NCBI GenBank assembly: GCA_035948415.1
Contig: DASZJD010000036.1
Span: forward strand, 1,034-65,033
DNA: 64,000 nucleotides
Reading direction: 5' to 3'
Source of the DNA: Acidimicrobiia bacterium
GTDB taxonomy: Bacteria; Actinomycetota; Acidimicrobiia; IMCC26256; PALSA-555
The notes under the pieces are model-generated. The model was not told the origin of the DNA, did not search any database, and saw only the letters and a program-made list of their open reading frames with translations. Both the position numbers and the translations under genes were made by a program. Positions 1 to 64,000 of this stretch are shown here, piece after piece; the first letter of the stretch is position 1; the number at the start of each line of letters is the position of its first letter.

Positions 1-48
1 ACCGTGCCCGCCTACCGGGCCAAGTTCGGTCGGGAGCTCAGCGCCTAG
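1..48 (+). CDS. 3' end of an unidentified CDS entering from upstream (partial)
   Basis: The frame is open from base 1 (TVPAYRAKFGRELSA*) and ends at TAG 46-48. It is too short to assign. Confidence 0.25.
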   Translation, partial: TVPAYRAKFGRELSA

Positions 49-1078
49 CGCCGCCGCCCCGCGCCACCCGGCCGGCCTCGATCGCCGACTCCTCGACGAG
101 GGTCGCGGCTCGGTCGAACGCCTCGCCGGCCTGCCACACCCGCTCGGTCAGCACCAACAGCTGCGCCGGGCCGCGCACCGACAGCTCCTCGCGAGCCTCG
201 GCCGTCGCCTGTCCGGCGATCACGGCTCGATGGGGCACGCCGAGCTCGGCGGCCCACTCGAGCACGCCGCCGACGACCTTGCCGGCGAAGCTGGTGACGT
301 CGAGCCGTCCCTCGCCGGTCACGACGAGGGTGGCGCCGTCGAGCGCGTCCTCGAGCCCGACCTCGGCCGCGACCACCTCGAAGCCAGGCTCCAGGCGCGC
401 GCCGATCGCGGCCAGCGCGCCGGCCAGGCCGCCGGCGGCGCCGCCGCCCTCCAGCCCGGTGACGTCGACACCGGTCCGCCGCTCGTACTCGAGGGCCAGG
501 CGCTCGAGGCGGCGACGGAGGAGCGCGACCTGCGCCTCGGTCGCGCCCTTCTGGGGGCCGAACGCCGCCGCCGCCTCGAGGAACGGCGTGGTGACGTCGC
601 AGGCGACGGTCACGTCGAGGGCGCCGAGCGACCAACCGAGCGCGTCGAGGGCGCCGAGCCCACCGTCCGTCGTGGCACTGCCCCCGACGCCGACGAGGGC
701 GCGGCGCGCGCCGGCGCGCGCCACCGCGCCGAGCAGCTCACCGGTGCCCCGGGTCGACGCGCGGAGAGGGTCGTTGCGCTCGACGAGCGCGAGCCCGCTC
801 GCGCGCGCCATCTCCACGACCGCGAGTCCGCCAGGGGTCATCCCGTACTCGGCGTCGACCGGGTCGCCGAGCGGGCCGGTGACCCGGACCCGCCGGCGGC
901 CGCCGCCGCCGGCGAGAAGCGCGTCGAGCGTCCCCTCGCCGCCGTCGGCGAGCGGGAGCTGGCGGACTTCGTCGAACCCGGCCGCCTCGAGGCCCCGCGC
1001 GATCGCCGCCGCGGCTTCCGAGGCCGTCAACGTGCTCCGGAACTTGTCAGGACACGCGACTGCGACATCCACGCTCAC
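38..1078 (-). CDS. glycerate kinase family protein
   Basis: It has the PDKFRSTLTA N-terminus and the LADGGEGTLDAL motif typical of GlxK/GarK. The track start is TTG 1093; GTG 1078 or 1072 fit the family N-terminus better, so the start is uncertain. Confidence 0.8.
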   Translation of the reverse strand: MSVDVAVACPDKFRSTLTASEAAAAIARGLEAAGFDEVRQLPLADGGEGTLDALLAGGGGRRRVRVTGPLGDPVDAEYGMTPGGLAVVEMARASGLALVERNDPLRASTRGTGELLGAVARAGARRALVGVGGSATTDGGLGALDALGWSLGALDVTVACDVTTPFLEAAAAFGPQKGATEAQVALLRRRLERLALEYERRTGVDVTGLEGGGAAGGLAGALAAIGARLEPGFEVVAAEVGLEDALDGATLVVTGEGRLDVTSFAGKVVGGVLEWAAELGVPHRAVIAGQATAEAREELSVRGPAQLLVLTERVWQAGEAFDRAATLVEESAIEAGRVARGGGARR

Positions 1079-1092
1079 TAGATTGGCTTGCA

Positions 1093-2343
1093 ATGCTCGA
1101 GCGTGTCCCCCTTCTCGAGAAGGAGCTCGACCACTACGCCGACGTCGTCGGCCCCGAGGTGGTCGCCGAGATCCACCGGGCGGCCGAGCCGCTGCAGGGG
1201 GCCCGGGTCCTGCACATCAGCGCCACCGCCTACGGGGGTGGCGTCGCCGAGCTGCTCGCCACCCACGTTCCGCTGCTGCGGAGCGTGGGCCTCGAATCGG
1301 AGTGGCAGGTGCTCCACGGCAGCGACGAGTTCTTCGCCATCACCAAGCAGGTGCACAACGCGCTGCAGGGCGCCGACATCGACTGGACGCCCCAGATGCA
1401 GCGCGTCTACCTGGAGCGGATCCTCGACAACGCGCTGCTCCTCGAGGACGGCTGGGACTTCGTCGTCGTCCACGACCCCCAGCCGGTGGCGCTGCTCCAC
1501 TTCCTTCGGGCCCACCCCGACCTGTCGGGGGACCGGACCCGATGGGTGTGGCGCTGCCACATCGACCTCACCGCCGCCGACCCAACGGTCTGGGAGTTCT
1601 TCCGGCCCTTCGTCGAGCTTCACGACGCGTCGGTGTGGACACTCGAGGAGTTCGTGCCGGCGTCGCTGAAGATGGAGCGCATCCTCCACCGACCGCCCTG
1701 CATCGACCCGCTGTCGGTGAAGAACCTCGACCTGGCCACCCCGTTCTGCATCGAGCTGACCCGCCAGTACGGGATCGACCCGGCGCGGCCGATCATGTGC
1801 CAGATCAGCCGCTACGACCCGTGGAAGGACCCGGTCGGCGTGATCGAGGCCTTCCGGCTGGTCCGCGAGCAGGTGCCGGACGCGCAGCTGCTCCTCGCCG
1901 GCTCGATGGCGACCGACGACCCCGAGGCGTTCCGAGTCTGGGAGGAGACCGAGCAGGCGCGCGCCGGCGACCGCGACATCTACCTCCTCTCGAACCTGCA
2001 CCAGGTGGGGTCGGTGCAGATCAACGCCTTCCAGCGCATCGCCACCGTCGTGGTCCAGAAGTCGTTGCGAGAGGGGTTCGGCCTCACCGTGAGCGAGGCA
2101 CTGTGGAAGGGCCGGCCTGTGGTCGGCGGCGACGCCGGCGGGATCAAGCTGCAGGTGATGGACGGCTACGACGGCTACCTCGTCCACGGGATCGAGGACT
2201 GCGCCCGGCGCGTCATCGACCTGCTCGCCGACCCGGTGGGCGCCGACGCCCTCGGCTCCCAGGGCCGCGAACACGTGCGGGCCAACTTCCTCGCCACCCG
2301 CGAGCTGCTCGACTGGCTGCAGCTGTTCGGCGACCTGCGGTGA
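1093..2343 (+). CDS. GT4 glycosyltransferase, TreT-like (trehalose glycosyltransferring synthase family)
   Basis: Motifs are HISATAYGGGVAELL ... FFAITKQVHNALQG at the N-terminus and EGFGLTVSEALWKGRPVVGG at the C-terminus. It starts at an ATG and its stop overlaps the otsA GTG. Confidence 0.7.
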   Translation: MLERVPLLEKELDHYADVVGPEVVAEIHRAAEPLQGARVLHISATAYGGGVAELLATHVPLLRSVGLESEWQVLHGSDEFFAITKQVHNALQGADIDWTPQMQRVYLERILDNALLLEDGWDFVVVHDPQPVALLHFLRAHPDLSGDRTRWVWRCHIDLTAADPTVWEFFRPFVELHDASVWTLEEFVPASLKMERILHRPPCIDPLSVKNLDLATPFCIELTRQYGIDPARPIMCQISRYDPWKDPVGVIEAFRLVREQVPDAQLLLAGSMATDDPEAFRVWEETEQARAGDRDIYLLSNLHQVGSVQINAFQRIATVVVQKSLREGFGLTVSEALWKGRPVVGGDAGGIKLQVMDGYDGYLVHGIEDCARRVIDLLADPVGADALGSQGREHVRANFLATRELLDWLQLFGDLR

Positions 2344-3719
2344 CGGTCGTCGTCTCCAACCGCGGACCGTACGAGTTCGCGGAGGACCCGGCGGGGACGT
2401 TCCGCGCCTACCCGGGCGCCGGCGGGCTGGCCAGCTCGCTGCGACCGCTGCTGCTCTCGGGCGTCGCCGGACCGGGCGGCGCGTGGCTGGCGGCCGCGGT
2501 CGGGGACGGCGACCGCGCCGCCGTCCGAGCCGGCGCCGCCGAGGTCGAAGGGATCCGGCTCACGCTCCTCGACCTCGACCCGGCCACCTACCGACTCGCC
2601 TACGACCTGGTGTCGAACGGGACCCTCTGGTTCCTCCACCACGGCCTCTTCGACCTGCCGCGGCGGCCCCGCTTCGACCACCGGTGGCTCGAGGCGTGGG
2701 CCGGCTACGAGACGGTGAACCGGGCCTTCGCCGACGCCGCCAGCGACCTCGCCGACCACGGCGACGTGGTGCTGGTGCAGGACCTGCACCTCACCCTGGT
2801 GCCGGGGCTGCTGCGGGAGCAGCGGCCAGATCTGCGTCTCGTCTACTTCACGCACACTGCGTTCTGCGGGCCGAACTCCATCCGAGTCCTCCCGACCGAG
2901 GCCGCGCGGGCCCTGTGCGCCTCCATGGCCGGCGTGCCGTGCGGGTTCCACGCCGCCCGCTGGGCGCGGGCCTACGAGTCGTCGGCGCGCGAGGTCCTCG
3001 GCGAGGGGGCGCGACTCGCGCCGAGCTTCGTGGCGCCGCTCGGACCGGACCCGGACGCGCTCGCCGCCATGGCCAGCAGCGACCCGGCGCGCGCCGCGCT
3101 CGTGGAGCTCGACACCCTCGTTGGTGACCGTGCCCTGCTGCTGCGCGTCGACCGGATGGACCCGTCGAAGAACGTCCTGCGTGGCTTCCAGGCCTACGAC
3201 CGGCTCCTCGAGACCGAGCCCACGTGGCGCGGGCGAGTGGTGTTCGTCGCCCGCCTCACGGCGTCCCGCGAGTCGCTCGCCGAGTACCAGGCCTACCGCC
3301 AGGAGGTCGAGCTGGCCGCGGCGCGCGTGAACGAGCGGTGGGCCACCCGGGACTGGCAGCCCGTCGTGCTCGACACGGGGGACGACTACCCGCGGACGAT
3401 CGCCGCCATGATCCGATACGACGTGCTGCTCGTGAACTCGGTGAAGGACGGCCTGAACCTGGTGGCGAAGGAGGGACCGCTCGTCAACCAGCGCGACGGC
3501 GTGCTGTGCCTGTCGCCGGACGCGGGGGCTTGGGACGAGCTCGGCCCCGCCGCGCTCGCGGTCCACCCGTTCGACATCGAGCAGGCGGCCGGGGCGCTGC
3601 ACGCGGCGCTGGCGATGCCAGCGGAGGAGCGGGCGCCCCGGGCGGCCCGACTGCGCGAGCTGGCGGGCCGGCGCACACCGATGTCGTGGTTCCAGGAGCA
3701 GCTCACGCGCGCGGCCTGA
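2340..3719 (+). CDS. otsA: alpha,alpha-trehalose-phosphate synthase (GT20)
   Basis: It occupies the C-terminal part of track ORF 279..3719. GTG 2340 gives VTVVVSNRGPYEF; other motifs are VLVQDLHLTLVP and VNSVKDGLNLVAKEG. Confidence 0.85.
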   Translation: MTVVVSNRGPYEFAEDPAGTFRAYPGAGGLASSLRPLLLSGVAGPGGAWLAAAVGDGDRAAVRAGAAEVEGIRLTLLDLDPATYRLAYDLVSNGTLWFLHHGLFDLPRRPRFDHRWLEAWAGYETVNRAFADAASDLADHGDVVLVQDLHLTLVPGLLREQRPDLRLVYFTHTAFCGPNSIRVLPTEAARALCASMAGVPCGFHAARWARAYESSAREVLGEGARLAPSFVAPLGPDPDALAAMASSDPARAALVELDTLVGDRALLLRVDRMDPSKNVLRGFQAYDRLLETEPTWRGRVVFVARLTASRESLAEYQAYRQEVELAAARVNERWATRDWQPVVLDTGDDYPRTIAAMIRYDVLLVNSVKDGLNLVAKEGPLVNQRDGVLCLSPDAGAWDELGPAALAVHPFDIEQAAGALHAALAMPAEERAPRAARLRELAGRRTPMSWFQEQLTRAA

Positions 3720-4491
3720 GCCCGGCCGTCAGCGCGCCGAGCAGCGCCGCCAGCCCCGCGGGCCCGCCCACGACGAGATCGGCCTCCTCGATGAGGCTCG
3801 GCGGGGCCTCGTCGGAGTCGACCGCGACGCGGATGCTGGTGAAGCCGGGGCGCTCGACGGCCCGGCGGGCGAGCGCGTCGAAGGCAGGCAGGTCGCCCGC
3901 GTCGTCGCCCGCGAAGACGCCCACGTGCACCCGCCGCTCGTCGAGCAGCGTCGTCATCGCTCCTCCCTTGTCGACCGGCACCGGCACCCGCAGCTCGGCC
4001 GACCTCCGACCGGCGCCGAGCGACAGGCCGTGCGCGCCCGCCAGCTGTTCGAGCGCGGGCCAGGCGGGCGCGGCCTCGGGTGCGACGCGCCAGTGCACCG
4101 TGAAAGCGACGGTGCCCTTCCGCTCGACGGACAGCCGCGGCCAGCGCCGCTCGGCTTCGCGTGCGGCCGCGACGACGGCGTCGACGAAGGGCGCGGCGCG
4201 CTCGTCGGTTACCGGCTCGCCCCCCACGAGCCGTTCGAGGCCGTAGACGCCGACCAGCTCGACACCGGGGACCGGCACCTGGGCCCGGAGGAAGGTGACG
4301 GGCCGCCCGCTCACCACGGCCACCAGGGCCAGCGGGGCGACGAGGGCGGCGAGGGCCTCGAGGGCGGCCGGCAGCGCGCGGGCGCGCGCCGGGTCGTCGA
4401 CGATCGGGGCGAGGGTGCCGTCGAAGTCGGTCACCACGGCGCTCGAGCCGGGATCGGCGGTGATCGGCGCGAGGGCGTCCGGGATCGTCAC
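3703..4491 (-). CDS. otsB: trehalose-phosphate phosphatase (HAD)
   Basis: It carries HAD motif I (VVTDFDGTLAP). It is convergent with otsA and overlaps its 3' end by 17 nt. Confidence 0.75.
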   Translation of the reverse strand: MTIPDALAPITADPGSSAVVTDFDGTLAPIVDDPARARALPAALEALAALVAPLALVAVVSGRPVTFLRAQVPVPGVELVGVYGLERLVGGEPVTDERAAPFVDAVVAAAREAERRWPRLSVERKGTVAFTVHWRVAPEAAPAWPALEQLAGAHGLSLGAGRRSAELRVPVPVDKGGAMTTLLDERRVHVGVFAGDDAGDLPAFDALARRAVERPGFTSIRVAVDSDEAPPSLIEEADLVVGGPAGLAALLGALTAGLRPRA

Positions 4492-4516
4492 GGCGCCGGC
4501 GCGGCCGGGGACGTCG

Positions 4517-4993
4517 CTACTTGCCGACCGTGACGATGCAGTCGGCCCCGGTCGCGGTCGAGGGCGGCGGGCTCGGGAACGGCTGCACCGTCGCGCCGAC
4601 CACGACGCTCTTGGCGAGGGTGTCGGCCTGGGAGCTCGACCCGGTCTTGCACGCCACCGTCGTGCCGGTCTGGCTCGTCGCCGCGTTCCCCGTGAACAGG
4701 ATCGCGTACCCGAGCCCCCGCAGCTTGTTCGCCATCGCGGTGGCGGCGCCGCTCACCCCCGACGCGTTGAAGACCGCGACCTTGATCTGCTTGCCGCTCG
4801 TCGTGGTCGTCGTGCCGGCGGTCCCACGGGTCGGACCGGTGACGTGGCGGGCGCTGCCCGGCGCGCCGGAGCCGTTCACGACCGCGATGAGCACGATCCC
4901 GACGACGACCGCCACCCCGACCAGGACCGCGCCTCGTGCCGCGGTGCGGAGCAGCCGCGCGCCGAGCGCCGGCGCGTGGGCGACGGCGGTCAT
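4517..4993 (-). CDS. LytR C-terminal domain-containing membrane protein
   Basis: It has an N-terminal TM segment, a Thr-rich linker, and KVAVFNASGVSGAATAMANKLRGLGY, which is typical of the LytR_C domain. Confidence 0.6.
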   Translation of the reverse strand: MTAVAHAPALGARLLRTAARGAVLVGVAVVVGIVLIAVVNGSGAPGSARHVTGPTRGTAGTTTTTSGKQIKVAVFNASGVSGAATAMANKLRGLGYAILFTGNAATSQTGTTVACKTGSSSQADTLAKSVVVGATVQPFPSPPPSTATGADCIVTVGK

Positions 4994-5247
4994 CGGCTGC
5001 CCGGGTCGGCGCGTCGACCGTCGAGGCGACTGCGGCGTCGAACCTCGCGGGAGCGGCGAACGCGTTTCACGGTGAGCGGGTCATACTTGAACGCGGCGGG
5101 CTTCTCGAGGAGCTCGCCGAGCACCCGATAGTAGTGACTCGTGGATAACCCAAGTCGGGCTCGGATCGCCGACTCCTTCGGCCCCGGGAAGCACCACCAC
5201 GAACGCTCGAAGTCGAGGATGGCGCGCTCGGGCGCCGACAGGTCCAT
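4990..5247 (-). CDS. DUF3263 domain-containing protein
   Basis: The internal ATG at 5247 gives MDLSAPERAILDFERSWW...KESAIRARLGLSTSHYYRVL. The track ORF extends to 5352. Confidence 0.6.
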   Translation of the reverse strand: MDLSAPERAILDFERSWWCFPGPKESAIRARLGLSTSHYYRVLGELLEKPAAFKYDPLTVKRVRRSREVRRRSRLDGRRADPGSR

Positions 5248-5348
5248 CGTGCCCGAGTATGGCCGGCTTCCCGTTCGTGGCCGTGGATTTCGGGGCCCAG
5301 CGGGCGCCCGGCGGCGTCGTCTGGACGCTGGGACGACCGGTCTTCCGG

Positions 5349-5630
5349 TCACGGCCCGCCGTGGAACTCCCGGAACGCGACGAGCAGCCGCTCGCGTGCC
5401 TCAGCGCCGAGGGCCTCGACGTCCGTGACCGTCACGCGGCCGGTCAGCGCCATGGTGCGGCGGATCTGCGCGAGGTAGCGCTCGCAACCGTCGCACGCGG
5501 ACAAGTGACGCTCGAAGCGGACGCGCGCGTCGGCGGGCATCGCGCCCTCGAGGTAGTCGGTGACCGCCTCGACGAACTCCTGACAGCGGTAGTCGTCCGC
5601 GCTGCGACGCAGCAACCTGGCCCGGATCAT
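5349..5630 (-). CDS. zinc-binding anti-sigma factor (ZAS family)
   Basis: It has the HLSACDGCERY (HxxxCxxC) motif and overlaps the upstream ECF sigma gene by 4 nt. Confidence 0.8.
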   Translation of the reverse strand: MIRARLLRRSADDYRCQEFVEAVTDYLEGAMPADARVRFERHLSACDGCERYLAQIRRTMALTGRVTVTDVEALGAEARERLLVAFREFHGGP

Positions 5631-6277
5631 CGTGGATCGTCCTCGAAGTAGGTCTCGAGGGCACGGCGCACGGTCGCACGCGCCCGGTGCAGGAGCACCC
5701 GCTGGTTCGTCTCGGAGAGCTCGAGGGCGTTACACGCCTCGGCCGCGGTCCAGCCCTCGAGATCTCGGAGGCTGAGGACGGCCTGCTGGTTCGGCGGCAG
5801 GGTCGCCACGGCCCGCTCGACGGCGTCGAGCGTCTCGGCCGCCAGGAGATGCTCCTCGGGTTCCTCGTCCCATGCCGATGGCGGCGCCGCCCACGCTCCC
5901 GCCCGCCGGCCCCGGCGGCGGAACCGCCCGGGATCGACGGCGGGCTGGTCGGCGTCGAGCTCGTCGCTCAGCGACGCGAACGGGACGCTGCGGCGCTCCC
6001 GAACGCCCGTGCTCCGCGCCCGGTTGGCGAGGATCCGATGCAGCCACGTCTTCACCGCCGACCGCTGCTCGAACCGACCGACCCCCGTGATGACCGCCAT
6101 CCAGGTGTCCTGGACGACCTCCTCGACGGCGGCCGGCGTCGCCACGTACGAGCGCGCCAACCGCCGCAGCGAGGCGTCGTAGCGGTCCAGCAGCCAGCCG
6201 AACGCGGCCTCGTCGCCGCGGCGCAGCGCGTCGACCAGGACCCCATCGTCGGCGAAGTCGGCGGCGACGTCGGCCAT
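5627..6277 (-). CDS. ECF RNA polymerase sigma factor
   Basis: Region 2 is VQDTWMAVITGVGRFEQ...WLHRILANRA. Region 4 is LSLRDLEGWTAAEACNALELSETNQRVLLHRAR. Confidence 0.9.
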   Translation of the reverse strand: MADVAADFADDGVLVDALRRGDEAAFGWLLDRYDASLRRLARSYVATPAAVEEVVQDTWMAVITGVGRFEQRSAVKTWLHRILANRARSTGVRERRSVPFASLSDELDADQPAVDPGRFRRRGRRAGAWAAPPSAWDEEPEEHLLAAETLDAVERAVATLPPNQQAVLSLRDLEGWTAAEACNALELSETNQRVLLHRARATVRRALETYFEDDPR

Positions 6278-6341
6278 TCATCCGCATTCTCGCAGCGCCC
6301 CGCGGTGTAACGGCCGCGCCCTCCGTGGAGACTGGACCGCG

Positions 6342-7550
6342 TTGGCCCGCACGTGCAGGCGAGCGAGAGGAACCGATGGCACTCGGCGTGAGGTGTCCGG
6401 CACCGGCCGGGACGCGGCGCGGACCCGGGACCGGGCCGGGCCGGTGACGGCCGACGCGCCGCGTCCGCCGCGCTGGTCGCCCCGACGGAAGTACGGCGTC
6501 GCGGCGGTGGCGCTCGCAATGCTCGCGGCGGCGGGGGTCGCGGTGGCCAGCCAGTCGAACCCGAGCAGCGTCGCCGGTGGCGTCGACGTCAACCACCTGT
6601 CGGTCGGCCCGGCCCCGCCGAGCCTCGCCGACGCCAAGGGCTGGCTGAACACGGCGCCGCTCACCGCCGCCGACCTGCGGGGCAAGGTCGTCCTCTACGA
6701 CTTCTGGACCTACTCGTGCGTCAACTGCGTCCGCACCCTCCCGCACGTTCGGGCCTGGTTCGACCGCTACCGGCAGGACGGGCTCGTCGTCGTCGGGATC
6801 CACTCCCCCGAGTTCGACTTCGAGAAGGACCACGGCAACGTGACGTCCGCCGTGCAGCGCCTGCACGTCGACTACCCGGTGGCGCTCGACGACAACATGG
6901 ACATCTGGAACGCGTTCGGCACCCAGTACTGGCCCGAGGAGTGGGTCTCGGACCGCCAGGGCCACCTCCGGTACATGGACGTCGGCGAGGGCAACTACCA
7001 GAGCACCGAGGCCGTGCTGCGCAAGCTGCTGGGCGTGCCCGCCCGCGCCCCCCGCGCTGCCCCGCCCGGCGCGGGGAACCTGGGCCAGCCCCCCACGGCG
7101 GCACAGAGCGTCACCGCCGAGACCTACCTCGGCCTCGAGAAGGGGGCGACGGGCGCGCAGCCCGGGCCCGCCACGTACCCGAACGTCGGCACGCTGCCGG
7201 AGGGGACGGCGCGCCTCGTCGGCGCGTGGGACGCCACCGCGCAGCAGGTGCAGGCCGTGGCCCCCGGTGCCGCCGTCGTGCTCGGCTACCGCGCCCGGGC
7301 GGTGAACCTCGTGATGGCGGCCGCGTCGGCGCAGCCGGTGCGGGTGGACGTGCAGCTGGACGGCAAGCCCCTGCCGCCCGCGGAGCGGAGCCCGGCCGTG
7401 CAGGTCGACGCCCAGGGCCGGACCTTCCTGAGGGTCTCGACGCCCGATCTGTACCCGGTGGTGCTCGGCGGGCGCGTCGAGGGCCACACGCTGCGCCTCA
7501 CCGCGGCAGGTTCCGGCGTCCAGGCGTTCGCGTTCACCTTCGGCGCCTGA
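6342..7550 (+). CDS. membrane-anchored thioredoxin-like (redoxin/TlpA-DipZ C-terminal type) protein
   Basis: It has a single TM (YGVAAVALAMLAAAGVAVA), a CxxC site in FWTYSCVNCVRTLP, and an extra C-terminal beta-rich domain as in DipZ. The start is uncertain; an alternative GTG lies at 6444. Confidence 0.75.
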   Translation: MARTCRRARGTDGTRREVSGTGRDAARTRDRAGPVTADAPRPPRWSPRRKYGVAAVALAMLAAAGVAVASQSNPSSVAGGVDVNHLSVGPAPPSLADAKGWLNTAPLTAADLRGKVVLYDFWTYSCVNCVRTLPHVRAWFDRYRQDGLVVVGIHSPEFDFEKDHGNVTSAVQRLHVDYPVALDDNMDIWNAFGTQYWPEEWVSDRQGHLRYMDVGEGNYQSTEAVLRKLLGVPARAPRAAPPGAGNLGQPPTAAQSVTAETYLGLEKGATGAQPGPATYPNVGTLPEGTARLVGAWDATAQQVQAVAPGAAVVLGYRARAVNLVMAAASAQPVRVDVQLDGKPLPPAERSPAVQVDAQGRTFLRVSTPDLYPVVLGGRVEGHTLRLTAAGSGVQAFAFTFGA

Positions 7551-8255
7551 GTGGCCGCCCAGCTGGTCGCGCTGTTCGGCGCCGGGGTGGCGTCGTTCCT
7601 CGCCCCGTGCATCGTGCCGCTGCTGCCCGCGTACCTCGGGATCATCGCCGGCGAGACCGCCGACGCTCGCGACCCGGCCCGGGCCGTGCCCGCCACCGTC
7701 GTGTTCGTGCTCGGCTTCGCGGTCGTGTTTGCGGGGCTCGGCGCCGTCGCGGGCCTGCTCGGGTCGTCGCTGCACGACGTCCAGCAGGCGGTGCAGCGGG
7801 TCGGCGGCGTGGTCGTGGCCGTGATGGGCCTGGCGCTCCTCGGCGTCCTCCGGGGACCCTTCGCACGGGAGCGCCGGCTGGTGCCACGGGTGCCGACCGG
7901 CCGGGGCCCGGCGCGCCCGTTCGTGGTCGGGGTCGCCTTCGGTGCCGCGTGGAGCCCGTGCGTCGGGCCGCTCCTGGCGGCGGCGCTCACCTTGGCCGCC
8001 CGCAGCGGCCAGGTCGGACGGGGCACCCTCCTGCTGCTGGCGTACGCGCTCGGAATCGGTGTGCCGTTCCTCCTCGCGGCATTAGGCCTGGCCTCCTTCC
8101 CGAACCTCGCCGAGCGCCTCCGGCGAGCGGGGCCGGTCCTCGAGCGCGTCGCCGGCGTGCTGCTCGTGATCCTTGGCGTCCTCCTCGCCACCGGGGCCTA
8201 CGGACACCTGACCTCGTACCTGGCGCGCTTCACGCCTGCGGTCGGCGGCCTCTGA
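7551..8255 (+). CDS. ccdA: cytochrome c biogenesis protein CcdA / DsbD-type thiol-disulfide transporter
   Basis: The GTG start abuts the preceding stop. It is polytopic with two conserved Cys: FLAPCIVPLLPAYLG and AAWSPCVGPLL. Confidence 0.85.
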   Translation: MAAQLVALFGAGVASFLAPCIVPLLPAYLGIIAGETADARDPARAVPATVVFVLGFAVVFAGLGAVAGLLGSSLHDVQQAVQRVGGVVVAVMGLALLGVLRGPFARERRLVPRVPTGRGPARPFVVGVAFGAAWSPCVGPLLAAALTLAARSGQVGRGTLLLLAYALGIGVPFLLAALGLASFPNLAERLRRAGPVLERVAGVLLVILGVLLATGAYGHLTSYLARFTPAVGGL

Positions 8256-8498
8256 CCGCTCACGGCGATCACAGACCGCGAGGCGCGCGGCGCGACGGAC
8301 GCGACTCGAGATCGCGGGCGGGCCGAGCTCGCATGTCACCTTGATTCGAGACCGCGGCGTCCGGAACAATGGCGCGCCCCACGCGGAGGTGGTACCGGTG
8401 GCTGGGCGAGGACGGGACCGGCGCTTCGGGGGATCGCTCGTGCCGGCACGAGGTCTCGGGCGCACGCGAGCTAGGAACCGGCGAGCCATGACGAGCCG

Positions 8499-9671
8499 GT
8501 GAGGAAGCCCGGACTGGACGGGTCGGCCTGGCCGTCCGAGCGTCAGGAGCTGCTGCTCCGCGCTGCGTTGCTCGATCGGGACGCCGCCGGCGCGGCATGG
8601 GCCGAGCTCGCCCCGGACCTGCACCCCGACCGGCCCGACGAGGACCCTGAGGTCCTGCGTCTCCTCCCGCTCGTGCACCACAACCTTCGTCGGGCCGGAA
8701 TCACGGACCCGCACGCGGATGCCCTTGGCGCCGCGACGCGCCAGAACTGGTACCGGACGCGCACCGTCCTGGCGGGCGCGGCGCCGGCGCTGTCGTGCCT
8801 CCTCGCGGCCGGCGTCCCGACGATGGTCCTGAAGGGTGCACCGCTGGCGCTCCGGTATTACGCCCACCCGTCCCTCCGCTTCTTGAGCGACGTCGACGTC
8901 CTCGTCCCGACCGCGGCGGCCGAACCGAGCCTGGACCTGCTCACGGCCGCCGGATGGCGCCGCCAGAGCCCGATCCCTCGCCGGCGCCTGTTCCGGGCCC
9001 GGCACTCCGAGAACCTCGTCCACGACGAGCACGGCAACCTCGACCTGCACTGGCGCCTCTCGATGCCCCTCGTGCTGGCCGCTGACCGCGAGCGCTCCGA
9101 GGAGGACTTCTGGCAGGCGGCCGAGCCGCTCACGGTGGCCGGGGTCGAGACCCTCGCCCCCTGCCCCGCCGACCTCGTCCTCCACGTCTGCGTCCACGGC
9201 GCGTGGACGCTGTCTGAGGCCACGGCGCGGTGGGTCGCCGACGCGATGACGGTCATCCGGTCGACCGGAGACCGGATGGACTGGGACCGTCTCACGACCC
9301 AGATCGCGCGGCGTCGCGTCGTCATCGGGCTCCGCAACGACCTGACCTACCTCGCACGGGACTTCGGCGCACCAGTGCCCGGAGCGGTGCTCGAGCGCCT
9401 CCGGCGCGCGCCGGTGAGCCGACGCGAGGCGCGGACGTACCGGTCGTTGACCCGGTCGCTCCCACGCGGCGGGCTCCGCGAGACCGCGGGGCGGTTCCGC
9501 GGCTACTGGCTGGAGAAGACGGGGGCGCTGCCGCGCTGGCGCCAGGTCCGCGAGCTACCCGGCCATCTGGAGGACCACTGGGGTCTCGCCCACGCCTGGG
9601 AGATCCCGCTCGAGGCCGTCGCTCGGCTCGCCCGTCACCTCGGCCTGGCCCGCAAGGCCGGGGCCGACTGA
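8499..9671 (+). CDS. uncharacterised nucleotidyltransferase family protein (NTP_transf_5 / PF14907-like)
   Basis: The motif is MVLKGAPLALRYYAHPSLRFLSDVDVLVPTAAAEPSLDLLTAAGWRR. It has a GTG start and is convergent with the hydroxylase genes. Confidence 0.7.
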   Translation: MRKPGLDGSAWPSERQELLLRAALLDRDAAGAAWAELAPDLHPDRPDEDPEVLRLLPLVHHNLRRAGITDPHADALGAATRQNWYRTRTVLAGAAPALSCLLAAGVPTMVLKGAPLALRYYAHPSLRFLSDVDVLVPTAAAEPSLDLLTAAGWRRQSPIPRRRLFRARHSENLVHDEHGNLDLHWRLSMPLVLAADRERSEEDFWQAAEPLTVAGVETLAPCPADLVLHVCVHGAWTLSEATARWVADAMTVIRSTGDRMDWDRLTTQIARRRVVIGLRNDLTYLARDFGAPVPGAVLERLRRAPVSRREARTYRSLTRSLPRGGLRETAGRFRGYWLEKTGALPRWRQVRELPGHLEDHWGLAHAWEIPLEAVARLARHLGLARKAGAD

Positions 9672-9678
9672 GCCGGGG

Positions 9679-9694
9679 CGCGCCGCGCGGCGCG
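9679..9694. terminator. perfect 16-nt GC palindrome between convergent genes (candidate bidirectional terminator hairpin)
   Basis: CGCGCCGCGCGGCGCG is its own reverse complement. It lies in the 32-nt gap between stops at 9671 (+) and 9704 (-). There is no U-tract. Confidence 0.3.
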
Positions 9695-9703
9695 AGCAGC
9701 CGG

Positions 9704-10618
9704 TCAGCGAGTGGCTTGGTGTCGCGCCCGGCGTAGCGATCGGACGCGCGCGACGCCGGCCGAGAGCTTCCGCCGGGCGCCCGACGACAGCATCCGGAAC
9801 CGGATCCAGGCGTGGAGCGCCCGAACTTTCGCCCGGTCCCGGTGCAGCCCTTCGCCCGGCGGGCGGGGACGGAGTCCGAGGCGACGGAGCCGGCTGTTCC
9901 ACGCGTGGACCTCCTGGGTGCGGTTCGCGGCCGCGGTCGTGACGCTGCACGACAGCGCCACCGAGACGTCGGTGCCGCCGATGACCCAGTGGAAGGCGTA
10001 GGGCGGGATGTAGAGCGCGTCGCCGGGCCCGAGCACGAAGCGGGTGACGCGCTCGGGGAGCCGGTCGAGGTTGAGGACCGCCGGCCCGTAGCGACGCTCG
10101 ACCTGCCGCTGGCCCTCGGAGGCGTCGCTGAACTCGCCGATGAAGAGCTCCTTCGTGCCCTCGAGCTGGAGCAGGACGTTGTGGTTGTGGTCGACGTGGG
10201 CTGGAACGACGGCGCCGGGCGACGCGATGAGCGCCAGCGACTCGCTCGGTCCCAACGTTCCCTCCGAGGTCGGGATCGCGGCTCGGATCGGCTCGACCCA
10301 GCGCTCGACGAGCGCGTCGTACGGCGTGGCCGTGTCGATGTGCCAGAGGACCATCCAGCAGTGGTTCTCCTCGATCCCCTCGATCACCGCTCGGGCCGAC
10401 AAGGGCAGCCGTTCGGCCTCACCGGTGGGCAGCACGAGGGGGAGGTCGGCGCGGTGGTGCTCGACGAGGTTGCCAGGATGGACCTCGGCGACCGCGGCCA
10501 GGGCCTCTCTCGACAACGACGGATGACCGCTCAGCCCGTGCCGCAGCTGGAGGGGGCGGCGCCCGATGGCGCCCCGCAGGGCTGCCGGGTCGAGTCCGAC
10601 CAACGCGTCCGTGGTCAT
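9704..10618 (-). CDS. JmjC/cupin 2-oxoglutarate oxygenase, FIH-like (paralog 2)
   Basis: ATG 10618 forms an ATGA overlap with the upstream stop. Motifs are VPAHVDHNHNVLLQLEGTKELFIGEF (HxD ... K) and the distal His in PPYAFHWV. Confidence 0.7.
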   Translation of the reverse strand: MTTDALVGLDPAALRGAIGRRPLQLRHGLSGHPSLSREALAAVAEVHPGNLVEHHRADLPLVLPTGEAERLPLSARAVIEGIEENHCWMVLWHIDTATPYDALVERWVEPIRAAIPTSEGTLGPSESLALIASPGAVVPAHVDHNHNVLLQLEGTKELFIGEFSDASEGQRQVERRYGPAVLNLDRLPERVTRFVLGPGDALYIPPYAFHWVIGGTDVSVALSCSVTTAAANRTQEVHAWNSRLRRLGLRPRPPGEGLHRDRAKVRALHAWIRFRMLSSGARRKLSAGVARVRSLRRARHQATR

Positions 10619-11490
10619 CGCCCAGCGCTCGCGGAGCGGCGTCGACGCAGCCAGCGGACGGCGAGGACGATCCTCGCCTTCGTCCAGTCCGCCAGCCGGG
10701 ACTCGGCCGGGCCCCGAGGACGGAGGCGCAGCTCGCGCAGATGACGGTTGGCGAGGTGGACCAGCTCGGCCCGCTCGCTGTCGACGGTGGAGAAGCTGGC
10801 GGACAGGGCGGTGGACGGCTCCGGCCCGCACCGCACCCAGTGGATGGTGTACGGCGGCAGGAAGAGCCCCTCACCCGGGCCCAGCTGGATGACCCGGACC
10901 TCGTCCGGCATCGCGGCGAGGTTGAGGTGGCGGCCGAAGTTGCGCTCGATCTCGGCGAGCTCACGGTCGGGGTCGGTGAAGGCCCCGATCATCACCTCCT
11001 TCGTGCCGACGAGCTGCAGCAGGAGGTTGTCGTGACGGTCGCAGTGGGCCGGCACCGTGGATCCGGGCGAGCCGCAGAACAGGGACGCGTCGCGTCGAAC
11101 CATGCCCCCGCCGTAGGAGCCGAGCACCCGCTCGGCCTGGTCCAGGGTCTCGCGAACGAGCGGTCCCACCTTGGGCGTGTGATGGACGTGATAGAGGCGG
11201 ACCGACAAGCAGCGTCGAGCGAGGTCCTCGAGGGCCGCGCCGCCGTCGGGGTACGGGAGCGCCCGAGGGGGTGGGCTGAGGACAGGGAGCTCTCCGTCGT
11301 TGACCGTGATCCAGGCTGACGGCAGGCGCCGTCCGATCTCCCCGAGGGCGGAGGGTTCGAAGTCCGCGAACGCTGGTGCCTGGTGCGCGAAGCGCAGCGG
11401 CTGCGCCGCAGCAGCAGCCCGGCGCAGCTCCGCGGGCTCGACGTCGAGCCACTGCCGGCGATCGACCGGGCCGAGGTGGTCCACGTTCAT
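10615..11490 (-). CDS. JmjC/cupin 2-oxoglutarate oxygenase, FIH-like (paralog 1)
   Basis: Motifs are VPAHCDRHDNLLLQLVGTKEVMIGAF and PPYTIHWV. ATG 11490 (MNVDHLG) follows a GAGG; the track start is GTG 11505. Confidence 0.7.
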   Translation of the reverse strand: MNVDHLGPVDRRQWLDVEPAELRRAAAAAQPLRFAHQAPAFADFEPSALGEIGRRLPSAWITVNDGELPVLSPPPRALPYPDGGAALEDLARRCLSVRLYHVHHTPKVGPLVRETLDQAERVLGSYGGGMVRRDASLFCGSPGSTVPAHCDRHDNLLLQLVGTKEVMIGAFTDPDRELAEIERNFGRHLNLAAMPDEVRVIQLGPGEGLFLPPYTIHWVRCGPEPSTALSASFSTVDSERAELVHLANRHLRELRLRPRGPAESRLADWTKARIVLAVRWLRRRRSASAGR

Positions 11491-11492
11491 CG

Positions 11493-11517
11493 CGGCGCGC
11501 CTCACCGCGGCGCGCCG
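11493..11517 (-). promoter_or_regulatory. GC hairpin over the RBS/start region of hydroxylase paralog 1
   Basis: GGCGCGCC (11494-11501) and GGCGCGCC (11509-11516) are self-complementary 8-mers separated by 7 nt, and the flanking C/G pair extends the stem to 9 bp. On the mRNA this sits immediately 5' of ATG 11490 and includes the GAGG. Confidence 0.4.
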
Positions 11518-11631
11518 GGTCTACTCCGGGTGCCAGGGCGCGGCCGGCCGCTCGACCACCGGTCCGGCGCGTGGCCCCGACCGCTCGGCCACCTCAGGTG
11601 GGGGAACGGCACCCGTCGTCGGATCGATCGG

Positions 11632-11754
11632 CTAGCGGTCGCTGGGCCGCCAGATCGGCGTGCAGCGAACTTGGCTGGCGCTGATCGTGTTGAGTGGCTC
11701 GGTGACCGGCGTCCGGTCTGCGACCGCCGGCGGCTCGTAGCTCTCATCTCGCAT
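11632..11754 (-). CDS. repeat peptide H (single unit, 40 aa)
   Basis: The product is MRDESYEPPAVADRTPVTEPLNTISASQVRCTPIWRPSDR. It is absent from the track because it is under 60 aa. GGGAG lies 11 nt upstream, and it overlaps ORF G by 11 nt. Confidence 0.5.
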   Translation of the reverse strand: MRDESYEPPAVADRTPVTEPLNTISASQVRCTPIWRPSDR

Positions 11755-11920
11755 CGTGGTCTCGCTCCCTCGTCGTCGCCTGAGGTCCTTCACGCCCGTT
11801 CTTCCTGCGCCACGCGAGGGTCAGCGGCGGCACCACGACACTGTGATTGATCGTGTTCAGCGGCTCGGTCACCGACGTCCGCCCCACGACCGCCGGTCGC
11901 TCATAGCTCTCGTCGTGCAT
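11744..11920 (-). CDS. repeat peptide G (single unit + divergent tail, 58 aa)
   Basis: The product is MHDESYERPAVVGRTSVTEPLNTINHSVVVPPLTLAWRRKNGREGPQATTRERDHDAR. The SD is GGGAGGAGGGAG, upstream of ATG 11920. It is absent from the track. Confidence 0.5.
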   Translation of the reverse strand: MHDESYERPAVVGRTSVTEPLNTINHSVVVPPLTLAWRRKNGREGPQATTRERDHDAR

Positions 11921-11972
11921 GGCTCTCCCTCCTCCCTCGCCGTCGTCCGTCCGGGGACGGTTCTCGGACCGC

Positions 11973-12224
11973 CTACGAGTCGTGGCGCGTCGGCCTCCAC
12001 GCCGGGGTGAGCGGCTGGCTGCTGGTGGCCGCGTTCAGCGGCTCGCTGACCGAGGTGCGCTCCACGACCTCCGGCGACTCGTACGCCAACGCGGTGGGCT
12101 CGTCCCCGTCGTGCGGGCGCCAAACCGGGGTCCGCACGCCGCCGCTCGTGCTCACGACGTTGAGTGGTTCGGACACCGGCGTCCGGTCGTCGACCCGCGG
12201 CCGCTCGTAGCGTTCTCCTCGCAT
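11973..12224 (-). CDS. repeat peptide F (two units, 83 aa)
   Basis: Track ORF. The units are YERPRVDDRTPVSEPLNVVSTSGGVRTPVWR and YESPEVVERTSVSEPLNAATSSQPLTPAWR. The SD is GGGAGGAG. Confidence 0.65.
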   Translation of the reverse strand: MRGERYERPRVDDRTPVSEPLNVVSTSGGVRTPVWRPHDGDEPTALAYESPEVVERTSVSEPLNAATSSQPLTPAWRPTRHDS

Positions 12225-12264
12225 CCAACTCCTCCCGCTGCTGGCACCGATGCCGGGCGAGCAC

Positions 12265-12519
12265 CTAGTGCTCGCGCTTCGACCTCCAGGCCGGAGTCTT
12301 GAACACCTGGCTGCTGCTCGCCGCGTTCAGCGGCTCGCTGACCGGGGTCTGCCCCGCGACGCGGGGCGGCTCGTAGGCCGCGGGCTCGTCGCCCCGGGCG
12401 GACCCGTGCCAGGCCGGGGTGGCAAACGGAACGCCGCCGCTGGTGTTCACCGCGTTGAGGGGCTCGGACACCGACGTTCGGTCGTCGACCCGGGGCCGCT
12501 CGTAGCTCGCTTCTCCCAT
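12265..12519 (-). CDS. repeat peptide E (two units, 84 aa)
   Basis: The internal ATG 12519 (MGEASYERP...) is preceded by AAGGAGGA; the track ORF extends to 12543. It has two repeat units. Confidence 0.65.
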   Translation of the reverse strand: MGEASYERPRVDDRTSVSEPLNAVNTSGGVPFATPAWHGSARGDEPAAYEPPRVAGQTPVSEPLNAASSSQVFKTPAWRSKREH

Positions 12520-12564
12520 CGGATTCCTCCTTCGTACTCGCAATGGTGGCCGCAGCCGCGTCGG

Positions 12565-12825
12565 CTACAGCTGGTCTGGCTTCGTCCTCCACGTCGGTGT
12601 CGGTACCGAGTTGCTGTTCGTCAACGTGTTCAGTGGTTCGCTGACCGGCGTGTGCTCCTCGACCCCCGGTCGCTCGTAAGCCTCGACCGCGGGCTCGTCC
12701 CCCGCGGCACGGGACCGCCAGGCCGGGGTGAACGCCACACCCTGGCTGGTGTTGATCACGTTGAGCGGCTCGGTGACCGTCGTCCGGTCCTCGACCCGGG
12801 GTCGCTGGTAGCGGTCATCCTGCAT
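12565..12825 (-). CDS. repeat peptide D (two units, 86 aa)
   Basis: Track ORF. The product is MQDDRYQRPRVEDRTTVTEPLNVINTSQGVAFTPAWR...YERPGVEEHTPVSEPLNTLTNSNSVPTPTWR. The SD is GGGAGGA. Confidence 0.65.
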   Translation of the reverse strand: MQDDRYQRPRVEDRTTVTEPLNVINTSQGVAFTPAWRSRAAGDEPAVEAYERPGVEEHTPVSEPLNTLTNSNSVPTPTWRTKPDQL

Positions 12826-13120
12826 TGCCGTCCTCCCTCGTCGATGGCGGCCGCCTGCGGTCGGGGTCCGCCGTTCTCCATAACGGGGTGCCGGCGAGCG
12901 GGTTGCTGTTCGTCACCGCGTTCAGTGGCTCTCGGACCGGTGTCTGCCCTGCGACCCCCGGTGGCTCGTAGGCCTCGGCCACGGGCTCGTCCCCCGCGGC
13001 GTGCGACCGCCACGCGGGCGTGATGTTGATGACGCTGTGGCTGGTGTTGATCGTGTTGAGCGGCTCGGTGACCGTCGTCCGGTCCTCGACCCGCGGTCGC
13101 TCGTAGCGGTCATCGTCCAT
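12815..13120 (-). CDS. repeat peptide C (two units + extended tail, 101 aa)
   Basis: Track ORF. It has two units, and its tail runs 11 nt into ORF D. The SD is GGGAGGA. Confidence 0.65.
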   Translation of the reverse strand: MDDDRYERPRVEDRTTVTEPLNTINTSHSVINITPAWRSHAAGDEPVAEAYEPPGVAGQTPVREPLNAVTNSNPLAGTPLWRTADPDRRRPPSTREDGNAG

Positions 13121-13147
13121 CGCAGTCCTCCCGTCTGGGCCCGCCCG

Positions 13148-13423
13148 CTAGCGGTCGGGCTCGTCGTCCGGTTGCGTCGTCCGCCACGCCGGGGTGTTTG
13201 TGAGCGGATTGCTGTTGGACACCGCGTTCAGCGGATCGCTGACCGGTGTCTGCCCCGCGACCCCGGGTGGCTCGTAGGCCTCGGCCACAGGCCCGTCCCC
13301 CGCGGCGCGCGACCGCCAGGCCGGCGTTTCGGGAAGGCCATGGCTGGTGTTGATCGTGTTGAGCGGCTCGGTGACCGTCGTCCGGTCCTCGACCCGCGGT
13401 CGCTCGTAGCGGTGATCGTCCAT
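13148..13423 (-). CDS. repeat peptide B (two units, 91 aa)
   Basis: Track ORF. The product is MDDHRYERPRVEDRTTVTEPLNTINTSHGLPETPAWR...YEPPGVAGQTPVSDPLNAVSNSNPLTNTPAWRTTQPDDEPDR. The SD is GGGAGGA. Confidence 0.7.
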   Translation of the reverse strand: MDDHRYERPRVEDRTTVTEPLNTINTSHGLPETPAWRSRAAGDGPVAEAYEPPGVAGQTPVSDPLNAVSNSNPLTNTPAWRTTQPDDEPDR

Positions 13424-13450
13424 CGCAGTCCTCCCGTCTGGGCCCGCCCG

Positions 13451-13708
13451 CTAGCGGTCGGGCTCGTCGTCCGGTTGCGTCGTCCGCCACGCCGGGGTGA
13501 CCGTGAGCGGATTGCTGTTGGACACCGCGTTCAGCGGATCGCTGACCGGCGTGTGCGCCGCGACCGCCGGCGCGTCGTAGTCGTCGTCCCCCGCGCCCGA
13601 CCGCCAGGCCGGCGTGGTGGGAAGGCCATGGCTGGTGTTGATCGTGTTGAGCGGCTCGGTGACCGTCGTCCGGTCCTCGACCCGCGGTCGCTCGTAGTGG
13701 TCGTGCAT
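13451..13708 (-). CDS. repeat peptide A (two units, 85 aa)
   Basis: The internal ATG 13708 (MHDHYERP...) is preceded by GGAGGAGGAG; the track ORF extends to 13837. It has two units and the same C-terminus as B. Confidence 0.7.
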   Translation of the reverse strand: MHDHYERPRVEDRTTVTEPLNTINTSHGLPTTPAWRSGAGDDDYDAPAVAAHTPVSDPLNAVSNSNPLTVTPAWRTTQPDDEPDR

Positions 13709-14037
13709 CGCAGCTCCTCCTCCCTGGGACGCCCACTGGTGGTCGTCCGATGCCCTCTGTCTCGGGGTGAGGAACGCGGCTCGCGTCCGGTCTCGGCGTT
13801 CTCCGGGCCGGGAACAGGGGCGTGCTCGTCCTCGCACGCCACCCGTCGCCCCCGACGGTGCCCCACCCTTCCCCGTGCCCCGCCCTTCCGGGTTCGTCGA
13901 TCGAGCTCGACGTCCGCCCGCCGCTATCGCCGGCGTTGCCGCCCTTGCCCGACGCTTGCCCTCCGCCGCATCGATCGGGACTTCACTACGCTGCGTGACA
14001 CTAGAGGCCGCGGATCCCTCAGGGCAAGGACCAATCG

Positions 14038-14988
14038 GTGCCAGATCTCGATCGCGTCGTCACGCTGGGTGACATCTCGTTACGCCTCGTGGCCGCGGAC
14101 GCGGCCGGGGCCGCCGCGCTCGAGCTCAGCGTGGGCCCCGCGGGCGTGTCCGCCCCGGGGGCTGCGGCCCCCGTCGGGACGGTGCGCGCCGGGGGGGCCG
14201 CGCCGACGCTACCCGAGCGACCGCCGGATCAGGTCTACGACGACCGCCGGGTCTGGCTCGAGCACGACGACCTCCTGTTCTTGGACCTGACCGGCGTCGT
14301 CGCCCGGTCCGGGCCCACGACGGCGACGATCGGCGGCGGTCCGGGCCGCGAGCTCGCCGCCCTCGGGATCCGGCGGCTGTTCCTCTGCGCGGTGGGCCAC
14401 CTGCTCGGCTTCCAGGACCGGCTCCTCGTCCACGGGGGCGCGGTCGTCGTGGACGGCCGGACCGTCCTTGTCCTCGGAGAGAGTGGGAGGGGCAAGTCGA
14501 CGGTCGCCCTGGCCGCCCTCGAGCAGGGGTGGCCGGTCCTGTCGGACGACCTGGTGATCCTGCGGCGCGCCGAGGACGGCATCGACGTCGCCGGCGTGCC
14601 CCGGCCACCGACGGTCCCGACGGACCTGCAGGCCGAGGTGGAGGGCGCGGCGCGACCGGTCGCCGACGACCCGCGGGGTCGGGCCCAGCTCGCCCCCGAC
14701 GTGCTCACGGGCGGCTTCCACCGCGTCGGCGCGGTCGTCGTCGTGGGCCACGGGAGCGAGCCGCTCGGCGAGCTAGCGCCGGTCGCCGGGCGTCACGTCC
14801 ACCTGGTGCTCGTGGGCTCGTTCCCCGCCGCGAGCCACCCCGACCAGCTCCGGCGGGCGCATCCGGTGTTCGCGGAGCTGACGCGGCTGCCCTCCTGGGC
14901 GCTGCGGCACGGCACCGACGCCGCTCGCCGTCTGGCGTCGACGGCCGCGGCGATTCGCGGGCTCAGCCTGGCGGCGACCCGTCGCTGA
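14038..14988 (+). CDS. HPr kinase/phosphorylase C-terminal-like P-loop kinase (HprK-related)
   Basis: It has a Walker A motif in VLVLGESGRGKSTVALAALEQGWPVLSDDLVIL. The GTG start is divergent from the peptide array, and the 3' end overlaps the PqqD-like gene by 26 nt. Confidence 0.65.
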   Translation: MPDLDRVVTLGDISLRLVAADAAGAAALELSVGPAGVSAPGAAAPVGTVRAGGAAPTLPERPPDQVYDDRRVWLEHDDLLFLDLTGVVARSGPTTATIGGGPGRELAALGIRRLFLCAVGHLLGFQDRLLVHGGAVVVDGRTVLVLGESGRGKSTVALAALEQGWPVLSDDLVILRRAEDGIDVAGVPRPPTVPTDLQAEVEGAARPVADDPRGRAQLAPDVLTGGFHRVGAVVVVGHGSEPLGELAPVAGRHVHLVLVGSFPAASHPDQLRRAHPVFAELTRLPSWALRHGTDAARRLASTAAAIRGLSLAATRR

Positions 14989-15238
14989 GCAGCCCGAGGC
15001 TGGACAGCTCGTCGAGGAACGACCGCACGTCCGCCTCGACCTGCGCCGCCGGCATTGACGGATAGCGGTCGAGGACCACGCGGCACAGGTCCGGGAGGTC
15101 TCGGCGACCGTCGAGCGCGTCCCACACCAGCGTGCCGACCGCGTTCAGGGTGATGAGCTCGGTTCCGGCAGGATCGACCAGGACCGCTCGGTCTTCGACG
15201 AGGTCCGACACCACGTCGGGGTTTCGGCCCGGCGCCAC
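14963..15238 (-). CDS. PqqD family protein (RiPP recognition element-like)
   Basis: The motif is VLVDPAGTELITLNAVGTLVWDALDGRRDLPDLCRVVLDRYPSMPAAQVEADVRSFLDELSSLGLL. The start is uncertain: GTG at 15238, 15214 or 15211, or ATG 15316. Confidence 0.65.
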   Translation of the reverse strand: MAPGRNPDVVSDLVEDRAVLVDPAGTELITLNAVGTLVWDALDGRRDLPDLCRVVLDRYPSMPAAQVEADVRSFLDELSSLGLLSDGSPPG

Positions 15239-15381
15239 GGGCGCGCATCGTATCGAACGCGCGACGGGAGCCGTTCCCCGAACCGGTCCGTCGTGTCGCC
15301 CGGACCGGTGTCGCACGCTTCCCCCGACCGCGGCGCGGCCGCGCGGTCGTGGCGGCGGCGCCGCTCGGCGAGGGGGTGGGG

Positions 15382-15454
15382 AGCCGGGTGTCGGGATCGA
15401 ACCGACGGCCTCTGCTTTACAAGAGCAGCGCTCTGCCAGCTGAGCTAACCCGGC
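15382..15454 (-). tRNA. tRNA-Thr (anticodon TGT)
   Basis: Folded by hand. The acceptor stem is GCCGGGT/ACCCGGC, the D arm GCTC-AGCTGGCA-GAGC, the anticodon stem CTGCT/AGCAG with loop CTTGTAA, and the T arm GTCGG-TTCGATC-CCGAC. The discriminator is T and CCA is not encoded. Confidence 0.9.
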
Positions 15455-15469
15455 GCGCGCCGCGAAAGG

Positions 15470-16215
15470 CTACCCGGCGCGCTGTCGCGCGACCTCGAAG
15501 CACGCGACCGCGGCCGCAGCCGCGACGTTCAGGGACTCGACCGGTCCTGGCATCGGGACTCGCGCCACGACGTCGCAGCGCGCCCGGACCAGCCGGGCCA
15601 GGCCGGTGTCCTCGGCGCCGAGCACCAGCACGAGCGGACGATCGGCCACCGCGAGGTCGGAGACCAGGGCCTCGCCGCGCGCGTCGAGGCCGACGGTCCA
15701 GACTCCGGCGCGGCCAGCCTGGTCGAGGGCGGTGGCGACGCCGCCGACGAGCGCGACCGGGAGGTGCTCGACGGCGCCCGCCGCGGCCTTGACCGCCGCC
15801 GGCGTGAGCAGCGCGGCCCGGTGGCGGGGGAGGATGGCGCCCGAGGCGCCCGCGGCCAGCGCCGTGCGCAGCACCGCCCCGAGGTTGCGGGGATCGGTGA
15901 CCCCGTCGAGGGCGACGAGGAAGGCGTCCTCCCGTTCCAGCAGGCCCGCGAGCGGCGCCGGCGTCACCGGGGCGGCGCGGGCGACGACCCCTTGGGTCGC
16001 CTCGACCCCCGACTCCTCCCGCAGCTGGTCGGCGTCGCGCCAGCGCACCCGGGCGCCGGCCGCAGCTGCCAGCTCGGCCAGCTCGTCGGCGACACGCCCG
16101 GCGCTGCGGGCCAGCGACACCATGCGCACCGGACGGCGTCCGGCCCGGAGGAGCTCGGCGACGGCGCGCCGACCGGGGACCACGGCGCCGCCGAGGTCAT
16201 CGCCGCGGCGACGCG

Positions 16216-16219
<4 letters not shown>
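15470..16219 (-). CDS. rlmB: 23S rRNA (guanosine-2'-O-)-methyltransferase, SpoU/TrmH family
   Basis: The SpoU C-terminal motifs are LVLGAEDTGLA and PMPGPVESLNVAAAAAVACFE. It overlaps the cysS stop by 4 nt. Confidence 0.8.
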
Positions 16220-17611
<1,392 letters not shown>

Positions 17612-17622
<11 letters not shown>

Positions 17623-18094
17623 CGGGGACTTCGCGCGCGACCAGCGCCACCGCCCACGCCGCGACCGCCTCGCCGCGACCGACCGCGCCCACGCCTTCGC
17701 CGCGCTTGGCCTTCACCCCGACCGGACCGCCCACAGCGACGGACAGGCGCTCGGCCATCGCCTCGACGTGCGGCCCCAGCCGCGGCCGCTCGGCCGCGAC
17801 CACGACGTCGACGTTTCCGATCGACCACCCCGCCGCGGCGAGGCGCGCCGCGATGTCGCGCAGCAGGTCGACCGAGTCGGCGTCGCGGAGGCGCTCGTCG
17901 GTGGCCGGAAACGTGGTGCCGAGATCGGGCAGGCCGGCCGCACCGAGCAGCGCGTCGGCGACCGCGTGGGCCACGACGTCGGCGTCGGAGTGGCCAACGA
18001 GGCCGGGGCCGTCGACGGTGACGCCGCCGAGCACGAGCGGACGGTCGCCGCCCACGGCGTGCACGTCGTAGCCGAGACCGACGCGGACGCTCAC
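17612..18094 (-). CDS. ispF: 2-C-methyl-D-erythritol 2,4-cyclodiphosphate synthase
   Basis: GTG 18094 forms a GTGA overlap with the ispD stop and gives VSVRVGLGYDVHAV; GHSDADVVAHAVADALLGA is also present. Confidence 0.9.
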
Positions 18095-18729
18095 GACGGC
18101 CGGCGCACCAGCGCCGCCGCCAGCGCCAGGTCCGCGGGGGTGGTCACCTTGAGGTTGGACGGGTCGCCCGGCACCACGACGACGGTGCCACCGGCCGCCT
18201 CGACGAGCGCGGCGTCGTCGGTGGCGTCCCCGCCGGCGGCATGCGCGGCGCGCAGCGCGTCGGCGCGGAAGGCTTGGGGGGTCTGCACCGCGACGAGCGC
18301 GTCGCGGGCCACGGTGGCGACGACGCGGTCGTGCTCGACCTGCTTGACGGTATCCGTCAGCGCGATCGCCGGCACGGCGCCGTCGGCGCCGTCGCGGATG
18401 GCATCGATGACCGCGGCGAACAGCGGCGGTGACGCCAGCGGCCGCGCCGCATCGTGCACGACGACGACGTCGCATCCCGGTGCGACGGCTCGGAGGCCGG
18501 CCCGGACCGACTCGGGCCGGCTGGCGCCGCCCGCGACCGCGGCGCTGACCGGAACGCCGTCCCAGTCGACACCGGGGGGGAGGACGACCACCACGTCGTC
18601 GCAGGCGCGGCCGGCGACGGTGACGGCGCGGTCGACGAGGCGCGAGCCGCAGAGGACCGCGAACTGCTTCCGCGCGCCGTACCGGCTGCCGCCGCCGGCG
18701 GCGACCACGATCGCCGCGCTGCGTCCCAC
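18091..18729 (-). CDS. ispD: 2-C-methyl-D-erythritol 4-phosphate cytidylyltransferase
   Basis: The motif is AIVVAAGGGSRYGARKQF, and the gene lies directly upstream of ispF. Confidence 0.9.
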   Translation of the reverse strand: MGRSAAIVVAAGGGSRYGARKQFAVLCGSRLVDRAVTVAGRACDDVVVVLPPGVDWDGVPVSAAVAGGASRPESVRAGLRAVAPGCDVVVVHDAARPLASPPLFAAVIDAIRDGADGAVPAIALTDTVKQVEHDRVVATVARDALVAVQTPQAFRADALRAAHAAGGDATDDAALVEAAGGTVVVVPGDPSNLKVTTPADLALAAALVRRPS

Positions 18730-18739
18730 GGCGGCCGCG

Positions 18740-19351
18740 CTACTTGCGGCGGGCCGCCGCCTTCTTCGGCGACGCCGCCTTGCGTCCAGCAGCCGCCTTC
18801 CGGACCGGCGTCTTGCGGCCGTTGGCGCCGGGCGTCGCGCGCCGGCGGCTGCGGGTGACCCTGACCTCCTTGCCGGCGAGGACGTCGTCGAGGCGAGCCT
18901 CGGCGGTCTCCTCGTCGACGTTGAGGGCGAAGGTGAGCTCGGACACCAGGATCTGACGCGCCCGGGCGAGCATGCGCTTCTCGCCGGCCGAGAGCCCCTT
19001 GTCGGCCTCCCGCAGGGACAGGTTCCGCACGACCTCGGCGACCTGGTAGATGTCGCCGCTCTTCAGCTTCTCGACGTGGTTCTTGAAGCGCCGCGACCAG
19101 TTCGTCGGCATCCGCGCCTCCTTCTTGCGGAGGACGGCGAACACCTCCTCGACCTCCTCGTCGTTGATCACGTCGCGCAGGCCGATCTCCTCGGCCTTGT
19201 CGACCGGGATCGAGACCTTCAGATCCCCGTAGGTGATGCGCAAGACGAAGTAGTCCGTCTTGTGCCCGTCGAAGACCCGCTTCTCCTTGCCCTCGATGAT
19301 GGCGGCCCCGTGGTGCGGGTAGACGACCTTGTCACCGACGGCAAACGACAT
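18740..19351 (-). CDS. carD: CarD family transcriptional regulator with a basic C-terminal tail
   Basis: ATG 19351 gives MSFAVGDKVVYPHHGAAIIEG, followed by RMPTNWSRRF. A ~45-aa K/R/A/P-rich tail sits at the C-terminus. Confidence 0.9.
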   Translation of the reverse strand: MSFAVGDKVVYPHHGAAIIEGKEKRVFDGHKTDYFVLRITYGDLKVSIPVDKAEEIGLRDVINDEEVEEVFAVLRKKEARMPTNWSRRFKNHVEKLKSGDIYQVAEVVRNLSLREADKGLSAGEKRMLARARQILVSELTFALNVDEETAEARLDDVLAGKEVRVTRSRRRATPGANGRKTPVRKAAAGRKAASPKKAAARRK

Positions 19352-19466
19352 GCGGTTCCTCGCGAGGGCAGAGCGCAGCGGGAAGTGAGGAACCACCAGA
19401 GTACCAGACCGCCCGGAGTCCGCCGGTATGCGGTCGCCTAACCTCGGGCGCGCCGGAGGTGACCAC

Positions 19467-20132
19467 TTGCCCGCACGTCGCCTGCTCAACACCACCGACC
19501 TGTTCGCGGCGCTTCCGGACGCCGCGCTCGCCGGGCTCGAGCGCCAGGCCGAGGTCCGCCACTACGCGCGTAACCAGGTCCTGTTCCGCCAGGGCGACGG
19601 GTCCGACGAGCTGTTCGTCATCGAGCGGGGACGGATCGCCATCGCCCAGCGCTCCAGCGACGGTCGGGAGTCCGTCGTGGCCGTCCTCGAATCGGGCGGG
19701 CTCTTCGGCGAGTTCGGCCTCTTCGACGAGGCGCCGCGCTCGACCGACGCGCGGGCGCTCGTCGATTCGGCGGTCGTCGTGCTCGGGTACGAGCCGGTGC
19801 GGGCGGTGCTCCGAGCCCAGCCCGAGCTGCTGTGGGTGATCGTGCGGCTCCTCGCCGGCCGGCTGCGGGCCACGAACGAGGCGCTCGCCGACGCCGTGTT
19901 CCTCGACGTCCCGGCCCGGACCGCCAAGCGCCTCCTCTACCTCGCCGCCGGCCGCGAGCGGTTCTCGCTGCCCGTCACCCAGGAGGAACTGGCCGGCATG
20001 GTCGGCGCCTCGCGGGAGCGGGTGAACAAGGCGATCTCGCTCTTCACCCGGCTCGGGTGGCTGAGCCTCGAGGGTCGCAGCCAGTACCGGATCCTGGACC
20101 GCCAGGCCCTCGAGGACCGGGCCACCCTCTGA
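19467..20132 (+). CDS. Crp/Fnr family transcriptional regulator
   Basis: It has a cNMP-binding fold (GGLFGEFGLFDEAPRSTDARA) and a C-terminal HTH (RERVNKAISLFTRLGWL). TTG 19467 lies 7 nt after GGAGG; the track start is 19428. Confidence 0.8.
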   Translation: MPARRLLNTTDLFAALPDAALAGLERQAEVRHYARNQVLFRQGDGSDELFVIERGRIAIAQRSSDGRESVVAVLESGGLFGEFGLFDEAPRSTDARALVDSAVVVLGYEPVRAVLRAQPELLWVIVRLLAGRLRATNEALADAVFLDVPARTAKRLLYLAAGRERFSLPVTQEELAGMVGASRERVNKAISLFTRLGWLSLEGRSQYRILDRQALEDRATL

Positions 20133-20133
20133 G

Positions 20134-20862
20134 CTACCGGTCCAGGAAGCGGAGGGCTCGCCGCCAGGCGTCGGCGGCGTCGTCGGGGCGGTGGGCCGGG
20201 CGGGCGGGGTCGTGCACGAAGCCGTGCTCGGCGTCGGGGAATACCACGACCTCGCAGTCGTCGCGCCCTCGCCAGGCGGCGCGCAAGGCCTCGATGTCGG
20301 CGGGCGGCGTGAACGGGTCGGACCCGCCGAAGACGGCGAGGGTGGGGCACACGGCGGCGGCCGTGTCGAGCGGCTCGTGCAGCCCCGGCCCCCGCCACTC
20401 GGCCGGCACTCGGATCATCCCGTAGAAGGGGACGGCGCGGCGGAAGCGGCCGGTGGCGGCGGCCTTCAGCGTCTGCATGCCGCCCATGCAGAACCCGAGC
20501 ACCGACACCTCGGCGACCGCGAGCGCGTCGCCGGCGACGGTCAGGTCGGCGAGCTGCTGGTCGTCGTCGAGGTGGGGCAGCCACGCCAGGCGCGGCTCGG
20601 CCGTCCCGGCGTCCCGGGTCGCGGCGGGCGCCCGCGCGAACGGCTCCGGGCAGCACACGGCGTAGCCGTGCGTCGCGACCCGGCGGCACAGGTCGTCGAA
20701 GAGGGGCCGGACGCCGAGGAGGTCGGGGTGGAGGACGAGTCCCGCCGACGGCTCGCCGTCGTCGGGCCGGGCGACGATGGCCTCGATCGGCACGTCGTCG
20801 CGCCCGGCGAGGGTGACCCGCGCCGCCGACGCCGGGCGCGGGCCCTCGGCCAGCGCCGCCAT
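20134..20862 (-). CDS. dienelactone hydrolase family protein
   Basis: It has the GFCMGG nucleophile elbow and a C-terminal DAEHGF motif. It overlaps the disA stop by 1 nt. Confidence 0.75.
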   Translation of the reverse strand: MAALAEGPRPASAARVTLAGRDDVPIEAIVARPDDGEPSAGLVLHPDLLGVRPLFDDLCRRVATHGYAVCCPEPFARAPAATRDAGTAEPRLAWLPHLDDDQQLADLTVAGDALAVAEVSVLGFCMGGMQTLKAAATGRFRRAVPFYGMIRVPAEWRGPGLHEPLDTAAAVCPTLAVFGGSDPFTPPADIEALRAAWRGRDDCEVVVFPDAEHGFVHDPARPAHRPDDAADAWRRALRFLDR

Positions 20863-21935
20863 CAGGTGTAGCGCTCGAGGATGCTCGTCTCGGCCAGGCG
20901 GGCCAGCCCGTCCTTGATGGCCCGGGCGCGGGCGTCGCCGACCCCTTCGACCTGCACCAGATCCGTCTCGCTGGCCCGCATGATCTTCTGCAGGTTCGAG
21001 AACCGCCGGACGACGTGGTCGGAGACCACCTCGGGGAGGCGGGGGATCTTGTGGAGGATCCGGTAGCCGCGCGGCTGCAGCGCCGAGTCGAGTCCGACGC
21101 CCGTCCCGAGCTGCAGGACGCCGACGACCTCGTGGACGTCGAGGAGCTCCTCGTCACCGAGCTCGCCGAGCCGGGCCATCACCTCGACGAGCTCGGAGTC
21201 GAGGTCGCCACGCATGTAGTCCTTCGCGACGAGGCGGCGGTCGTCCTCCACGCCGCCCATCAGCTCGTCGAGCTGGAGGAGGACGAGCCGGCCGTCGGCG
21301 CCGAGCTCGATGACGTAGCCCTCGATCTCCTCGGAGATGCGGCGCACCATCTCGGCGCGCTGGAGCACGGTGGCGACGTCACGGACGGTGACGAGGTCCT
21401 CGATCTCGAGGGCCGAGAGGGAGGCGCTGACGGCGTCGAGCCGCGCCTTGTACCGCTCGAGGATCTGGAGGGCCTGGTCGGCCCGGGCCATGACCCGCGG
21501 CGTGGGCTCGATCGACCGCTTGAGGCTCCCGACGTGGATGGCGACCTCGGACCGGTCCTCCGAGACGGTGATCACGGGCACGGGGATCTGGCGGGCGACC
21601 CGCTCGGCCGTCCGGTGCCGGGTGCCGGTCTCGGCGGTCGGGATGTTGGGGTCGGGCACGAGGTGGACGTTGGCGCGCACGATCCGGGCGCAGTCCCCGG
21701 TGACGATGATCGCCCCGTCCATCTTCGCCAGCTCCGAGAGGCGCTGGGGCGTGAACTCGGCGTCGAGGAGGAACCCTCCCGAGCAGACGCCGAGCACTTC
21801 GGGGCCGGCGCCGACCACGAGCAGGGCGCCCATGCGGGCCTGGATGATCCGCTCGATCCCCTCGCGCAGCGCCGTCCCGGGGGCGACGAGCCGGAGGGCG
21901 TCGAGGAGGGCTTCGGATCGGGGCGGGGCCGGCAT
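20862..21935 (-). CDS. disA: DNA integrity scanning protein / diadenylate cyclase
   Basis: ATG 21935 is the start. DAC motifs are KMDGAIIV and TGTRHRTAERV, and there is a C-terminal HhH region. The track ORF extends to 22079. Confidence 0.9.
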   Translation of the reverse strand: MPAPPRSEALLDALRLVAPGTALREGIERIIQARMGALLVVGAGPEVLGVCSGGFLLDAEFTPQRLSELAKMDGAIIVTGDCARIVRANVHLVPDPNIPTAETGTRHRTAERVARQIPVPVITVSEDRSEVAIHVGSLKRSIEPTPRVMARADQALQILERYKARLDAVSASLSALEIEDLVTVRDVATVLQRAEMVRRISEEIEGYVIELGADGRLVLLQLDELMGGVEDDRRLVAKDYMRGDLDSELVEVMARLGELGDEELLDVHEVVGVLQLGTGVGLDSALQPRGYRILHKIPRLPEVVSDHVVRRFSNLQKIMRASETDLVQVEGVGDARARAIKDGLARLAETSILERYT

Positions 21936-22140
21936 TGGGCTGGGCGGGCTGCGCCCGCGGGGCAGGCCAACGACCCTAGCGCCTCGGGGGGTCAGTCGCC
22001 GCGGGGGGCCGCGGACGCGCCACGCGTCAGGAGCGGGTCTCGACGGACCCGCGGCGTCGTCACCGCGCGTTGGACGCACCGTGTGGCCCGCGGCCGACGC
22101 CGCGTGAGCCCGCCCCGCGCCCCTCGGCGTGGGGCGGCCG

Positions 22141-22950
22141 TCAGCGCGGGGCGCGGCGCCCGGGCGGGGGGGCGGCCCGGAGCCGGCGCACGCGCGCGCG
22201 GGCGCGGCCGTGCCGCCAGGTCAGCCCGGCGAGGAGGAGGAGCGCCACCCCGCCGGCGACGAGGCCGGCGCGGCGCGAGTCCAGGTCGGTCGAGGAGACG
22301 CTCAGCGGGACCCGGGTTCCCGGCGCGACCGACGCCGTGTGCGTCCCGCCGGGCAGGCGGGTGACGACCCGGAGCGCGAACCCCGACCGGACCTGGGCGG
22401 TCAGCTCCTGGTCGAGGGCTCGGACGTCGATGCCGTGGCCGGTGAGGGTGGCGAGGAGGGCGGCGTCGCCCGGCACGCCGCTGCTCGTGCCCCGCAGGTC
22501 GAGGACGCCCCGCACCGAGCTGGTGTGGGCCAAGCCGAGCCAGGCCGTCCGACGCGCGGCGCCGAACCCGCGCAGCGGGCCCGCGGCGCCGCTCAGCTCG
22601 CGGCCGATCGCCGCCACCTGGTCGGGGCGGCGGAACGGCTTCGTGATGGTGATCGAGGCCGAGCCGTCCCGGGCCCGGGCCCAGGCCGACACCTTCCAGC
22701 CGGCGGCCCGCAGGTCGGCGAGGCGGACCGTCTGCTCGAGCGGCGCTCCCCCGGCTTGCGCGGTCTGGACCGCCTCGGCGTCGAGCGCGACCCGGACCGC
22801 GACCGCGCCCGACCCGTCGGCGTTCATCCGCACCTCGAGGGTGGCGTGGGCGCTGCACCCGGCGGCGACCAGCGCGAGGAGCGCGAGCAGGGCGATGCGG
22901 CGCCGTCGGGTGCGGGCGCCGCGCCGGGGGGGCGAGGCGACGGCGGCCAC
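22141..22950 (-). CDS. hypothetical lipoprotein with a C-terminal TM anchor
   Basis: It has a lipobox (LLALVAAGCSAH) after a basic N-region and a C-terminal hydrophobic segment (LVAGGVALLLLAGL). I took GTG 22950 as the start to avoid overlapping clpC, so the start is uncertain. Confidence 0.5.
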   Translation of the reverse strand: MAAVASPPRRGARTRRRRIALLALLALVAAGCSAHATLEVRMNADGSGAVAVRVALDAEAVQTAQAGGAPLEQTVRLADLRAAGWKVSAWARARDGSASITITKPFRRPDQVAAIGRELSGAAGPLRGFGAARRTAWLGLAHTSSVRGVLDLRGTSSGVPGDAALLATLTGHGIDVRALDQELTAQVRSGFALRVVTRLPGGTHTASVAPGTRVPLSVSSTDLDSRRAGLVAGGVALLLLAGLTWRHGRARARVRRLRAAPPPGRRAPR

Positions 22951-22985
22951 CAGCGCGGAGCCGGCCTTCGAGGTGGGGGTCGGGG

Positions 22986-25472
<2,487 letters not shown>

Positions 25473-25578
25473 TGTGCCTACCGTGTCTTGAGGGTCATGG
25501 TCCCCGTCCCGCGGCCGGGGCGGTGGGACCGGAGCCGCCCCGCTGCACTCAGTCTACCTGTCAGGGTCCGCACGGCTT

Positions 25579-25593
25579 CTGCGCTAAGCGCAG
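25579..25593. promoter_or_regulatory. inverted repeat CTGCGC-TAA-GCGCAG in the clpC / polyprenyl synthase divergent intergenic region
   Basis: It has perfect 6-bp arms and a 3-nt spacer. It sits ~110 nt from each start codon and is a candidate operator. Confidence 0.3.
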
Positions 25594-25709
25594 CCCGTGG
25601 GAGATGTCTCGGCGCTTTCTGCGGCGCGCGTGAGGGTTGTCAAGGGCTCGGGACCCGGAAATGTTCCCCGGGCTTGGTGGACCCCGCCGGCCCTGCGTAG
25701 TTTGGGCCG

Positions 25710-26693
25710 ATGGTCACGGGCCTGGCGGAGACCCTCCGGCTCCGGCCGTTGGCCGGTGACCTCGAGCGGGTCGAGGCCGGCCTGGCCGCCGCCGTCCGGC
25801 ACCCCGACCGGTTCCTCGGCGACGTCGCCGCCCACCTGGTGCAGGCGGGGGGGAAGCGCATTCGCCCCACTTTGACCCTCTGCGCGGCGTACGCGGCGGG
25901 GGGCGGCGACGGGCCCGCCGACGACGACGCCGTGACCGGCGCGGTGGCGGTCGAGCTCGTGCACCTCGGGTCGCTCTACCACGACGACGTGATCGACGAG
26001 GCCGAGACCCGGCGCGGGGTCCCGTCGGTGAACGCGCGCTGGTCGAACATCGTGGCCATCCTCGCCGGCGACTACCTGCTCGCCCGGGCGTCGGGCCTGG
26101 CCGCCTCGCTCGGCGCGCCGGTGGCGGCGCTGCTCGCCGCGACCATCGGCGAGCTCTGCCGAGGCCAGGTCCTCGAGCTGCAGCACCTCTTCGACGTGAC
26201 GCGCACCGAGGAGGACTACGCCAGCGCGATCGAGGGCAAGACGGCGACGCTGTTCGGGACCGCGTGTCGCATCGGCGGGATGGTGAGCCACGCCGACGAG
26301 CCGACGCTCGACGCGCTCACCCGGTTCGGCACCCACCTCGGTCTCGGCTACCAGATCGTCGACGACTGCCTCGACCTCACCGGCACCGACGCCGCGCTCG
26401 GCAAGCCCGCGGGCCAGGACCTGCTCGAGGGGATCTACACGCTCCCCGTGATCTACGCGCTCGCCGAAGACCCCGGGCTCGGGCCGCGGCTTGGGGGCCC
26501 GATCGACGAGGCGCGCGTGGCCGAGGTGCGCAGCCGCGCCAGCGCCAACGGCGCGGTCGAGGCCGCGCTGGCGGTGGCCCGTGACCACGCCACGAAGGCG
26601 GGGGAGGCGCTCGCGGGCGCCGACACCCTCGAGGCGGGGGTGTGCGAGTCGCTGCGCCGCCTGGTCGAGGGCCTCGTCACCCGCCAGAGCTGA
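25710..26693 (+). CDS. polyprenyl diphosphate synthase (trans-isoprenyl diphosphate synthase family)
   Basis: The first Asp-rich motif is LYHDDVIDEAETRRG and the second is GYQIVDDCLD. Chain length cannot be determined from the sequence. Confidence 0.85.
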   Translation: MVTGLAETLRLRPLAGDLERVEAGLAAAVRHPDRFLGDVAAHLVQAGGKRIRPTLTLCAAYAAGGGDGPADDDAVTGAVAVELVHLGSLYHDDVIDEAETRRGVPSVNARWSNIVAILAGDYLLARASGLAASLGAPVAALLAATIGELCRGQVLELQHLFDVTRTEEDYASAIEGKTATLFGTACRIGGMVSHADEPTLDALTRFGTHLGLGYQIVDDCLDLTGTDAALGKPAGQDLLEGIYTLPVIYALAEDPGLGPRLGGPIDEARVAEVRSRASANGAVEAALAVARDHATKAGEALAGADTLEAGVCESLRRLVEGLVTRQS

Positions 26694-26696
26694 GCG

Positions 26697-27518
26697 TCAG
26701 GCCGCCGCAGCCCGGAGCTCGGCCTCGGCGAGGAAAGCGTGCACGGCCCGGTTGAACGCGTTCGGCGCCTCGACCATCAGCGCGTGGCCGGCGCCGCGCA
26801 GCTCCTCGAGCCGAGCGTTCGGGAGGAGCTCGGCGAGCTCCTCGGCGTCGCCGACCGGGGTGAGGAGGTCCTGGGACCCGGTGATGACGAGCGCGGGCGC
26901 CGACACCACGGCGAGCTCGAACCGCAGCTCGTCGGCGGCATCGAGGATGGCCGCGACCTGGGCGGCGAAGTTCTCGGGCTGGGCCTGCAGGAGGATGCGG
27001 GCCATGAGGTTCAGCCACACGCCGAAGCGACGGTGCAGGCGGGGCCCGATCAGCCACCGCAGCCCGTCGCCGCCGAGCGCCCCCATCCCGCCCGCGAGGA
27101 CGTCGTCGGCCCACTCCTGGAGCAGCTCGCGCCGCCACTCGTGGTGGCGGCAGGCAGTGCAGGCGAGCACGAGCGAGCGCACCCGCTCGGGATGGCGCAC
27201 GGCGAGGATCTGGGCGAGCACGCCGCCCATCGAGGCGCCGATGACGTGGGCGTCCTCGACGTCCTCGGCGTCGAGGACGGCGACGGCGTCGTCGGCCATC
27301 TGCTCGAGCGAGTAGGGCCGCGGCGCGTCGGCGGTCCCGCCCACGCCGCGGTTGTCGACGCCGAGGAGCCGGTAGCTGCGACCGAGGTTGATGCGCTGGA
27401 GCGCCCAGCCCCGGGCGTCGACGCCGAGGCCCTGGAGGAGCAGCACCGCGGGCCGGTCGCGCCGGCCGCCGGCGCCGTAGGCGATCCAGGTGCCGTCCCC
27501 GGCGAGGGCGGTGCTCAC
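26697..27518 (-). CDS. alpha/beta hydrolase
   Basis: GTG 27518 forms a GTGA overlap with the upstream stop. It has a GASMGG nucleophile elbow, an HG-type oxyanion region (LLLQGLG), and a C-terminal GAGHAL. Confidence 0.75.
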   Translation of the reverse strand: MSTALAGDGTWIAYGAGGRRDRPAVLLLQGLGVDARGWALQRINLGRSYRLLGVDNRGVGGTADAPRPYSLEQMADDAVAVLDAEDVEDAHVIGASMGGVLAQILAVRHPERVRSLVLACTACRHHEWRRELLQEWADDVLAGGMGALGGDGLRWLIGPRLHRRFGVWLNLMARILLQAQPENFAAQVAAILDAADELRFELAVVSAPALVITGSQDLLTPVGDAEELAELLPNARLEELRGAGHALMVEAPNAFNRAVHAFLAEAELRAAAA

Positions 27519-28183
27519 GGGCCCTCGTCGAGGAGCGCGGCCACGGCGTCGTGGACGGCCTCGGCCAGCTCGGCCGCGGCCAGCTGGTCGCCGGCCCGGG
27601 TGCCGGGGGGCGGCCCGAGCGGGGCGCCGACGCGGACCCGCCACGGGCGGCCCGGCCACGCCTGCGGGAAGCCGGGGCGCACGGCGACGGGCAGGACGGG
27701 GAAGCCGAGGGTGGCGACGAGGAGGGCGCGAGGCGGCTCGCCGAGCCCGGGCCGCAGCCACGTCGGCCCGAGGGGCGCGGCGGCGAGGTGGCCGGCTCGG
27801 AGCATGGCGGCGACGTCGTCGGCCCGGTAGCCGATGGCGCCGAGGGTGCGGATGGCGTCCCCGATCACCGGCAGCTCGGGCGCGCCCACGACCCGGGTCC
27901 GGCGCCCGGCCGCGGCCCGGACGGCGCGGACGACGGCGAGGGGCTCGAGGATCCCGAGGCCTCGGTTGGCGACGAGCAGCGCCGGCCCCCGGTCGGGGAC
28001 CCGCTCGCCGTGCTCGACCACGACCGGGAGCGGGAACAGCGGGGCGACGAGGTCCATGAGGTGCGGGTCGCCGCCGAACTCGTCGACCGCGTACCGGCCG
28101 GCGAGCCGGCGGCGCAGCGCGTCGGGCAGCGATTCGGTGGCGAGCACCCGGTCGGTGTCGAGGCCGTAGTTCGCGGCGCTCAC
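27515..28183 (-). CDS. PlsC-like acyltransferase-fold protein with a degenerate HX4D motif
   Basis: GTG 28183 forms a GTGA overlap. VPDRGPALLVANRGLGILEP sits where the family has NHxSxxD. The position downstream of an epimerase matches the mycobacterial galE2/acyltransferase pair. Confidence 0.5.
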   Translation of the reverse strand: MSAANYGLDTDRVLATESLPDALRRRLAGRYAVDEFGGDPHLMDLVAPLFPLPVVVEHGERVPDRGPALLVANRGLGILEPLAVVRAVRAAAGRRTRVVGAPELPVIGDAIRTLGAIGYRADDVAAMLRAGHLAAAPLGPTWLRPGLGEPPRALLVATLGFPVLPVAVRPGFPQAWPGRPWRVRVGAPLGPPPGTRAGDQLAAAELAEAVHDAVAALLDEGP

Positions 28184-29148
28184 GCCACCACCGCTTGGCG
28201 GGCCGGCTCCAGCCGGGTGACCGTCGCCCACGTGAAGAGGTCGGCGAGGACGTCCTGGGTGGGCCGCAGCGCGCCGAGGCCGAGCTCGGCGACGCCGCGG
28301 GCGCCGTCGGCGATGCGGCCCCGGCGGAGCAGCTCCAGGACGTGCGGGGGGATCGGCGCGCCGGCGAACTCGGCGACGCGGGCGGCGACCCGCCACCCCG
28401 AGCCGAGCACCGGCACCGGGACCCGGCCGCCCCGACGGACCGCCTGCCACGGGCTGGCGGCGCCCGGGCCGACGACGTTGTGCGGGCCCTCGACGTCGCG
28501 CACGACCGCCTCGACCATCGCGCGCGCGGCGTCGTCCTGGTGGAGGAGGGCGAACGGCGGGTCGCTGAGCGCCGGGACGGGCACGGCGGGGAGCCGCAGC
28601 ACCCGGGCGAGCGGGCTCGGCGCGTGGGAACCGGCCACCACGGCGCAGCGCACGGCGCCGAACCGGACGTCGTGCCGACGGCCGATGCCGGCGGCGAGCT
28701 GCTCGACCTCGAGGCACAGGCGCCCGTACGGCGTGGTCGGGGCGAGGGGCGCCCCCTCGTCGGGGACGAGCGGGTGACCGCGGCCTCGGCCGTAGACCTC
28801 GAGGCCGCTCCGCACCACGATCCGCTCGAGGCGCCCGGCCCGGACCGCGGCGCCGAGCGCGTGCACGGTGCAGGCCTCGGTGCTGGCGGCCGCCTCCCCC
28901 GCGCCCATGCGGGCGTCCGGCTCGTAGACGCCCGCGTGGGCGACGACGTCGGGGGCGAACTCGGTGACGAAGGCGACGGTCCGGTCCCGATCGCGGGGGT
29001 CGATGCGCCGGAACGTGGCGGCGCCGAGGCGGCGGCGCGGGGGCATGAAGTCGAAGCCCGCCACCTCCTCGACGTCGTCGCGCGCCTCGAGGAGCTGGGT
29101 CACGCGGGTCCCCATCACGCCACCCATGCCGGTCACGAGCACGCGCAT
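28180..29148 (-). CDS. NAD-dependent epimerase/dehydratase family protein
   Basis: ATG 29148 gives MRVLVTGMGGVMGTRV (Rossmann GxxGxxG). It overlaps the lysS stop by 1 nt. Confidence 0.75.
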   Translation of the reverse strand: MRVLVTGMGGVMGTRVTQLLEARDDVEEVAGFDFMPPRRRLGAATFRRIDPRDRDRTVAFVTEFAPDVVAHAGVYEPDARMGAGEAAASTEACTVHALGAAVRAGRLERIVVRSGLEVYGRGRGHPLVPDEGAPLAPTTPYGRLCLEVEQLAAGIGRRHDVRFGAVRCAVVAGSHAPSPLARVLRLPAVPVPALSDPPFALLHQDDAARAMVEAVVRDVEGPHNVVGPGAASPWQAVRRGGRVPVPVLGSGWRVAARVAEFAGAPIPPHVLELLRRGRIADGARGVAELGLGALRPTQDVLADLFTWATVTRLEPARQAVVA

Positions 29149-30686
29149 CAGCCGCTCCCCCCTTCTCCGCCAGTCTCGCCCGCCTCGGGCCGCAGCTGGG
29201 GGAACAGGATGACCTCCCGGATCGTCGACACGCCCGCGACCAGCATGACGAGCCGGTCGACGCCGACGCCGAGCCCGCCGCAGGGCGGGAGCCCGTACTC
29301 GAGGGCCCGGATGTAGTCCTCGTCGACCCCGTGGGCCTCGTCGTCGCCGGCTGCGGCCAGCCGGGCCTGGGCCTCGAAGCGCTGGCGCTGGTCGACGGGG
29401 TCGTTGAGCTCGCTGAAGGCGTTGGCGATCTCCCGACCGAGCGCGACGACCTCGAAGCGCTCGACGAGGTCCGGGTCGTCGGGGCGGGCCCGGGCGAGCG
29501 GCGAGACCTCGCGCGGGTAGTCGGTGACGAACACCGGTCCGACGAGGCGAGGCTCGACCGTCTTCTCGTAGAGCTCCAGCACGAGCTTGCCCGGTCCCCA
29601 CCCGGGCTGGCGGGGCACCTCGAGGCGGTCGCAGATCGCGGCCAGCTCGTCGGCCGGCATCGACGGGTGCACGTCGACGCCGGCGTGCTCGCGTATCAGG
29701 TCGAGCATGGGGCGGCGGGGCCACGGCGGGGCCAGGTCGAGCCGCTCGTCGCCGACGGTGACCGTGGTCGAGCCGGTGGCGGCGAGGGCGCACGCGGCGA
29801 CGAGGTCCTCGGTCAGCGTCGCCATGTCGCGGTAGTCGGCGTACGCCTGGTACAGCTCGAGCATCGTGAACTCGGGGTTGTAGCGGGTCCCCAGGCCCTC
29901 GTTCCGAAAGACGCGCCCGATCTCGAAGACCCGCTCGTAGCCGCCGACGAGGAGCCGCTTGAGGTGCAGCTCCAGGGCGACGCGCAGCGTCAGCGGCAGG
30001 TCGAGGGCGTTGTGGTAGGTCGTGAACGGTCTCGCTGTCGCGCCACCGGCCTGGGTCTGCAGGACCGGGGTCTCCACCTCCAGGAAGCCGAGCGCGGTGA
30101 GGAACTCGCGGATCGTGGCGATGACCGAGAAGCGGATGGCGAAGATCCGCCGGGCCTCGTCGTTCGCGATGAGGTCGACGTATCGCATCCGAAAGCGGGC
30201 GTCGACGTCGCTCAGGCCGTGCCACTTCGACGGCAGCGGCCGCAGCGCCTTGGCGAGCAGCTCGAACCGGCGCACCTTCACCGACAGCTCGCCGCGCCTG
30301 GTGCGCAGGACCAGACCCTCGGCGCCGACCCAGTCGCCGAGGTCCAGGGCGCCGAAGCCGGCGTGGGCGGCGGCGCCGAGCTCGCCCTCGGAGACGAAGA
30401 GCTGGATCGTGCCCGTGCCGTCGCGCAGCGTCGCGAACGTGAGCTTGCCCTGGCGGCGGATCAGCAGCAGTCGCCCGGCGACCCGGACGACGTCGTCGGT
30501 CTCGCCGCCCGGCTCCAGGTCGTCCCAGTGCTCGTGGAGCTCGGCGGCGGTGTGGGTCCGGTCGAAGCGCACCGGGTAGGGGTCGACGCCCTCGGCGCGC
30601 AGCGCCTCGAGCTTGCCGAGCCGCCGGCGGCGCTCGTCCCCGACGTGGTCGTCGCCCGCCGGCGGCTCGTCGCGCGGCTGGCTCAT
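29148..30686 (-). CDS. lysS: lysine--tRNA ligase (class II)
   Basis: ATG 30686 forms an ATGA overlap with the coaX stop. It has an OB-fold N-domain (VRVAGRLLLIRRQGKLTFATLRDGTG) and motif 2 (FRNEGLGTRYNPEFTMLE). Confidence 0.93.
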   Translation of the reverse strand: MSQPRDEPPAGDDHVGDERRRRLGKLEALRAEGVDPYPVRFDRTHTAAELHEHWDDLEPGGETDDVVRVAGRLLLIRRQGKLTFATLRDGTGTIQLFVSEGELGAAAHAGFGALDLGDWVGAEGLVLRTRRGELSVKVRRFELLAKALRPLPSKWHGLSDVDARFRMRYVDLIANDEARRIFAIRFSVIATIREFLTALGFLEVETPVLQTQAGGATARPFTTYHNALDLPLTLRVALELHLKRLLVGGYERVFEIGRVFRNEGLGTRYNPEFTMLELYQAYADYRDMATLTEDLVAACALAATGSTTVTVGDERLDLAPPWPRRPMLDLIREHAGVDVHPSMPADELAAICDRLEVPRQPGWGPGKLVLELYEKTVEPRLVGPVFVTDYPREVSPLARARPDDPDLVERFEVVALGREIANAFSELNDPVDQRQRFEAQARLAAAGDDEAHGVDEDYIRALEYGLPPCGGLGVGVDRLVMLVAGVSTIREVILFPQLRPEAGETGGEGGSG

Positions 30687-31492
30687 CGGTTGCGCTCGAA
30701 GACGATCCGCAGTCCCTGGAGGGTGAGCCACGGCTCGTAGTGCTGGATGGTCCGGGAGTGCTCGATGATCGGGTCGGCGAGGCCGCCGGTGGCGACCACC
30801 GTGCACTCGCCGAGCTCGGCCTCGAAGCGGTCGACGAGGGCGTCGACCTGGCCGCTGAAGCCGTAGACGCAGCCGGACTGGATCGACTCGACGGTGGACT
30901 TGCCGATCACGTGACGGGGCGCGACGAGCTCGACCCGGCGGAGAGCGGCGGCGCGAGCGAAGAGGGCGTCCATCGAGATCTCGATGCCGGGGAAGATGGC
31001 GCCACCGAGGTACTCCCCGTGCTCGCTCACCGCCTCGATGGTGTTCGCGGTTCCGAAGTCGACGACGATCGACGGACCGCCGTAGAGGTCGTAGGCGGCG
31101 ACGGCGTTGGCGATGCGATCGGGGCCGACCTCCTTCGGGTTGTCGTAGAGGATCGGCATCCCGGTGCGGACGCCCGGTTCGAGAACGAGGGCCGGGAAGC
31201 CGAAGTAGCGGGCGGTCATGGCGCGGAGCTCGGCGGTGACGCTGGGGACTCCCGAGGAGATCGCGACCCCGTCGATCGAGCCCCCCTCGAGTCCGGGGCC
31301 GCGAGCGCCGCGCGGGCCGGGCTCGGTCTGCAGGCTGAAGCCGTGGAAGCCGAGGAACTGCTGGACCATGAGGGCGAGCTCGTCGGCCGTGCGCTCGACG
31401 ACCGTGCCGATGCGCCAGTGGTCGGTGAGCTCGTTGCCCTTGAAGAGCCCGATGACGGTCTGGGTGTTGCCGGCGTCGATGGTGAGGAGCAT
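30683..31492 (-). CDS. coaX: type III pantothenate kinase
   Basis: It begins MLLTIDAGNTQTVIGLF and also has VVDFGTANT. It overlaps the nadC stop by 1 nt. Confidence 0.9.
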   Translation of the reverse strand: MLLTIDAGNTQTVIGLFKGNELTDHWRIGTVVERTADELALMVQQFLGFHGFSLQTEPGPRGARGPGLEGGSIDGVAISSGVPSVTAELRAMTARYFGFPALVLEPGVRTGMPILYDNPKEVGPDRIANAVAAYDLYGGPSIVVDFGTANTIEAVSEHGEYLGGAIFPGIEISMDALFARAAALRRVELVAPRHVIGKSTVESIQSGCVYGFSGQVDALVDRFEAELGECTVVATGGLADPIIEHSRTIQHYEPWLTLQGLRIVFERNR

Positions 31493-32355
31493 CAGGGGCT
31501 CGGTGTCGGCTCGAGGTCGAGCGCGAGGTCGAGCGCCGGTGCCGACTGGGTGATCGCGCTGGTGGAGATGAGGTCGGCCCCGGCCCCGGCGTAGGCCGCG
31601 ACGTCGTCGAGCGTCACGCCGCCCGACACCTCGACCGGCGTGTCGGGGCGGGAGCTCCCCCGCACCACCGCGACGCACTCGGCCACCTCGGCGGGGCTGA
31701 GGTTGTCGAGCATGACGAGGTCGGCGCCCGCCTGCACGGCGTCCCGGACCTGCTCGGCGCGGTCGCACTCGACCTCGACGCCGCGGCCGGGCCATTGGGC
31801 CCGGGCCCGGGCCACCGCCTCGCCGATCCCGAGCCCGACGAGGTGGTTGTCCTTGACGAGGACGAGGTCCGAGAGCGAGCCCCGGTGGTTGAGGCCGCCA
31901 CCGGCGCGCACGGCCGCCTTCTCGAGGGCCCGCAGGCCCGGGAGGGTCTTGCGGGTGTCCCAGACCCGGGCGCGCGTCCCGGCGGCGACCGCGAACCGGC
32001 GGGTGAGCGTGGCCACGCCCGAGAGGTGGCACAGGAAGTTCAGGGCCGTGCGCTCGCCGGTGAGGACGCTCGGCAGCGGGCCGTCGACGGTGGCGACGGT
32101 CGTCCCCGGCTCGAGGTCGGCGCCGTCGCAGCGGCGCCAGGCCACGGTCACGTCGGGGTCGAGCTGGGCCCAGGTCTCGGTCGCGCAGGCCTGGCCCGCG
32201 AGCACGCCCGGCGCGCGCGCCACGACGCTGCCCCGCGCGTGGGCGTCGGCCGGCACCAGGGCTGCGGTCAGGTCGCCGAGCGGCCCCAGGTCCTCGGCGA
32301 TCGCCCGCGCGACGGCGTCGCGCACCTCGTGCCGCGGCGGGTCGAGCGCGCTCAT
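31492..32355 (-). CDS. nadC: nicotinate-nucleotide diphosphorylase (carboxylating)
   Basis: QPRTase family features are GERTALNFLCHLSGVAT and a VLVKDNH-type motif. It overlaps nadB by 4 nt. Confidence 0.9.
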   Translation of the reverse strand: MSALDPPRHEVRDAVARAIAEDLGPLGDLTAALVPADAHARGSVVARAPGVLAGQACATETWAQLDPDVTVAWRRCDGADLEPGTTVATVDGPLPSVLTGERTALNFLCHLSGVATLTRRFAVAAGTRARVWDTRKTLPGLRALEKAAVRAGGGLNHRGSLSDLVLVKDNHLVGLGIGEAVARARAQWPGRGVEVECDRAEQVRDAVQAGADLVMLDNLSPAEVAECVAVVRGSSRPDTPVEVSGGVTLDDVAAYAGAGADLISTSAITQSAPALDLALDLEPTPSP

Positions 32356-33929
32356 CGGGTCGGAGCCGGCTCGGGTAGGTGTACGAAGCTTGGGTCAGGG
32401 TCGGCGCCGAACACGAACCGGCCGAGGAAGGCGGCGTCGGGGTCCGGGAAGTCGAGCCGGGTGTGCGTGCCGCGCGACTCCTCGCGGGCCTGCGCCGCCT
32501 CGACGAGGGCGAGGCTGACCGTGCGCAGGTTCGCGACCTCGCGGTCCGCGGGCGCCATCGCCTCCAGCGCGGTCCGGGCTCGCTCCAAGCTGGCGGCGTC
32601 GCGCACCACGCCGGCCTCGCGGGTCATCACCCGCTGGAGCGCGGCGCGCCCGGCGCCCGCCGGCGACGGCGTGGGCGCGGCTGGGGTCCGAGGCGTCGGA
32701 GGCTCGACGCCGCGCAGCACGCCGGTGTCGTCGGCGTGGTCCTTGCCGGCGAGGATGGCGTCCACGCAGCGGGTGCCGAAGACGAGCCCGTCGAGCAGCG
32801 AGTTCGACGCCAGGCGGTTCGCGCCGTGCACCCCCGAGCAGGCCACCTCGCCGCAGGCCCAGAGACGGGGCAGCGTGGTCGCCCCGTCCAGGTCGGTGCA
32901 TACCCCACCCGAGAGGTAGTGGGCGGCGGGGGCCACGGGCAGCCAGTCGGTGGCGGGGTCGAGGCCGACGGCGGCGCTGGCGCGCGCCACGGTCGGGAAC
33001 CGCGTCGAGACGTTCGGGATGGCGGTGGCGTCGAGCCACAGGTGCGGCAGGTCCGCCTCGTTCAGGCGGCGGGTGATGGCGCGCGCCACGACGTCTCGAG
33101 GCGCGAGGTCGGCGCGCGGATCCTCGCTGGCCATGAAGGCCTGGCCCCGCTCGTCGCGCAGCACCGCGCCCTCGCCGCGCATGGCCTCGGAGAGCAACGG
33201 CCGCGGCATCGACGGGTGGTCGAGCGCGGTGGGATGGAACTGCATGAACTCGACGTCGGCGACCGCGACCGCGGATCGCAGGGCCATCGCGATGCCGTCC
33301 CCGGTCGACAGGAGCGGGTTGGTCGTGACCGCGAAGCACTGGCCGGCACCGCCCGTGGCCAGCACGGTGTGACGGGCGCGCACCTCGTGCTCGACGCCGT
33401 CGGGGTCGGTGGCGCGCACGCCCGCGGCGCGGCCGTCGGCGACGAGCAGGTCGAGCGCGAACCAGCGCTCGAGGACCGTCGCCGAGACCTGGCCGAGGGC
33501 GGTGACGAGCGCCCGCTCGATCTCGGCGCCGGTGGCGTCGCCGCCGGCGTGCACGACCCTGGCGACCGAGTGGCCGCCCTCGCGGGTGTAGGCGAGGTGG
33601 CGGCTCGAGGCCCGGTCGAACTCGGCGCCGAGCCTCATGAGCTCGCGGACCCGCGTCGGGCCCTCGGTGACGAGGACCCGCACGGCGTCGACGTCGCAGA
33701 GGCCGGCGCCGGCCGAGATCGTGTCCGAGAGGTGCAGCGCCGGGGAGTCGACGTCGTCCTCGAGGGCGGCCGCGACGCCGCCCTGCGCGTACTGGGTCGC
33801 CGACGACGCCAGCGCCGCCTTCGTGAGGACGGTGACGACGCAGCCGCCGCGTGCGGCGCGGATCGCCGCCGAGAGGCCGGCGACGCCGCTGCCGAGGACG
33901 AGGAGGTCGACCTCGGGCCGGGTGGGCAT
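32352..33929 (-). CDS. nadB: L-aspartate oxidase
   Basis: It has the FAD dinucleotide fold (DLLVLGSGVAGLSAA) and succinate dehydrogenase/fumarate reductase-type flavoprotein motifs. Confidence 0.92.
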   Translation of the reverse strand: MPTRPEVDLLVLGSGVAGLSAAIRAARGGCVVTVLTKAALASSATQYAQGGVAAALEDDVDSPALHLSDTISAGAGLCDVDAVRVLVTEGPTRVRELMRLGAEFDRASSRHLAYTREGGHSVARVVHAGGDATGAEIERALVTALGQVSATVLERWFALDLLVADGRAAGVRATDPDGVEHEVRARHTVLATGGAGQCFAVTTNPLLSTGDGIAMALRSAVAVADVEFMQFHPTALDHPSMPRPLLSEAMRGEGAVLRDERGQAFMASEDPRADLAPRDVVARAITRRLNEADLPHLWLDATAIPNVSTRFPTVARASAAVGLDPATDWLPVAPAAHYLSGGVCTDLDGATTLPRLWACGEVACSGVHGANRLASNSLLDGLVFGTRCVDAILAGKDHADDTGVLRGVEPPTPRTPAAPTPSPAGAGRAALQRVMTREAGVVRDAASLERARTALEAMAPADREVANLRTVSLALVEAAQAREESRGTHTRLDFPDPDAAFLGRFVFGADPDPSFVHLPEPAPTR

Positions 33930-33940
33930 GACGGGCGAGC

Positions 33941-34330
33941 CTACGACGCTCGTTCGCCGCCCTCCCCGTCGATGGCGGCGAGCGTCGGCGCGACGATGCG
34001 GTTGCGTTCGTCGACGTGGACGACCGTCGGCTCGTAGCCCTCCAGCTCGGCCTGGTCGTAGGTGGCGTAGCTGATCACGATGACCCGGTCACCGGTGTGC
34101 ACGAGGCGGGCCGCGGCGCCGTTGAGGACCACGGCGCCGGGGCCGCCACGGATCGCGTAGGTCTCGAACCGGGCGCCGTTGTCGAGGTCGAGGACGTGCA
34201 CCTGCTCGTGCTCGAGGATGTCGGCCGCCTCCATCAGCGCGGCGTCAAGCGTGATCGACCCGACGTAGTTGAGGTCGGCGCCGGTCACCGTGGCGCGGTG
34301 GATCTTCGACTTCATCATGGTGCGCTGCAT
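33941..34330 (-). CDS. panD: aspartate 1-decarboxylase
   Basis: The motif [25 protein letters not shown] contains the G-S self-processing site. Confidence 0.95.
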
Positions 34331-35229
34331 CAGGCGCGCTGCTCCTCTGCGACGGCGCCGAGGTCGATGTCGACCGAGGCGCCCGTCGCCGTCATCCGCA
34401 CGTTGTCGATGAGGTGGGTGGCGCCGACGTACGCCGCCACCGCCAGCACGAGCTCGCCCTCGACCCGGGGCGCCGGCTCGATCGTCTGGGCGTCGACGAG
34501 CTCGGCGTAGTCGAGTCGCACGCCGGGCTCGGCCGCGATCGTGGCTGCAGCCGCATCGCGGATCGCGGCCGCGTCACGCACGCCGTCCCCCGCCGCGTCC
34601 GCCGCCGCGCGCAGCGCCCGGTGCAGGACGGTGGCGGCGCGCCGCTCGTTGTCGTCGAGGTAGGCGTTGCGACTCGACAGGGCGAGCCCGTCGGCGGCGC
34701 GGACCAGCGGACACCCGACGACGGTGACGGCCAGGTTCAGGTCGGCGACGAGCCGGCGGACGACCGCCAGCTGCTGGGCGTCCTTCCGGCCGAAGTACGC
34801 GCGGCAGGGCCCGACGATCGAGAACAGCTTCGCGACGACGGTGGCGACGCCGTCGAAGTGCGACGGGCGACTACGCCCGCAGAGCCGGGCGGTGAGCCCG
34901 TCGACGTGCACCGTCGTGCGGGCGCCGTTCGGGTACATGGCGACGACGGTGGGCACGAAGAGCACGTCGACACCCTCGGCCGCGGCCACGGCGGTGTCGG
35001 TCTCGAGGTCACGTGGGTAGGCCTCGAGGTCCTCGCCCGGCCCGAACTGGGTGGGGTTCACGAAGAGGCTGACGACGACGAGGTCGGCGTCGGCGCGGGC
35101 GGCGCGCATGAGCGACCGGTGGCCGGCGTGAAAGCCGCCCATGGTCGGGACGAGGGCGACGCCGCGACCGGCGGCTCGGGCGTCGGCGCAGCAGCGGCGG
35201 ACGTCGTCGACGTCCGTGAGCGTGATCAC
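34330..35229 (-). CDS. panC: pantoate--beta-alanine ligase
   Basis: GTG 35229 forms a GTGA overlap. The HxGH motif lies in [13 protein letters not shown]. It overlaps the panD start by 1 nt. Confidence 0.92.
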
Positions 35230-36041
35230 GCGAGAACCTCGCGGAGCGGCGGCTCGTCGCGGCCCGCCAGTCGGAGGGCAGCGTCGGCGAGGGCGCGGTA
35301 GGCGCGCTGCTCGTCCGCTCCGATCGCGTCCAGGTGGCGCCCGACGGTCTCGACGTCGCCGCGCGACACCGGTCCCGTCAGCGCGGCGGCGGGACCCTCG
35401 GCCCAGGCGTGGTCGACGCTCCGCCGCACGAGGGGCTCGAAGGCGGCGAAGGGCACGCCGGCCCGCGCTGCGAGCCGCTCGACCTGCCCGAGCAGCGCGA
35501 CGAGGTGGTTCGAGGCGACCGCGGCGGCGGCGTGATAGGCAGCCCGTCGATCGTCGCCGATCGGGAAGGGCCGCAGCCCGAGCTCGAGCGCCAGGTGCCG
35601 CACCGCGGGCGGTCCGGCCACGGCCGCCCACGCGCCGGCGAGGGCGTCGCCCGGGCCGGTCAGGGTCTGGAGCGGGTGCAACGCCCCGAGCGCGACGTCG
35701 GGCCGGACGGCGGCGATCGGGGACAGCGCGTCGACGCCGACGGCACCCGCGAGGTGGACGACGAGGCCGGCGGGCGCGAGCCCGGGCGCCAGCTCCGCCG
35801 CCGCGTCGGCGATGGCGGCGTCGGGCGTGGCGACGATGACGACACCGGCCTCACGGCCGGCGGCGCCCACCGCGGTGGCGCGGGCGCCGAGGCGGCGGGC
35901 CACCTGGCGCGCCGACGACGACCCGGGCCGGCCGGCGACGGCCACGCAGCGGTACCCGGCCGCGAGCAGGCCCGCGGCGACCGCGGTGCCGGCCCGACCG
36001 GGCCCGACGAGGGCGAACCCGCGCCGTCTGGTCTCGTGCAT
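35226..36041 (-). CDS. Rossmann-like DUF2520 domain protein (putative oxidoreductase of the pantothenate locus)
   Basis: It has a GFALVGPGRAGTAV dinucleotide fold. Its position upstream of panC matches mycobacterial Rv3603c-type genes. Confidence 0.6.
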   Translation of the reverse strand: MHETRRRGFALVGPGRAGTAVAAGLLAAGYRCVAVAGRPGSSSARQVARRLGARATAVGAAGREAGVVIVATPDAAIADAAAELAPGLAPAGLVVHLAGAVGVDALSPIAAVRPDVALGALHPLQTLTGPGDALAGAWAAVAGPPAVRHLALELGLRPFPIGDDRRAAYHAAAAVASNHLVALLGQVERLAARAGVPFAAFEPLVRRSVDHAWAEGPAAALTGPVSRGDVETVGRHLDAIGADEQRAYRALADAALRLAGRDEPPLREVLA

Positions 36042-36082
36042 CGGACCTCTCGATCCAGCCCCCAGGCGGGGTGCCGGTCGAT

Positions 36083-36562
36083 TCAGGACTCCCCCAAGAC
36101 TAGATCGGTGCGCCGGACCCCCGGCCAGCCGCCCGGGGGGGCCGCCCCGGCCGCGGCCGGGTCGAGGTCCCGGAGGGGGGCGAGCACGAAGCCGCGTTCG
36201 TGGAGGCGGGGGTGAGGGACCTCGAGGTCGGGCTCGTCGACGTGCTCGGCGCCGACGAGCAGCACGTCGACGTCGAGGGTGCGCGGGCCGAAGCGCTCGG
36301 CCCGCCGGCGGCGGGCGCGCCGCTCGAGCGCTTGGGCGAGCTCGAGCAGCGCCCGGGGGCCGAGCTGCGTGTCGAGCGCGACGACCGCGTTGAGGTAGTC
36401 GGGCTGCGGCGGGCCGCCGACCGGGGCGGTCTCGTAGACCGGCGACACGGCGGCGACGGTCACGCCGGGTGCGTCGCCGAGGCCGCGCACGGCGGCGCGC
36501 AGGTGCCCGAGCCGGTCACCGAGGTTCGACCCGATCCCGACGTACGCGCGCCGGACCGTCAC
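36083..36562 (-). CDS. folK: 2-amino-4-hydroxy-6-hydroxymethyldihydropteridine diphosphokinase
   Basis: GTG 36562 forms a GTGA overlap with the folB stop. Motifs are AYVGIGSNLGDR and RTLDVDVLL. Confidence 0.9.
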   Translation of the reverse strand: MTVRRAYVGIGSNLGDRLGHLRAAVRGLGDAPGVTVAAVSPVYETAPVGGPPQPDYLNAVVALDTQLGPRALLELAQALERRARRRRAERFGPRTLDVDVLLVGAEHVDEPDLEVPHPRLHERGFVLAPLRDLDPAAAGAAPPGGWPGVRRTDLVLGES

Positions 36563-36909
36563 CGCTCGATGCGGACGGCCACGTGCTCGACCATGGCCCG
36601 GACCGGCGGCTGCAGCTTCCGGACGGTCACCGCCACGGCCAGGACCCGCTCGTCGACGCGGCACACCTCGGCGATGCGGGTGGCCAGGCGCTCGAGGAGC
36701 TGGTACCGCTCGGACCGGACGACGCGGCTGACCGCTTCCGCGACCGCCGAGTAGTCGACCGTGTGCTCGAGGGCGTCGGTCTCACCGGCTTGTGACACGT
36801 CGACGCTGAGCTCGACGTCCACCTCGAACGGCTGGGGCCGGGTCTGCTCTTCGGACAGCACCCCGTGCACGCCCAGCTCTCGCAACCCGGCAATCACGAT
36901 CCGGTCCAT
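36559..36909 (-). CDS. folB: dihydroneopterin aldolase
   Basis: The family pattern is GVHGVLSEEQTRPQPFEVDVEL ... TVDYSAV. Confidence 0.88.
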   Translation of the reverse strand: MDRIVIAGLRELGVHGVLSEEQTRPQPFEVDVELSVDVSQAGETDALEHTVDYSAVAEAVSRVVRSERYQLLERLATRIAEVCRVDERVLAVAVTVRKLQPPVRAMVEHVAVRIER

Positions 36910-36912
36910 CGC

Positions 36913-37440
36913 TCAGGTGGGGCGCGCCCCGGCGCCGGCGAGACCCTCGTCCATGGTGGCGGCCACCACCTCGCGTCCCGGGGCGCCGAGCTGACGGCCG
37001 GTGAGCTTCTCGATGAGCACGATGGCGTGCGAGCCGTCTCGCACCACGCCGGCGAAGAGGAGGTAGCCGGCGAGCACGCCCAGCAGTCGCTCCCCGAACT
37101 CCTCGTGGTGGATGAGCACCCGCTCGGCCGGGTCGTCGAGCCACTTCTTCAGGGTCGTGTAGATCACCGGGAGCCGGGCCGGCCACTCGTCGTGGCGGCC
37201 GAGGGGCAGGTGCTCGTAGGCGATGGCGGCCTCGTCGTAGGCGTGGAGGTTGTGGGGCGACTCGAGCAAGGAGAGCACGTGCGTGAACCCGTTGCCGGCC
37301 AGCCAGATCAGCTCCTCCTGCCGCCGAACCTTCCGGTGGTTGCGGGCGAAGCCGCCGGGCCGCTCCGAGGCCGCCAGCCGGTCCTTGATGACCCACGTGA
37401 ACCCGCGGGGCTCGAGGCCCTGCGCCCAGCGCCCGCGCAC
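36913..37440 (-). CDS. dual-specificity-phosphatase-fold protein with a His in place of the catalytic Cys
   Basis: VLIHHEEFGERLLGVLAGYLL aligns to the VHCxxGxxRS P-loop, giving HX5R instead of CX5R. It is wedged between folP (1-nt overlap) and folB (3-nt gap). Confidence 0.5.
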   Translation of the reverse strand: MRGRWAQGLEPRGFTWVIKDRLAASERPGGFARNHRKVRRQEELIWLAGNGFTHVLSLLESPHNLHAYDEAAIAYEHLPLGRHDEWPARLPVIYTTLKKWLDDPAERVLIHHEEFGERLLGVLAGYLLFAGVVRDGSHAIVLIEKLTGRQLGAPGREVVAATMDEGLAGAGARPT

Positions 37441-38285
37441 TACGCCGCCTCGCGCAGCGCGTCGAGGAGCGCCACCGCCTGCGCCGCCGGTCGCACCGCG
37501 TGGACCCGCACCACCCGGGCTCCGTGGCCGAGCGCCCAGACCACGGTGGCGAGGGTGGCGTCGTCTCGCTCCTCGGGGGGCGGCTCGGCGCCGGTGGCGT
37601 CCCGCAGCAGCGCCCCGAGGAACCGCTTCCGTGACGGCCCAACGACCACGGGGACGGCCACGCGGTCGTGCAGCTCGTCGAGGCGGGCGAGGAGGGTCAG
37701 GTTGTGGGCTGCGGTCTTGCCGAACCCGATGCCGGGGTCAGCCGCCAGCGCGGCGTCGGGGATGCCCGCCGAGCGCGCGGCTTCGAGCCGGTCGAGGAGG
37801 AAGTCGCCGACCTCGACGACGACGTCGTCGTACCGGGGGTCGTCCTGCATGGTGCGAGGTTCGCCGAGCATGTGCATGACGACGAACCCGGCGCCCCGGT
37901 CCGCGATGACCTCGAGCATGGCGGGGTGCTGGCGCCCGGCCGACACGTCGTTGACGATGACCGCGCCGGCGTCGAGGGCCGCGGCGGCGACGGTCGCCTT
38001 CGTGGTGTCGACGCTGACAGGGACGCCGGCATCGGCGGCGAGGCGCTCGATGACCGGGAGGACCCGTCGGCGCTCCTCGTGCTCGTCGACCGGGCTGGCG
38101 CCCGGGCGGGTCGACTCGCCGCCCACGTCCAGCAGGGTGGCGCCGGCCGAGGCGAGCGCGTGACCGTGCGCGACAGCGGCTTCGACGTCGAGGTAGCGGC
38201 CGCCGTCCGAGAACGAGTCGGGGGTGACATTGACGATTCCCATCACCGCCGGGCGCTCTCCGCACACGCTCACCCAGGCGAACAC
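37440..38285 (-). CDS. folP: dihydropteroate synthase
   Basis: Motifs are MGIVNVTPDSFSDGG and DVGGESTRPG. Start candidates are GTG 38285, GTG 38273 and ATG 38243. Confidence 0.92.
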   Translation of the reverse strand: MFAWVSVCGERPAVMGIVNVTPDSFSDGGRYLDVEAAVAHGHALASAGATLLDVGGESTRPGASPVDEHEERRRVLPVIERLAADAGVPVSVDTTKATVAAAALDAGAVIVNDVSAGRQHPAMLEVIADRGAGFVVMHMLGEPRTMQDDPRYDDVVVEVGDFLLDRLEAARSAGIPDAALAADPGIGFGKTAAHNLTLLARLDELHDRVAVPVVVGPSRKRFLGALLRDATGAEPPPEERDDATLATVVWALGHGARVVRVHAVRPAAQAVALLDALREAA

Positions 38286-38485
38286 CGGGCGGATCGTACC
38301 GGCGCCGGTGCGGCACCGCGCCGGGACCGGCACGCGCCCGCCGCGGTCACGCCTCGCGGCGAGGCAGGGACCTCGACGCCCTCGTGGCCGGCCTCGGCGC
38401 GACCGCAGCACCTCGGCCCGCCCGCGTCGCGGCATCGTGTGGCTGCCCGTCGCGTCCGGACGCCGCCACCGAGGCCCCCGTGGCG

Positions 38486-39087
38486 TCAGAGGCGGTTGGC
38501 CTGAGCGGTGATGAGGCTCATCGCCTCGGCGCGGGTCGCCGCGTTCGTCTTGAACAGGCCCCGCACGGCCGACGTGACCGTCAGCGCGCCCGCCTTCTTC
38601 ACCCCACGCATCGACATGCAGAGGTGCTCGGCCTCCATCATCACCAGCACGCCCTCGGGCTGGAGGGCCTCGACGAGCGCGTCGGCGATCTGGGTGGTGA
38701 GGCGCTCCTGAACCTGGGGACGCCGGGCGAAGCCCTCGACGAGCCGCGCGATCTTCGAGAGGCCGGTGATGCGGCCGTCCGGCCCGGGGATGTAGGCGAC
38801 GTGGGCGTGCCCGGCGAAGGGGATGAGGTGGTGCTCACAGACGCCGTAGAGCGGGATGCCGCGGACGAGCACCATCTCGTCGTGGTCGGCCTCGAAGGTG
38901 ACGGTCAGGTGCGAGGCCGGGTCCTCGTGCAGGCCCCGGAAGATCTCGGCGTACATGCGCGCCACCCGCTCCGGGGTGCGCAGCAGCCCGTCGCGATCCG
39001 GGTCCTCGCCGATGGCCTCGAGGATCTCCCGCACCGCCTTCTCGATTCGCCCGAGGTCGATCTGGGCGTCGTTGTTGCCGACGTCGC

Positions 39088-39091
<4 letters not shown>
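38486..39091 (-). CDS. folE: GTP cyclohydrolase I
   Basis: The zinc-site motif is [18 protein letters not shown]. It overlaps the ftsH stop by 4 nt. Confidence 0.95.
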
Positions 39092-40973
<1,882 letters not shown>

Positions 40974-40977
<4 letters not shown>

Positions 40978-41573
40978 GTCGGGTCGGGCCCCAGGTACTG
41001 ATGGACTTGGGGGATGTTGCGGTACCGCTCGCGGACGTCGAGCCCGTAGCCGACGACGAAGGCGGGCGGGATCCGGAAGCCCACGTAGCGCAGGTTGAGC
41101 TCCGACTTCTGGAGCCCCTCCTTGACGAGCAGCGCGCAGACCTCCAAGGAGCGCGGCCCCCGGGCGGCCAGGTTCTTGCGGAGGTACTGCAGCGTGAGGC
41201 CCGAGTCCACGATGTCCTCGACGATGAGGACGTCCCGCCCGGTCAGGTCCAGGTCGAGGTCCTTGATGATGCGGACCACCCCGCTCGTCCGCGTCGCGGA
41301 CCCGTACGACGAGACGGCCATGAAGTCGAACTCGACTGGGAGCTCGATGGCGCGGGCCAGGTCGCTCATGAACATGCACGCGCCCTTGAGGACGCCGACG
41401 AGCAGCGGCGCCCGCGACGCGTAGTCGGCGGTGACCTCCTTGCCGAGCTCGGCGATCCGCCGGTGCAGGTCGTCCTCGCTGACCACGACCGGCCCGAGGT
41501 GGCGGTCGGCGACGCCGCTGCGCGGATCCGCGAAGACCCGGTCCGCCCCCCCGTCGGGGCCCGCGTCGCTCAC
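40974..41573 (-). CDS. hpt: hypoxanthine phosphoribosyltransferase
   Basis: GTG 41573 forms a GTGA overlap with the tilS stop. The PRPP loop is VLIVEDIVDSGLTL. Confidence 0.9.
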
Positions 41574-42484
41574 CCGCTGACGGTACCGCGGTCGACGCAG
41601 AGTTGACCCTGACGCCGCTCGACTCGTCGCCCCCCGGCCACCTCGGTGGCCCGGCACTCCCCGGCGGCGACGGCGAGCACCCGCTCCACCTCGGCGAGCG
41701 ACGGCGGCGGCGGTCCGAGCCACCGCCGGACGGCACGCCGGGCCAGGACCCGGGGCAGCCGGCCCAGCGCGGCCGCGGCGACGGACCCGTCGGCGGGCCA
41801 GGCCGCGTCGGCGAGCTCGTCGAGGTACTCGGATTCCGCGCGCAGCACCTCGGCCTGGCGGGCGAGGACCGGCACCAGGTCCCGCCGGGCGCCGTCACTC
41901 AGCAGCGGCAGCACCTCGTGGCGGATCCAGTTGCGCCGGACCGCCCGATCGTCGTTCGTGGGGTCGCGGACCGGCACCAGGCCGAGCGCCGCGCACACCG
42001 CCTCGGTATCGGCCCGGCGCACGCCCAGCAGGGGGCGGACCAGCACGCCGCGGCGGGCGGGCATCGCGCCGAGCCCGGCCGCGGCGCTGCCCCGGAGCAG
42101 GTTCAGCAGCACGGTCTCGGCCTGGTCGTCGGCGGTGTGGCCGACGAGCGTGACCGCCGCCCCTCGCTGCCGCCGGACCCGCTCGAGGGCGGCGTAGCGG
42201 GCGTCGCGCGCTCGGGCCTCGAGGTTCGCGCCGGCGGGGACGCGGACGGTCTCGGCCACGAACGGGACGCCGAGCCGGCCGGCCTGGTCGGCGACCGTCT
42301 CCGTGTCGGCGTCGCTCCCGGGCCGGAGCCCGTGGTCGACGTGCACGACCACCGGGTCGAGCGCCTGGTGGTGGGCGACGTGCAGGAGGGCGAGCGAATC
42401 GGGTCCCCCCGAGCAGCCGACGACGGCGGGGCGGTCGGTGGTGGCGAGCCCCACGAGCCGCCGGGCGAGCTCCTCCAGCAGCAC
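41570..42484 (-). CDS. tilS: tRNA(Ile)-lysidine synthase
   Basis: The PP-loop motif is VGCSGGPDSLALL. Confidence 0.88.
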   Translation of the reverse strand: MLLEELARRLVGLATTDRPAVVGCSGGPDSLALLHVAHHQALDPVVVHVDHGLRPGSDADTETVADQAGRLGVPFVAETVRVPAGANLEARARDARYAALERVRRQRGAAVTLVGHTADDQAETVLLNLLRGSAAAGLGAMPARRGVLVRPLLGVRRADTEAVCAALGLVPVRDPTNDDRAVRRNWIRHEVLPLLSDGARRDLVPVLARQAEVLRAESEYLDELADAAWPADGSVAAAALGRLPRVLARRAVRRWLGPPPPSLAEVERVLAVAAGECRATEVAGGRRVERRQGQLCVDRGTVSG

Positions 42485-42485
42485 G

Positions 42486-43592
42486 TCAGCTCGCGGGGGC
42501 GGGCTCCCCGCGCTCGACCCGGGCCAGCCACTCGGGGGGCTGGGACAGCTCGTCGACCGTGGGCAGGAACTCCGGGCCGCGCCACGCCGGGTCCAGGCCC
42601 CGCGGTCCCGCCTCGCGCTCGACGGCCTCGACGAAGCGCTCCCCGACCTCGTACTGGCGCATCTTGGCGTCGAGACCGAGCACCCGGTAGAGCGCGCCGC
42701 TGACCCCGCGAGAGCGGCGGCGGGCGCGCAGCACCCGGGCCATCCGGTCCTGCCCGGGCACGTGGACCCGGCCGAGCTCGTTCATGACTCGGTTGCCGTG
42801 CCCCTCGAGCACCGACATGAGCGCCTGGATGCTCCCGAGCACCCCGCGGTGCTCCGGCGTGGCGAGCAACGCCACGATCCCGCCCTCGTCGAGCGGGTTG
42901 CGCCCCTGACGCAGCTCGTCGGCCGCGCGCAGCAGTGAACGGACCAACGCGCGGGGATCGGTGTCGATCATGCCCGTCGCCTGCTCCACGAGCCCGAGGA
43001 AGTAGTCGCGCATCCACGGGACGCCACCGAACTGGGCCCGGTGCGTGACCTCGTGGATCGCCACCCAGAGCCGGAAGTCGCGAGGGCGGAAGGCGAAGCG
43101 CTTCTCGAGCCCGAGGACGTTCGGTCCGACGTAGTAGACGGCGTCGCTGGCGCCGTCGCCGTCCTCGGGCACGAGCAGGTCGTACTGGCCGAGCACCCGC
43201 TGGGCGAACCACCCGAGCAGCACGCCGAGCTCGGTGGCGGCGACGGAGCGGCCGATCGGCGCGAGCGGGCTCTGGGCCATGCGCTCTCCCACGCGCTCGG
43301 TCAAGGGCGCGAGGAGCCGTCGCATCGAGCCGACGTTCACGTCGACCCAGCCGGCGCGGTCCAGCACGGTTGCGGTGGCTTGCCCGGGTGCGTGCAGCCC
43401 GGTGTGCGCGGCGACGAGCGCCTCCGCCTGGCTGGTGACGGCGGCGAAGTCGTTGCGAAGCGACTCGGCCAGGTAGCAGTCGGCGAGCGGCTCGCGGCCC
43501 GCGACCCGACGGGCGACGCGCGAGGCCAGGGCCCAGTCGACGGGGTCGGGCGCTGCGGACCGATCCGTGCTGCTCGGCGCGGTGGCAGTCAC
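42486..43592 (-). CDS. zinc-dependent metalloprotease, DUF2342 family
   Basis: It has the HEVTHRAQF (HExxH) motif. GTG 43592 forms a GTGA overlap with the upstream small ORF. The position upstream of tilS matches mycobacteria. Confidence 0.75.
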   Translation of the reverse strand: MTATAPSSTDRSAAPDPVDWALASRVARRVAGREPLADCYLAESLRNDFAAVTSQAEALVAAHTGLHAPGQATATVLDRAGWVDVNVGSMRRLLAPLTERVGERMAQSPLAPIGRSVAATELGVLLGWFAQRVLGQYDLLVPEDGDGASDAVYYVGPNVLGLEKRFAFRPRDFRLWVAIHEVTHRAQFGGVPWMRDYFLGLVEQATGMIDTDPRALVRSLLRAADELRQGRNPLDEGGIVALLATPEHRGVLGSIQALMSVLEGHGNRVMNELGRVHVPGQDRMARVLRARRRSRGVSGALYRVLGLDAKMRQYEVGERFVEAVEREAGPRGLDPAWRGPEFLPTVDELSQPPEWLARVERGEPAPAS

Positions 43593-43822
43593 TCCCTGAC
43601 CTTGCGGCCCCGGTACTTCGGGATCAGCACCTTCCTGATGTAGCCACCCCACAACGTGAAGATCAGCCCCAGCGCGCTGAACGCGAGGATCGGGGCCGTC
43701 CAGTAGAACCACGCGTACTGCTGGTTGGCGACGAGCGTCGTCGCGCCGGCGGGCGACGCGGCGACCACGACGCCGACCGCCGTCAACGTCGCGACTCGAA
43801 GCGCTCGCACGCCCGCCATCAT
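43589..43822 (-). CDS. small membrane protein (signal/TM + one TM), hypothetical
   Basis: Its hydrophobic segments are ATLTAVGVVVAASPAGA and WTAPILAFSALGLIFTLWGGY, with a basic C-terminus. It appears translationally coupled to the downstream gene. Confidence 0.5.
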   Translation of the reverse strand: MMAGVRALRVATLTAVGVVVAASPAGATTLVANQQYAWFYWTAPILAFSALGLIFTLWGGYIRKVLIPKYRGRKVRE

Positions 43823-43833
43823 ACGAGGCGAGG

Positions 43834-44070
43834 TCAGCGCTCCTCGTCAGCCGGGAGCCCGAGCGCGTCGGCGACGCGTCGCTTCAGCTCGGGCGGAACC
43901 TGATCTCTGCAGCGGGTGGCGATGACCTGCCGCAGCTCGATCTCGAAGTCGAACCCGTTGGCGCAGGGTGGGCAGCGGTCGAGGTGCCGGGCGATCACCC
44001 ACCGCCGCCAGACGGTCAGCTCACCGTCCAGGTAGAAGTACATGCGATGGAACGCCTTCTCGCAGTCCAT
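43834..44070 (-). CDS. rshA: redox-sensing ZAS anti-sigma factor (RsrA/RshA type)
   Basis: ATG 44070 gives MDCEKAF, followed by HLDRCPPCANGFDFEIELR. It lies directly downstream of sigH. Confidence 0.85.
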   Translation of the reverse strand: MDCEKAFHRMYFYLDGELTVWRRWVIARHLDRCPPCANGFDFEIELRQVIATRCRDQVPPELKRRVADALGLPADEER

Positions 44071-44116
44071 CTCGTGCCGGTCCTCGGTTCCCCCTGCTTC
44101 GCTTCCCGATCGTGGG

Positions 44117-44701
44117 CTAGGGCCCGCCGGCGGTCGCCGGCTCCGGGAGAAGCCCGCGTTCCTCAGCAAAGTGCCACAACCGCGACTGGAGCTGCTTTCT
44201 TCCGCGGTGGAGCCGGCTCATCACCGTCCCGATCGGGACATCCATGATGTCGGCGATCTCCTTGTAGGAGAAGCCCTCCACGTCGGCGAGCAGGACCGCC
44301 ATCCGGAACTGCTCGGGCAGCGACTCGAGCGCTTCCTTGACGGCCGCCTCCGGGATCGCCTCGAGGACCTCCGCCTCGGGAGTCCGATCGGCCGCGGCCG
44401 CCTCGAGGCCGCCGAGCCGACGGTAGAGGTAGAAGTCCTCCGTGTCGTCGAGGTCGGTCTCCTCCGGCCGCCGCTTCTTGGCCCGGTACGTGTTGATGAA
44501 CGTGTTCGTCAAGATCTTGTAGAGCCAGGCCTTGAGGTTCGTCCCGTCCTTGAAGCCGCCGAAGCCGCGATACGCGCGCAGGTAGGTCTCCTGAACGAGG
44601 TCCTCGGCGTCAGCCGGCTTGCGCGTCATCCGCAGCGCGGCCGAGTACAGCGCGTCCATGTACGGCATCGCGAGCTCAGCAAACCGGGCCTGATCGGCCA
44701 T
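44117..44701 (-). CDS. sigH: ECF sigma factor SigH/SigR type
   Basis: Motifs are [37 protein letters not shown] and [28 protein letters not shown]. Confidence 0.9.
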
Positions 44702-44884
44702 GGGCGGAGCATAGGCCGGGGGTCAAACCGAACCACTGCCGTATCTGCGCCCGAGCCAGCGGGATCCGCGCGCCCGTGGACGCGGGCGGAGGGACGAGGC
44801 CCACCACCCTCCGTCGGGGCCCCTCAAGGTTCGGCCCGCTCCTGGTCGACACCACCCTGCGGGCGGCCGAGCTGAGGACACGGC

Positions 44885-46240
44885 ATGGGCAAGCGAGCGG
44901 GGGTCCTGACGGCGGGCGGCGTGCTCGCCCTGCTCGTCGCGGCGTGCCAGGCGCCCGCGCCGCCGCCTCCGAGCTCCATGAGCCTCGGTTGGCACGCGTC
45001 GGGCATCAACGGGCCGATCGCGGCCGACCCCGCCGAGAACCTGCTGTGGGCGATGAACAAGGGCACGGGCACCCTCACCGCATTGGACGCCAGCACCGGC
45101 GGCGTCCGGGCCCAGCACGTGGTGGCGATGGACGCCCAAGAGCACTTCCCGACGCCGGCCGTCGTCCCCAACTGGGTCCTCATCGAGAGCGGCCACCACG
45201 TCGTGGCGTTCTCGACGCCCGCGGTGGCGTCGGCGACGTCGTGGACCTCGGCCCTGCTGGACGGGATCGTGCAAGCACGTCCCCTCGTCGTGAACGGCAT
45301 CGTCGTCGTCGCGACCGAGAACGACTCGCTCTACGGCCTCCGCCTCGGTGACGGCACGACCGCGTGGGGGCCCGTCAGCATCGGCGGCGCGGAACCCCTC
45401 AGCCACGTGCAGACGTTCCCGGGTCTGGGCGGCTGCGGCGACCTCGACCCGCTCGGGATCACGAGCAACCCGGTCCTCGACAACGGCTCCGTCTACGCGG
45501 TCGGCGAGGTCTCGACCGGCACCGGGGCGGGCGCGCACCCGCCCGTGCACAAGCTCGCTGGCCTGGACCCGGCGACCGGTCTCTTCACGCTGAACCCGAT
45601 CGCGATCGATCCGCCGGGGATGAACCCGCCCGCCGAGCAGCAGCGGGCCGGGCTCGTGGCCGGCAACGGGCACGTGTACATCGGGTTCGGGGGCCTGGCC
45701 GGCGACTGCGGCAGCTACCACGGCTGGATCGTCGCTGCCAACGAGTCCGACGGCAGCGTCGCCGGCAGTCTCGAGGTGGCGGCGGCGAGCAACGCCGGCG
45801 CCGTGTGGGCGACCTCTGGCCCGACGCTGGACAGCGCCGGCAACGTCTACGCGTCGACCGGCAATGGCCAGGGCAGCCCGAACCCGGGCACGGACTACAG
45901 CGACGCAGTCGTGAGGGTCTCACCGAGCATCTCCGGTGCGCAGACCGTTCCCGCCGACTACTTCCAGCCCGCGGAGTGGCGAAGCGACAACGCCGCTGAC
46001 GCCGATCTGGGGTCGGCGGGGCCAGTGCTGCTTCCGAGCGGGAGCCAGCTGTTCATCATCGGCAAGCAGCACAACGCGTTCGTTCTCAACACGAGCTCGT
46101 TGGGCGGCGGCGACCACCTGACCCCGGCGAGCCGGCTGAACAACGCGTGCAGCGGCGGGGCCTTCGGGCAGAACGCGGTGTTGGCATCGTCGGCGTACGT
46201 CGCCTGCTCGACCGGCATGCAGCAGGTCCACCTGCCGTAG
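44885..46240 (+). CDS. secreted PQQ-like beta-propeller repeat lipoprotein
   Basis: It has a lipobox (LALLVAAC) and repeated hydrophobic-Gly/Asp blade patterns (VVVATENDSLYGLRLGDGTTAW; NGHVYIGFGG; GNVYASTGNG). Confidence 0.55.
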   Translation: MGKRAGVLTAGGVLALLVAACQAPAPPPPSSMSLGWHASGINGPIAADPAENLLWAMNKGTGTLTALDASTGGVRAQHVVAMDAQEHFPTPAVVPNWVLIESGHHVVAFSTPAVASATSWTSALLDGIVQARPLVVNGIVVVATENDSLYGLRLGDGTTAWGPVSIGGAEPLSHVQTFPGLGGCGDLDPLGITSNPVLDNGSVYAVGEVSTGTGAGAHPPVHKLAGLDPATGLFTLNPIAIDPPGMNPPAEQQRAGLVAGNGHVYIGFGGLAGDCGSYHGWIVAANESDGSVAGSLEVAAASNAGAVWATSGPTLDSAGNVYASTGNGQGSPNPGTDYSDAVVRVSPSISGAQTVPADYFQPAEWRSDNAADADLGSAGPVLLPSGSQLFIIGKQHNAFVLNTSSLGGGDHLTPASRLNNACSGGAFGQNAVLASSAYVACSTGMQQVHLP

Positions 46241-46276
46241 CGATCGCCGCCCGGCGGGCCTGCTCGAGACCTCTCG

Positions 46277-46852
46277 CTACCTCCAGCTCGAGGTTCGCCC
46301 CACGAAGGCCAGCAGCCGTTCCTGGTCGGTGTCTCCCGGCTCCGACAGCGCGGCGGCGTACGCGCGCCCGGTGCCACGCATCTCGGGCTGGACGAACCAC
46401 CGCTCGGTGTCCAGGGCGAAGCGGGCGAGCTCCGGATCGATCGCGGCGTCCTGATGCGTCGCCTCCGCGAGATCCCACCCGTGCACCAGCACGTCGGCCT
46501 GATGGATCGCGAGCGCCTCACGGCCGGCACGCTCACCGAGCGGCAGCCGGTAGCTGCGGTCGAGGGCGCCGGCCTCTCGCCAGGCGGCCACGCCCGCTCG
46601 CGCCGCGACGTCGTACGAGGCGAAGGGGTCGTCCCCGACCAGGTCGGAGAGGCCGCGCATGAGCTCCTCGACGGGTTCGCCGGCCGCCAGGGCCTTGAAG
46701 TACCAGATGCCGGCGACGATGTGCGCCACGAGGGCGCGCACGTTCCAGTCGCGGCAGGGCGTGGGCTGCTGGAGGTCCTCGCGACGCACGCCGGCGATCC
46801 GCTGGCCGGTCCACACGAGGGTGCGCTCGTAGGCGCCGATGACGTCCATCAC
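46277..46852 (-). CDS. DinB-like / mycothiol maleylpyruvate isomerase N-terminal domain protein (TIGR03086-type)
   Basis: Motifs are PTPCRDWNVRALVAHIV and IHQADVLVHGWDLAEAT. Confidence 0.65.
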   Translation of the reverse strand: MMDVIGAYERTLVWTGQRIAGVRREDLQQPTPCRDWNVRALVAHIVAGIWYFKALAAGEPVEELMRGLSDLVGDDPFASYDVAARAGVAAWREAGALDRSYRLPLGERAGREALAIHQADVLVHGWDLAEATHQDAAIDPELARFALDTERWFVQPEMRGTGRAYAAALSEPGDTDQERLLAFVGRTSSWR

Positions 46853-47058
46853 AACCGCCGGCCCTCGGCGGGGCCCGGCCGACCGACGTCGAGCTGGCCC
46901 ATGGGCCGCAATGTAGGTCCTGTGCCCTCAGGCTGCGCCGGGGTCCAGGGTGCGGCTGGTGGCCGACGCCGGAGCCGCGCCGGTCCTGCCGACGGCCGGC
47001 GCGCGGCCGCGCCGTGCGGCCTCGGGCCGAGCGCCGGAGGACGCGGCGGCGGGAGCGG

Positions 47059-47832
47059 TCAGGTGTGGAGCGTGGCGCGCACGCCCCTCCGGTACGCGGA
47101 GGGAAAGAAGGTGCGGGCGACCGGTGCGACCCGGGCCAGATGGGTGGCGTCGAGCTCGACGCGACGCTTCCCGAGGCCCTGGACGACGAGGCGCGCCACC
47201 TGCTCGGGCGTCCGGCGGACGAAGCGAGGAGGCAGGTTCGGGTCCTCGTGACCGTCGGGCTGGGTCATCTCGGTCGGCACCCACCCCGGGTAGAGCACGT
47301 GGAGCTGGACGCCGTCCGCCTCGGTCTCGAAGGACAGCGCCTCCGTGAACGCGCTGACCGCCGCCTTCGACGCGGAGTAGCCGGCCTCGCCGGGGGTCGG
47401 GGCGCGGGCGCTGTCCGAGGAGACGTTCACGATTACTCCGCGCCGACGGGCCCGCATGCCGGGGAGCACCGCGAGGGTGCCCGCCACGACGGCGAAGTAG
47501 TTCGTCTCCATCAGCACTCGGTGCCGGGCCAGGCCGTCGATCTCGGGCTCGGGAATGGCGGCGTTGTTGATCAAGATGTCGATCCGGCCCCGGTTCGCCT
47601 CGATCTCGCGCAGAACGCGCGCGTACCCGTCGGTGTCGCTGACGTCGCACACGACGAAGCCGGATTCTGGGCTGGACTGTCTGAGCAGCTCAGCCAGCTC
47701 GCGGAGGCGTGCCTCCCGCCTCGCGAGCGCGACGACCGTTGCGTCGGCTGCGGCCAGCTCGAGCGCGAGCTGGCGCCCGATGCCCGACGAGGCGCCGGTG
47801 ACGACCGCGACCGACCCGGGAACGGTGAGCAT
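47059..47832 (-). CDS. SDR family oxidoreductase
   Basis: ATG 47832 is the start. Motifs are VTGASSGIGR, NNAA and YSASKAAV. Confidence 0.85.
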   Translation of the reverse strand: MLTVPGSVAVVTGASSGIGRQLALELAAADATVVALARREARLRELAELLRQSSPESGFVVCDVSDTDGYARVLREIEANRGRIDILINNAAIPEPEIDGLARHRVLMETNYFAVVAGTLAVLPGMRARRRGVIVNVSSDSARAPTPGEAGYSASKAAVSAFTEALSFETEADGVQLHVLYPGWVPTEMTQPDGHEDPNLPPRFVRRTPEQVARLVVQGLGKRRVELDATHLARVAPVARTFFPSAYRRGVRATLHT

Positions 47833-48027
47833 GGCGACTCCCTCGCTAGTTCGTGGCCGCTCCATGGTGCCCCCCGGTGCTGCGGCTCACCAGCGAGGGG
47901 GACGCTCGAGACGGCTGGCTGGGAACCAGCCCTCGGCCCGGGTCCCCGCCGCGGAGCGGCGTCCGACCGACTGGGTGGCGGTCGAAGTGCCCGCCGCCCG
48001 CCGACGGCCACGGCGAGCTGCCGGGCC

Positions 48028-48807
48028 TCATCCACCGGAGCCCGCTCCCGACGCCAGGTCGTACACGGCCTGCACCGGCCAGTGGTCCGAGGGCGCGACG
48101 TCGTCGGCGTAGACGTGCGGGACCGACGCAGCGACCGCTCGTGCGTGCCGGTTCGCGACGATCCAGTCGTACACGAACGCGGTCGAGAAGCCCGCGACGC
48201 CGAACCGGCTCACGCTGGCTGGCATCGTCGGTGGCGGAAGCTGGCCGAGCGCTCCAAAGCAGCTCGTGTAGCCGGCGCCGAACAGCGCGGCCACCGGGAG
48301 CAGGGCGTCGTTGAAGTCGCCGGTCAGGAAGGCGGGCTCGTCCGCGCCGACGATCTCGCGCAGGGCGGCGATGACGGCCTGGGTCTCTCGCACCCGGGGC
48401 GTGGCCCCGGTCCGCAGCTCGTCGCCGGCGGCGTCGGTGAGGTGGACCGTCGCCACAACCATCGACCGATCCCAGCCCTGGGGCCGCAGCCGAACCCAAA
48501 ACAGTCGACGTCGCGGGTAGGCGACGATGCCGACGTCCTCGGCGCCGTGCCTGACCTCGTCGAAGAGATCCGACCGCCACCACAGGTTGCTCTCGAGGGT
48601 CCAGCCCTCGAAGGGGTCGGTCACGCGGGCGTGGCTCGGGAGCTGGTCATCGAGGAACGACTGGGTCGCGGGTGTCAGCTCCTGGGTGCACAGCACGTCG
48701 GGTCGATACCGGTCGCAGAAAGCGGCGAGCGCAGGTGCCCGCGCCGGCCACCGTTCGGTGCCCCAGAGGTTGTAGGTGACCAGGGAGAGCCGGACGGGGA
48801 ACACCAT
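48028..48807 (-). CDS. endonuclease/exonuclease/phosphatase (EEP) family protein
   Basis: Motifs are LVTYNLWG and DVLCTQEL near the N-terminus and SDHWPV at the C-terminus. Confidence 0.75.
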   Translation of the reverse strand: MVFPVRLSLVTYNLWGTERWPARAPALAAFCDRYRPDVLCTQELTPATQSFLDDQLPSHARVTDPFEGWTLESNLWWRSDLFDEVRHGAEDVGIVAYPRRRLFWVRLRPQGWDRSMVVATVHLTDAAGDELRTGATPRVRETQAVIAALREIVGADEPAFLTGDFNDALLPVAALFGAGYTSCFGALGQLPPPTMPASVSRFGVAGFSTAFVYDWIVANRHARAVAASVPHVYADDVAPSDHWPVQAVYDLASGAGSGG

Positions 48808-48870
48808 GCGCGCCTCCTGCGGGGCGCCGCGTATTCAAGCCGAAGAGACGGCCACGTGGTCGGCCTCGGC

Positions 48871-49932
48871 CTAGCGCGGGGGGAGCGACCAGTGCACGAG
48901 GTCGCCGCTGCGAGCCAGGGCCAGCTGGTCGTGCCCGGCGCCACCGAACCGGCGCACCTCTGGGGCGTCGGCGTACACCAGGTACACGCGCCCACCTAGG
49001 GGCTGGCGGTCGACGACGAACGCGCAGTTGGCGTGCTCGTAGGTGGCGCCCGTCGCTCCCCGACCTGGGTTCCATCGCTCCTGGGGCACGTGCAGCTCCC
49101 GCCCGCCAGACCAGTGGAGCCAGCCGCCGGGCGTCGTTGGGTCTCCGGCCAGCGTGAACAGGAATGGGCGGTCAAGCCGGTTGCTCGTGCCCAGGAGCTG
49201 CCAGCCGCCGCCGAGGTGGAGGAACTGGTAGTTCTCGATCGTGTCGGAGTAGACGCTGATGTCGGGTCGGCCGAGCAGCCGCCAGGGTCCGTCCAGCGAC
49301 CCGGTGGACGAGCGCGCGAGCTCGAACGCCTGGACGCCGTCGGTCCGGCCGTACTTGTACCCGAGCAGGAGACCGGCGGGCGTCCACGCGACCGCGGCAT
49401 CGATCATGCGATCAGCTGCCGCCGGGTGCAGCTCGAGACCGAGTGGGCGCGCGGGCGAGTAGCGGCGGAAGTCCGAGGTGGTCCGGTAGTAGAGCTTGGG
49501 CTGCGACCCGGTCTGGTCGTGCACGAACGACTGGTAGGTGACGACGAACGAGGAGCCGTCCGGGGTGGGAACCACGTCAGGCGATGCCTCTCCCTCCACG
49601 GCCGCGTCATGGGGAAGCTCGCCCCGGGGCGACCAGCGGGAGAGGTCCGCGCTCGTCGCGCTGCCGATGCGCCATTGGCCGGCCGGCGTCACCGAGCTGA
49701 ACAGCGCCTGCCAACGTCCCGCCGCCCACACCACCGCGGGATCCTTCACCGCCCGGTCCCGATAGCCGAGGATCGGGTTCCGCAGTCGAGCCCACGCGAT
49801 CGACCGAGGGCTCTCGACCGTCCGCGCCGGCGCAGCTCCGAAGGTGACGACTGCGAGTACGGCGATCAAGCCAGTTCCACTGCGCGCGGCTCGTCGCGCG
49901 GTCTCGGACGTGACCGTGGTCACGACACCCAC
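48871..49932 (-). CDS. secreted five-bladed beta-propeller glycoside-hydrolase-like protein (GH43/32 clan-like)
   Basis: It has an N-terminal signal/TM segment. The motifs AVKDPAVVW, SPDVVPT and IDAAVAW resemble the blade pattern of this clan. The family assignment is tentative. Confidence 0.45.
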   Translation of the reverse strand: MGVVTTVTSETARRAARSGTGLIAVLAVVTFGAAPARTVESPRSIAWARLRNPILGYRDRAVKDPAVVWAAGRWQALFSSVTPAGQWRIGSATSADLSRWSPRGELPHDAAVEGEASPDVVPTPDGSSFVVTYQSFVHDQTGSQPKLYYRTTSDFRRYSPARPLGLELHPAAADRMIDAAVAWTPAGLLLGYKYGRTDGVQAFELARSSTGSLDGPWRLLGRPDISVYSDTIENYQFLHLGGGWQLLGTSNRLDRPFLFTLAGDPTTPGGWLHWSGGRELHVPQERWNPGRGATGATYEHANCAFVVDRQPLGGRVYLVYADAPEVRRFGGAGHDQLALARSGDLVHWSLPPR

Positions 49933-50028
49933 CGTTCACGCCCTCGTCGCGCGCTCGCGACGCGTTCGACAGACGGCGCGCCGAGACTCGAAGCGACGAA
50001 GACCCGATCACGAGCCGAGGAACGCGCC

Positions 50029-50442
50029 ATGGACGAGCTGAGCCCGATCACCTGGTACGTGAGTCGCCGCGTGGAGCTGCCGGTCGAGGTCGCCGCGCCC
50101 GCCCTGGACCGAATCTTCGACACCCACGATCGTGAGGCGGACCGGCCATCGGCCCCCCTCGGCGTCGGTGCTGCGACCGTTGCGACCACGCCGTCGTTGG
50201 GGCCCACCCGGCGGTGCAACGGGTCGCTCCGACTGGATCGGTGGTCGCTCCCAGTCGCGGTCGAGCTGGAGCTCGAGCCGTGGTCTTCGCTCCAGTCGGC
50301 GATCGGCATCCGGCCACGTCGCCGACCCCCGACGCGGCGGGCCCGCCGATACTGGTCGAGGGCCTCCACCATCCTCGAGTGGCTCGACAGCGAGCTGCTC
50401 GCCGTGGCGCCCGTGGTGGGGCCGGCGCGCCGCGCGTCCTAG
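50029..50442 (+). CDS. hypothetical protein
   Basis: ATG 50029 lies inside the long track ORF 49033..50442 and is divergent from the gene at 49932. No motif was recognised. Confidence 0.35.
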   Translation: MDELSPITWYVSRRVELPVEVAAPALDRIFDTHDREADRPSAPLGVGAATVATTPSLGPTRRCNGSLRLDRWSLPVAVELELEPWSSLQSAIGIRPRRRPPTRRARRYWSRASTILEWLDSELLAVAPVVGPARRAS

Positions 50443-50457
50443 CTGCAGCTGACCGCA

Positions 50458-50480
50458 GGCGGCGGGGCCGCTTCGCCGCC
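50458..50480 (+). terminator. GC hairpin downstream of the hypothetical CDS
   Basis: The stem is GGCGGCG (50458-64) / CGCCGCC (50474-80) with a 9-nt loop. There is no U-tract. Confidence 0.25.
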
Positions 50481-50673
50481 TCGTCGGTGCGGCCGTGCGT
50501 GCCCGCGCCGGGCCGGCGTGACGGTGGTGACGGCATCGACCACCTGTCCCGGCGACCCCCGTGATCAGGGAGCACGCCGGGCTCGTGCATGAGAGGACCT
50601 TGTACCACTCCGCGGACGCGTCCAGGGCGGCACGGCGGGGGACGATCACGCCCTGTGCTGAACTGGCCGGCTG

Positions 50674-50895
50674 ATGGCCGTGACCCTCTACGGTGTCTGC
50701 GCACTCAGCTTCATGATGCTGATGTACGCGCTCGAACGACGGGGTCGCGTCTTCATCGCCGCCTTCGCCGCCGGCTGCGTCCTCTCGAGCGTCTACGGGT
50801 TCTGGTCGGGGGCGTGGCCGTTTGGTGTGGTCGAGCTCGTCTGGTCGGCGATCGCGCTCCGCCGCTACCGCGTGGCGACGGCCCTCACGAGCTGA
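50674..50895 (+). CDS. small integral membrane protein, hypothetical
   Basis: It is 73 aa with three hydrophobic stretches (LYGVCALSFMMLMYAL; VFIAAFAAGCVLSSVYGF; WPFGVVELVWSAIAL). It starts at an ATG. Confidence 0.5.
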   Translation: MAVTLYGVCALSFMMLMYALERRGRVFIAAFAAGCVLSSVYGFWSGAWPFGVVELVWSAIALRRYRVATALTS

Positions 50896-50920
50896 TCGAC
50901 CTCGCGTGGAATCCTGGGAG

Positions 50921-51364
50921 ATGGCGGCTCGGCTCGGCGTCGAGGACACGATCGGCCGATACGTCCGGTACGCCGACAGCGGTCGGTCCGACGAGCTGGC
51001 GGAGCTGTTCACCGACGACGGGGTGCTGACCACCGACGCCGACGAGTTGCGAGGCCGGCCCGCGATCGCTCGATACCTCGAGAGCGCGAAGGCCTCGCTC
51101 GCAACCAGCGCCGGCGGAGGGCTCATCCGCCACCACGTGGCCTCGCTGCGAATCGACTTTCCGAGCCCGGAGGAGGCCCGTGCGACGTCCTACTTCCTCG
51201 CGATCACCGCCGCAGGTCCCGATCACTGGGGTCAGTACCGCGATTCGCTCGTGCCGGTCGGCGGCCGGTGGTTGTTCGCCCGCCGCGCTGCGCAGCTCGA
51301 CGGGTGGGCGCCCGGGTCGTGGGCGGCGCAGCGACGGGATCCGCCGGCTCCCCCTGACGGCTGA
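50921..51364 (+). CDS. SnoaL-like / NTF2-fold protein
   Basis: ATG 50921 is the start. VEDTIGRYVRYADSGRSDELAELFTDDGVL is typical of SnoaL_4. Confidence 0.6.
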   Translation: MAARLGVEDTIGRYVRYADSGRSDELAELFTDDGVLTTDADELRGRPAIARYLESAKASLATSAGGGLIRHHVASLRIDFPSPEEARATSYFLAITAAGPDHWGQYRDSLVPVGGRWLFARRAAQLDGWAPGSWAAQRRDPPAPPDG

Positions 51365-51365
51365 C

Positions 51366-52043
51366 GTGGCCAGCGCGGCGGGCCGGAACGCCGCCGCTAC
51401 CATCCGTCGCACGAGTGCGCCCCGCGTGGTCACGATCTCGGCCAGTTACGGCGCTGCGGGCACGGTCGTCGGCCCGCGTGTCGCTGAGCTGCTGGGGCTC
51501 CCGTACCTGGAGCGCGTCATGACTCCGCGGGTGGCTCGAGGCTCGCGCCTCGGGGTCGAGACGGTCGCCGACGATGAACGGCCAGAGCGGCTGTTCCATC
51601 GGCTCGCCGCCGCGCTCGCCGGGCTGCCCCTCGTCGTCGGTGGCACCCCGCCCCAACCGGTCGAGGGCCTGAGCACCGAGGAGCAGGTGCGCAACGACGT
51701 CGAGACCAGCATCCAGACCCTGGCCCGGACCACGGGAGGCGTCGTACTCGGGCGGGGCGGGATGGTGGTGCTTCGAGAGCGGCCGGGCGTGTTCCACGTC
51801 CGCCTCCACGGATCGAAGGAGGCCCGCGTCCGGCAGGCCATGCGCATCGAGGCAATCGACGAGGCGGAGGCCGCTCGGCGGCTCCAGGAGACCGACCGGG
51901 CCCGGGCCCTCTACCTCCGGCGCTTCTACCACTGCGACGCCGACGACCTCGGGCTGTACCACCTCGTCCTCGACAGCGCGACGGTTCCGCTCGACACCTG
52001 CGCCGACCTGATCGTCGCCGCCGCCTCGGCCGCCTGGGAGTAG
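51366..52043 (+). CDS. cytidylate kinase-like family protein
   Basis: GTG 51366 follows the preceding stop. It has a P-loop-like VVTISASYGAAGTVVG and HVRLHGSKEARV ... YLRRFYHCDADDLGLYHLVLD. Confidence 0.55.
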   Translation: MASAAGRNAAATIRRTSAPRVVTISASYGAAGTVVGPRVAELLGLPYLERVMTPRVARGSRLGVETVADDERPERLFHRLAAALAGLPLVVGGTPPQPVEGLSTEEQVRNDVETSIQTLARTTGGVVLGRGGMVVLRERPGVFHVRLHGSKEARVRQAMRIEAIDEAEAARRLQETDRARALYLRRFYHCDADDLGLYHLVLDSATVPLDTCADLIVAAASAAWE

Positions 52044-52395
52044 CGCGGGCAGCGCGGCCCGGTAGGGGCAAAGGGCGTGACTCGCCCCTGGTCGCGGTGG
52101 CGACCCGACGTCCACCTCGTCCAAGGTCGGCGCCGGGCGGACCGACCATGACGCCGCCCAAACCCCTCGTCGACGGCCTGCGCCGTCGCCCCGCGGCTGC
52201 CGCCTCCCGTTGTCGGGGACGTCCCCGCCGCTCGCCGCTCGACGCCGCGGCCGACGACCACCACCTCGGGGGCCGCCACCGGGCGGGCTCGGCCGTGGCA
52301 GCCCTTGACACCGCCCGACCCACCAATCATGATCATTGCCCACACCAGCCACATCGGCATCACTGAGCCCGTCGGGCCGGTCCGGGAGGCTTCCG

Positions 52396-53097
52396 TTGCA
52401 GAGCATCACACCGGTGGATGACGACGCGGTCGGCGGCGCCGTCGCGCCCGACGAGTTGCTCGGCGCCGCGATCCCGATCGTTCGCAGGGGCTATGCGCCG
52501 GACCTCGTCGACGGCCTGCTCGAGCGGGCGGCGGCGACGATCACCCGGCTCCAGGCTCTCGACCAACCCGAGCTCGAGCGCCGCCGACGGGACCAAGCCG
52601 ACTTGCTGCACCGGACACTGCTCCTGGCCCAGGCCAGCGCCGACCGGCTGATCGCCGACGCCGAGGCGAAGGCGGCCACGCTCCTCACCGACGCCCAGGC
52701 TCGGGCCGGTCGCCTGATCGCCGAGTCCGAGCGGGTGGCGTCCCATCTCGTTGAGGCCGGACGCACGCGGGCGGAGTCCACCGTCGGTGAGGCGCTCGCG
52801 CAACGACGGGTCCTCGAGAGCGATGTCGACGCGCTCGAGCAGTTCGCCGACGAGGTCCGCGACCGCCTCCGCAACGTCCTGGACACCCACGCCACGAAGC
52901 TCGACCGACTCTTGTCGGACGCGACCGGCGACCGACCCACACTCCAGGAGCTGGACCTCACCGTTTCGGACCTCGGAGGTCCCGGCGGTGCCAGCGCGTC
53001 CATGGCCGCGCGCGACAGCGGGCGCTCGGTCGGGGACCGCGGTGAGGACCCGCCAGTCGCGCTGCTGACCGGCGAGGGCGACGCCCGGACCGCCTGA
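52396..53097 (+). CDS. DivIVA domain-containing coiled-coil protein
   Basis: TTG 52396 lies 5 nt after GGGAGG. The IPIVRRGYAPDLVDGLLERAA motif is followed by a long Ala/Arg/Glu-rich helix. Confidence 0.6.
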   Translation: MQSITPVDDDAVGGAVAPDELLGAAIPIVRRGYAPDLVDGLLERAAATITRLQALDQPELERRRRDQADLLHRTLLLAQASADRLIADAEAKAATLLTDAQARAGRLIAESERVASHLVEAGRTRAESTVGEALAQRRVLESDVDALEQFADEVRDRLRNVLDTHATKLDRLLSDATGDRPTLQELDLTVSDLGGPGGASASMAARDSGRSVGDRGEDPPVALLTGEGDARTA

Positions 53098-53208
53098 GCC
53101 CGCACGGCGACTCGCTGACCGCGGTCGGCTCGACGAGCCGCCTGCAGCGCGAGCGCGAGATCGGACTGAACGAAGCGACTAGCGTCCGGTCCGAGCCCCT
53201 CGTCGTCG

Positions 53209-54642
53209 GTGGTCGTGGCCGTGCGCCAAGTACAGGTTGAGGCCCTCCCACCCGATCGCCTCCAGGCTCTGATTGGCCCCGAACGTGCCGAGCGGTTCCG
53301 CGAGACCACTGCTGCCGCCCGGGCCTCGCTGGGCCGTCGCCGGGTCATCAACGTGAACTCCACCGCCCGCGGCGGCGGTGTGGCCGAGCTCCTCGAGAGC
53401 CTCCTTCCATACGCGCGTGGGGTCGGCATCGACGCCAGCTGGCTGGTCATCGACGGCGGCCCAGAGTTCTTCGAGATCACGAAGCGCTTGCACAACCGGA
53501 TCTACGGCGTTCGTGGTGACGCCGGCTCGCTTGGGGGAGCCCAACGCGCTGCCTACGAGGAGACACTGCGCTCGAACCGTGCGGACCTCCTGGACCTGAT
53601 CCGACCCGGCGACATCGTCGTGCTCCATGACCCGCAGGCCGCGGGCCTCACCGACGCGGCCAGACGTGCGGGAGCAATCGTCATCTGGCGCTGTCACATC
53701 GGCCGCGACGCCCCGAACGCCTACTCGGACGAGGGCTGGGACTTTCTCCGTCCGTACGTCGAAGACGCCGACGCGTACGTCTTCAGTCGCGCTGCCTTCA
53801 TCCCTCGGTGGGCCGATCGGACGCGCACGGCCACGATCCCGCCGTCGATCGATCCGTTCTCGGCCAAGAACCGCGCCTTGGACCCGGCGACGACGCTGGC
53901 GATCCTGCAGTTCGCTGGTCTGCTCGCCGCCGCCGCCGACCCGCCAGCCCTGGCGGTTCCGCGACCAGACGGCTCACCTGTCCGACTCGATCGACGCGCC
54001 GACACCCTGGCGACCGGTCCAGCCCCGCCCGCCGACGCTCCCCTCGTGGTTCAGGTCTCCCGATGGGATCGCACGAAGGACATGCCTGGTGTGATGCATG
54101 GGTTCGTTGAACACCTCGACGGTCATCGAGAGGCCCATCTCGCCCTCGTCGGCCCGGCGGTGGACGGCGTCGAGGATGACCCGGAGAGCGGCGCCGTGCT
54201 GGACGAGTGCCTCGGGTTCTGGGGCCAGCTGTCCCCGGGGGCGCGGAGGCGCGTCCACCTGGCGTGCCTTCCTCTCGACGACCCCGACCAGCAAGCCACG
54301 ATCGTGAACGCCCTCCAGCGACACGCCGCCGTCGTGACCCAGAAGAGCCTGGTCGAGGGGTTCGGCCTGACCGTCACCGAGGCCTTGTGGAAACAGCGGC
54401 CGGTGGTCGCCAGCCGCGTCGGCGGGATCGGCGACCAGATCCGAGACCACGAGCAGGGCCTGCTGCTCGACGACCCCGCCGACCTGACGGCCTTCGGCGC
54501 CGCGGTGCGGCTCCTCCTCGACGATCACAGCTTGGCGACGCGTCTAGCCGAGGCGGGTCACCAGCGCGCTCGGGCGGAGTTTCTCCCCGACCGGCACCTG
54601 GAGCGGTACGCGGCCCTCTTCGCGACCTTGGCAGAGCCGTGA
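53209..54642 (+). CDS. GT4 glycosyltransferase, TreT-like (paralog of 1093..2343)
   Basis: Motifs are INVNSTARGGGVAELL ... FFEITKRLHNRIYG and EGFGLTVTEALWKQRPVVAS. These are the same motifs found in the first copy. Confidence 0.7.
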   Translation: MVVAVRQVQVEALPPDRLQALIGPERAERFRETTAAARASLGRRRVINVNSTARGGGVAELLESLLPYARGVGIDASWLVIDGGPEFFEITKRLHNRIYGVRGDAGSLGGAQRAAYEETLRSNRADLLDLIRPGDIVVLHDPQAAGLTDAARRAGAIVIWRCHIGRDAPNAYSDEGWDFLRPYVEDADAYVFSRAAFIPRWADRTRTATIPPSIDPFSAKNRALDPATTLAILQFAGLLAAAADPPALAVPRPDGSPVRLDRRADTLATGPAPPADAPLVVQVSRWDRTKDMPGVMHGFVEHLDGHREAHLALVGPAVDGVEDDPESGAVLDECLGFWGQLSPGARRRVHLACLPLDDPDQQATIVNALQRHAAVVTQKSLVEGFGLTVTEALWKQRPVVASRVGGIGDQIRDHEQGLLLDDPADLTAFGAAVRLLLDDHSLATRLAEAGHQRARAEFLPDRHLERYAALFATLAEP

Positions 54643-54683
54643 ACCTCGCCCGTCGGCCGAGCGTAGAGGCGCGGGAAGCCTGG

Positions 54684-55133
54684 TCAGAGGTAGGCGTCGA
54701 CGGCGAAGGCCCACTCCGGCTCCCGAGCGCGGAGCCGCCGCCCGCTGATCGCGAACGGGTCGATGATGAGCCAGGCGTCGCGCTCGGCGAGGATCCAGGG
54801 CTGCGGATCGAAGCGCTCCCGGAAGTTCGCCGCGTCGGGGTCCACATGGTGCAGCGTCCCCCGGGCGAGGACCGACCACCCCTGGTGATGGACGGGGTCG
54901 AGACCGTCAATTTGGAAGGCGACGTTGAACGGCGCGCGGTCGATCACGTCGCCGGGCCGGGTCCTCAAAGCAATCCAGGTTCGCTGGCTCGCCTCCACGA
55001 GCCGGTAATTCACTGGGAACACGACGGGCCAGTCGTCGACGTCGAACGCGATGCGTCCGATTCCGCCCGCCCGGAGCAGGGCTAGGCACTCCTCGTACGA
55101 CAGCTCTTCGAGGCCAGCGTCCGCGTCTGTCAC
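54684..55133 (-). CDS. pyridoxamine 5'-phosphate oxidase family protein
   Basis: LSYEECLALLRAGGIGRIAF ... PVVFPVNY is typical of the Pyridox_ox_2 / F420-dependent split-barrel family. Confidence 0.65.
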   Translation of the reverse strand: MTDADAGLEELSYEECLALLRAGGIGRIAFDVDDWPVVFPVNYRLVEASQRTWIALRTRPGDVIDRAPFNVAFQIDGLDPVHHQGWSVLARGTLHHVDPDAANFRERFDPQPWILAERDAWLIIDPFAISGRRLRAREPEWAFAVDAYL

Positions 55134-55342
55134 CTGATCTCAGCTCCTCGGAGATCTGGTGCACGCTACCCCGCCTTCCGCTACGCGAGCGTCGGACCGT
55201 TCGCTAGGGAGCTCGGTGCCCGGAGGGCTCCCGGTCTCGGTCGCGCCTGTGCCTGCGCGGGCACCCCACAGCGGCGTGACCGTCGACCAGTGGGTCGGAC
55301 TGTTCCAGGCGATCTCGTCCGGGCGTGAGCCCTCGCGCTCCG

Positions 55343-56242
55343 CTACTTCGCCCGCGTTGGCGAGCGATCGCCGTCGTGGAACGCGTCACCCGCATAGCCC
55401 GCGAGGCCCTGCAGCAGGTTGCTGAGCTCGAGCGGCACCACGAACTTGGTGCTGGGCGACGCGCCCAAGCTCTTCAGCGCCTCGAGGTACTGCAGACCCA
55501 TTGTTTTGGCGTCAACATTGTGGGCGGACTCGTAGACCTTGGTGAGGGCCAGCGCGAAGCCCTCGGCGCGAAGTGCGGCGGCCTGCTTCTCGCCTTCGGC
55601 CTGGAGGATGTTGGACTGCTTCTGACCCTCGGCCTGGAGGATGTTCGACTGCTTGTCACCCTCGGCTCGCAGGATCGCGGCCGACTTGTCACCCTCGGCC
55701 TCGGTGACCACCGCGCGCCGAGTGCGCTCGGCCGACATCTGGCGCGTCATCGCCTCTTGCACCGCCGGCGGAGGGGTGATTTCGCGGATCTCGACGTTCG
55801 TGACCTTCACGCCCCAGCGCTCGGTGACCTCGTCGAGCTTCGCCCGGAGGAGTTGGTTGATTTCGTCGCGCTTGGCCAGTACGTCGTCGAGGCTGATGTC
55901 ACCGACGACGGAGCGGAGCGTGGTCGCGGCGATGTTCTGGGCTGCGCCCGAGAAGTCGGCGACTTGCACCACGCTGGCCTGCACATCGACAACCTTGAAG
56001 AACGTGATGAAGTCGATCGAGATCGGCGCGTTGTCCTTGGTGATCGCCGTCTGCCTCGGGATTTCGAGGAAGAACTCGCGCAGATCGACCTTGATGACCC
56101 GGTCGACCAGCGGAAAGAGCGCGACAACGCCAGGGCCCTTGACGCCCGTCATCCGCCCGAGGCGGAAGACGACAAGGCGCGTGTACTCGGACACCACCCG
56201 GAAGGGCAAGAACGCGGTCTGCATCCTCGTGGCTCTACTCAT
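55343..56242 (-). CDS. SPFH/band 7 (stomatin-like) protein
   Basis: It has VSEYTRLVVFRLGR and TKDNAPISID, followed by AILRAEGDKQSNILQAEGQKQSNILQAEGEKQAAALRAEG repeats. The start is ATG 56242 or 56278. Confidence 0.85.
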   Translation of the reverse strand: MSRATRMQTAFLPFRVVSEYTRLVVFRLGRMTGVKGPGVVALFPLVDRVIKVDLREFFLEIPRQTAITKDNAPISIDFITFFKVVDVQASVVQVADFSGAAQNIAATTLRSVVGDISLDDVLAKRDEINQLLRAKLDEVTERWGVKVTNVEIREITPPPAVQEAMTRQMSAERTRRAVVTEAEGDKSAAILRAEGDKQSNILQAEGQKQSNILQAEGEKQAAALRAEGFALALTKVYESAHNVDAKTMGLQYLEALKSLGASPSTKFVVPLELSNLLQGLAGYAGDAFHDGDRSPTRAK

Positions 56243-57014
56243 CGTGCTTGCCAACCTCCCTGTGGTGGAGCCGAGCATCAGGCTCTCCGGTCATGTCGTC
56301 GAGAGGTGCCACGTAGAGCGTCAAGCCGCGTAGGTCCCAGACGATCACCTTCGTTCCGACCGGGGCACTCGCCGTGTTGTCGTCGAGCGTCGCGGCCCAG
56401 ACCTCCCCCCGCACCCGGACCTGCCCCGCGGGGTCGAGTGTCTCGGTCACGACGCCCTCCTCACCGATCAACTTGTCGACGCCGCTCACGACCGGTGTGT
56501 TGCGTGCCTTCAAGGCGGCTCGGGCGACCAGGAGGAAGAACCCGCCGAGCACCGCCGCGATGCCGATCAGGAGCGGGCGCGACACCCGGGCGTCGGGGAC
56601 CGACGGGTCGTACAGAAATAGGCCTCCGAGAACGAGCGATGTGACGCCGGCTAGCGCGGCCACCGAGTGGGCGCCGACCTTCAGCTCGATGACGAAGAAG
56701 ACGAACGCCAGCGCCAGCAGGATCACCCCGGCGGCCGTGACCGGGAGCCGGCCGAGGAGGACCAGCGACACGACGAACGAGATCAGCCCAGCAACGCCAG
56801 GGACGTTCAACCCGGGGTGGAAGATCTCGAAGACCATGCCGGCGATGCCGAGCACGAAAAGGATGAAGGCCAGGTTCGGGTCGGCCGAGAGATGGTGGGT
56901 GACCCGCTCCGGAGCGGCCGCGCCCGCCGAGGCGGCTCCGAGCACGCCGGCGGCGACAACGGTGCTCGCCGACGCCATCAGCAGGCCCACGAGCCGACGG
57001 CCCGACGTCAGCAT
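56235..57014 (-). CDS. NfeD family membrane protein (no ClpP-like protease domain)
   Basis: ATG 57014 is the start. It has four or five TM segments and a C-terminal OB-fold (VRVRGEVWAATLDD...VIVWDLRGLTLYV). It sits upstream of and overlaps the stomatin gene. Confidence 0.75.
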   Translation of the reverse strand: MLTSGRRLVGLLMASASTVVAAGVLGAASAGAAAPERVTHHLSADPNLAFILFVLGIAGMVFEIFHPGLNVPGVAGLISFVVSLVLLGRLPVTAAGVILLALAFVFFVIELKVGAHSVAALAGVTSLVLGGLFLYDPSVPDARVSRPLLIGIAAVLGGFFLLVARAALKARNTPVVSGVDKLIGEEGVVTETLDPAGQVRVRGEVWAATLDDNTASAPVGTKVIVWDLRGLTLYVAPLDDMTGEPDARLHHREVGKHDE

Positions 57015-57516
57015 GAGGAGGCGGGGGACAGCGGGGCCTTGCCCGGACCACGGGTAACGGAGAGACGAATGCCCGTCACGCTTGAGATAACGCCTGGGGT
57101 GCTCCGGGTAGTTCCGAGTTTCGGAGTCCGCCCGTCGCTCCGGGACCTGCCCGAGCGTGGGTGCGGCCGCCGGGGCCTGCGATCCCCCACCGCTGCCTCC
57201 TCCGAGGCACGACGCGGGGAGCGTCTGCTGCCTGGATCGGCGAGTGTCGCGTGCGCGTTTGGACCCGTCAACCGGACGCACGGCGCGGCGCCGCAAGTGG
57301 ATCGGCCGGGAGGACCGCGCCGTGTGCGCAAGCGGCCGAGAGAGCGCGCGGACGCGGCGTCGCTACGAGCGGGTGGGCCGCTACGACCGCGCGTCGACGG
57401 CCAGGCCGCGGCGCGGTCCAATACGACGGATCGACGCGGGCGAGACGCTCAGGCGTCACCGATCTTGAGGCCAGCGACGCCGCCGCCGGATCACGGACCT
57501 GACCGGGCGAGAACCC

Positions 57517-58812
57517 CTAGCTGAGCATCGGGATCCAGTCTCCGTGCTCGGCGAGCAGCGCGTCCACGAGCTCGTGGATCTGCTCGAGGTCGAGCTCCGC
57601 GGCGGTGTGAGGGTCCACCATGGCTGCGTGGTAGACGTGCTCGCGCCGCCCGCTGAGCGCGGCCTCCACGGCGAGCTCTTGGACGTTGACGTTCGTGCGG
57701 ATCAGCGCCGCCAACTGGGGCGGTAGATCGCCCACCCGCGTGGGCTGCACACCGTTGCCGTCGATGAGGCATGGGACCTCGACGGTGCATCCGGCCGGCA
57801 GGTCGTCGATGAGCCCTCGGTTCGGCACGTTGCCGTAGACGACACGCGGCTTTCCGGCCTCGATGCTGCGGATGATCGTCGCTGCGTACTCGAAGCTTCG
57901 CTGTACCTCGACCGAGTCGCCGCGCTCGAGTCGAGCGCGTTCGGCGTCCCACCCCGCAATCTGCGCGACGCAGCGGCGGGGATACTCGTCCAGCGGAACG
58001 TTGAACCGGTCGATGAGGTCAGGCCGGTCGTGCTTGATGAACCACGGCACATACTCGGCGAAGTGCTCGCTCGACTCCGTCACGAAGTACCCGAGCCGGC
58101 GCAGAACCTCGTATCGCACCCGGTTCTGGTCCGGGACCTTGCCTGCCTCGGCGAGGTCGCGGAGCCGGGGGTAGAGATCCTCGCCGTCGCGCTCGAGCCG
58201 CAGGTAGAAGGACATGTGGTTGATGCCGGCGGCGAGGTAATCGATCTCCTCGTACGGGATCTCGAGGTCGCAGGCAAGTTCGAACGCCGTCCCTTGCACG
58301 CTGTGGCAGAGCCCGACAGTTCGAATCGGGCTCACTCGGCCGATGGCACGGCAGTTGATCGCCATCGGGTTCGTGTAGTTCAGGAACCACGCGTCGGGGC
58401 AAAGCTCCTCCATGTCCGCGCAGATGGAGAGGAGGACCGGGATCGTGCGCAGTCCCCGCATGATGCCGCCGACGCCGAGCGTGTCGCCGATTGTCTGTCG
58501 AAGTCCGAAGCGCTTCGGCACCTCGAAGTCTGTCACCGTGCACGGCTCGTAGCCGCCAACCTGGATCATGTTGATCGCGTAGTCCGCTCCGTCGAGCGCC
58601 GAACGGCGGTCAGGGGTGGCGATGATGTTCGCTGATGCCCCAAGCGCGGTGACGACGCGCCGCGCCACTCGCTCGGAGGCCGCCAGCCGAGCAGCGTCAA
58701 TGTCGAACAACACGATCTCGGAGCCGGCGAGCTCGTCGTAACTCAAGATGTCCCCGAGCAGGTTCCGGGCAAAGACCGTGCTGCCGGCGCCAACGAACGC
58801 GATCTTGGGCAT
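57517..58812 (-). CDS. glycoside hydrolase family 4 (alpha-galactosidase/alpha-glucosidase type)
   Basis: It has the NAD fold MPKIAFVGAGSTVFARNLLGDI, plus FLNYTNPM and CHSVQG. Confidence 0.85.
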   Translation of the reverse strand: MPKIAFVGAGSTVFARNLLGDILSYDELAGSEIVLFDIDAARLAASERVARRVVTALGASANIIATPDRRSALDGADYAINMIQVGGYEPCTVTDFEVPKRFGLRQTIGDTLGVGGIMRGLRTIPVLLSICADMEELCPDAWFLNYTNPMAINCRAIGRVSPIRTVGLCHSVQGTAFELACDLEIPYEEIDYLAAGINHMSFYLRLERDGEDLYPRLRDLAEAGKVPDQNRVRYEVLRRLGYFVTESSEHFAEYVPWFIKHDRPDLIDRFNVPLDEYPRRCVAQIAGWDAERARLERGDSVEVQRSFEYAATIIRSIEAGKPRVVYGNVPNRGLIDDLPAGCTVEVPCLIDGNGVQPTRVGDLPPQLAALIRTNVNVQELAVEAALSGRREHVYHAAMVDPHTAAELDLEQIHELVDALLAEHGDWIPMLS

Positions 58813-58926
58813 CCGCGCAGGGTACGACCACGGGCGCGAATACGGCCACCGATCAGGCGCACCGCCGGCGCATCGTCGGGCGGCATCGCGCCGGTCCCGA
58901 CCTTGGCGTGGTGCTCGGTGGGGGTC

Positions 58927-59961
58927 CTAGTTCCGGCGCGCCCGAATGGCGACGAAGGGCTCCGTCGGCACGAGCGTCCGCTCCTCGACGACGCCGTATC
59001 CCGCCCGGCCGAGGTCCAAGACGAGCTCGGACGCCTCGGGGAGCGACGCCGCGCCGGCCTCGCAGCTGAGCATGAAGTGCAGGTGCGCGCTGGCGATCGA
59101 CCCGGCGCGCGACATGGTCACGACGACGAGCTCGCCTCCATCCGTGAGCAGCGAACCGAGCCGTCCGTAGAGGGCAGGCCGATCCTCCCTCGGGAAGTAG
59201 TAGACCGCGTTCAGGAGCGTGATGAGCTCGAAGCGGGGCCGTCCCGCGGGCGGCGTCCACGTCCGTACGTCGGCGACATGGAGCTCGGCCCGGTCCGCGA
59301 GGCCGGCCGCGGCCAGGTCGGCCCGGGCATCGGCCACGACGTCGCTCGCGAGGTCAACGCCCTCGACGTGCAGCCCGGGATCTGCCTCGAGGAGGGCGCG
59401 GACGTAGATCCCGGTACCGCTACCGACGTCGAGTGCTCGCGCCGGCCGGACCTCGGCGACGACCGCGTCGAGGTAGGGCACGACGAACGGAGCCGCCGCG
59501 AGCGATACCCGAGCGATGACATCGGCGTGCCGCTCCAGGTCGTCACGACCCGCCCCTGGCGCATCGCGCAGCCGGGCTTCGAGCTCCTCATACGGGCCGG
59601 CCTGGTAGTCGAGAATCGAGCGGTAATGAGCCTCGAGGACGGGATCGCCCGCCGCCAGCGCGCGCGCTCGCCGGCCCCGAGCGAGGTACCGATCTCCCTC
59701 GCGTCGGAGTTCTCCAAGCTCGACTCCGACCTCGAGCCAAGCCTCCAGCCGCTCCAGTCGGGCGCATTGCGCCTGCGCAGCGAGTTCCGCAAGCGAGCGG
59801 GGGAACGCGAGGGCTCGGAGGAGACCGCTGCGCACCGCCGAGGCGAGGAACACCGAGCGGACGAAGGCGCGGCTGTCGGAGATTGCCAGGGCTCGAGCGG
59901 TCGGGTGACCGCTTCGGAGCGTCGCGAGGACTCCCCGCGCCTGGGCTTCGACCGAGCGCAT
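58927..59961 (-). CDS. class I SAM-dependent methyltransferase with an N-terminal winged-helix/dimerisation region
   Basis: SAM motif I is ALDVGSGTGIY. It overlaps the upstream gene's stop by 1 nt. Confidence 0.75.
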   Translation of the reverse strand: MRSVEAQARGVLATLRSGHPTARALAISDSRAFVRSVFLASAVRSGLLRALAFPRSLAELAAQAQCARLERLEAWLEVGVELGELRREGDRYLARGRRARALAAGDPVLEAHYRSILDYQAGPYEELEARLRDAPGAGRDDLERHADVIARVSLAAAPFVVPYLDAVVAEVRPARALDVGSGTGIYVRALLEADPGLHVEGVDLASDVVADARADLAAAGLADRAELHVADVRTWTPPAGRPRFELITLLNAVYYFPREDRPALYGRLGSLLTDGGELVVVTMSRAGSIASAHLHFMLSCEAGAASLPEASELVLDLGRAGYGVVEERTLVPTEPFVAIRARRN

Positions 59962-61799
59962 CAGGGCCCGGCCGGCGGCCGGAGCCCGAACGCCCGCTGC
60001 GCCGCCCAGCGGATGGCGCGCGTGACCGGGCCGCGGCGCCCCGTTGGCGGGAAGGCGGCCGCATCCATGGCCGGCACGAACAGGTCGCCGTCGCGGCTCA
60101 AGTAGACGTAGACGGGGTACGACATCGTGCCGAGCGCCCGGAGCACTGGGGACGCGTGCGCGCCGCGAAGCTCCGTCTCGAGGGCCGGGCGGGTGCCGTC
60201 GACCGGCACCGTGAGCGGTCCGATCCCGAACCAGTGGTGGGCCCGGCGAACGATCGGCGCTCGATGGGGATCCGCGACCCCAAGATCGGCGAGGACGACC
60301 TCATCCACCGCCAGCGCGTCCGCGCCCGCGTAGACGTGTCGGATGTCGGCGGGGCGGCGACAGCCCATGACGCCGAAGGGGCCGCCGGCGACCGGGGCCC
60401 AGGCGTCGACGATCGCAAAGTCTGGCGGGGCGACATCGAGAAGCATCATCGTCGCGGAGCGGAAGTCCACGAGGCGCTTGGCGTAGAACGTGGCGTCGAT
60501 GGCGCCGGTGCTGCCCTCGAGCGTGGACAAGCACAGATGGGCGAACTCGGTGGGGTCCGTTCGCAGCTTCGGCATCACGATTCGCAGGTCGGCGTCGACC
60601 CAGGTTCCCGTAATGGCGCGCTGCACGAAGCCGCGCTCGAACACGAACGGTCGGAGATCGGCCCCGATGTCGACAATGCGGTAGTGCGGCGAATCGAACC
60701 CGAAGTAACTGGCGACCTCGGCCACGCTGCGGTGGGCGAAGGAGTTGCCATAGACCGTCGGGGCTTCGAGAACAGCCACGTCAGCGACGCCCTGGCGCTC
60801 CAGGTAACGGGCAAGCGCCTCGACGAGCGCCGGGTCGTTCACGTTGGAGCAGTCCCGCCGGTCGTATCCGAGCATGAAGGAGACTCGGATGGCCGCTGAC
60901 CGGGCGCCCGACGCGATCGCGCTCAGACCGGCAGCGTCGAGGCAAGCGTCGAGAACGCTCACCTTGTCGGCGTCGCGCTGCCCGCTACGGACTGCGACGC
61001 GCGCTCCGGTTCCGAACGAGCGAGCGCGAGTGCCCTGGGAGGATCGAACACGGAGCGCGGCGGGTACGAACCACGGGCTGATGGCGGCCAAGGCGTCGAG
61101 GACAGCGGCGGTTGATGTCGAGCCGCTGGCACCGTCGTCGACCGTCAGCAGACCGGCGAGGATCCGGAACGCTGCGCCATGACGCTCCTCGTCGGCGCGA
61201 ATCCGGGCCAAGGTGTCGTGCTCGTCATCGTCAGCTGCCAGCTCGATCAAGCGCCGATAGGCGAGCTCGGCCGTTGCCTCAAGAGCGACGTTCAGCTCGC
61301 AGTATCGGTGGAAGCTCTGGTACCGGAGCTCCTGGCGCAGGACCGGGGGCACCAGGCCGAGGACGCCTGCGGCGGCGACGAAGACGTCGGCGGCGCCAGT
61401 CCGGATCGGGGCCGATCGGGCCCGCGTGTGGTGCTCGGTGGCGGAGACCCAGCCGGACACGGCGCCTTCGAGCTGGCGCCCGTAGACGACCAGCGAGGAT
61501 GCCGTGCCACCGCGCCGCAGGAGCATGCCCCGCAAGTACTCGGCGTGGAGTGCCTCGTCCTTCCAGATCCAGACCAGTGTCTGGCGAACCAGCGACCGGA
61601 GTTCCTCGCACAGGTCGAGCGCGCCGACGCGGTCGGCAACAGCCTCCTCCCGGTATGCGACGGCGACGATCTGCTCGCGCTCCAGCGCCAGGAGCCAGAG
61701 GCGCTCCCGCTCGAGGTCGGGCCGAGCGCCGTACTCGGCTCGCCAACGGTCCAGCCGCGCGCCGACATCGTCCAAGAGCGCCGTCTCGAGCTGGGTCAC
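59961..61799 (-). CDS. fusion protein: N-terminal ferritin-like di-iron domain + C-terminal DUF362 domain
   Basis: The N-terminal ~230 aa carry two ExxH motifs (KDEALHAEYL and ADEERHGAAF). The C-terminal ~330 aa are DUF362-like (AIRVSFMLGYDRRD ... IVMPKLRTD ... DAWAPVAGGPFG). Confidence 0.55.
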   Translation of the reverse strand: MTQLETALLDDVGARLDRWRAEYGARPDLERERLWLLALEREQIVAVAYREEAVADRVGALDLCEELRSLVRQTLVWIWKDEALHAEYLRGMLLRRGGTASSLVVYGRQLEGAVSGWVSATEHHTRARSAPIRTGAADVFVAAAGVLGLVPPVLRQELRYQSFHRYCELNVALEATAELAYRRLIELAADDDEHDTLARIRADEERHGAAFRILAGLLTVDDGASGSTSTAAVLDALAAISPWFVPAALRVRSSQGTRARSFGTGARVAVRSGQRDADKVSVLDACLDAAGLSAIASGARSAAIRVSFMLGYDRRDCSNVNDPALVEALARYLERQGVADVAVLEAPTVYGNSFAHRSVAEVASYFGFDSPHYRIVDIGADLRPFVFERGFVQRAITGTWVDADLRIVMPKLRTDPTEFAHLCLSTLEGSTGAIDATFYAKRLVDFRSATMMLLDVAPPDFAIVDAWAPVAGGPFGVMGCRRPADIRHVYAGADALAVDEVVLADLGVADPHRAPIVRRAHHWFGIGPLTVPVDGTRPALETELRGAHASPVLRALGTMSYPVYVYLSRDGDLFVPAMDAAAFPPTGRRGPVTRAIRWAAQRAFGLRPPAGP

Positions 61800-62137
61800 C
61801 GGACGATCCTTCTATCACTCAGATCGTCAACGTGAGGGCGCGTGTGACCACCCTGATTGAGGCCCAACGGTCGATGCAGAGCTAGGCGGTGGACGCCGTT
61901 CGTCGTTCGCCGGCTTGTTGGTGAGTGTCGCCACTTCACTCCAACCCCGAGGCCTCGCCACGGCGCCGGCGTCCGCCGAAGCGGCGATCTCGGGGACTTC
62001 CCTGAGCGTCGTCGATCGGCGCCTCATCGGTCGGATGACGTAATCCTCGATGCCTGCCGGCTCGTCGCGGAGTCAGGCATCCTGGTCGAATCAACCGGAC
62101 CGATCGTCTCTACGCCCTGGTCGAAGCGCTGCGAGCC

Positions 62138-62797
62138 GTGGCGCCGCGTGCGCGTACCGCGCATCAGCTCGCTGCGCACTTCGAGGTGAGCGTCCGAACG
62201 ATCGAGCGCGACATCTCCGCGCTACAAGAGTCGGGGGTACCGATCTGGGCGACCCCGGGGCCCGGCGGAGGCTACGCGGTCGATCCGGCCATGACGCTTC
62301 CGCCCTTGAACCTCAGCGCACAGGAAGCCACGGCAATCGCGGTCGCGCTGGCGACGAGCGGGCCAATTCCCTTCGCCGACGCCGCGCGCACGGCGCTCCG
62401 CAAGCTGGTGATCGCCATGTCGGCCGCCAGCCGAGAGGACGCCCGGGAACTAGTAGGACGGATCCGGCTCCTGCAGCAGCGGGGCCAGCTCGAGTCGACC
62501 CCGGTCGTCCGGGCAGTCGAGAGCGCGGTTGCCGAGCGGCGGGTGCTCGAACTCGACTACGTCGACCGCACGGGCCAACGCACCGAACGGCGGCTCGTGG
62601 AGCCCTACGGCCTGGCCGGGGCGGAGCACCATTGGTACCTGATGGCGTGGTGCCGGTTGCGGAACGGCGGACGCACGTTCCGGCTCGATCGAATCCGGGC
62701 GGCGCTGCTCACGAGCGAAGCGGCTCCGCCGCGCGACCTCGGCGAGGTCGCCGGTGACATCGCCCAGCACCTCCGGGAGACCGGCTTCGAGGTCTGA
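62138..62797 (+). CDS. WYL domain transcriptional regulator (YafY-like)
   Basis: The HTH is HQLAAHFEVSVRTIERDISALQESGVPI and the WYL motif is HWYLMAWCRLRNGGRTFRLDRI. GTG 62138 truncates the family N-terminal helix, which is encoded in frame upstream without a canonical start. Confidence 0.8.
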   Translation: MAPRARTAHQLAAHFEVSVRTIERDISALQESGVPIWATPGPGGGYAVDPAMTLPPLNLSAQEATAIAVALATSGPIPFADAARTALRKLVIAMSAASREDARELVGRIRLLQQRGQLESTPVVRAVESAVAERRVLELDYVDRTGQRTERRLVEPYGLAGAEHHWYLMAWCRLRNGGRTFRLDRIRAALLTSEAAPPRDLGEVAGDIAQHLRETGFEV

Positions 62798-62888
62798 GAC
62801 TTCGGTCACAGCGAATTCCCGACAGGAGGTTGTCGCCGACGGCCCGCATCCTCGGTGGACACAGTCCAACTACAGAGGAGGAAGTCGC

Positions 62889-63242
62889 ATGGGTGCGCCC
62901 GTAGTGTGGTTCGAGGTCGCCGGGCGCGACCTCCAGGCCCTGACCCGGTTCTACGGTGAGCTGTTCGGCTGGAAGGTCGACGCCGCCAACCCGATGCGGT
63001 ACGGCATGGTCGACACCGGGGCCGAGGGGGGGATCCCGGGCGGGATCTTCGCCCCTGGCGAGGACGTCGAGTACGTGTCGGTCTACGTCTCGGTGCCCGA
63101 CTTGGCAGCCTCGCTCACGCACGCCGAGACCCTCGGTGCCAAGGTGGCTCAGCCGCCCACACCGATCGACGGTGGAGCGACGATCGCCATGGTCACCGAC
63201 CCCGAAGGCCACCGCATCGGGCTGATCCAGCAGCCGGCCTGA
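62889..63242 (+). CDS. VOC (glyoxalase/bleomycin resistance) family protein
   Basis: ATG 62889 follows GGAGGA. Motifs are VVWFEVAGRDLQALTRFYGELFGW and MVTDPEGHRIGL. Confidence 0.75.
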   Translation: MGAPVVWFEVAGRDLQALTRFYGELFGWKVDAANPMRYGMVDTGAEGGIPGGIFAPGEDVEYVSVYVSVPDLAASLTHAETLGAKVAQPPTPIDGGATIAMVTDPEGHRIGLIQQPA

Positions 63243-63402
63243 TCGCGGCGCATGCGGGCCGGGCCCTCAGCGGGTCCGGCCCATCGCGCCGGTAGCTCAG
63301 CGGCCTTGACCACTGGGACGGCGCTCCTCCCGCGCGGTGCTGCGGCTGGGACCTCGTCAGGCCCCTGGCCGGCGGCGGCTCTGGGTCGCGATCGCGCGCT
63401 GT

Positions 63403-64000
63403 CTACGAGGCCCGGTACTCGACGCTGTGGACGTCGATGGTGATGTAGTCGACGGTCCCGTCCGCGGTCCCGTCCTCGGACCGCCTGCGGACGCGGCGAC
63501 GGGTCGGCACGACGATCTCGTCGAAGGTCTTCGGCTCGTCCGTGTAGTGCGCGACCAGGAAATCGCCGCTGACGGCGGGCTGGTAATCCATCCGTCGCTG
63601 CATGCCATTCGAGTCGAAGTAGAAGAGCCCGACGGTGCTGTGAGTCGCGACGCTGTCCGGGAACGTGGCCTGCAGCCGCCGCCACACCTCACCGTTCTCC
63701 TCCCAGGGCGGGATCTCGTGGACTTCGAAACCGGCATAGGTGAGCAGGAACGGCTCGGTGAGATAGTTCCAGATGGCGTAGCTGATGAAGTACCCGGTTT
63801 GGGAGAGATCCCACTTCGAGGTCTGGTCGTACCCCGCGAACGACGTGCGGGGGTCGGTGCGCTCTTCGACGACTGTTCCCTCGAGATCCCTCACCACGAC
63901 GCGTTCTGGGTCGCTGCTGAACTCGAGGGTCCAGTCAGCGCCACCGAACGGCGTGAAGCCGATGTGCTCGCGGCGGGTGTCGAGTTCGACGGTTTCATGT
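63403..64000 (-). CDS. hypothetical protein (5' end probably beyond the window)
   Basis: The frame stays open from stop 63403 to base 64000; the track starts it at GTG 63897. No motif was recognised. Confidence 0.45.
   Translation of the reverse strand, partial: HETVELDTRREHIGFTPFGGADWTLEFSSDPERVVVRDLEGTVVEERTDPRTSFAGYDQTSKWDLSQTGYFISYAIWNYLTEPFLLTYAGFEVHEIPPWEENGEVWRRLQATFPDSVATHSTVGLFYFDSNGMQRRMDYQPAVSGDFLVAHYTDEPKTFDEIVVPTRRRVRRRSEDGTADGTVDYITIDVHSVEYRAS

Follow-up and report, generated by a model that had tools for sequence, protein, structure and literature searches.

A rare actinobacterial gene cassette resembling linear polyphosphorylated peptide pathways, with JmjC oxygenases and tandem-repeat precursor peptides

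Introduction

An array of small repeat-peptide genes flanked by a kinase-like gene, a nucleotidyltransferase, two oxygenases and a PqqD-like gene raises the question of whether these genes form one peptide-modification system, and if so of which kind. The array lies in a 64-kb stretch of DNA from a high-GC actinobacterium (hereafter the window, meaning the whole stretch analysed). The original prediction was that it is not a lasso peptide cluster but a distinct, undescribed system in which a kinase, a nucleotidyltransferase and hydroxylases guided by a RiPP recognition element (RRE) decorate multi-repeat peptides. Domain content, translation signals, conservation in related metagenome loci (designated L001, L002 and so on) and similarity to characterised pathways were analysed.

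Results

Window positions 8499-15238 contained the gene set, and all four domain assignments of the original prediction were confirmed by Pfam profile searches. The gene at 8499-9671 (+; 390 aa) matched PF14907 (NTP_transf_5; E 3e-38) and is the counterpart of PsmN/LppN-type NTP transferases, with invariant LKG ... R-x3-D-x-D ... H in the alignment. Orthologues were found in L001, L002, L012, L003, L005, L010/13, L011, L014 and L015.

Two oxygenase genes followed on the minus strand. The ORF at 9704-10831 (-) matched JmjC_2/Cupin_8 (E 1.6e-9), its real start being the ATG at 10618, so that JmjC-2 spans 9704-10618 (304 aa). The ORF at 10615-11505 (-) also matched JmjC_2/Cupin_8 (E 1e-7), with a likely start at the ATG at 11490 (JmjC-1; 10615-11490; 291 aa). 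The start of JmjC-2 and the stop of JmjC-1 share an ATGA overlap at 10615-10618. The HVD...H triad was readable in JmjC-2, orthologues of which follow JmjC-1 in L001, L012, L019, L005, L006, L008 and L009. In JmjC-1, H149-x-D151, K164 and H217 were invariant in 13 homologues; its AF2 model had a pLDDT of 87.5, and the nearest folds were NO66/MINA53/YcfD, YxbC, FIH and TYW5.

The gene at 14038-14988 (+; 316 aa) matched Hpr_kinase_C with 31.1 bits, just under the gathering score of 33.3, and only over the P-loop stretch (aa 128-180). Orthologues carried precomputed PF27840 (ScmC) annotations. Residues H132, G147, S149-G150-x-G152-K153-S154 and D170-D171 were invariant in 16 homologues. The AF2 model (pLDDT 92) was closest in fold to PEP carboxykinases, whereas by sequence the nearest solved structure was HPrK/P. 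The ORF at 14963-15316 (-) matched PqqD (E 4e-17), with a likely start at the GTG at 15238 giving a discrete RRE of 91 aa (14963-15238), the length called in JGI contigs. Its nearest solved structures were the lasso RRE TbiB1 (5v1u; E 1.7e-3) and, marginally, LppB (9x8z; E 0.14). The kinase and PqqD genes overlap convergently by 26 nt, and in nearly all related loci PqqD orthologues are convergent with the kinase or the NTase. All NCBIfam equivalogs scored far below their cut-offs, including those of the HPr-rel-A system (TIGR04352, 32.8 bits against 200; TIGR04353, 18.3 against 35).

Eight co-directional peptide genes occupied the minus strand between 11632 and 13708: A (13451-13708; 85 aa), the first gene of the peptide/JmjC transcription unit, B (13148-13423; 91 aa), C (12815-13120; 101 aa), D (12565-12825; 86 aa), E (12265-12519; 84 aa) and F (11973-12224; 83 aa), with two units each, and G (11744-11920; 58 aa) and H (11632-11754; 40 aa; YEPPAVADRTPVTEPLNTISAS..TPIWR), with one unit each. 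All eight start with ATG 6-9 nt after a GGAGG/GGGAGG motif, and independent gene callers called the same ORFs on three JGI metagenome contigs, including H as a 40-aa gene in contig L017. Together the peptides carry 14 copies of one unit, and the DNA holds 13-14 copies of an 82-nt leader-coding repeat. Each unit consists of an N-terminal recognition segment, Y-E-x-P-x-[V/I]-x3-T-x-[V/I]-x2-P-L-[N/I]-[G/T/A], followed by a short variable core. The 329-bp divergent intergenic region between peptide A and the kinase (13709-14037), presumed to be a promoter region, matched no Rfam family and no sigma-70 consensus, although the consensus scan is not suited to high-GC actinobacteria.

No lasso cyclase, B2 peptidase, radical SAM, YcaO, ATP-grasp or exporter gene was found among 20 further window ORFs scanned, which did not include every ORF of the window and all looked like housekeeping genes.

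The gene set and the peptide motif recurred, with unrelated neighbours, in at least 12 other, independent Actinomycetota/Acidimicrobiia metagenome loci (L001, L002, L012, L003, L005, L006, L008, L010/13, L011, L014, L015 and L019), and are not a product of chance. Enzyme genes co-occurred with homologous peptide ORFs in every related locus with enough sequence. The peptide genes were always accompanied by a discrete PqqD RRE and one or two JmjC oxygenases, nearly always by an HprK-like kinase and usually by a PF14907 nucleotidyltransferase; no PF14907 gene was found in L006, L008 or L009, and L009 also lacked the kinase. Among the genes annotated in these loci, no lasso cyclase, B2 protease, radical SAM or YcaO gene was seen. 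The absence of an exporter, as originally predicted, held for the window among the ORFs scanned, but one close relative (L001) has an ABC exporter next to the nucleotidyltransferase, and L009 has FtsX/ABC genes downstream. One relative encodes a JmjC-PF14907 fusion protein (P0147), on a contig that also carries a 336-aa gene on the opposite strand and three small ORFs. More distant members of this JmjC subfamily sit in non-RiPP contexts.

Across 45 units from 14 loci the register was Y1-x-x-P4-x-[V/I]6...[V/I/L]12..P15-L16, with Y1, P4, [VI]6, [VIL]12 and L16 each in 45/45 units, P15 in 43/45 and T10 in 39/45. A Ser lay at positions 19-23 in 44/45 units, against about 47% expected from the composition of the tails; one unit (L019) has Thr instead. 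Multi-repeat peptides were a lineage-specific elaboration, seen in the near-identical relatives of the window and independently in L008, and most relatives have single-unit peptides of 33-45 aa.

The five loci or groups with two JmjC genes (window/L001/L002/L012/L019, L005/L006, L008, L009) have cores with P-x-W-R, PQW or AAF-R, whereas loci with one JmjC gene and a complete context (L003, L010/13/14, L011, L015) have short cores without the motif. This association rests on only about five independent clades, and a neighbour-joining tree did not show one universally retained JmjC paralogue.

Discussion

The cassette is best explained, with fairly good confidence, as a leader-guided (RiPP-type) peptide-modification cassette, an Actinomycetota/Acidimicrobiia relative of the linear polyphosphorylated peptide (LPP) pathways reported only from Bacillota (Popov et al., Nat Commun 2026;17:6633, PMC13381572). 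No modification has been observed, and every chemical step is inferred by analogy. The description of the system as undescribed in the original prediction is only half true: the JmjC pair, the lack of the SpI peptidase and exporter, the tandem units and the phylum are new, but otherwise there is precedent in LPP, whose precursor motif is YxxPxVLxHQxIxFETxxS and whose kinase places 1-4 phosphates on core Ser3.

In the inferred mechanism, the RRE binds the YxxPx[V/I] motif of every unit, as lasso B1 and LppB do, and presents it to the enzymes; binding of a YERPRVEDRTTVTEPLN peptide by the RRE is a prediction of this reading. The kinase would then put one or more phosphates on the near-universal Ser 19-23 residues after the Tyr, in the window the Ser of ..NTS.. 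or ..SNS.., which is the positional equivalent of LPP core Ser3. The invariant Walker A GxSGxGKS and the DD pair, corresponding to the PsmK D158/D159 metal site (PMC6993621), agree with this step, although in paeninodin and pseudomycoidin the kinase targets a C-terminal Ser, and only the L005/L006 peptides all end in Ser, so that the site may differ between clades.

The nucleotidyltransferase, whose DxD motif corresponds to PsmN D134/D136, would elaborate that phosphate with a hexose or a nucleotide-derived group, as PsmN does in pseudomycoidin, where phosphorylation is followed by addition of hexose to the phosphate (PMC6993621). This chemistry is uncertain even in the model system, as deletion of LppN had no detectable effect in the LPP study. 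The two Fe(II)/2-oxoglutarate JmjC enzymes, with HxD...H and, in JmjC-1, a Lys 15 residues after the first His, are inferred to hydroxylate side-chain carbons in the core, one of them probably at or near the distal P-x-[W/F]-[R] motif, found only in loci with two JmjC genes. A precedent is CanE, an Fe/2OG hydroxylase that acts on the linear precursor and is stimulated by the RRE CanB1 (PMC9266682). With no leader peptidase or exporter found among the window ORFs scanned, the end product would be either the full-length decorated peptide or a fragment released by host proteases.

Other readings were less well supported. That the peptides are intact intracellular small proteins (regulatory, storage or scaffold peptides) switched by phosphorylation, nucleotidylation and hydroxylation is unlikely but possible: most loci have no leader peptidase and no exporter, the window array sits among housekeeping genes (cysS, ispDF, carD, disA, clpC), the nearest characterised JmjC folds are protein hydroxylases acting on ribosomal proteins and transcription factors, and the function of LPP itself is unknown. 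However, a variable core, a conserved leader, multiple paralogous precursors and a discrete RRE form the standard RiPP signature, transporter genes are present in L001 and L009, and the patchy and rare distribution is typical of accessory and conflict genes. It is very unlikely, too, that the HprK-like and PF14907 proteins are not a kinase and a phosphate-elaborating enzyme here, with the JmjC enzymes first creating a hydroxyl that is then phosphorylated or nucleotidylated, or with the P-loop protein serving only as an ATP-dependent scaffold, as may be the case for ScmC. The P0147 fusion suggests a tight coupling between oxidation and nucleotidyl transfer, the kinase hits the ScmC family only weakly, and LppN was silent on its own, but the Walker A and DD motifs of proven peptide kinases are invariant, the conserved Ser sits at the LPP phospho-site position, and LPP clusters phosphorylate without any JmjC enzyme.

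A tailoring sub-cluster of a lasso pathway, with the macrolactam synthetase and B2 protease encoded elsewhere in the genome and the peptides as lasso precursors, is very unlikely. The YxxPx[V/I] leader motif, the B1-like RRE, the HprK-like kinase, the PF14907 NTase and an Fe/2OG hydroxylase are all known accessories of lasso clusters, but neither a cyclase nor a B2 gene was seen among the genes annotated in at least 12 related loci with up to 10 kb of flank each, or among the window ORFs scanned. The cores lack lasso features, with no Thr at -2 followed by G/A/S/C and no Asp/Glu at core positions 7-9, those of the L011/L013/L015 clade are only 4-8 residues long (for example ASGPN and ISAS), tandem leader-core units are unknown in lasso precursors, and LPP shows that this enzyme set can work without a cyclase.

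Comparison with known systems

As in LPP clusters, a discrete PqqD-type RRE, an HprK-like kinase and an uncharacterised NTP transferase occur without a macrolactam cyclase, together with one to several precursors with a conserved N-terminal Y-x-x-P-x-V...hydrophobic(12)...Ser (about position 19) motif and variable C-termini, and both systems appear derived from lasso-type recognition machinery. The cassette differs from LPP in having no SpI (SipW-like) leader peptidase, no MsbA-like exporter in the window (among the ORFs scanned), one or two added JmjC Fe/2OG oxygenases, different leader positions 7-18 (ExRTxVxEPLN against LxHQxIxFET), precursors with 2-3 tandem leader-core units in some lineages, and hosts outside Bacillota, to which the authors describe LPP as restricted.

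With the paeninodin/pseudomycoidin-type phosphorylated lasso clusters (PadeK/ThcoK/PsmK kinases, PsmN NTP transferase), the cassette shares an HprK-like kinase with the DD metal site, a PsmN-type nucleotidyltransferase, a B1-like RRE and a [Y/W]xxP leader, but no cyclase C or B2 protease was found among the ORFs scanned, and there is no lasso core. As in canucin A biosynthesis, an Fe/2OG oxygenase is encoded with an RRE and presumably acts on the leader-bearing linear peptide; here the enzymes are JmjC_2/Cupin_8 (ribosomal-oxygenase/FIH-like) and are core conserved genes of the cassette, not an occasional accessory. The HPr-rel-A system, which the original prediction had mentioned, and the SynChlorMet cassette (ScmC/ScmD) both pair an HprK-related P-loop protein with a PqqD-family chaperone, but the cassette is neither of them, given the equivalog scores and no radical SAM partners among the genes scanned. 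Finally, the JmjC enzymes match the protein hydroxylases NO66, MINA53, YcfD/RoxA, FIH and B. subtilis YxbC in predicted fold, HxD...H triad and 2OG-binding Lys spacing, but with a sequence identity of only about 15-20%, and they are shorter (about 290 aa), lack the dimerisation and winged-helix extensions of ribosomal oxygenases, and are associated with RiPP-like peptides.

Gene content and organization

The window was about 74% G+C and actinobacterial in gene content. The cassette lies between ccdA (7551-8255) and a tRNA-Thr(TGT) gene (15380-15454, minus strand) directly beside the PqqD gene, and is wedged inside an otherwise conserved housekeeping stretch (rlmB/SpoU, cysS, ispF, ispD, carD), which is compatible with insertion at a tRNA. 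Pfam confirmed every domain call of the original prediction: PF14907 NTP_transf_5 at 8499-9671 (plus strand; E 3e-38), JmjC_2/Cupin_8 on both minus-strand JmjC genes, Hpr_kinase_C at 14038-14988 (plus strand; 31.1 bits, marginally below the 33.3 gathering score and with only the P-loop part matching), and PqqD at 14963-15238 (minus strand; E 4e-17). The ATGA stop/start overlap of the JmjC genes is at 10615-10618, the kinase and PqqD genes overlap convergently by 26 nt, and the divergent spacer is 329 bp.

The eight peptide ORFs (A to H; 85, 91, 101, 86, 84, 83, 58 and 40 aa) all begin with ATG, 6-9 nt downstream of a GGAGG-type Shine-Dalgarno sequence. Independent gene callers called the same ORFs on three JGI metagenome contigs that carry the same array beside cysS and a SpoU methylase gene. 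The array contains 13-14 copies of an 82-nt repeat at DNA level, and 14 copies of one unit at protein level, with two units in six peptides and one unit in two peptides. There is strong AT skew (-0.35) over 12001-14000, against about 0 elsewhere, which fits the repeated, strand-biased coding sequence.

Twenty further ORFs were scanned, which did not cover every ORF of the window; all looked like housekeeping genes (lysS, panC, folP, disA, ftsH, trehalose-related genes and others), and none was a lasso cyclase, B2 peptidase, radical SAM, YcaO or ATP-grasp enzyme. Two TreT-like trehalose synthase/GT4 genes and a trehalose-phosphatase gene lie in the same window (1093-2343, plus strand; 3703-4491, minus strand; 53209-54642, plus strand), as does a 612-aa protein of unclear function with DUF362 and a weak ferritin-like domain (59961-61799, minus strand). 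The sigma-70 and terminator scan and Rfam found nothing in the cassette apart from the flanking tRNA-Thr, and PADLOC gave no anti-phage defence hit for any of the five proteins.

Occurrence in other loci

The peptides were very rare, forming 10 clusters among 5.8 billion proteins, all close relatives; JmjC-1 and the kinase had about 15 and about 16 close clusters, respectively. Contigs fetched for these proteins, together with a scan of 185,579 species genomes with a JmjC-1 profile, gave at least 12 further loci (designated by L numbers), all from Actinomycetota/Acidimicrobiia MAGs or metagenomes, and the cassette has so far been seen only in uncultured organisms. The same genes recurred in them, namely small peptides, one or two JmjC genes, the kinase, the PqqD gene and usually the PF14907 gene, whereas everything around them differed: MoaC/PhoU genes and a guanylate cyclase in L012, an amino-acid permease and a two-component system in L013, glycosyltransferases in L015, and a multicopper oxidase in L002. 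Among the genes that could be annotated, none of these loci had a cyclase, a protease, or a radical SAM or YcaO gene. L001 has an ABC exporter (ABC_membrane+ABC_tran) next to the nucleotidyltransferase (NTase), and L009 has FtsX/ABC genes downstream, although no kinase or NTase was detected in L009.

A convergent 3'-end overlap of 20-29 nt between the kinase gene and its downstream neighbour was conserved across loci (window 14963-14988; L001 1354-1382; L002 3283-3311; L012 10920-10948; L013 10914-10933), the neighbour being PqqD in the window's clade and the NTase in L013. In L002 (6026-8451) the JmjC-2 and NTase genes were broken into several ORFs or tblastn fragments, reflecting either assembly frameshifts or a decaying cassette.

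A word-indexed protein search suggested that the JmjC family had only 15 members, but a full HMMER profile search of 1.84 billion representative proteins found 138 JmjC clusters at E<=1e-30. One of them (P0147, 637 aa; JGI 3300050821) is a natural JmjC-PF14907 fusion, a Rosetta-stone link between hydroxylase and nucleotidyltransferase; its 4-kb contig also carries a 336-aa gene on the opposite strand and three small ORFs of 52, 41 and 46 aa. More distant members sampled from the subfamily lay in unrelated contexts, such as GNAT/methyltransferase or HipA, or stood alone. Some of them (proteins P0070, P0140, P0146, P0160 and P0187, and L020 3540-4607) are fused to, or adjacent to, Acetyltransf_6 (PF13480) GNAT domains, and in L020 the neighbours are a methyltransferase and a beta-helix protein and no RRE is present, which looks like a second, unrelated context for these oxygenases. 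The cassette is therefore one sub-clade of this JmjC subfamily, not the whole of it.

Precursor peptides

Forty-five units from 14 loci were put in register on the Tyr. Conservation was Y1 in 45/45 units, E2 in 39/45, P4 in 45/45, V/I at position 6 in 45/45, T10 in 39/45, V/I/L at position 12 in 45/45, P15 in 43/45, L16 in 45/45, N/I/V at position 17 in 44/45, and G/T/A at position 18 in 39/45. After position 18 the sequence was variable, with the exception of a Ser within positions 19-23 in 44/45 units, where about 47% would be expected from the composition of the tails; position 22 was Ser in 28/45 units. The pN/pS ratio among the 14 leader-coding repeats was 0.60, too weak to argue selection on its own, and that argument is carried instead by the invariant positions and the conservation across loci.

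Three clades had cores with a distal aromatic motif, T-P-x-W-R in the window clade, N-P-Q-W in L005/L006, and S-A-A-F-R in L008/L009. The L010/L011/L013/L015 clade and L003 had cores of only 4-8 residues, such as ASGPN, VSGPN, GSSAR, ISAS, MSGPPVVD and TVSGMLL, with one longer exception in L010/L013 that also lacks the aromatic motif. All seven precursors of L005 (9389-9956) and L006 (8907-9894) end in a C-terminal Ser preceded by an acidic tail (..NPQWNDEDQS), which is the position phosphorylated in paeninodin-type lasso peptides; no PF14907 gene was found in L006. The second precursor in L001 (2624-2722, plus strand) stops right after the recognition segment (MQDKAYEAPAVEDRTSVEEPLNIISSSDRKLQ*), and could be a truncated pseudo-precursor, a frameshift, or a genuinely short core. 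In L012 a fourth precursor-like ORF (11695-11958, plus strand; ..YEAPAVEDRTSVDEPLNTARTISDGQVTTPKWRRK..) lies on the far side of the PqqD gene, apart from the three co-directional precursors.

Multi-unit precursors occurred in the window's lineage and, independently, in L008 (2 and 3 units), whereas most relatives had single-unit peptides of 33-45 aa. A conserved recognition segment, a hypervariable core and several paralogues form the standard RiPP precursor signature, and Y-x-x-P-x-[V/I] is the motif that lasso B1 RREs bind (PMC13381572).

Enzymes

In the kinase, H132, G147, S149-G150-x-G152-K153-S154 and D170-D171 were invariant in 16 homologues, and the DD pair corresponds to the metal-binding D158/D159 whose mutation inactivates PsmK (PMC6993621). 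By sequence the nearest solved proteins were HPrK/P, and the AF2 model (pLDDT 92) was closest in fold to PEP carboxykinases, a superfamily to which the HprK catalytic domain probably also belongs. In the NTase, LKG...R-x3-D-x-D...H was invariant in eight orthologues, and the DxD corresponds to PsmN D134/D136 (PMC6993621); a PDB sequence search with the NTase found nothing.

In JmjC-1, the H149-x-D151...H217 triad and K164 were invariant; K164 lies 15 residues after the first His, a spacing that appears to be shared with FIH (H199/K214). The model (pLDDT 87.5) matched NO66 (Foldseek E about 1e-12), MINA53, YcfD, YxbC, FIH (about 1e-10) and TYW5, of which the characterised protein-modifying enzymes (NO66, MINA53, YcfD, FIH) probably hydroxylate side-chain C3 of His, Arg, Asn or Asp. 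The same triad was readable in JmjC-2. A neighbour-joining tree of the JmjC paralogues separated two types, but did not show a single type retained in all one-JmjC loci, and a model of one universal plus one accessory hydroxylase was therefore dropped. The solved structures nearest to the RRE were the lasso RRE TbiB1 (E 1.7e-3), then LppB (9x8z; E 0.14, a marginal similarity) and PbaB1 (E 0.77).

NCBIfam gave nothing for the NTase, the JmjC proteins or the peptides, and only sub-threshold hits for the kinase and the RRE. Literature searches on PF14907 and on ScmC/SynChlorMet/HPr-rel-A were uninformative.

Inferred mechanism

It is inferred that the RRE docks on YxxPx[V/I] of each unit, that the kinase phosphorylates the Ser at positions 19-23, perhaps more than once, with the C-terminal Ser as an alternative site in L005/L006, that the PF14907 enzyme elaborates the phosphate, and that the JmjC enzymes hydroxylate core residues. 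Every locus with two JmjC genes had cores with the distal aromatic motif, and every complete locus with one JmjC gene lacked it, which suggests that one paralogue serves that motif, although the link rests on only about five independent clades and the tree does not identify a universally retained paralogue. An RRE-guided peptide-modifying cassette of this composition is proposed with fairly high confidence; that the Ser at positions 19-23 is the phosphorylation site is about as likely as not, and what the NTase attaches and which residues the JmjC enzymes hydroxylate are less certain still. The inference in the original prediction, of an RRE-guided kinase, nucleotidyltransferase and hydroxylases decorating multi-repeat peptides outside a lasso cluster, was supported with four corrections: a sister family has now been published, so that the cassette is not wholly undescribed; it is not the HPr-rel-A system, which had been raised as a related cassette; the repeats are lineage-specific; and some relatives do have an exporter, the absence of which had been noted for the window.

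A more radical interpretation, considered unlikely, is that this is a separate RiPP class of Actinomycetota/Acidimicrobiia in which JmjC oxidation is the class-defining step and not just decoration. A JmjC enzyme might create the hydroxyl that the kinase and nucleotidyltransferase then build on, as hinted at by the JmjC-NTase fusion. Alternatively, oxidative alpha-hydroxylation at the conserved P-L-[I/N]-[G/T/A] junction might cleave the backbone, which would replace the missing leader peptidase and release many cores from tandem leader-core units.

If the preferred reading is right, the module of RRE, HprK kinase and PF14907 is not confined to Bacillota or to lasso-associated loci, and can be recombined with JmjC oxygenases in place of a signal-peptidase-type leader protease, which would give a new family of phospho- and hydroxy-decorated linear peptides. 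It would also provide a natural example of tandem units of recognition motif plus core within one precursor that are read by a discrete RRE. The cassette also offers a compact five-enzyme system for finding out what PF14907 nucleotidyltransferases actually attach, a question left open by both the pseudomycoidin study and the LPP study.

Comparison with known systems

The RRE and the leader agree with those of lasso peptide clusters, as YxxPx[V/I], which conforms to the lasso leader motif [Y/W]xxPx[L/V/I/F/A], was present in 45/45 units. However, neither the ATP-dependent macrolactam synthetase (Asn-synthetase-like, protein C) nor the transglutaminase-like leader peptidase B2 was found in the cassette, in the 20 other window ORFs scanned, or in the annotated flanks of L001, L002, L012, L013, L014 and L015. 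A core starting with G/A/S/C after Thr(-2), with an Asp/Glu acceptor at positions 7-9, was not a consistent pattern in the 45 units, and a lasso-core reading of the peptides was rejected. Membership of HPr-rel-A, GAK (HprK_rel_B) and SynChlorMet was ruled out, as all equivalogs failed their cut-offs by wide margins: HprK_rel_A (TIGR04352) scored 32.8 bits against 200, PqqD_rel_X (TIGR04353) 18.3 against 35, ScmC 16.4 against 125, and ScmD 34.1 against 100, and no radical SAM gene (ScmE/F) was present among the ORFs scanned.

Precedents for individual steps exist in PsmK/PsmN, which phosphorylate a Ser and then add hexose to the phosphate (PMC6993621), and in CanE, an Fe/2OG hydroxylase that acts on the linear precursor and is stimulated by the RRE. 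The closest precedent for the cassette is the linear polyphosphorylated peptides (LPP) defined in Bacillota by Popov et al. (Nat Commun 2026; PMC13381572). These have 1-3 precursors with the N-terminal consensus YxxPxVLxHQxIxFETxxS, the kinase adds 1-4 phosphates to core Ser3 (Tyr+18), the leader is cut after T(-1), and deleting the NTase had no visible effect; the family is said to be restricted to Bacillota, a phylogenetic limit that the present reading, if right, would contradict.

The window's units share the register with LPP precursors at Y1, P4, V6, a hydrophobic residue at 12, and a Ser at about 19-22, although positions 7-18 differ and the match to the LPP motif as a whole, with its phospho-Ser at core position 3, remains uncertain. 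The cassette also shares the discrete RRE and the HprK-like kinase of the five LPP core genes and apparently a third, the NTP transferase, whose equivalence to LppN rests on the published description. It lacks the archaeal-type signal peptidase I (SipW-like) leader peptidase LppS, the gene used to define the family, no peptidase gene appearing in the cassette or in any annotated related locus, and no MsbA-like exporter was seen in the window among the ORFs scanned. It adds JmjC oxygenases, which are as conserved as the kinase across the related loci, occurs in a different phylum, and can concatenate units. It is therefore treated as working like an LPP pathway, but not as a member of the family as defined.

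Follow-up and report, generated by a model that had tools for sequence, protein, structure and literature searches.

The locus lies in a 64-kb window (the whole stretch of DNA analyzed here) with 74% GC and actinobacterial synteny. A cassette spanning 8499-15316 encodes an NTP_transf_5 protein, two JmjC proteins (JmjC-B and JmjC-A), eight precursor peptides, an HprK-like kinase and a PqqD-type protein; the remaining scanned window genes were housekeeping. The features, in window coordinates, are:

8499..9671, plus strand: NTP_transf_5 (PF14907) nucleotidyltransferase-fold enzyme, convergent with JmjC-B; Pfam 2.9e-38.
9704..10618, minus strand: JmjC-B, 304 aa, predicted Fe(II)/2OG JmjC-type oxygenase (H141-x-D143...H210, K156, N147).
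10615..10618, minus strand: ATGA overlap of the JmjC-A stop codon and the JmjC-B start codon.
10615..11490, minus strand: JmjC-A, 291 aa, paralog of JmjC-B (H149-x-D151...H217, K164).
11632..11754, minus strand: precursor 8, one unit, MRDESYEPPAVADRTPVTEPLNTISASQVRCTPIWRPSDR; ATG, GAGGGAG Shine-Dalgarno, GC3 0.85.
11744..11920, minus strand: precursor 7, one unit, ...YERPAVVGRTSVTEPLNTINHSVVVPPLTLAWRR...
11973..12224, minus strand: precursor 6, two units; GC3 0.93, GGGAGGAG Shine-Dalgarno.
12265..12519, minus strand: precursor 5, two units; GAAGGAGGA Shine-Dalgarno.
12565..12825, minus strand: precursor 4, two units.
12815..13120, minus strand: precursor 3, two units.
13148..13423, minus strand: precursor 2, two units, MDDHRYERPRVEDRTTVTEPLNTINTSHGLPETPAWRSRAAGDGPVAEAYEPPGVAGQTPVSDPLNAVSNSNPLTNTPAWRTTQPDDEPDR.
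13451..13708, minus strand: precursor 1, two units.
14038..14988, plus strand: putative P-loop kinase of the HprK-like type (GESGRGKST), transcribed divergently to the precursor array.
14963..15316, minus strand: PqqD-family discrete RRE, its 3' end overlapping the kinase gene convergently; Pfam PqqD 4.3e-17.

The coordinates of the two tandem JmjC reading frames and the minus-strand ATGA at 10618-10615, which joins the end of JmjC-A with the beginning of JmjC-B, were read directly from the sequence and agree with the translational overlap given in the preliminary description. An identical 4-nt overlap was present in the gene calls of three related loci (L001, L002 and L016). JmjC-A starts with ATG, with GGTGAGG 9 nt upstream, and JmjC-B has a GC3 of 0.91. 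The two proteins, earlier proposed to be paralogs, were aligned by BLASTP at 33% identity over 279 aa (E 3e-35). Both carry the HxD...H motif pair described before (PAHCDRHDNLLLQLVGTKE ... PPYTIHWV in JmjC-A, PAHVDHNHNVLLQLEGTKE ... PPYAFHWV in JmjC-B); its spacing had been put at ~75 residues and was measured as 68–69 between the metal-binding His (H149/H217 in JmjC-A, H141/H210 in JmjC-B). An attenuator hairpin was sought between the last precursor gene and JmjC-A, where the folding energy was similar to that of shuffled sequences (z = -0.58). Promoter and terminator scans and Rfam returned nothing besides a flanking tRNA. The JmjC pair and the same-strand precursors upstream would probably form one operon.

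Both JmjC proteins were matched above gathering scores by Pfam JmjC_2, the ribosomal-oxygenase family, ahead of Cupin_8 (1.1e-9 and 1.9e-6 for JmjC-B; 1.1e-7 and 7.9e-7 for JmjC-A). NCBIfam held no model for either protein, for NTP_transf_5 or for the precursors. In an 87-sequence alignment that included both subfamilies, the H, D, K (K156/K164) and H positions were invariant and N/Q/G nearly so, with the 2OG-position Asn (N147 in JmjC-B, N155 in JmjC-A) conserved in at least 90%. Because the gathering scores were passed and the four residues were invariant, the motifs are not a chance resemblance. AlphaFold (AF2) models of the JmjC-A and JmjC-B monomers (pLDDT 95.5 and 95.0) were predicted to adopt a double-stranded beta-helix, and that of JmjC-B ended in two long helices (H229-246 and H258-303). 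Foldseek searches with both models returned YcfD, NO66, MINA53, YxbC, FIH (the human asparaginyl/aspartyl/histidinyl beta-hydroxylase), JMJD5 and TYW5 at probability 1.0 and E 1e-10 to 1e-12 (2.5e-12 for the YcfD-like, NO66, YxbC and FIH matches of JmjC-B; 2.9e-12 for NO66 and 8e-11 for FIH with JmjC-A). JmjC-A alone as a PDB query gave nothing significant, and the informative comparisons were the family profile and the fold search. The profile search against the PDB placed TYW5 first (5e-9) and FIH at 1.4e-8, and aligned FIH H199/D201/N205/K214/H279 onto the JmjC motif residues; K214 and N205 are 2OG-binding positions of FIH. The stretch from the Lys to the distal His, where FIH has residues such as Gln239 that bind the Asn side chain, aligned unreliably.

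The iron triad and the Lys at the 2OG position that had been read from the motifs are thus invariant across the family and in register with FIH. The fold prediction and Foldseek comparison that had been suggested for these proteins gave a 2OG-oxygenase (JmjC) fold with the residues intact. The models support the assignment of both proteins as JmjC-type Fe(II)/2OG oxygenases with intact predicted active-site residues. The earlier label 'FIH-like' was too specific: YcfD, NO66 and YxbC stood level with or above FIH in Foldseek, where the first FIH match was at rank 25–29 with an E-value similar to those of the top YcfD-like, NO66 and YxbC matches, and TYW5 led the profile search. Identities to YcfD/NO66, YxbC, TYW5, JMJD5 and FIH were 14–21%, from matches of about equal strength.

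The array upstream (11632-13708) comprises eight precursor genes and 14 repeat units, with two units in six of the eight, and the units follow the pattern YxxPxV...[ED]PLN...Ser...[TS]PxWR. A 54-nt block recurred 14 times across 11686-13696, and all 14 occurrences of [ED]PLN obtained by translating the 64-kb window in six frames were in frame inside the precursor ORFs. Every precursor starts with ATG, has a strong Shine-Dalgarno of the GGAGG type and shows a GC3 of 0.80–0.93, and on these sequence features the eight ORFs are judged to be real genes. Precursor 2 matched no Pfam or NCBIfam family, and none of the 34 related small proteins in a 5.8-billion-protein collection was named. The window precursors carry the YxxPx[LVI] leader motif (as defined in PMC12710340 and PMC13381572), in which YxxP is the mapped recognition sequence of lasso/PqqD RREs (PMC12710340).

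Among the partner genes, the kinase was matched by Pfam Hpr_kinase_C at 2.1e-7, slightly under the gathering score, and by NCBIfam HprK_rel_B (5.5e-9) and HprK_rel_A (3.7e-8), both under the cut-off. A PDB HprK/P was matched at 8.6e-4 with an alignment spanning the P-loop, and relatives of the protein were weakly ScmC-like. On these sub-threshold scores and the P-loop alignment the HprK-like identity is putative. Kinase orthologs 33–62% identical were found at L001, L002, L015, L016, L013 and L004. The RRE was matched by NCBIfam lasso_PqqD_Strm at 4.7e-7; its best PDB match was the lasso B1 protein TbiB1 (0.0026), with LppB (9x8z) at 0.22. NTP_transf_5 was also encoded at L001, L002, L013, L015, L016 and L018 and on the P0119 contig, and a JmjC-NTP_transf_5 fusion in one JmjC clade member (P0188) points to functional coupling of the two enzymes. 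No SpI/SipW-like leader peptidase was found between 8499 and 15316, signal-peptidase Pfam families were absent from the gene tables of L001, L002, L015, L016 and the P0119 contig, and no exporter was found in the window. A lasso-peptide BGC was considered and rejected because neither a lasso cyclase (C) nor a B2 protease was found in the cassette, the scanned window genes or any related locus (gene tables reaching as far as 10 kb on each flank at L001, L002 and L015).

The same cassette was recovered with unrelated flanking genes at three metagenomic loci (L001, L002 and L015), and more divergent cassettes at L016/L010, at L012/L013 and on the P0119 contig. Type ii cassettes (L012/L013) encode two tandem JmjC proteins, a kinase, an RRE and NTP_transf_5. 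Minimal versions consist of a precursor, a JmjC and a GMC oxidoreductase (type iii; L017/L019) or of a precursor, an HprK-like protein and a B-like JmjC (type iv; L004/L005). The single JmjC of type iii is B-like (45% identical to JmjC-B, 39% to JmjC-A). Members of the JmjC-A-type subfamily were encountered in no cassettes but those of type i, the type of the window, and JmjC-A had only 15 word-index homologs, 49–93% identical except for one at 39%. The metagenome scan gave 8 loci, several of them too short for context. The genome-contig scan with the A-type alignment gave one match, on a Nocardia contig (L006), which was set aside as a weak 29-residue match in a different JmjC protein with unrelated context. 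The L004 JmjC (~40% identity) was tried as a 'stand-alone' gene and rejected as such, because beside it lie an HprK-like gene that had escaped annotation and a small peptide with YxxP. The wider JmjC clade comprised 691 representatives at E<=1e-30, two distant members carrying Acidimicrobiia/Acidimicrobiales MAG names. Its context is not uniform, since one distant homolog (P0042 at L003, ~40% identical) lies in a polysaccharide locus and several clade proteins are fused to FemAB-like Acetyltransf_6 domains.

Across the related cassettes the constant feature was a precursor gene adjoining a JmjC gene, at no fewer than nine loci with differing flanks. Because this adjacency is kept in every related cassette, the upstream repeat peptides, earlier named as a plausible substrate, are likely the substrate of JmjC-A and JmjC-B as judged from gene context. 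We put at about 0.7 the probability that the two proteins are competent oxygenases that tailor the upstream repeat peptides in a conserved RiPP-type cassette. That the pair hydroxylates a cellular protein instead (for example a ribosomal one, as YcfD does), with the peptide array nearby by coincidence, we regard as highly improbable. JmjC_2 is the best Pfam family, YcfD and NO66 head the Foldseek lists and some clade members occur in non-RiPP contexts. The adjacency across differing flanks, the shared strand with overlapping stop and start codons, the missing C-terminal winged-helix domain of ribosomal oxygenases in both proteins, and the rarity of A-type homologs, found only in these cassettes, all weigh against a cellular target. 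Assignment of one enzyme to each repeat subtype, as first suggested, was rejected as unlikely: the A+B pair also occurs where all precursors are single-unit (L001, L002 and L015).

Outside the recognition motif no single residue was conserved over all four precursor types, so the modification site is not inferable from conservation. Nor does fold similarity predict the target residue, since the RiPP-pathway JmjC enzymes CzlI and BipG hydroxylate Phe (PMC11575548) and Orn (PMC12707348), respectively. The preliminary description had singled out the Asn of [ED]PLN as invariant and as an attractive target. Its invariance holds in type i only (14/14 window units; 29/34 aligned units carry it) and is lost elsewhere, with ...TAELAQG... 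at the PLN position in type ii precursors (L012/L013), ALMT in type iii and DPLIG in type iv. FIH-style beta-hydroxylation of this Asn by one or both enzymes would suit its conservation in type i, the standing of FIH among the best sequence and fold matches with active-site residues aligned, and the acidic residue three positions before the Asn, loosely like the [DE]-[IV]-N of FIH substrates. However, type ii keeps tandem JmjC proteins, kinase, RRE and NTP_transf_5 yet lacks the Asn, as do types iii and iv; FIH is no closer than Arg, His and tRNA hydroxylases; and the spacing in [ED]-P-L-N is unlike that in the FIH motif. PLN also sits where the leader is cut in linear polyphosphorylated peptides (LPPs; after T-1 of the FET motif, PMC13381572), and recognition or processing, rather than modification, could therefore explain why it is conserved. 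Because the Asn is absent from distant cassettes, some with tandem JmjC, and the Trp persists, Asn hydroxylation is a possibility that we consider rather unlikely.

Of the four precursor types, i, ii and iii keep the Trp, and together with the basic residue after it this is the sole non-leader feature common to the three. At least one enzyme, probably of the B type, may act on the C-terminal [TS]-P-x-W-[RHK] block, by Trp ring hydroxylation, Arg/His C-3 hydroxylation or Pro hydroxylation; we hold this as a tentative possibility. Type iii, with a single B-like JmjC, retains SPLWH and lacks PLN, the fold matches include YcfD and JMJD5, which are JmjC Arg hydroxylases, and CzlI provides a precedent for aromatic hydroxylation by a RiPP JmjC (PMC11575548). 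On the other side, type iv (L004/L005) joins a B-like JmjC to a Trp-free precursor, the link between B type and motif comes from one lineage, and the motif might just as well serve recognition by a protease or an exporter.

No protease is encoded in the cassette or its relatives, yet six of the eight precursors hold two units, and oxidative backbone cleavage of multi-unit precursors would make up for the missing peptidase. Unit release of this kind, a cross-link (e.g. of Trp to another residue) or desaturation would replace simple hydroxylation. In RiPPs, 2OG-dependent oxidative backbone cleavage has recently been reported for HEXXH enzymes (PMC12636437), and the partners vary by type (kinase and NTase in most, in type iii a GMC oxidoreductase), in keeping with an oxidized intermediate processed onward. 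All characterized close structural relatives are hydroxylases, however, literature searches gave no JmjC precedent for RiPP backbone cleavage or cross-linking, and the reading is purely inferential; we rate such chemistry as very unlikely.

In the preferred reading, in which both oxygenases tailor the repeat peptides, the PqqD protein would bind the Y-x-x-P-x-[VI] that opens each unit, as in lasso and LPP pathways, judging from motif identity. The two oxygenases would then oxidize side chains of the unit, most likely by hydroxylation; most simply this would affect two positions in each unit, or alternatively one position served by an A/B heterodimer. The HprK-like kinase may phosphorylate a conserved Ser/Thr, by analogy with LPP and paeninodin, with the Thr in [TS]PxWR and the Ser located five residues past PLN as candidates, and NTP_transf_5 might next elaborate the phosphate. 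A bolder version, which we think distinctly unlikely, would make the tandem JmjC pair class-defining: the HprK-like kinase would polyphosphorylate the new hydroxyls, not native Ser, NTP_transf_5 would extend them, and in type iii the GMC oxidoreductase would oxidize them instead. With equally small likelihood, this hydroxylate-then-elaborate scheme would define a new RiPP class of Acidimicrobiia-like actinobacteria with multi-unit, lasso-leader-type precursors. If true, such logic would be without a counterpart in LPPs and lasso peptides, and the scheme could provide the 'missing partner modification' proposed by the LPP authors for the NTP transferase.

The best-known JmjC hydroxylases belong to chromatin, hypoxia sensing and the modification of ribosomes. 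For only a few, to our knowledge, has a role in tailoring ribosomal natural products been demonstrated, and each of these is accessory to its pathway. In the present cassette, which is small and portable, the chemistry that stands out most is that of a conserved tandem pair. Literature searches for a cassette of JmjC, PqqD, HprK and PF14907 found no description, and the cassette is an undescribed peptide-natural-product gene set that otherwise resembles LPP; this LPP-like cassette occurs beyond the stated phylum of LPPs and without the LPP peptidase. If confirmed, the tailoring reading would extend LPP/lasso-derived, RRE-dependent pathways into uncultured actinobacteria, make available a new pair of leader-dependent peptide oxygenases, for which a single genome supplies a natural set of at least 14 substrates, and give a handle on PF14907 transferase function.

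Compared with known systems, the JmjC pair shares with FIH the double-stranded beta-helix, HxD...H, the Lys and Asn for 2OG and C-terminal helices, and the local FIH motif PAHYDEQQNFFAQIKGYK aligns with PAHVDHNHNVLLQLEGTKE of JmjC-B. TYW5, JMJD5, YxbC and YcfD/NO66 are at least as close as FIH, which is 14–20% identical with a TM-score of ~0.5; the FIH substrate motif differs, and the Asn is not conserved in distant cassettes. YcfD/RoxA, NO66, MINA53 and B. subtilis YxbC were the top Foldseek matches, in line with JmjC_2 as top Pfam family. The winged-helix domain of YcfD, NO66 and MINA53 is absent from the 291- and 304-aa proteins, which end in two helices (target-normalized TM-score 0.33–0.44 against ribosomal-oxygenase targets of 370–460 aa), and the genomic context here is peptides, not ribosome-related genes.

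The phosphorylated or glycosylated lasso peptides paeninodin and pseudomycoidin and the hydroxylated lasso peptide canucin (PMC8498205) resemble the cassette in a B1-type RRE, a YxxP leader, an HprK-homolog kinase and a nucleotidyltransferase, and in canucin the linear precursor is the substrate of CanE, an Fe/2OG hydroxylase (PMC8498205). Lasso kinases act on a C-terminal Ser (PMC8498205), whereas the cassette peptides generally do not end in Ser. CzlI, which converts Phe to Tyr in curacozole (PMC11575548), and BipG, which with BpmG and PbsQ represents Orn hydroxylation in biphenomycins (PMC12707348, PMC12257519), are likewise Fe/2OG enzymes of the JmjC subfamily whose genes adjoin a precursor gene, and they act on the linear precursor in dependence on flanking sequence. 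Both are single accessory tailoring enzymes in BGCs defined by azole/cyanobactin-like or MNIO/rSAM chemistry; compared by description, the cassette has a tandem JmjC pair as its most conspicuous activity, plus kinase and NTase.

The closest described system is the LPP family, linear polyphosphorylated peptide RiPPs of Bacillota encoded with LppA/B/K/N/S/D (Popov et al., Nat Commun 2026, PMC13381572). The two systems share a discrete lasso-type RRE, an HprK-like kinase and an NTP transferase of the PF14907 type, and a macrolactam synthetase is missing from each; ABC exporters in some cassette relatives (L002, L013 and L016) are a further likeness. Precursors of both carry YxxPxV, a similarly spaced conserved stretch and a conserved Ser. 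By eye against the published consensus, LPP YxxPxVLxHQxIxFETxxS (PMC13381572) compares with YExPxVExRTxVxEPLNTxxxS of the cassette, the second half of the LPP motif differing from ExRTxVxEPLN...S. LPPs are defined by an SpI/SipW-like leader peptidase and described as restricted to Bacillota (PMC13381572), whereas the cassette lacks such a peptidase and its host is a high-GC member of the Acidimicrobiia. The cassette further differs in its two JmjC oxygenases, of which the LPP paper mentions none (PMC13381572), in an RRE nearer to TbiB1 than to LppB, and in multi-copy precursors, often of two units, with a conserved C-terminal [TS]PxWR.

The window DNA has a GC content of ~74%, and actinobacterial housekeeping genes (carD, ispD/F, cysS, disA, clpC) surround the locus. 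Two JmjC oxygenases with intact active sites are encoded directly downstream of an array of repeat-peptide precursor genes, on the same strand and within a conserved cassette, as listed below.

Genes of the cassette and its flanks
5349-6277 and 6342-8255: ECF-type sigma factor, zf-HC2-like anti-sigma factor, Redoxin + Thioredoxin_10 protein and CcdA/DsbD membrane protein
8499-9671, plus strand: NTP_transf_5 protein (PF14907, 2.9e-38), convergent with JmjC-B
9704-10618, minus strand: JmjC-B, 304 aa
10615-11490, minus strand: JmjC-A, 291 aa
11632-13708, minus strand: precursor array, eight small genes, directly upstream of JmjC-A
14038-14988, plus strand: HprK-like P-loop kinase, divergent from the precursor array
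14963-15316, minus strand: discrete PqqD-family RiPP recognition element (RRE; PqqD 4.3e-17), convergent with the kinase
15380-15454, minus strand: tRNA-Thr(TGT), immediately beyond the PqqD gene, which places the cassette directly beside a tRNA gene

The JmjC genes overlap by the ATGA at 10618-10615 of the minus strand, which places the stop codon of JmjC-A over the start codon of JmjC-B, and the same 4-nt overlap is present in the gene calls of three related cassettes (L001, L002, L016). The motifs quoted in the preliminary description were recovered in JmjC-A (PAHCDRHDNLLLQLVGTKE ... PPYTIHWV) and JmjC-B (PAHVDHNHNVLLQLEGTKE ... PPYAFHWV), and the paralogy of the two proteins was borne out by 33% identity across 279 residues (E 3e-35). 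The metal-binding His pair is separated by 68-69 residues rather than the ~75 reported between the motifs; in all other respects the sequence observation was accurate.

Both proteins score higher than the gathering cut-offs of Pfam JmjC_2 (PF08007) and Cupin_8 (PF13621). Only six columns were invariant in an alignment of 87 sequences including the A and B subfamilies, four of them being the HxD...H triad and the Lys (H141, D143, K156 and H210 of JmjC-B; H149, D151, K164 and H217 of JmjC-A), and N147, Q151 and G154 of JmjC-B were conserved in at least 90% of sequences. In the AlphaFold2 models (pLDDT 95.0 and 95.5 for JmjC-B and JmjC-A), a predicted double-stranded beta-helix precedes two long helices at the C-terminus. 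Foldseek searches of the PDB matched several JmjC hydroxylases with a probability of 1.0 and E from 1e-10 to 1e-12 (TM-scores ~0.5, identities 14-21%), including ribosomal oxygenases (Rhodothermus and E. coli YcfD, NO66, MINA53), B. subtilis YxbC, FIH, JMJD5 and TYW5. The family profile, searched against PDB sequences, ranked TYW5 (5e-9), FIH (1.4e-8) and JMJD5 (1.7e-7) above YxbC (1e-6) and YcfD-like proteins (2e-6), and FIH residues H199, D201, N205, K214 and H279 fell on the quoted motif. From the Pfam assignments, invariant residues, modeled fold and structure and profile matches, JmjC-A and JmjC-B are predicted to be hydroxylase-group JmjC-type 2OG oxygenases with complete active-site residues. 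They had been described as FIH-like, with comparison of predicted structures to FIH and YcfD proposed as a check; the 2OG-oxygenase fold matched both and the active-site residues aligned with those of FIH, but FIH was not singled out, the likeness to YcfD, NO66, YxbC and TYW5 being comparable. The pair forms its own clade, not specifically FIH-like, lacks the winged-helix domain found in ribosomal oxygenases, and represents new members of a known superfamily.

An exhaustive HMM search at E<=1e-30 returned 691 cluster representatives of the wider JmjC clade. B-type proteins are close to this clade; A-type proteins are rare (15 word-index matches) and were seen only in this cassette. One member, P0188 (637 aa), carries a JmjC domain (residues 12-267) fused to NTP_transf_5 (304-550), which supports a functional link between the two, a gene-calling artefact being the other possible origin of the fusion. 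Several members (P0147, P0158, P0161, P0171, P0257, P0263) are fused to FemAB-like Acetyltransf_6 (PF13480), and in a further locus (L003 6515-9623) a JmjC gene follows two Acetyltransf_6 genes inside an envelope-polysaccharide locus. These fusions and contexts suggest a second role for the clade, non-RiPP or peptide-ligating, and it follows that not every member of the wider clade tailors peptides.

Every precursor gene starts with ATG and has a strong ribosome-binding site of the GGAGG type; GC3 values run from 0.80 to 0.93. Six of the eight encode two units and the other two encode one, for a total of 14 units, marked by a 54-nt DNA block in 14 copies. The 25-nt regions upstream of precursors 2 and 3 are identical, which indicates recent tandem duplication of the array. 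Precursor genes 3/4 (12815-12825) and 7/8 (11744-11754) each overlap by 11 nt, with the downstream start inside the 3' end of the upstream gene. The kinase matched Hpr_kinase_C (2.1e-7, slightly below the gathering score) and HprK-related NCBIfam models (5.5e-9 and 3.7e-8, both under the cut-off), and its P-loop aligned to L. casei HprK/P (8.6e-4). The best solved relative of the RRE is the lasso B1 protein TbiB1. No peptidase gene was found in the cassette and no exporter gene in the window; ABC transporters are present in relatives of the cassette. At the end opposite the tRNA gene, the ccdA/thioredoxin-like genes recur as the same flank in a close relative (L018). This pair is syntenic there and absent from other cassettes, and is thus probably unrelated to the pathway.

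Three loci (L001, L002, L015) have an identical gene set whose members keep their relative orientations, with unrelated flanks, and their precursors contain one unit each. A precursor profile search returned 34 small proteins, none of them named. Four precursor types were distinguished by a 34-unit alignment, the profile search and tblastn for accessory genes.

Precursor types, with unit pattern, loci and associated genes
Type i: YExPx[VI]ExRTxVx[EDA]PLN...S...[TS]PxWR; window, L001, L002, L007, L015, L016/L010 and the P0119 contig; tandem JmjC-A + JmjC-B and NTP_transf_5, with kinase + RRE wherever the contig reaches
Type ii: NYERPxVExRRDI[TS]A[EQ]LxQG..TSG..NPxWR[HR]; L012 (partial contig; precursor + tandem JmjC) and L013 (tandem JmjC, kinase, RRE, NTP_transf_5, ABC transporter)
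Type iii: HY[IV]APAIExRTPVSALMT..SP[LR]W[HK]; L017/L019; one B-like JmjC and a GMC oxidoreductase
Type iv: YEAPAIDTRESLSDPLIG...; L004/L005; HprK-like gene and one B-like JmjC

Type iv is a minimal variant (L004 8894-10909, L005 8243-10258; 24 contigs) with a 49-aa peptide and an HprK-like protein that carries no annotation and shares 35% identity with the kinase of the window; no PqqD or NTP_transf_5 gene was found near it in these two loci. A small YxxP peptide gene adjoining a JmjC gene is invariant in all four types, and the case for the peptides as substrate rests mainly on this. In short metagenomic contigs (L008 1-400, L002 2624-2781) two precursor genes end early, the expected ...PxWR resuming in another frame or past a stop codon; frameshift, sequencing error or decay could account for this. 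The L008 contig also carries a variant unit, ...GKTLN...SGKWR.

Y, P and [VI] of YxxPx[VI], together with a downstream [VIL] and the PLN Leu, are conserved across the 34 units. They are hydrophobic anchors of a kind typical for recognition sequences; YxxP has been mapped as the motif recognized by lasso/PqqD-type RREs (PMC12710340, PMC13381572). All 14 window units share T10, V12, P15-L16-N17, S22 and the Trp, and 13 of 14 share the Thr of [TS]PxW. The Asn of PLN had been proposed as the hydroxylation site, a reading favored by its invariance in type i; however, type ii lacks it yet has two JmjC genes, and PLN occupies the leader cleavage position of the linear polyphosphorylated peptides (LPP), so its role could lie in recognition or processing instead. 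Hydroxylation of this Asn is considered possible, at a fairly low probability. A modification placed inside the [TS]PxWR block is no less probable, although still tentative: Trp and a basic residue are common to types i-iii, and type iii, with its single B-like enzyme, has lost PLN and kept SPLWH, but the Trp is missing from type iv. The type iii pattern, found in a single lineage, hints that JmjC-B may pair with the WR block and JmjC-A with PLN. Fold similarity is no predictor of target, since CzlI and BipG, known RiPP JmjC enzymes, hydroxylate Phe and Orn respectively. A division of labor with one enzyme for each repeat subtype, as had been suggested, is disfavored because A+B pairs elsewhere serve single-unit precursors. 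The chemical claim at the center of the preliminary description stays putative; the observation itself was confirmed and the interpretation partly supported.

Among PDB proteins the precursor-unit profile matched a single family, the alpha subunit of F1 ATP synthase (M. smegmatis, for example), in the conserved segment before the P-loop, with E-values of only 0.075-0.9 that may reflect chance. An Acidimicrobiia AtpA (L003 15966-17570) is identical to precursor YDAPGIEARVAVSEPLNTVTQ at 10/22 positions; AELAQG of type ii and DPLIG of type iv also resemble EPLQTG. This AtpA segment might be the origin of the precursors, or be mimicked by them.

In the proposed pathway, PqqD would bind YxxPxV of each unit, and JmjC-A and JmjC-B would hydroxylate the peptide, either in two places or, acting as a heterodimer, in a single one. 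A conserved Ser/Thr would be phosphorylated by the HprK-like kinase; Ser3 of the LPP core is polyphosphorylated (PMC13381572), and the Ser that lies five residues past PLN is the candidate equivalent. NTP_transf_5 would then extend the phosphate, as in pseudomycoidin (PMC8498205). More speculatively, the JmjC-made hydroxyl could itself be the handle elaborated by partner enzymes, since those in all variants (kinase/NTase or GMC oxidoreductase) act on alcohols.

No published description of the cassette or precursor family was found in literature searches, and no Pfam or NCBIfam model matches the precursors. Among described systems the LPP family of Bacillota (PMC13381572) comes nearest; it shares with the cassette an RRE, a kinase resembling HprK, an NTP transferase, YxxPxV precursors and the lack of a cyclase. 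Membership was rejected: the cassette lacks the SpI-like peptidase that defines LPP, its RRE resembles the lasso B1 protein TbiB1 more closely, its host lies outside Bacillota, and it adds two JmjC enzymes, of which the LPP paper makes no mention. Assignment as a lasso cluster was rejected for want of a cyclase and a B2 protease. With 14 natural substrates in a single genome, the array offers a clean lead that can be tested directly. Whereas known JmjC tailoring of RiPPs involves single accessory enzymes only, the cassette has a tandem pair, and it is a new variant form of RRE/kinase/NTase peptide pathway.
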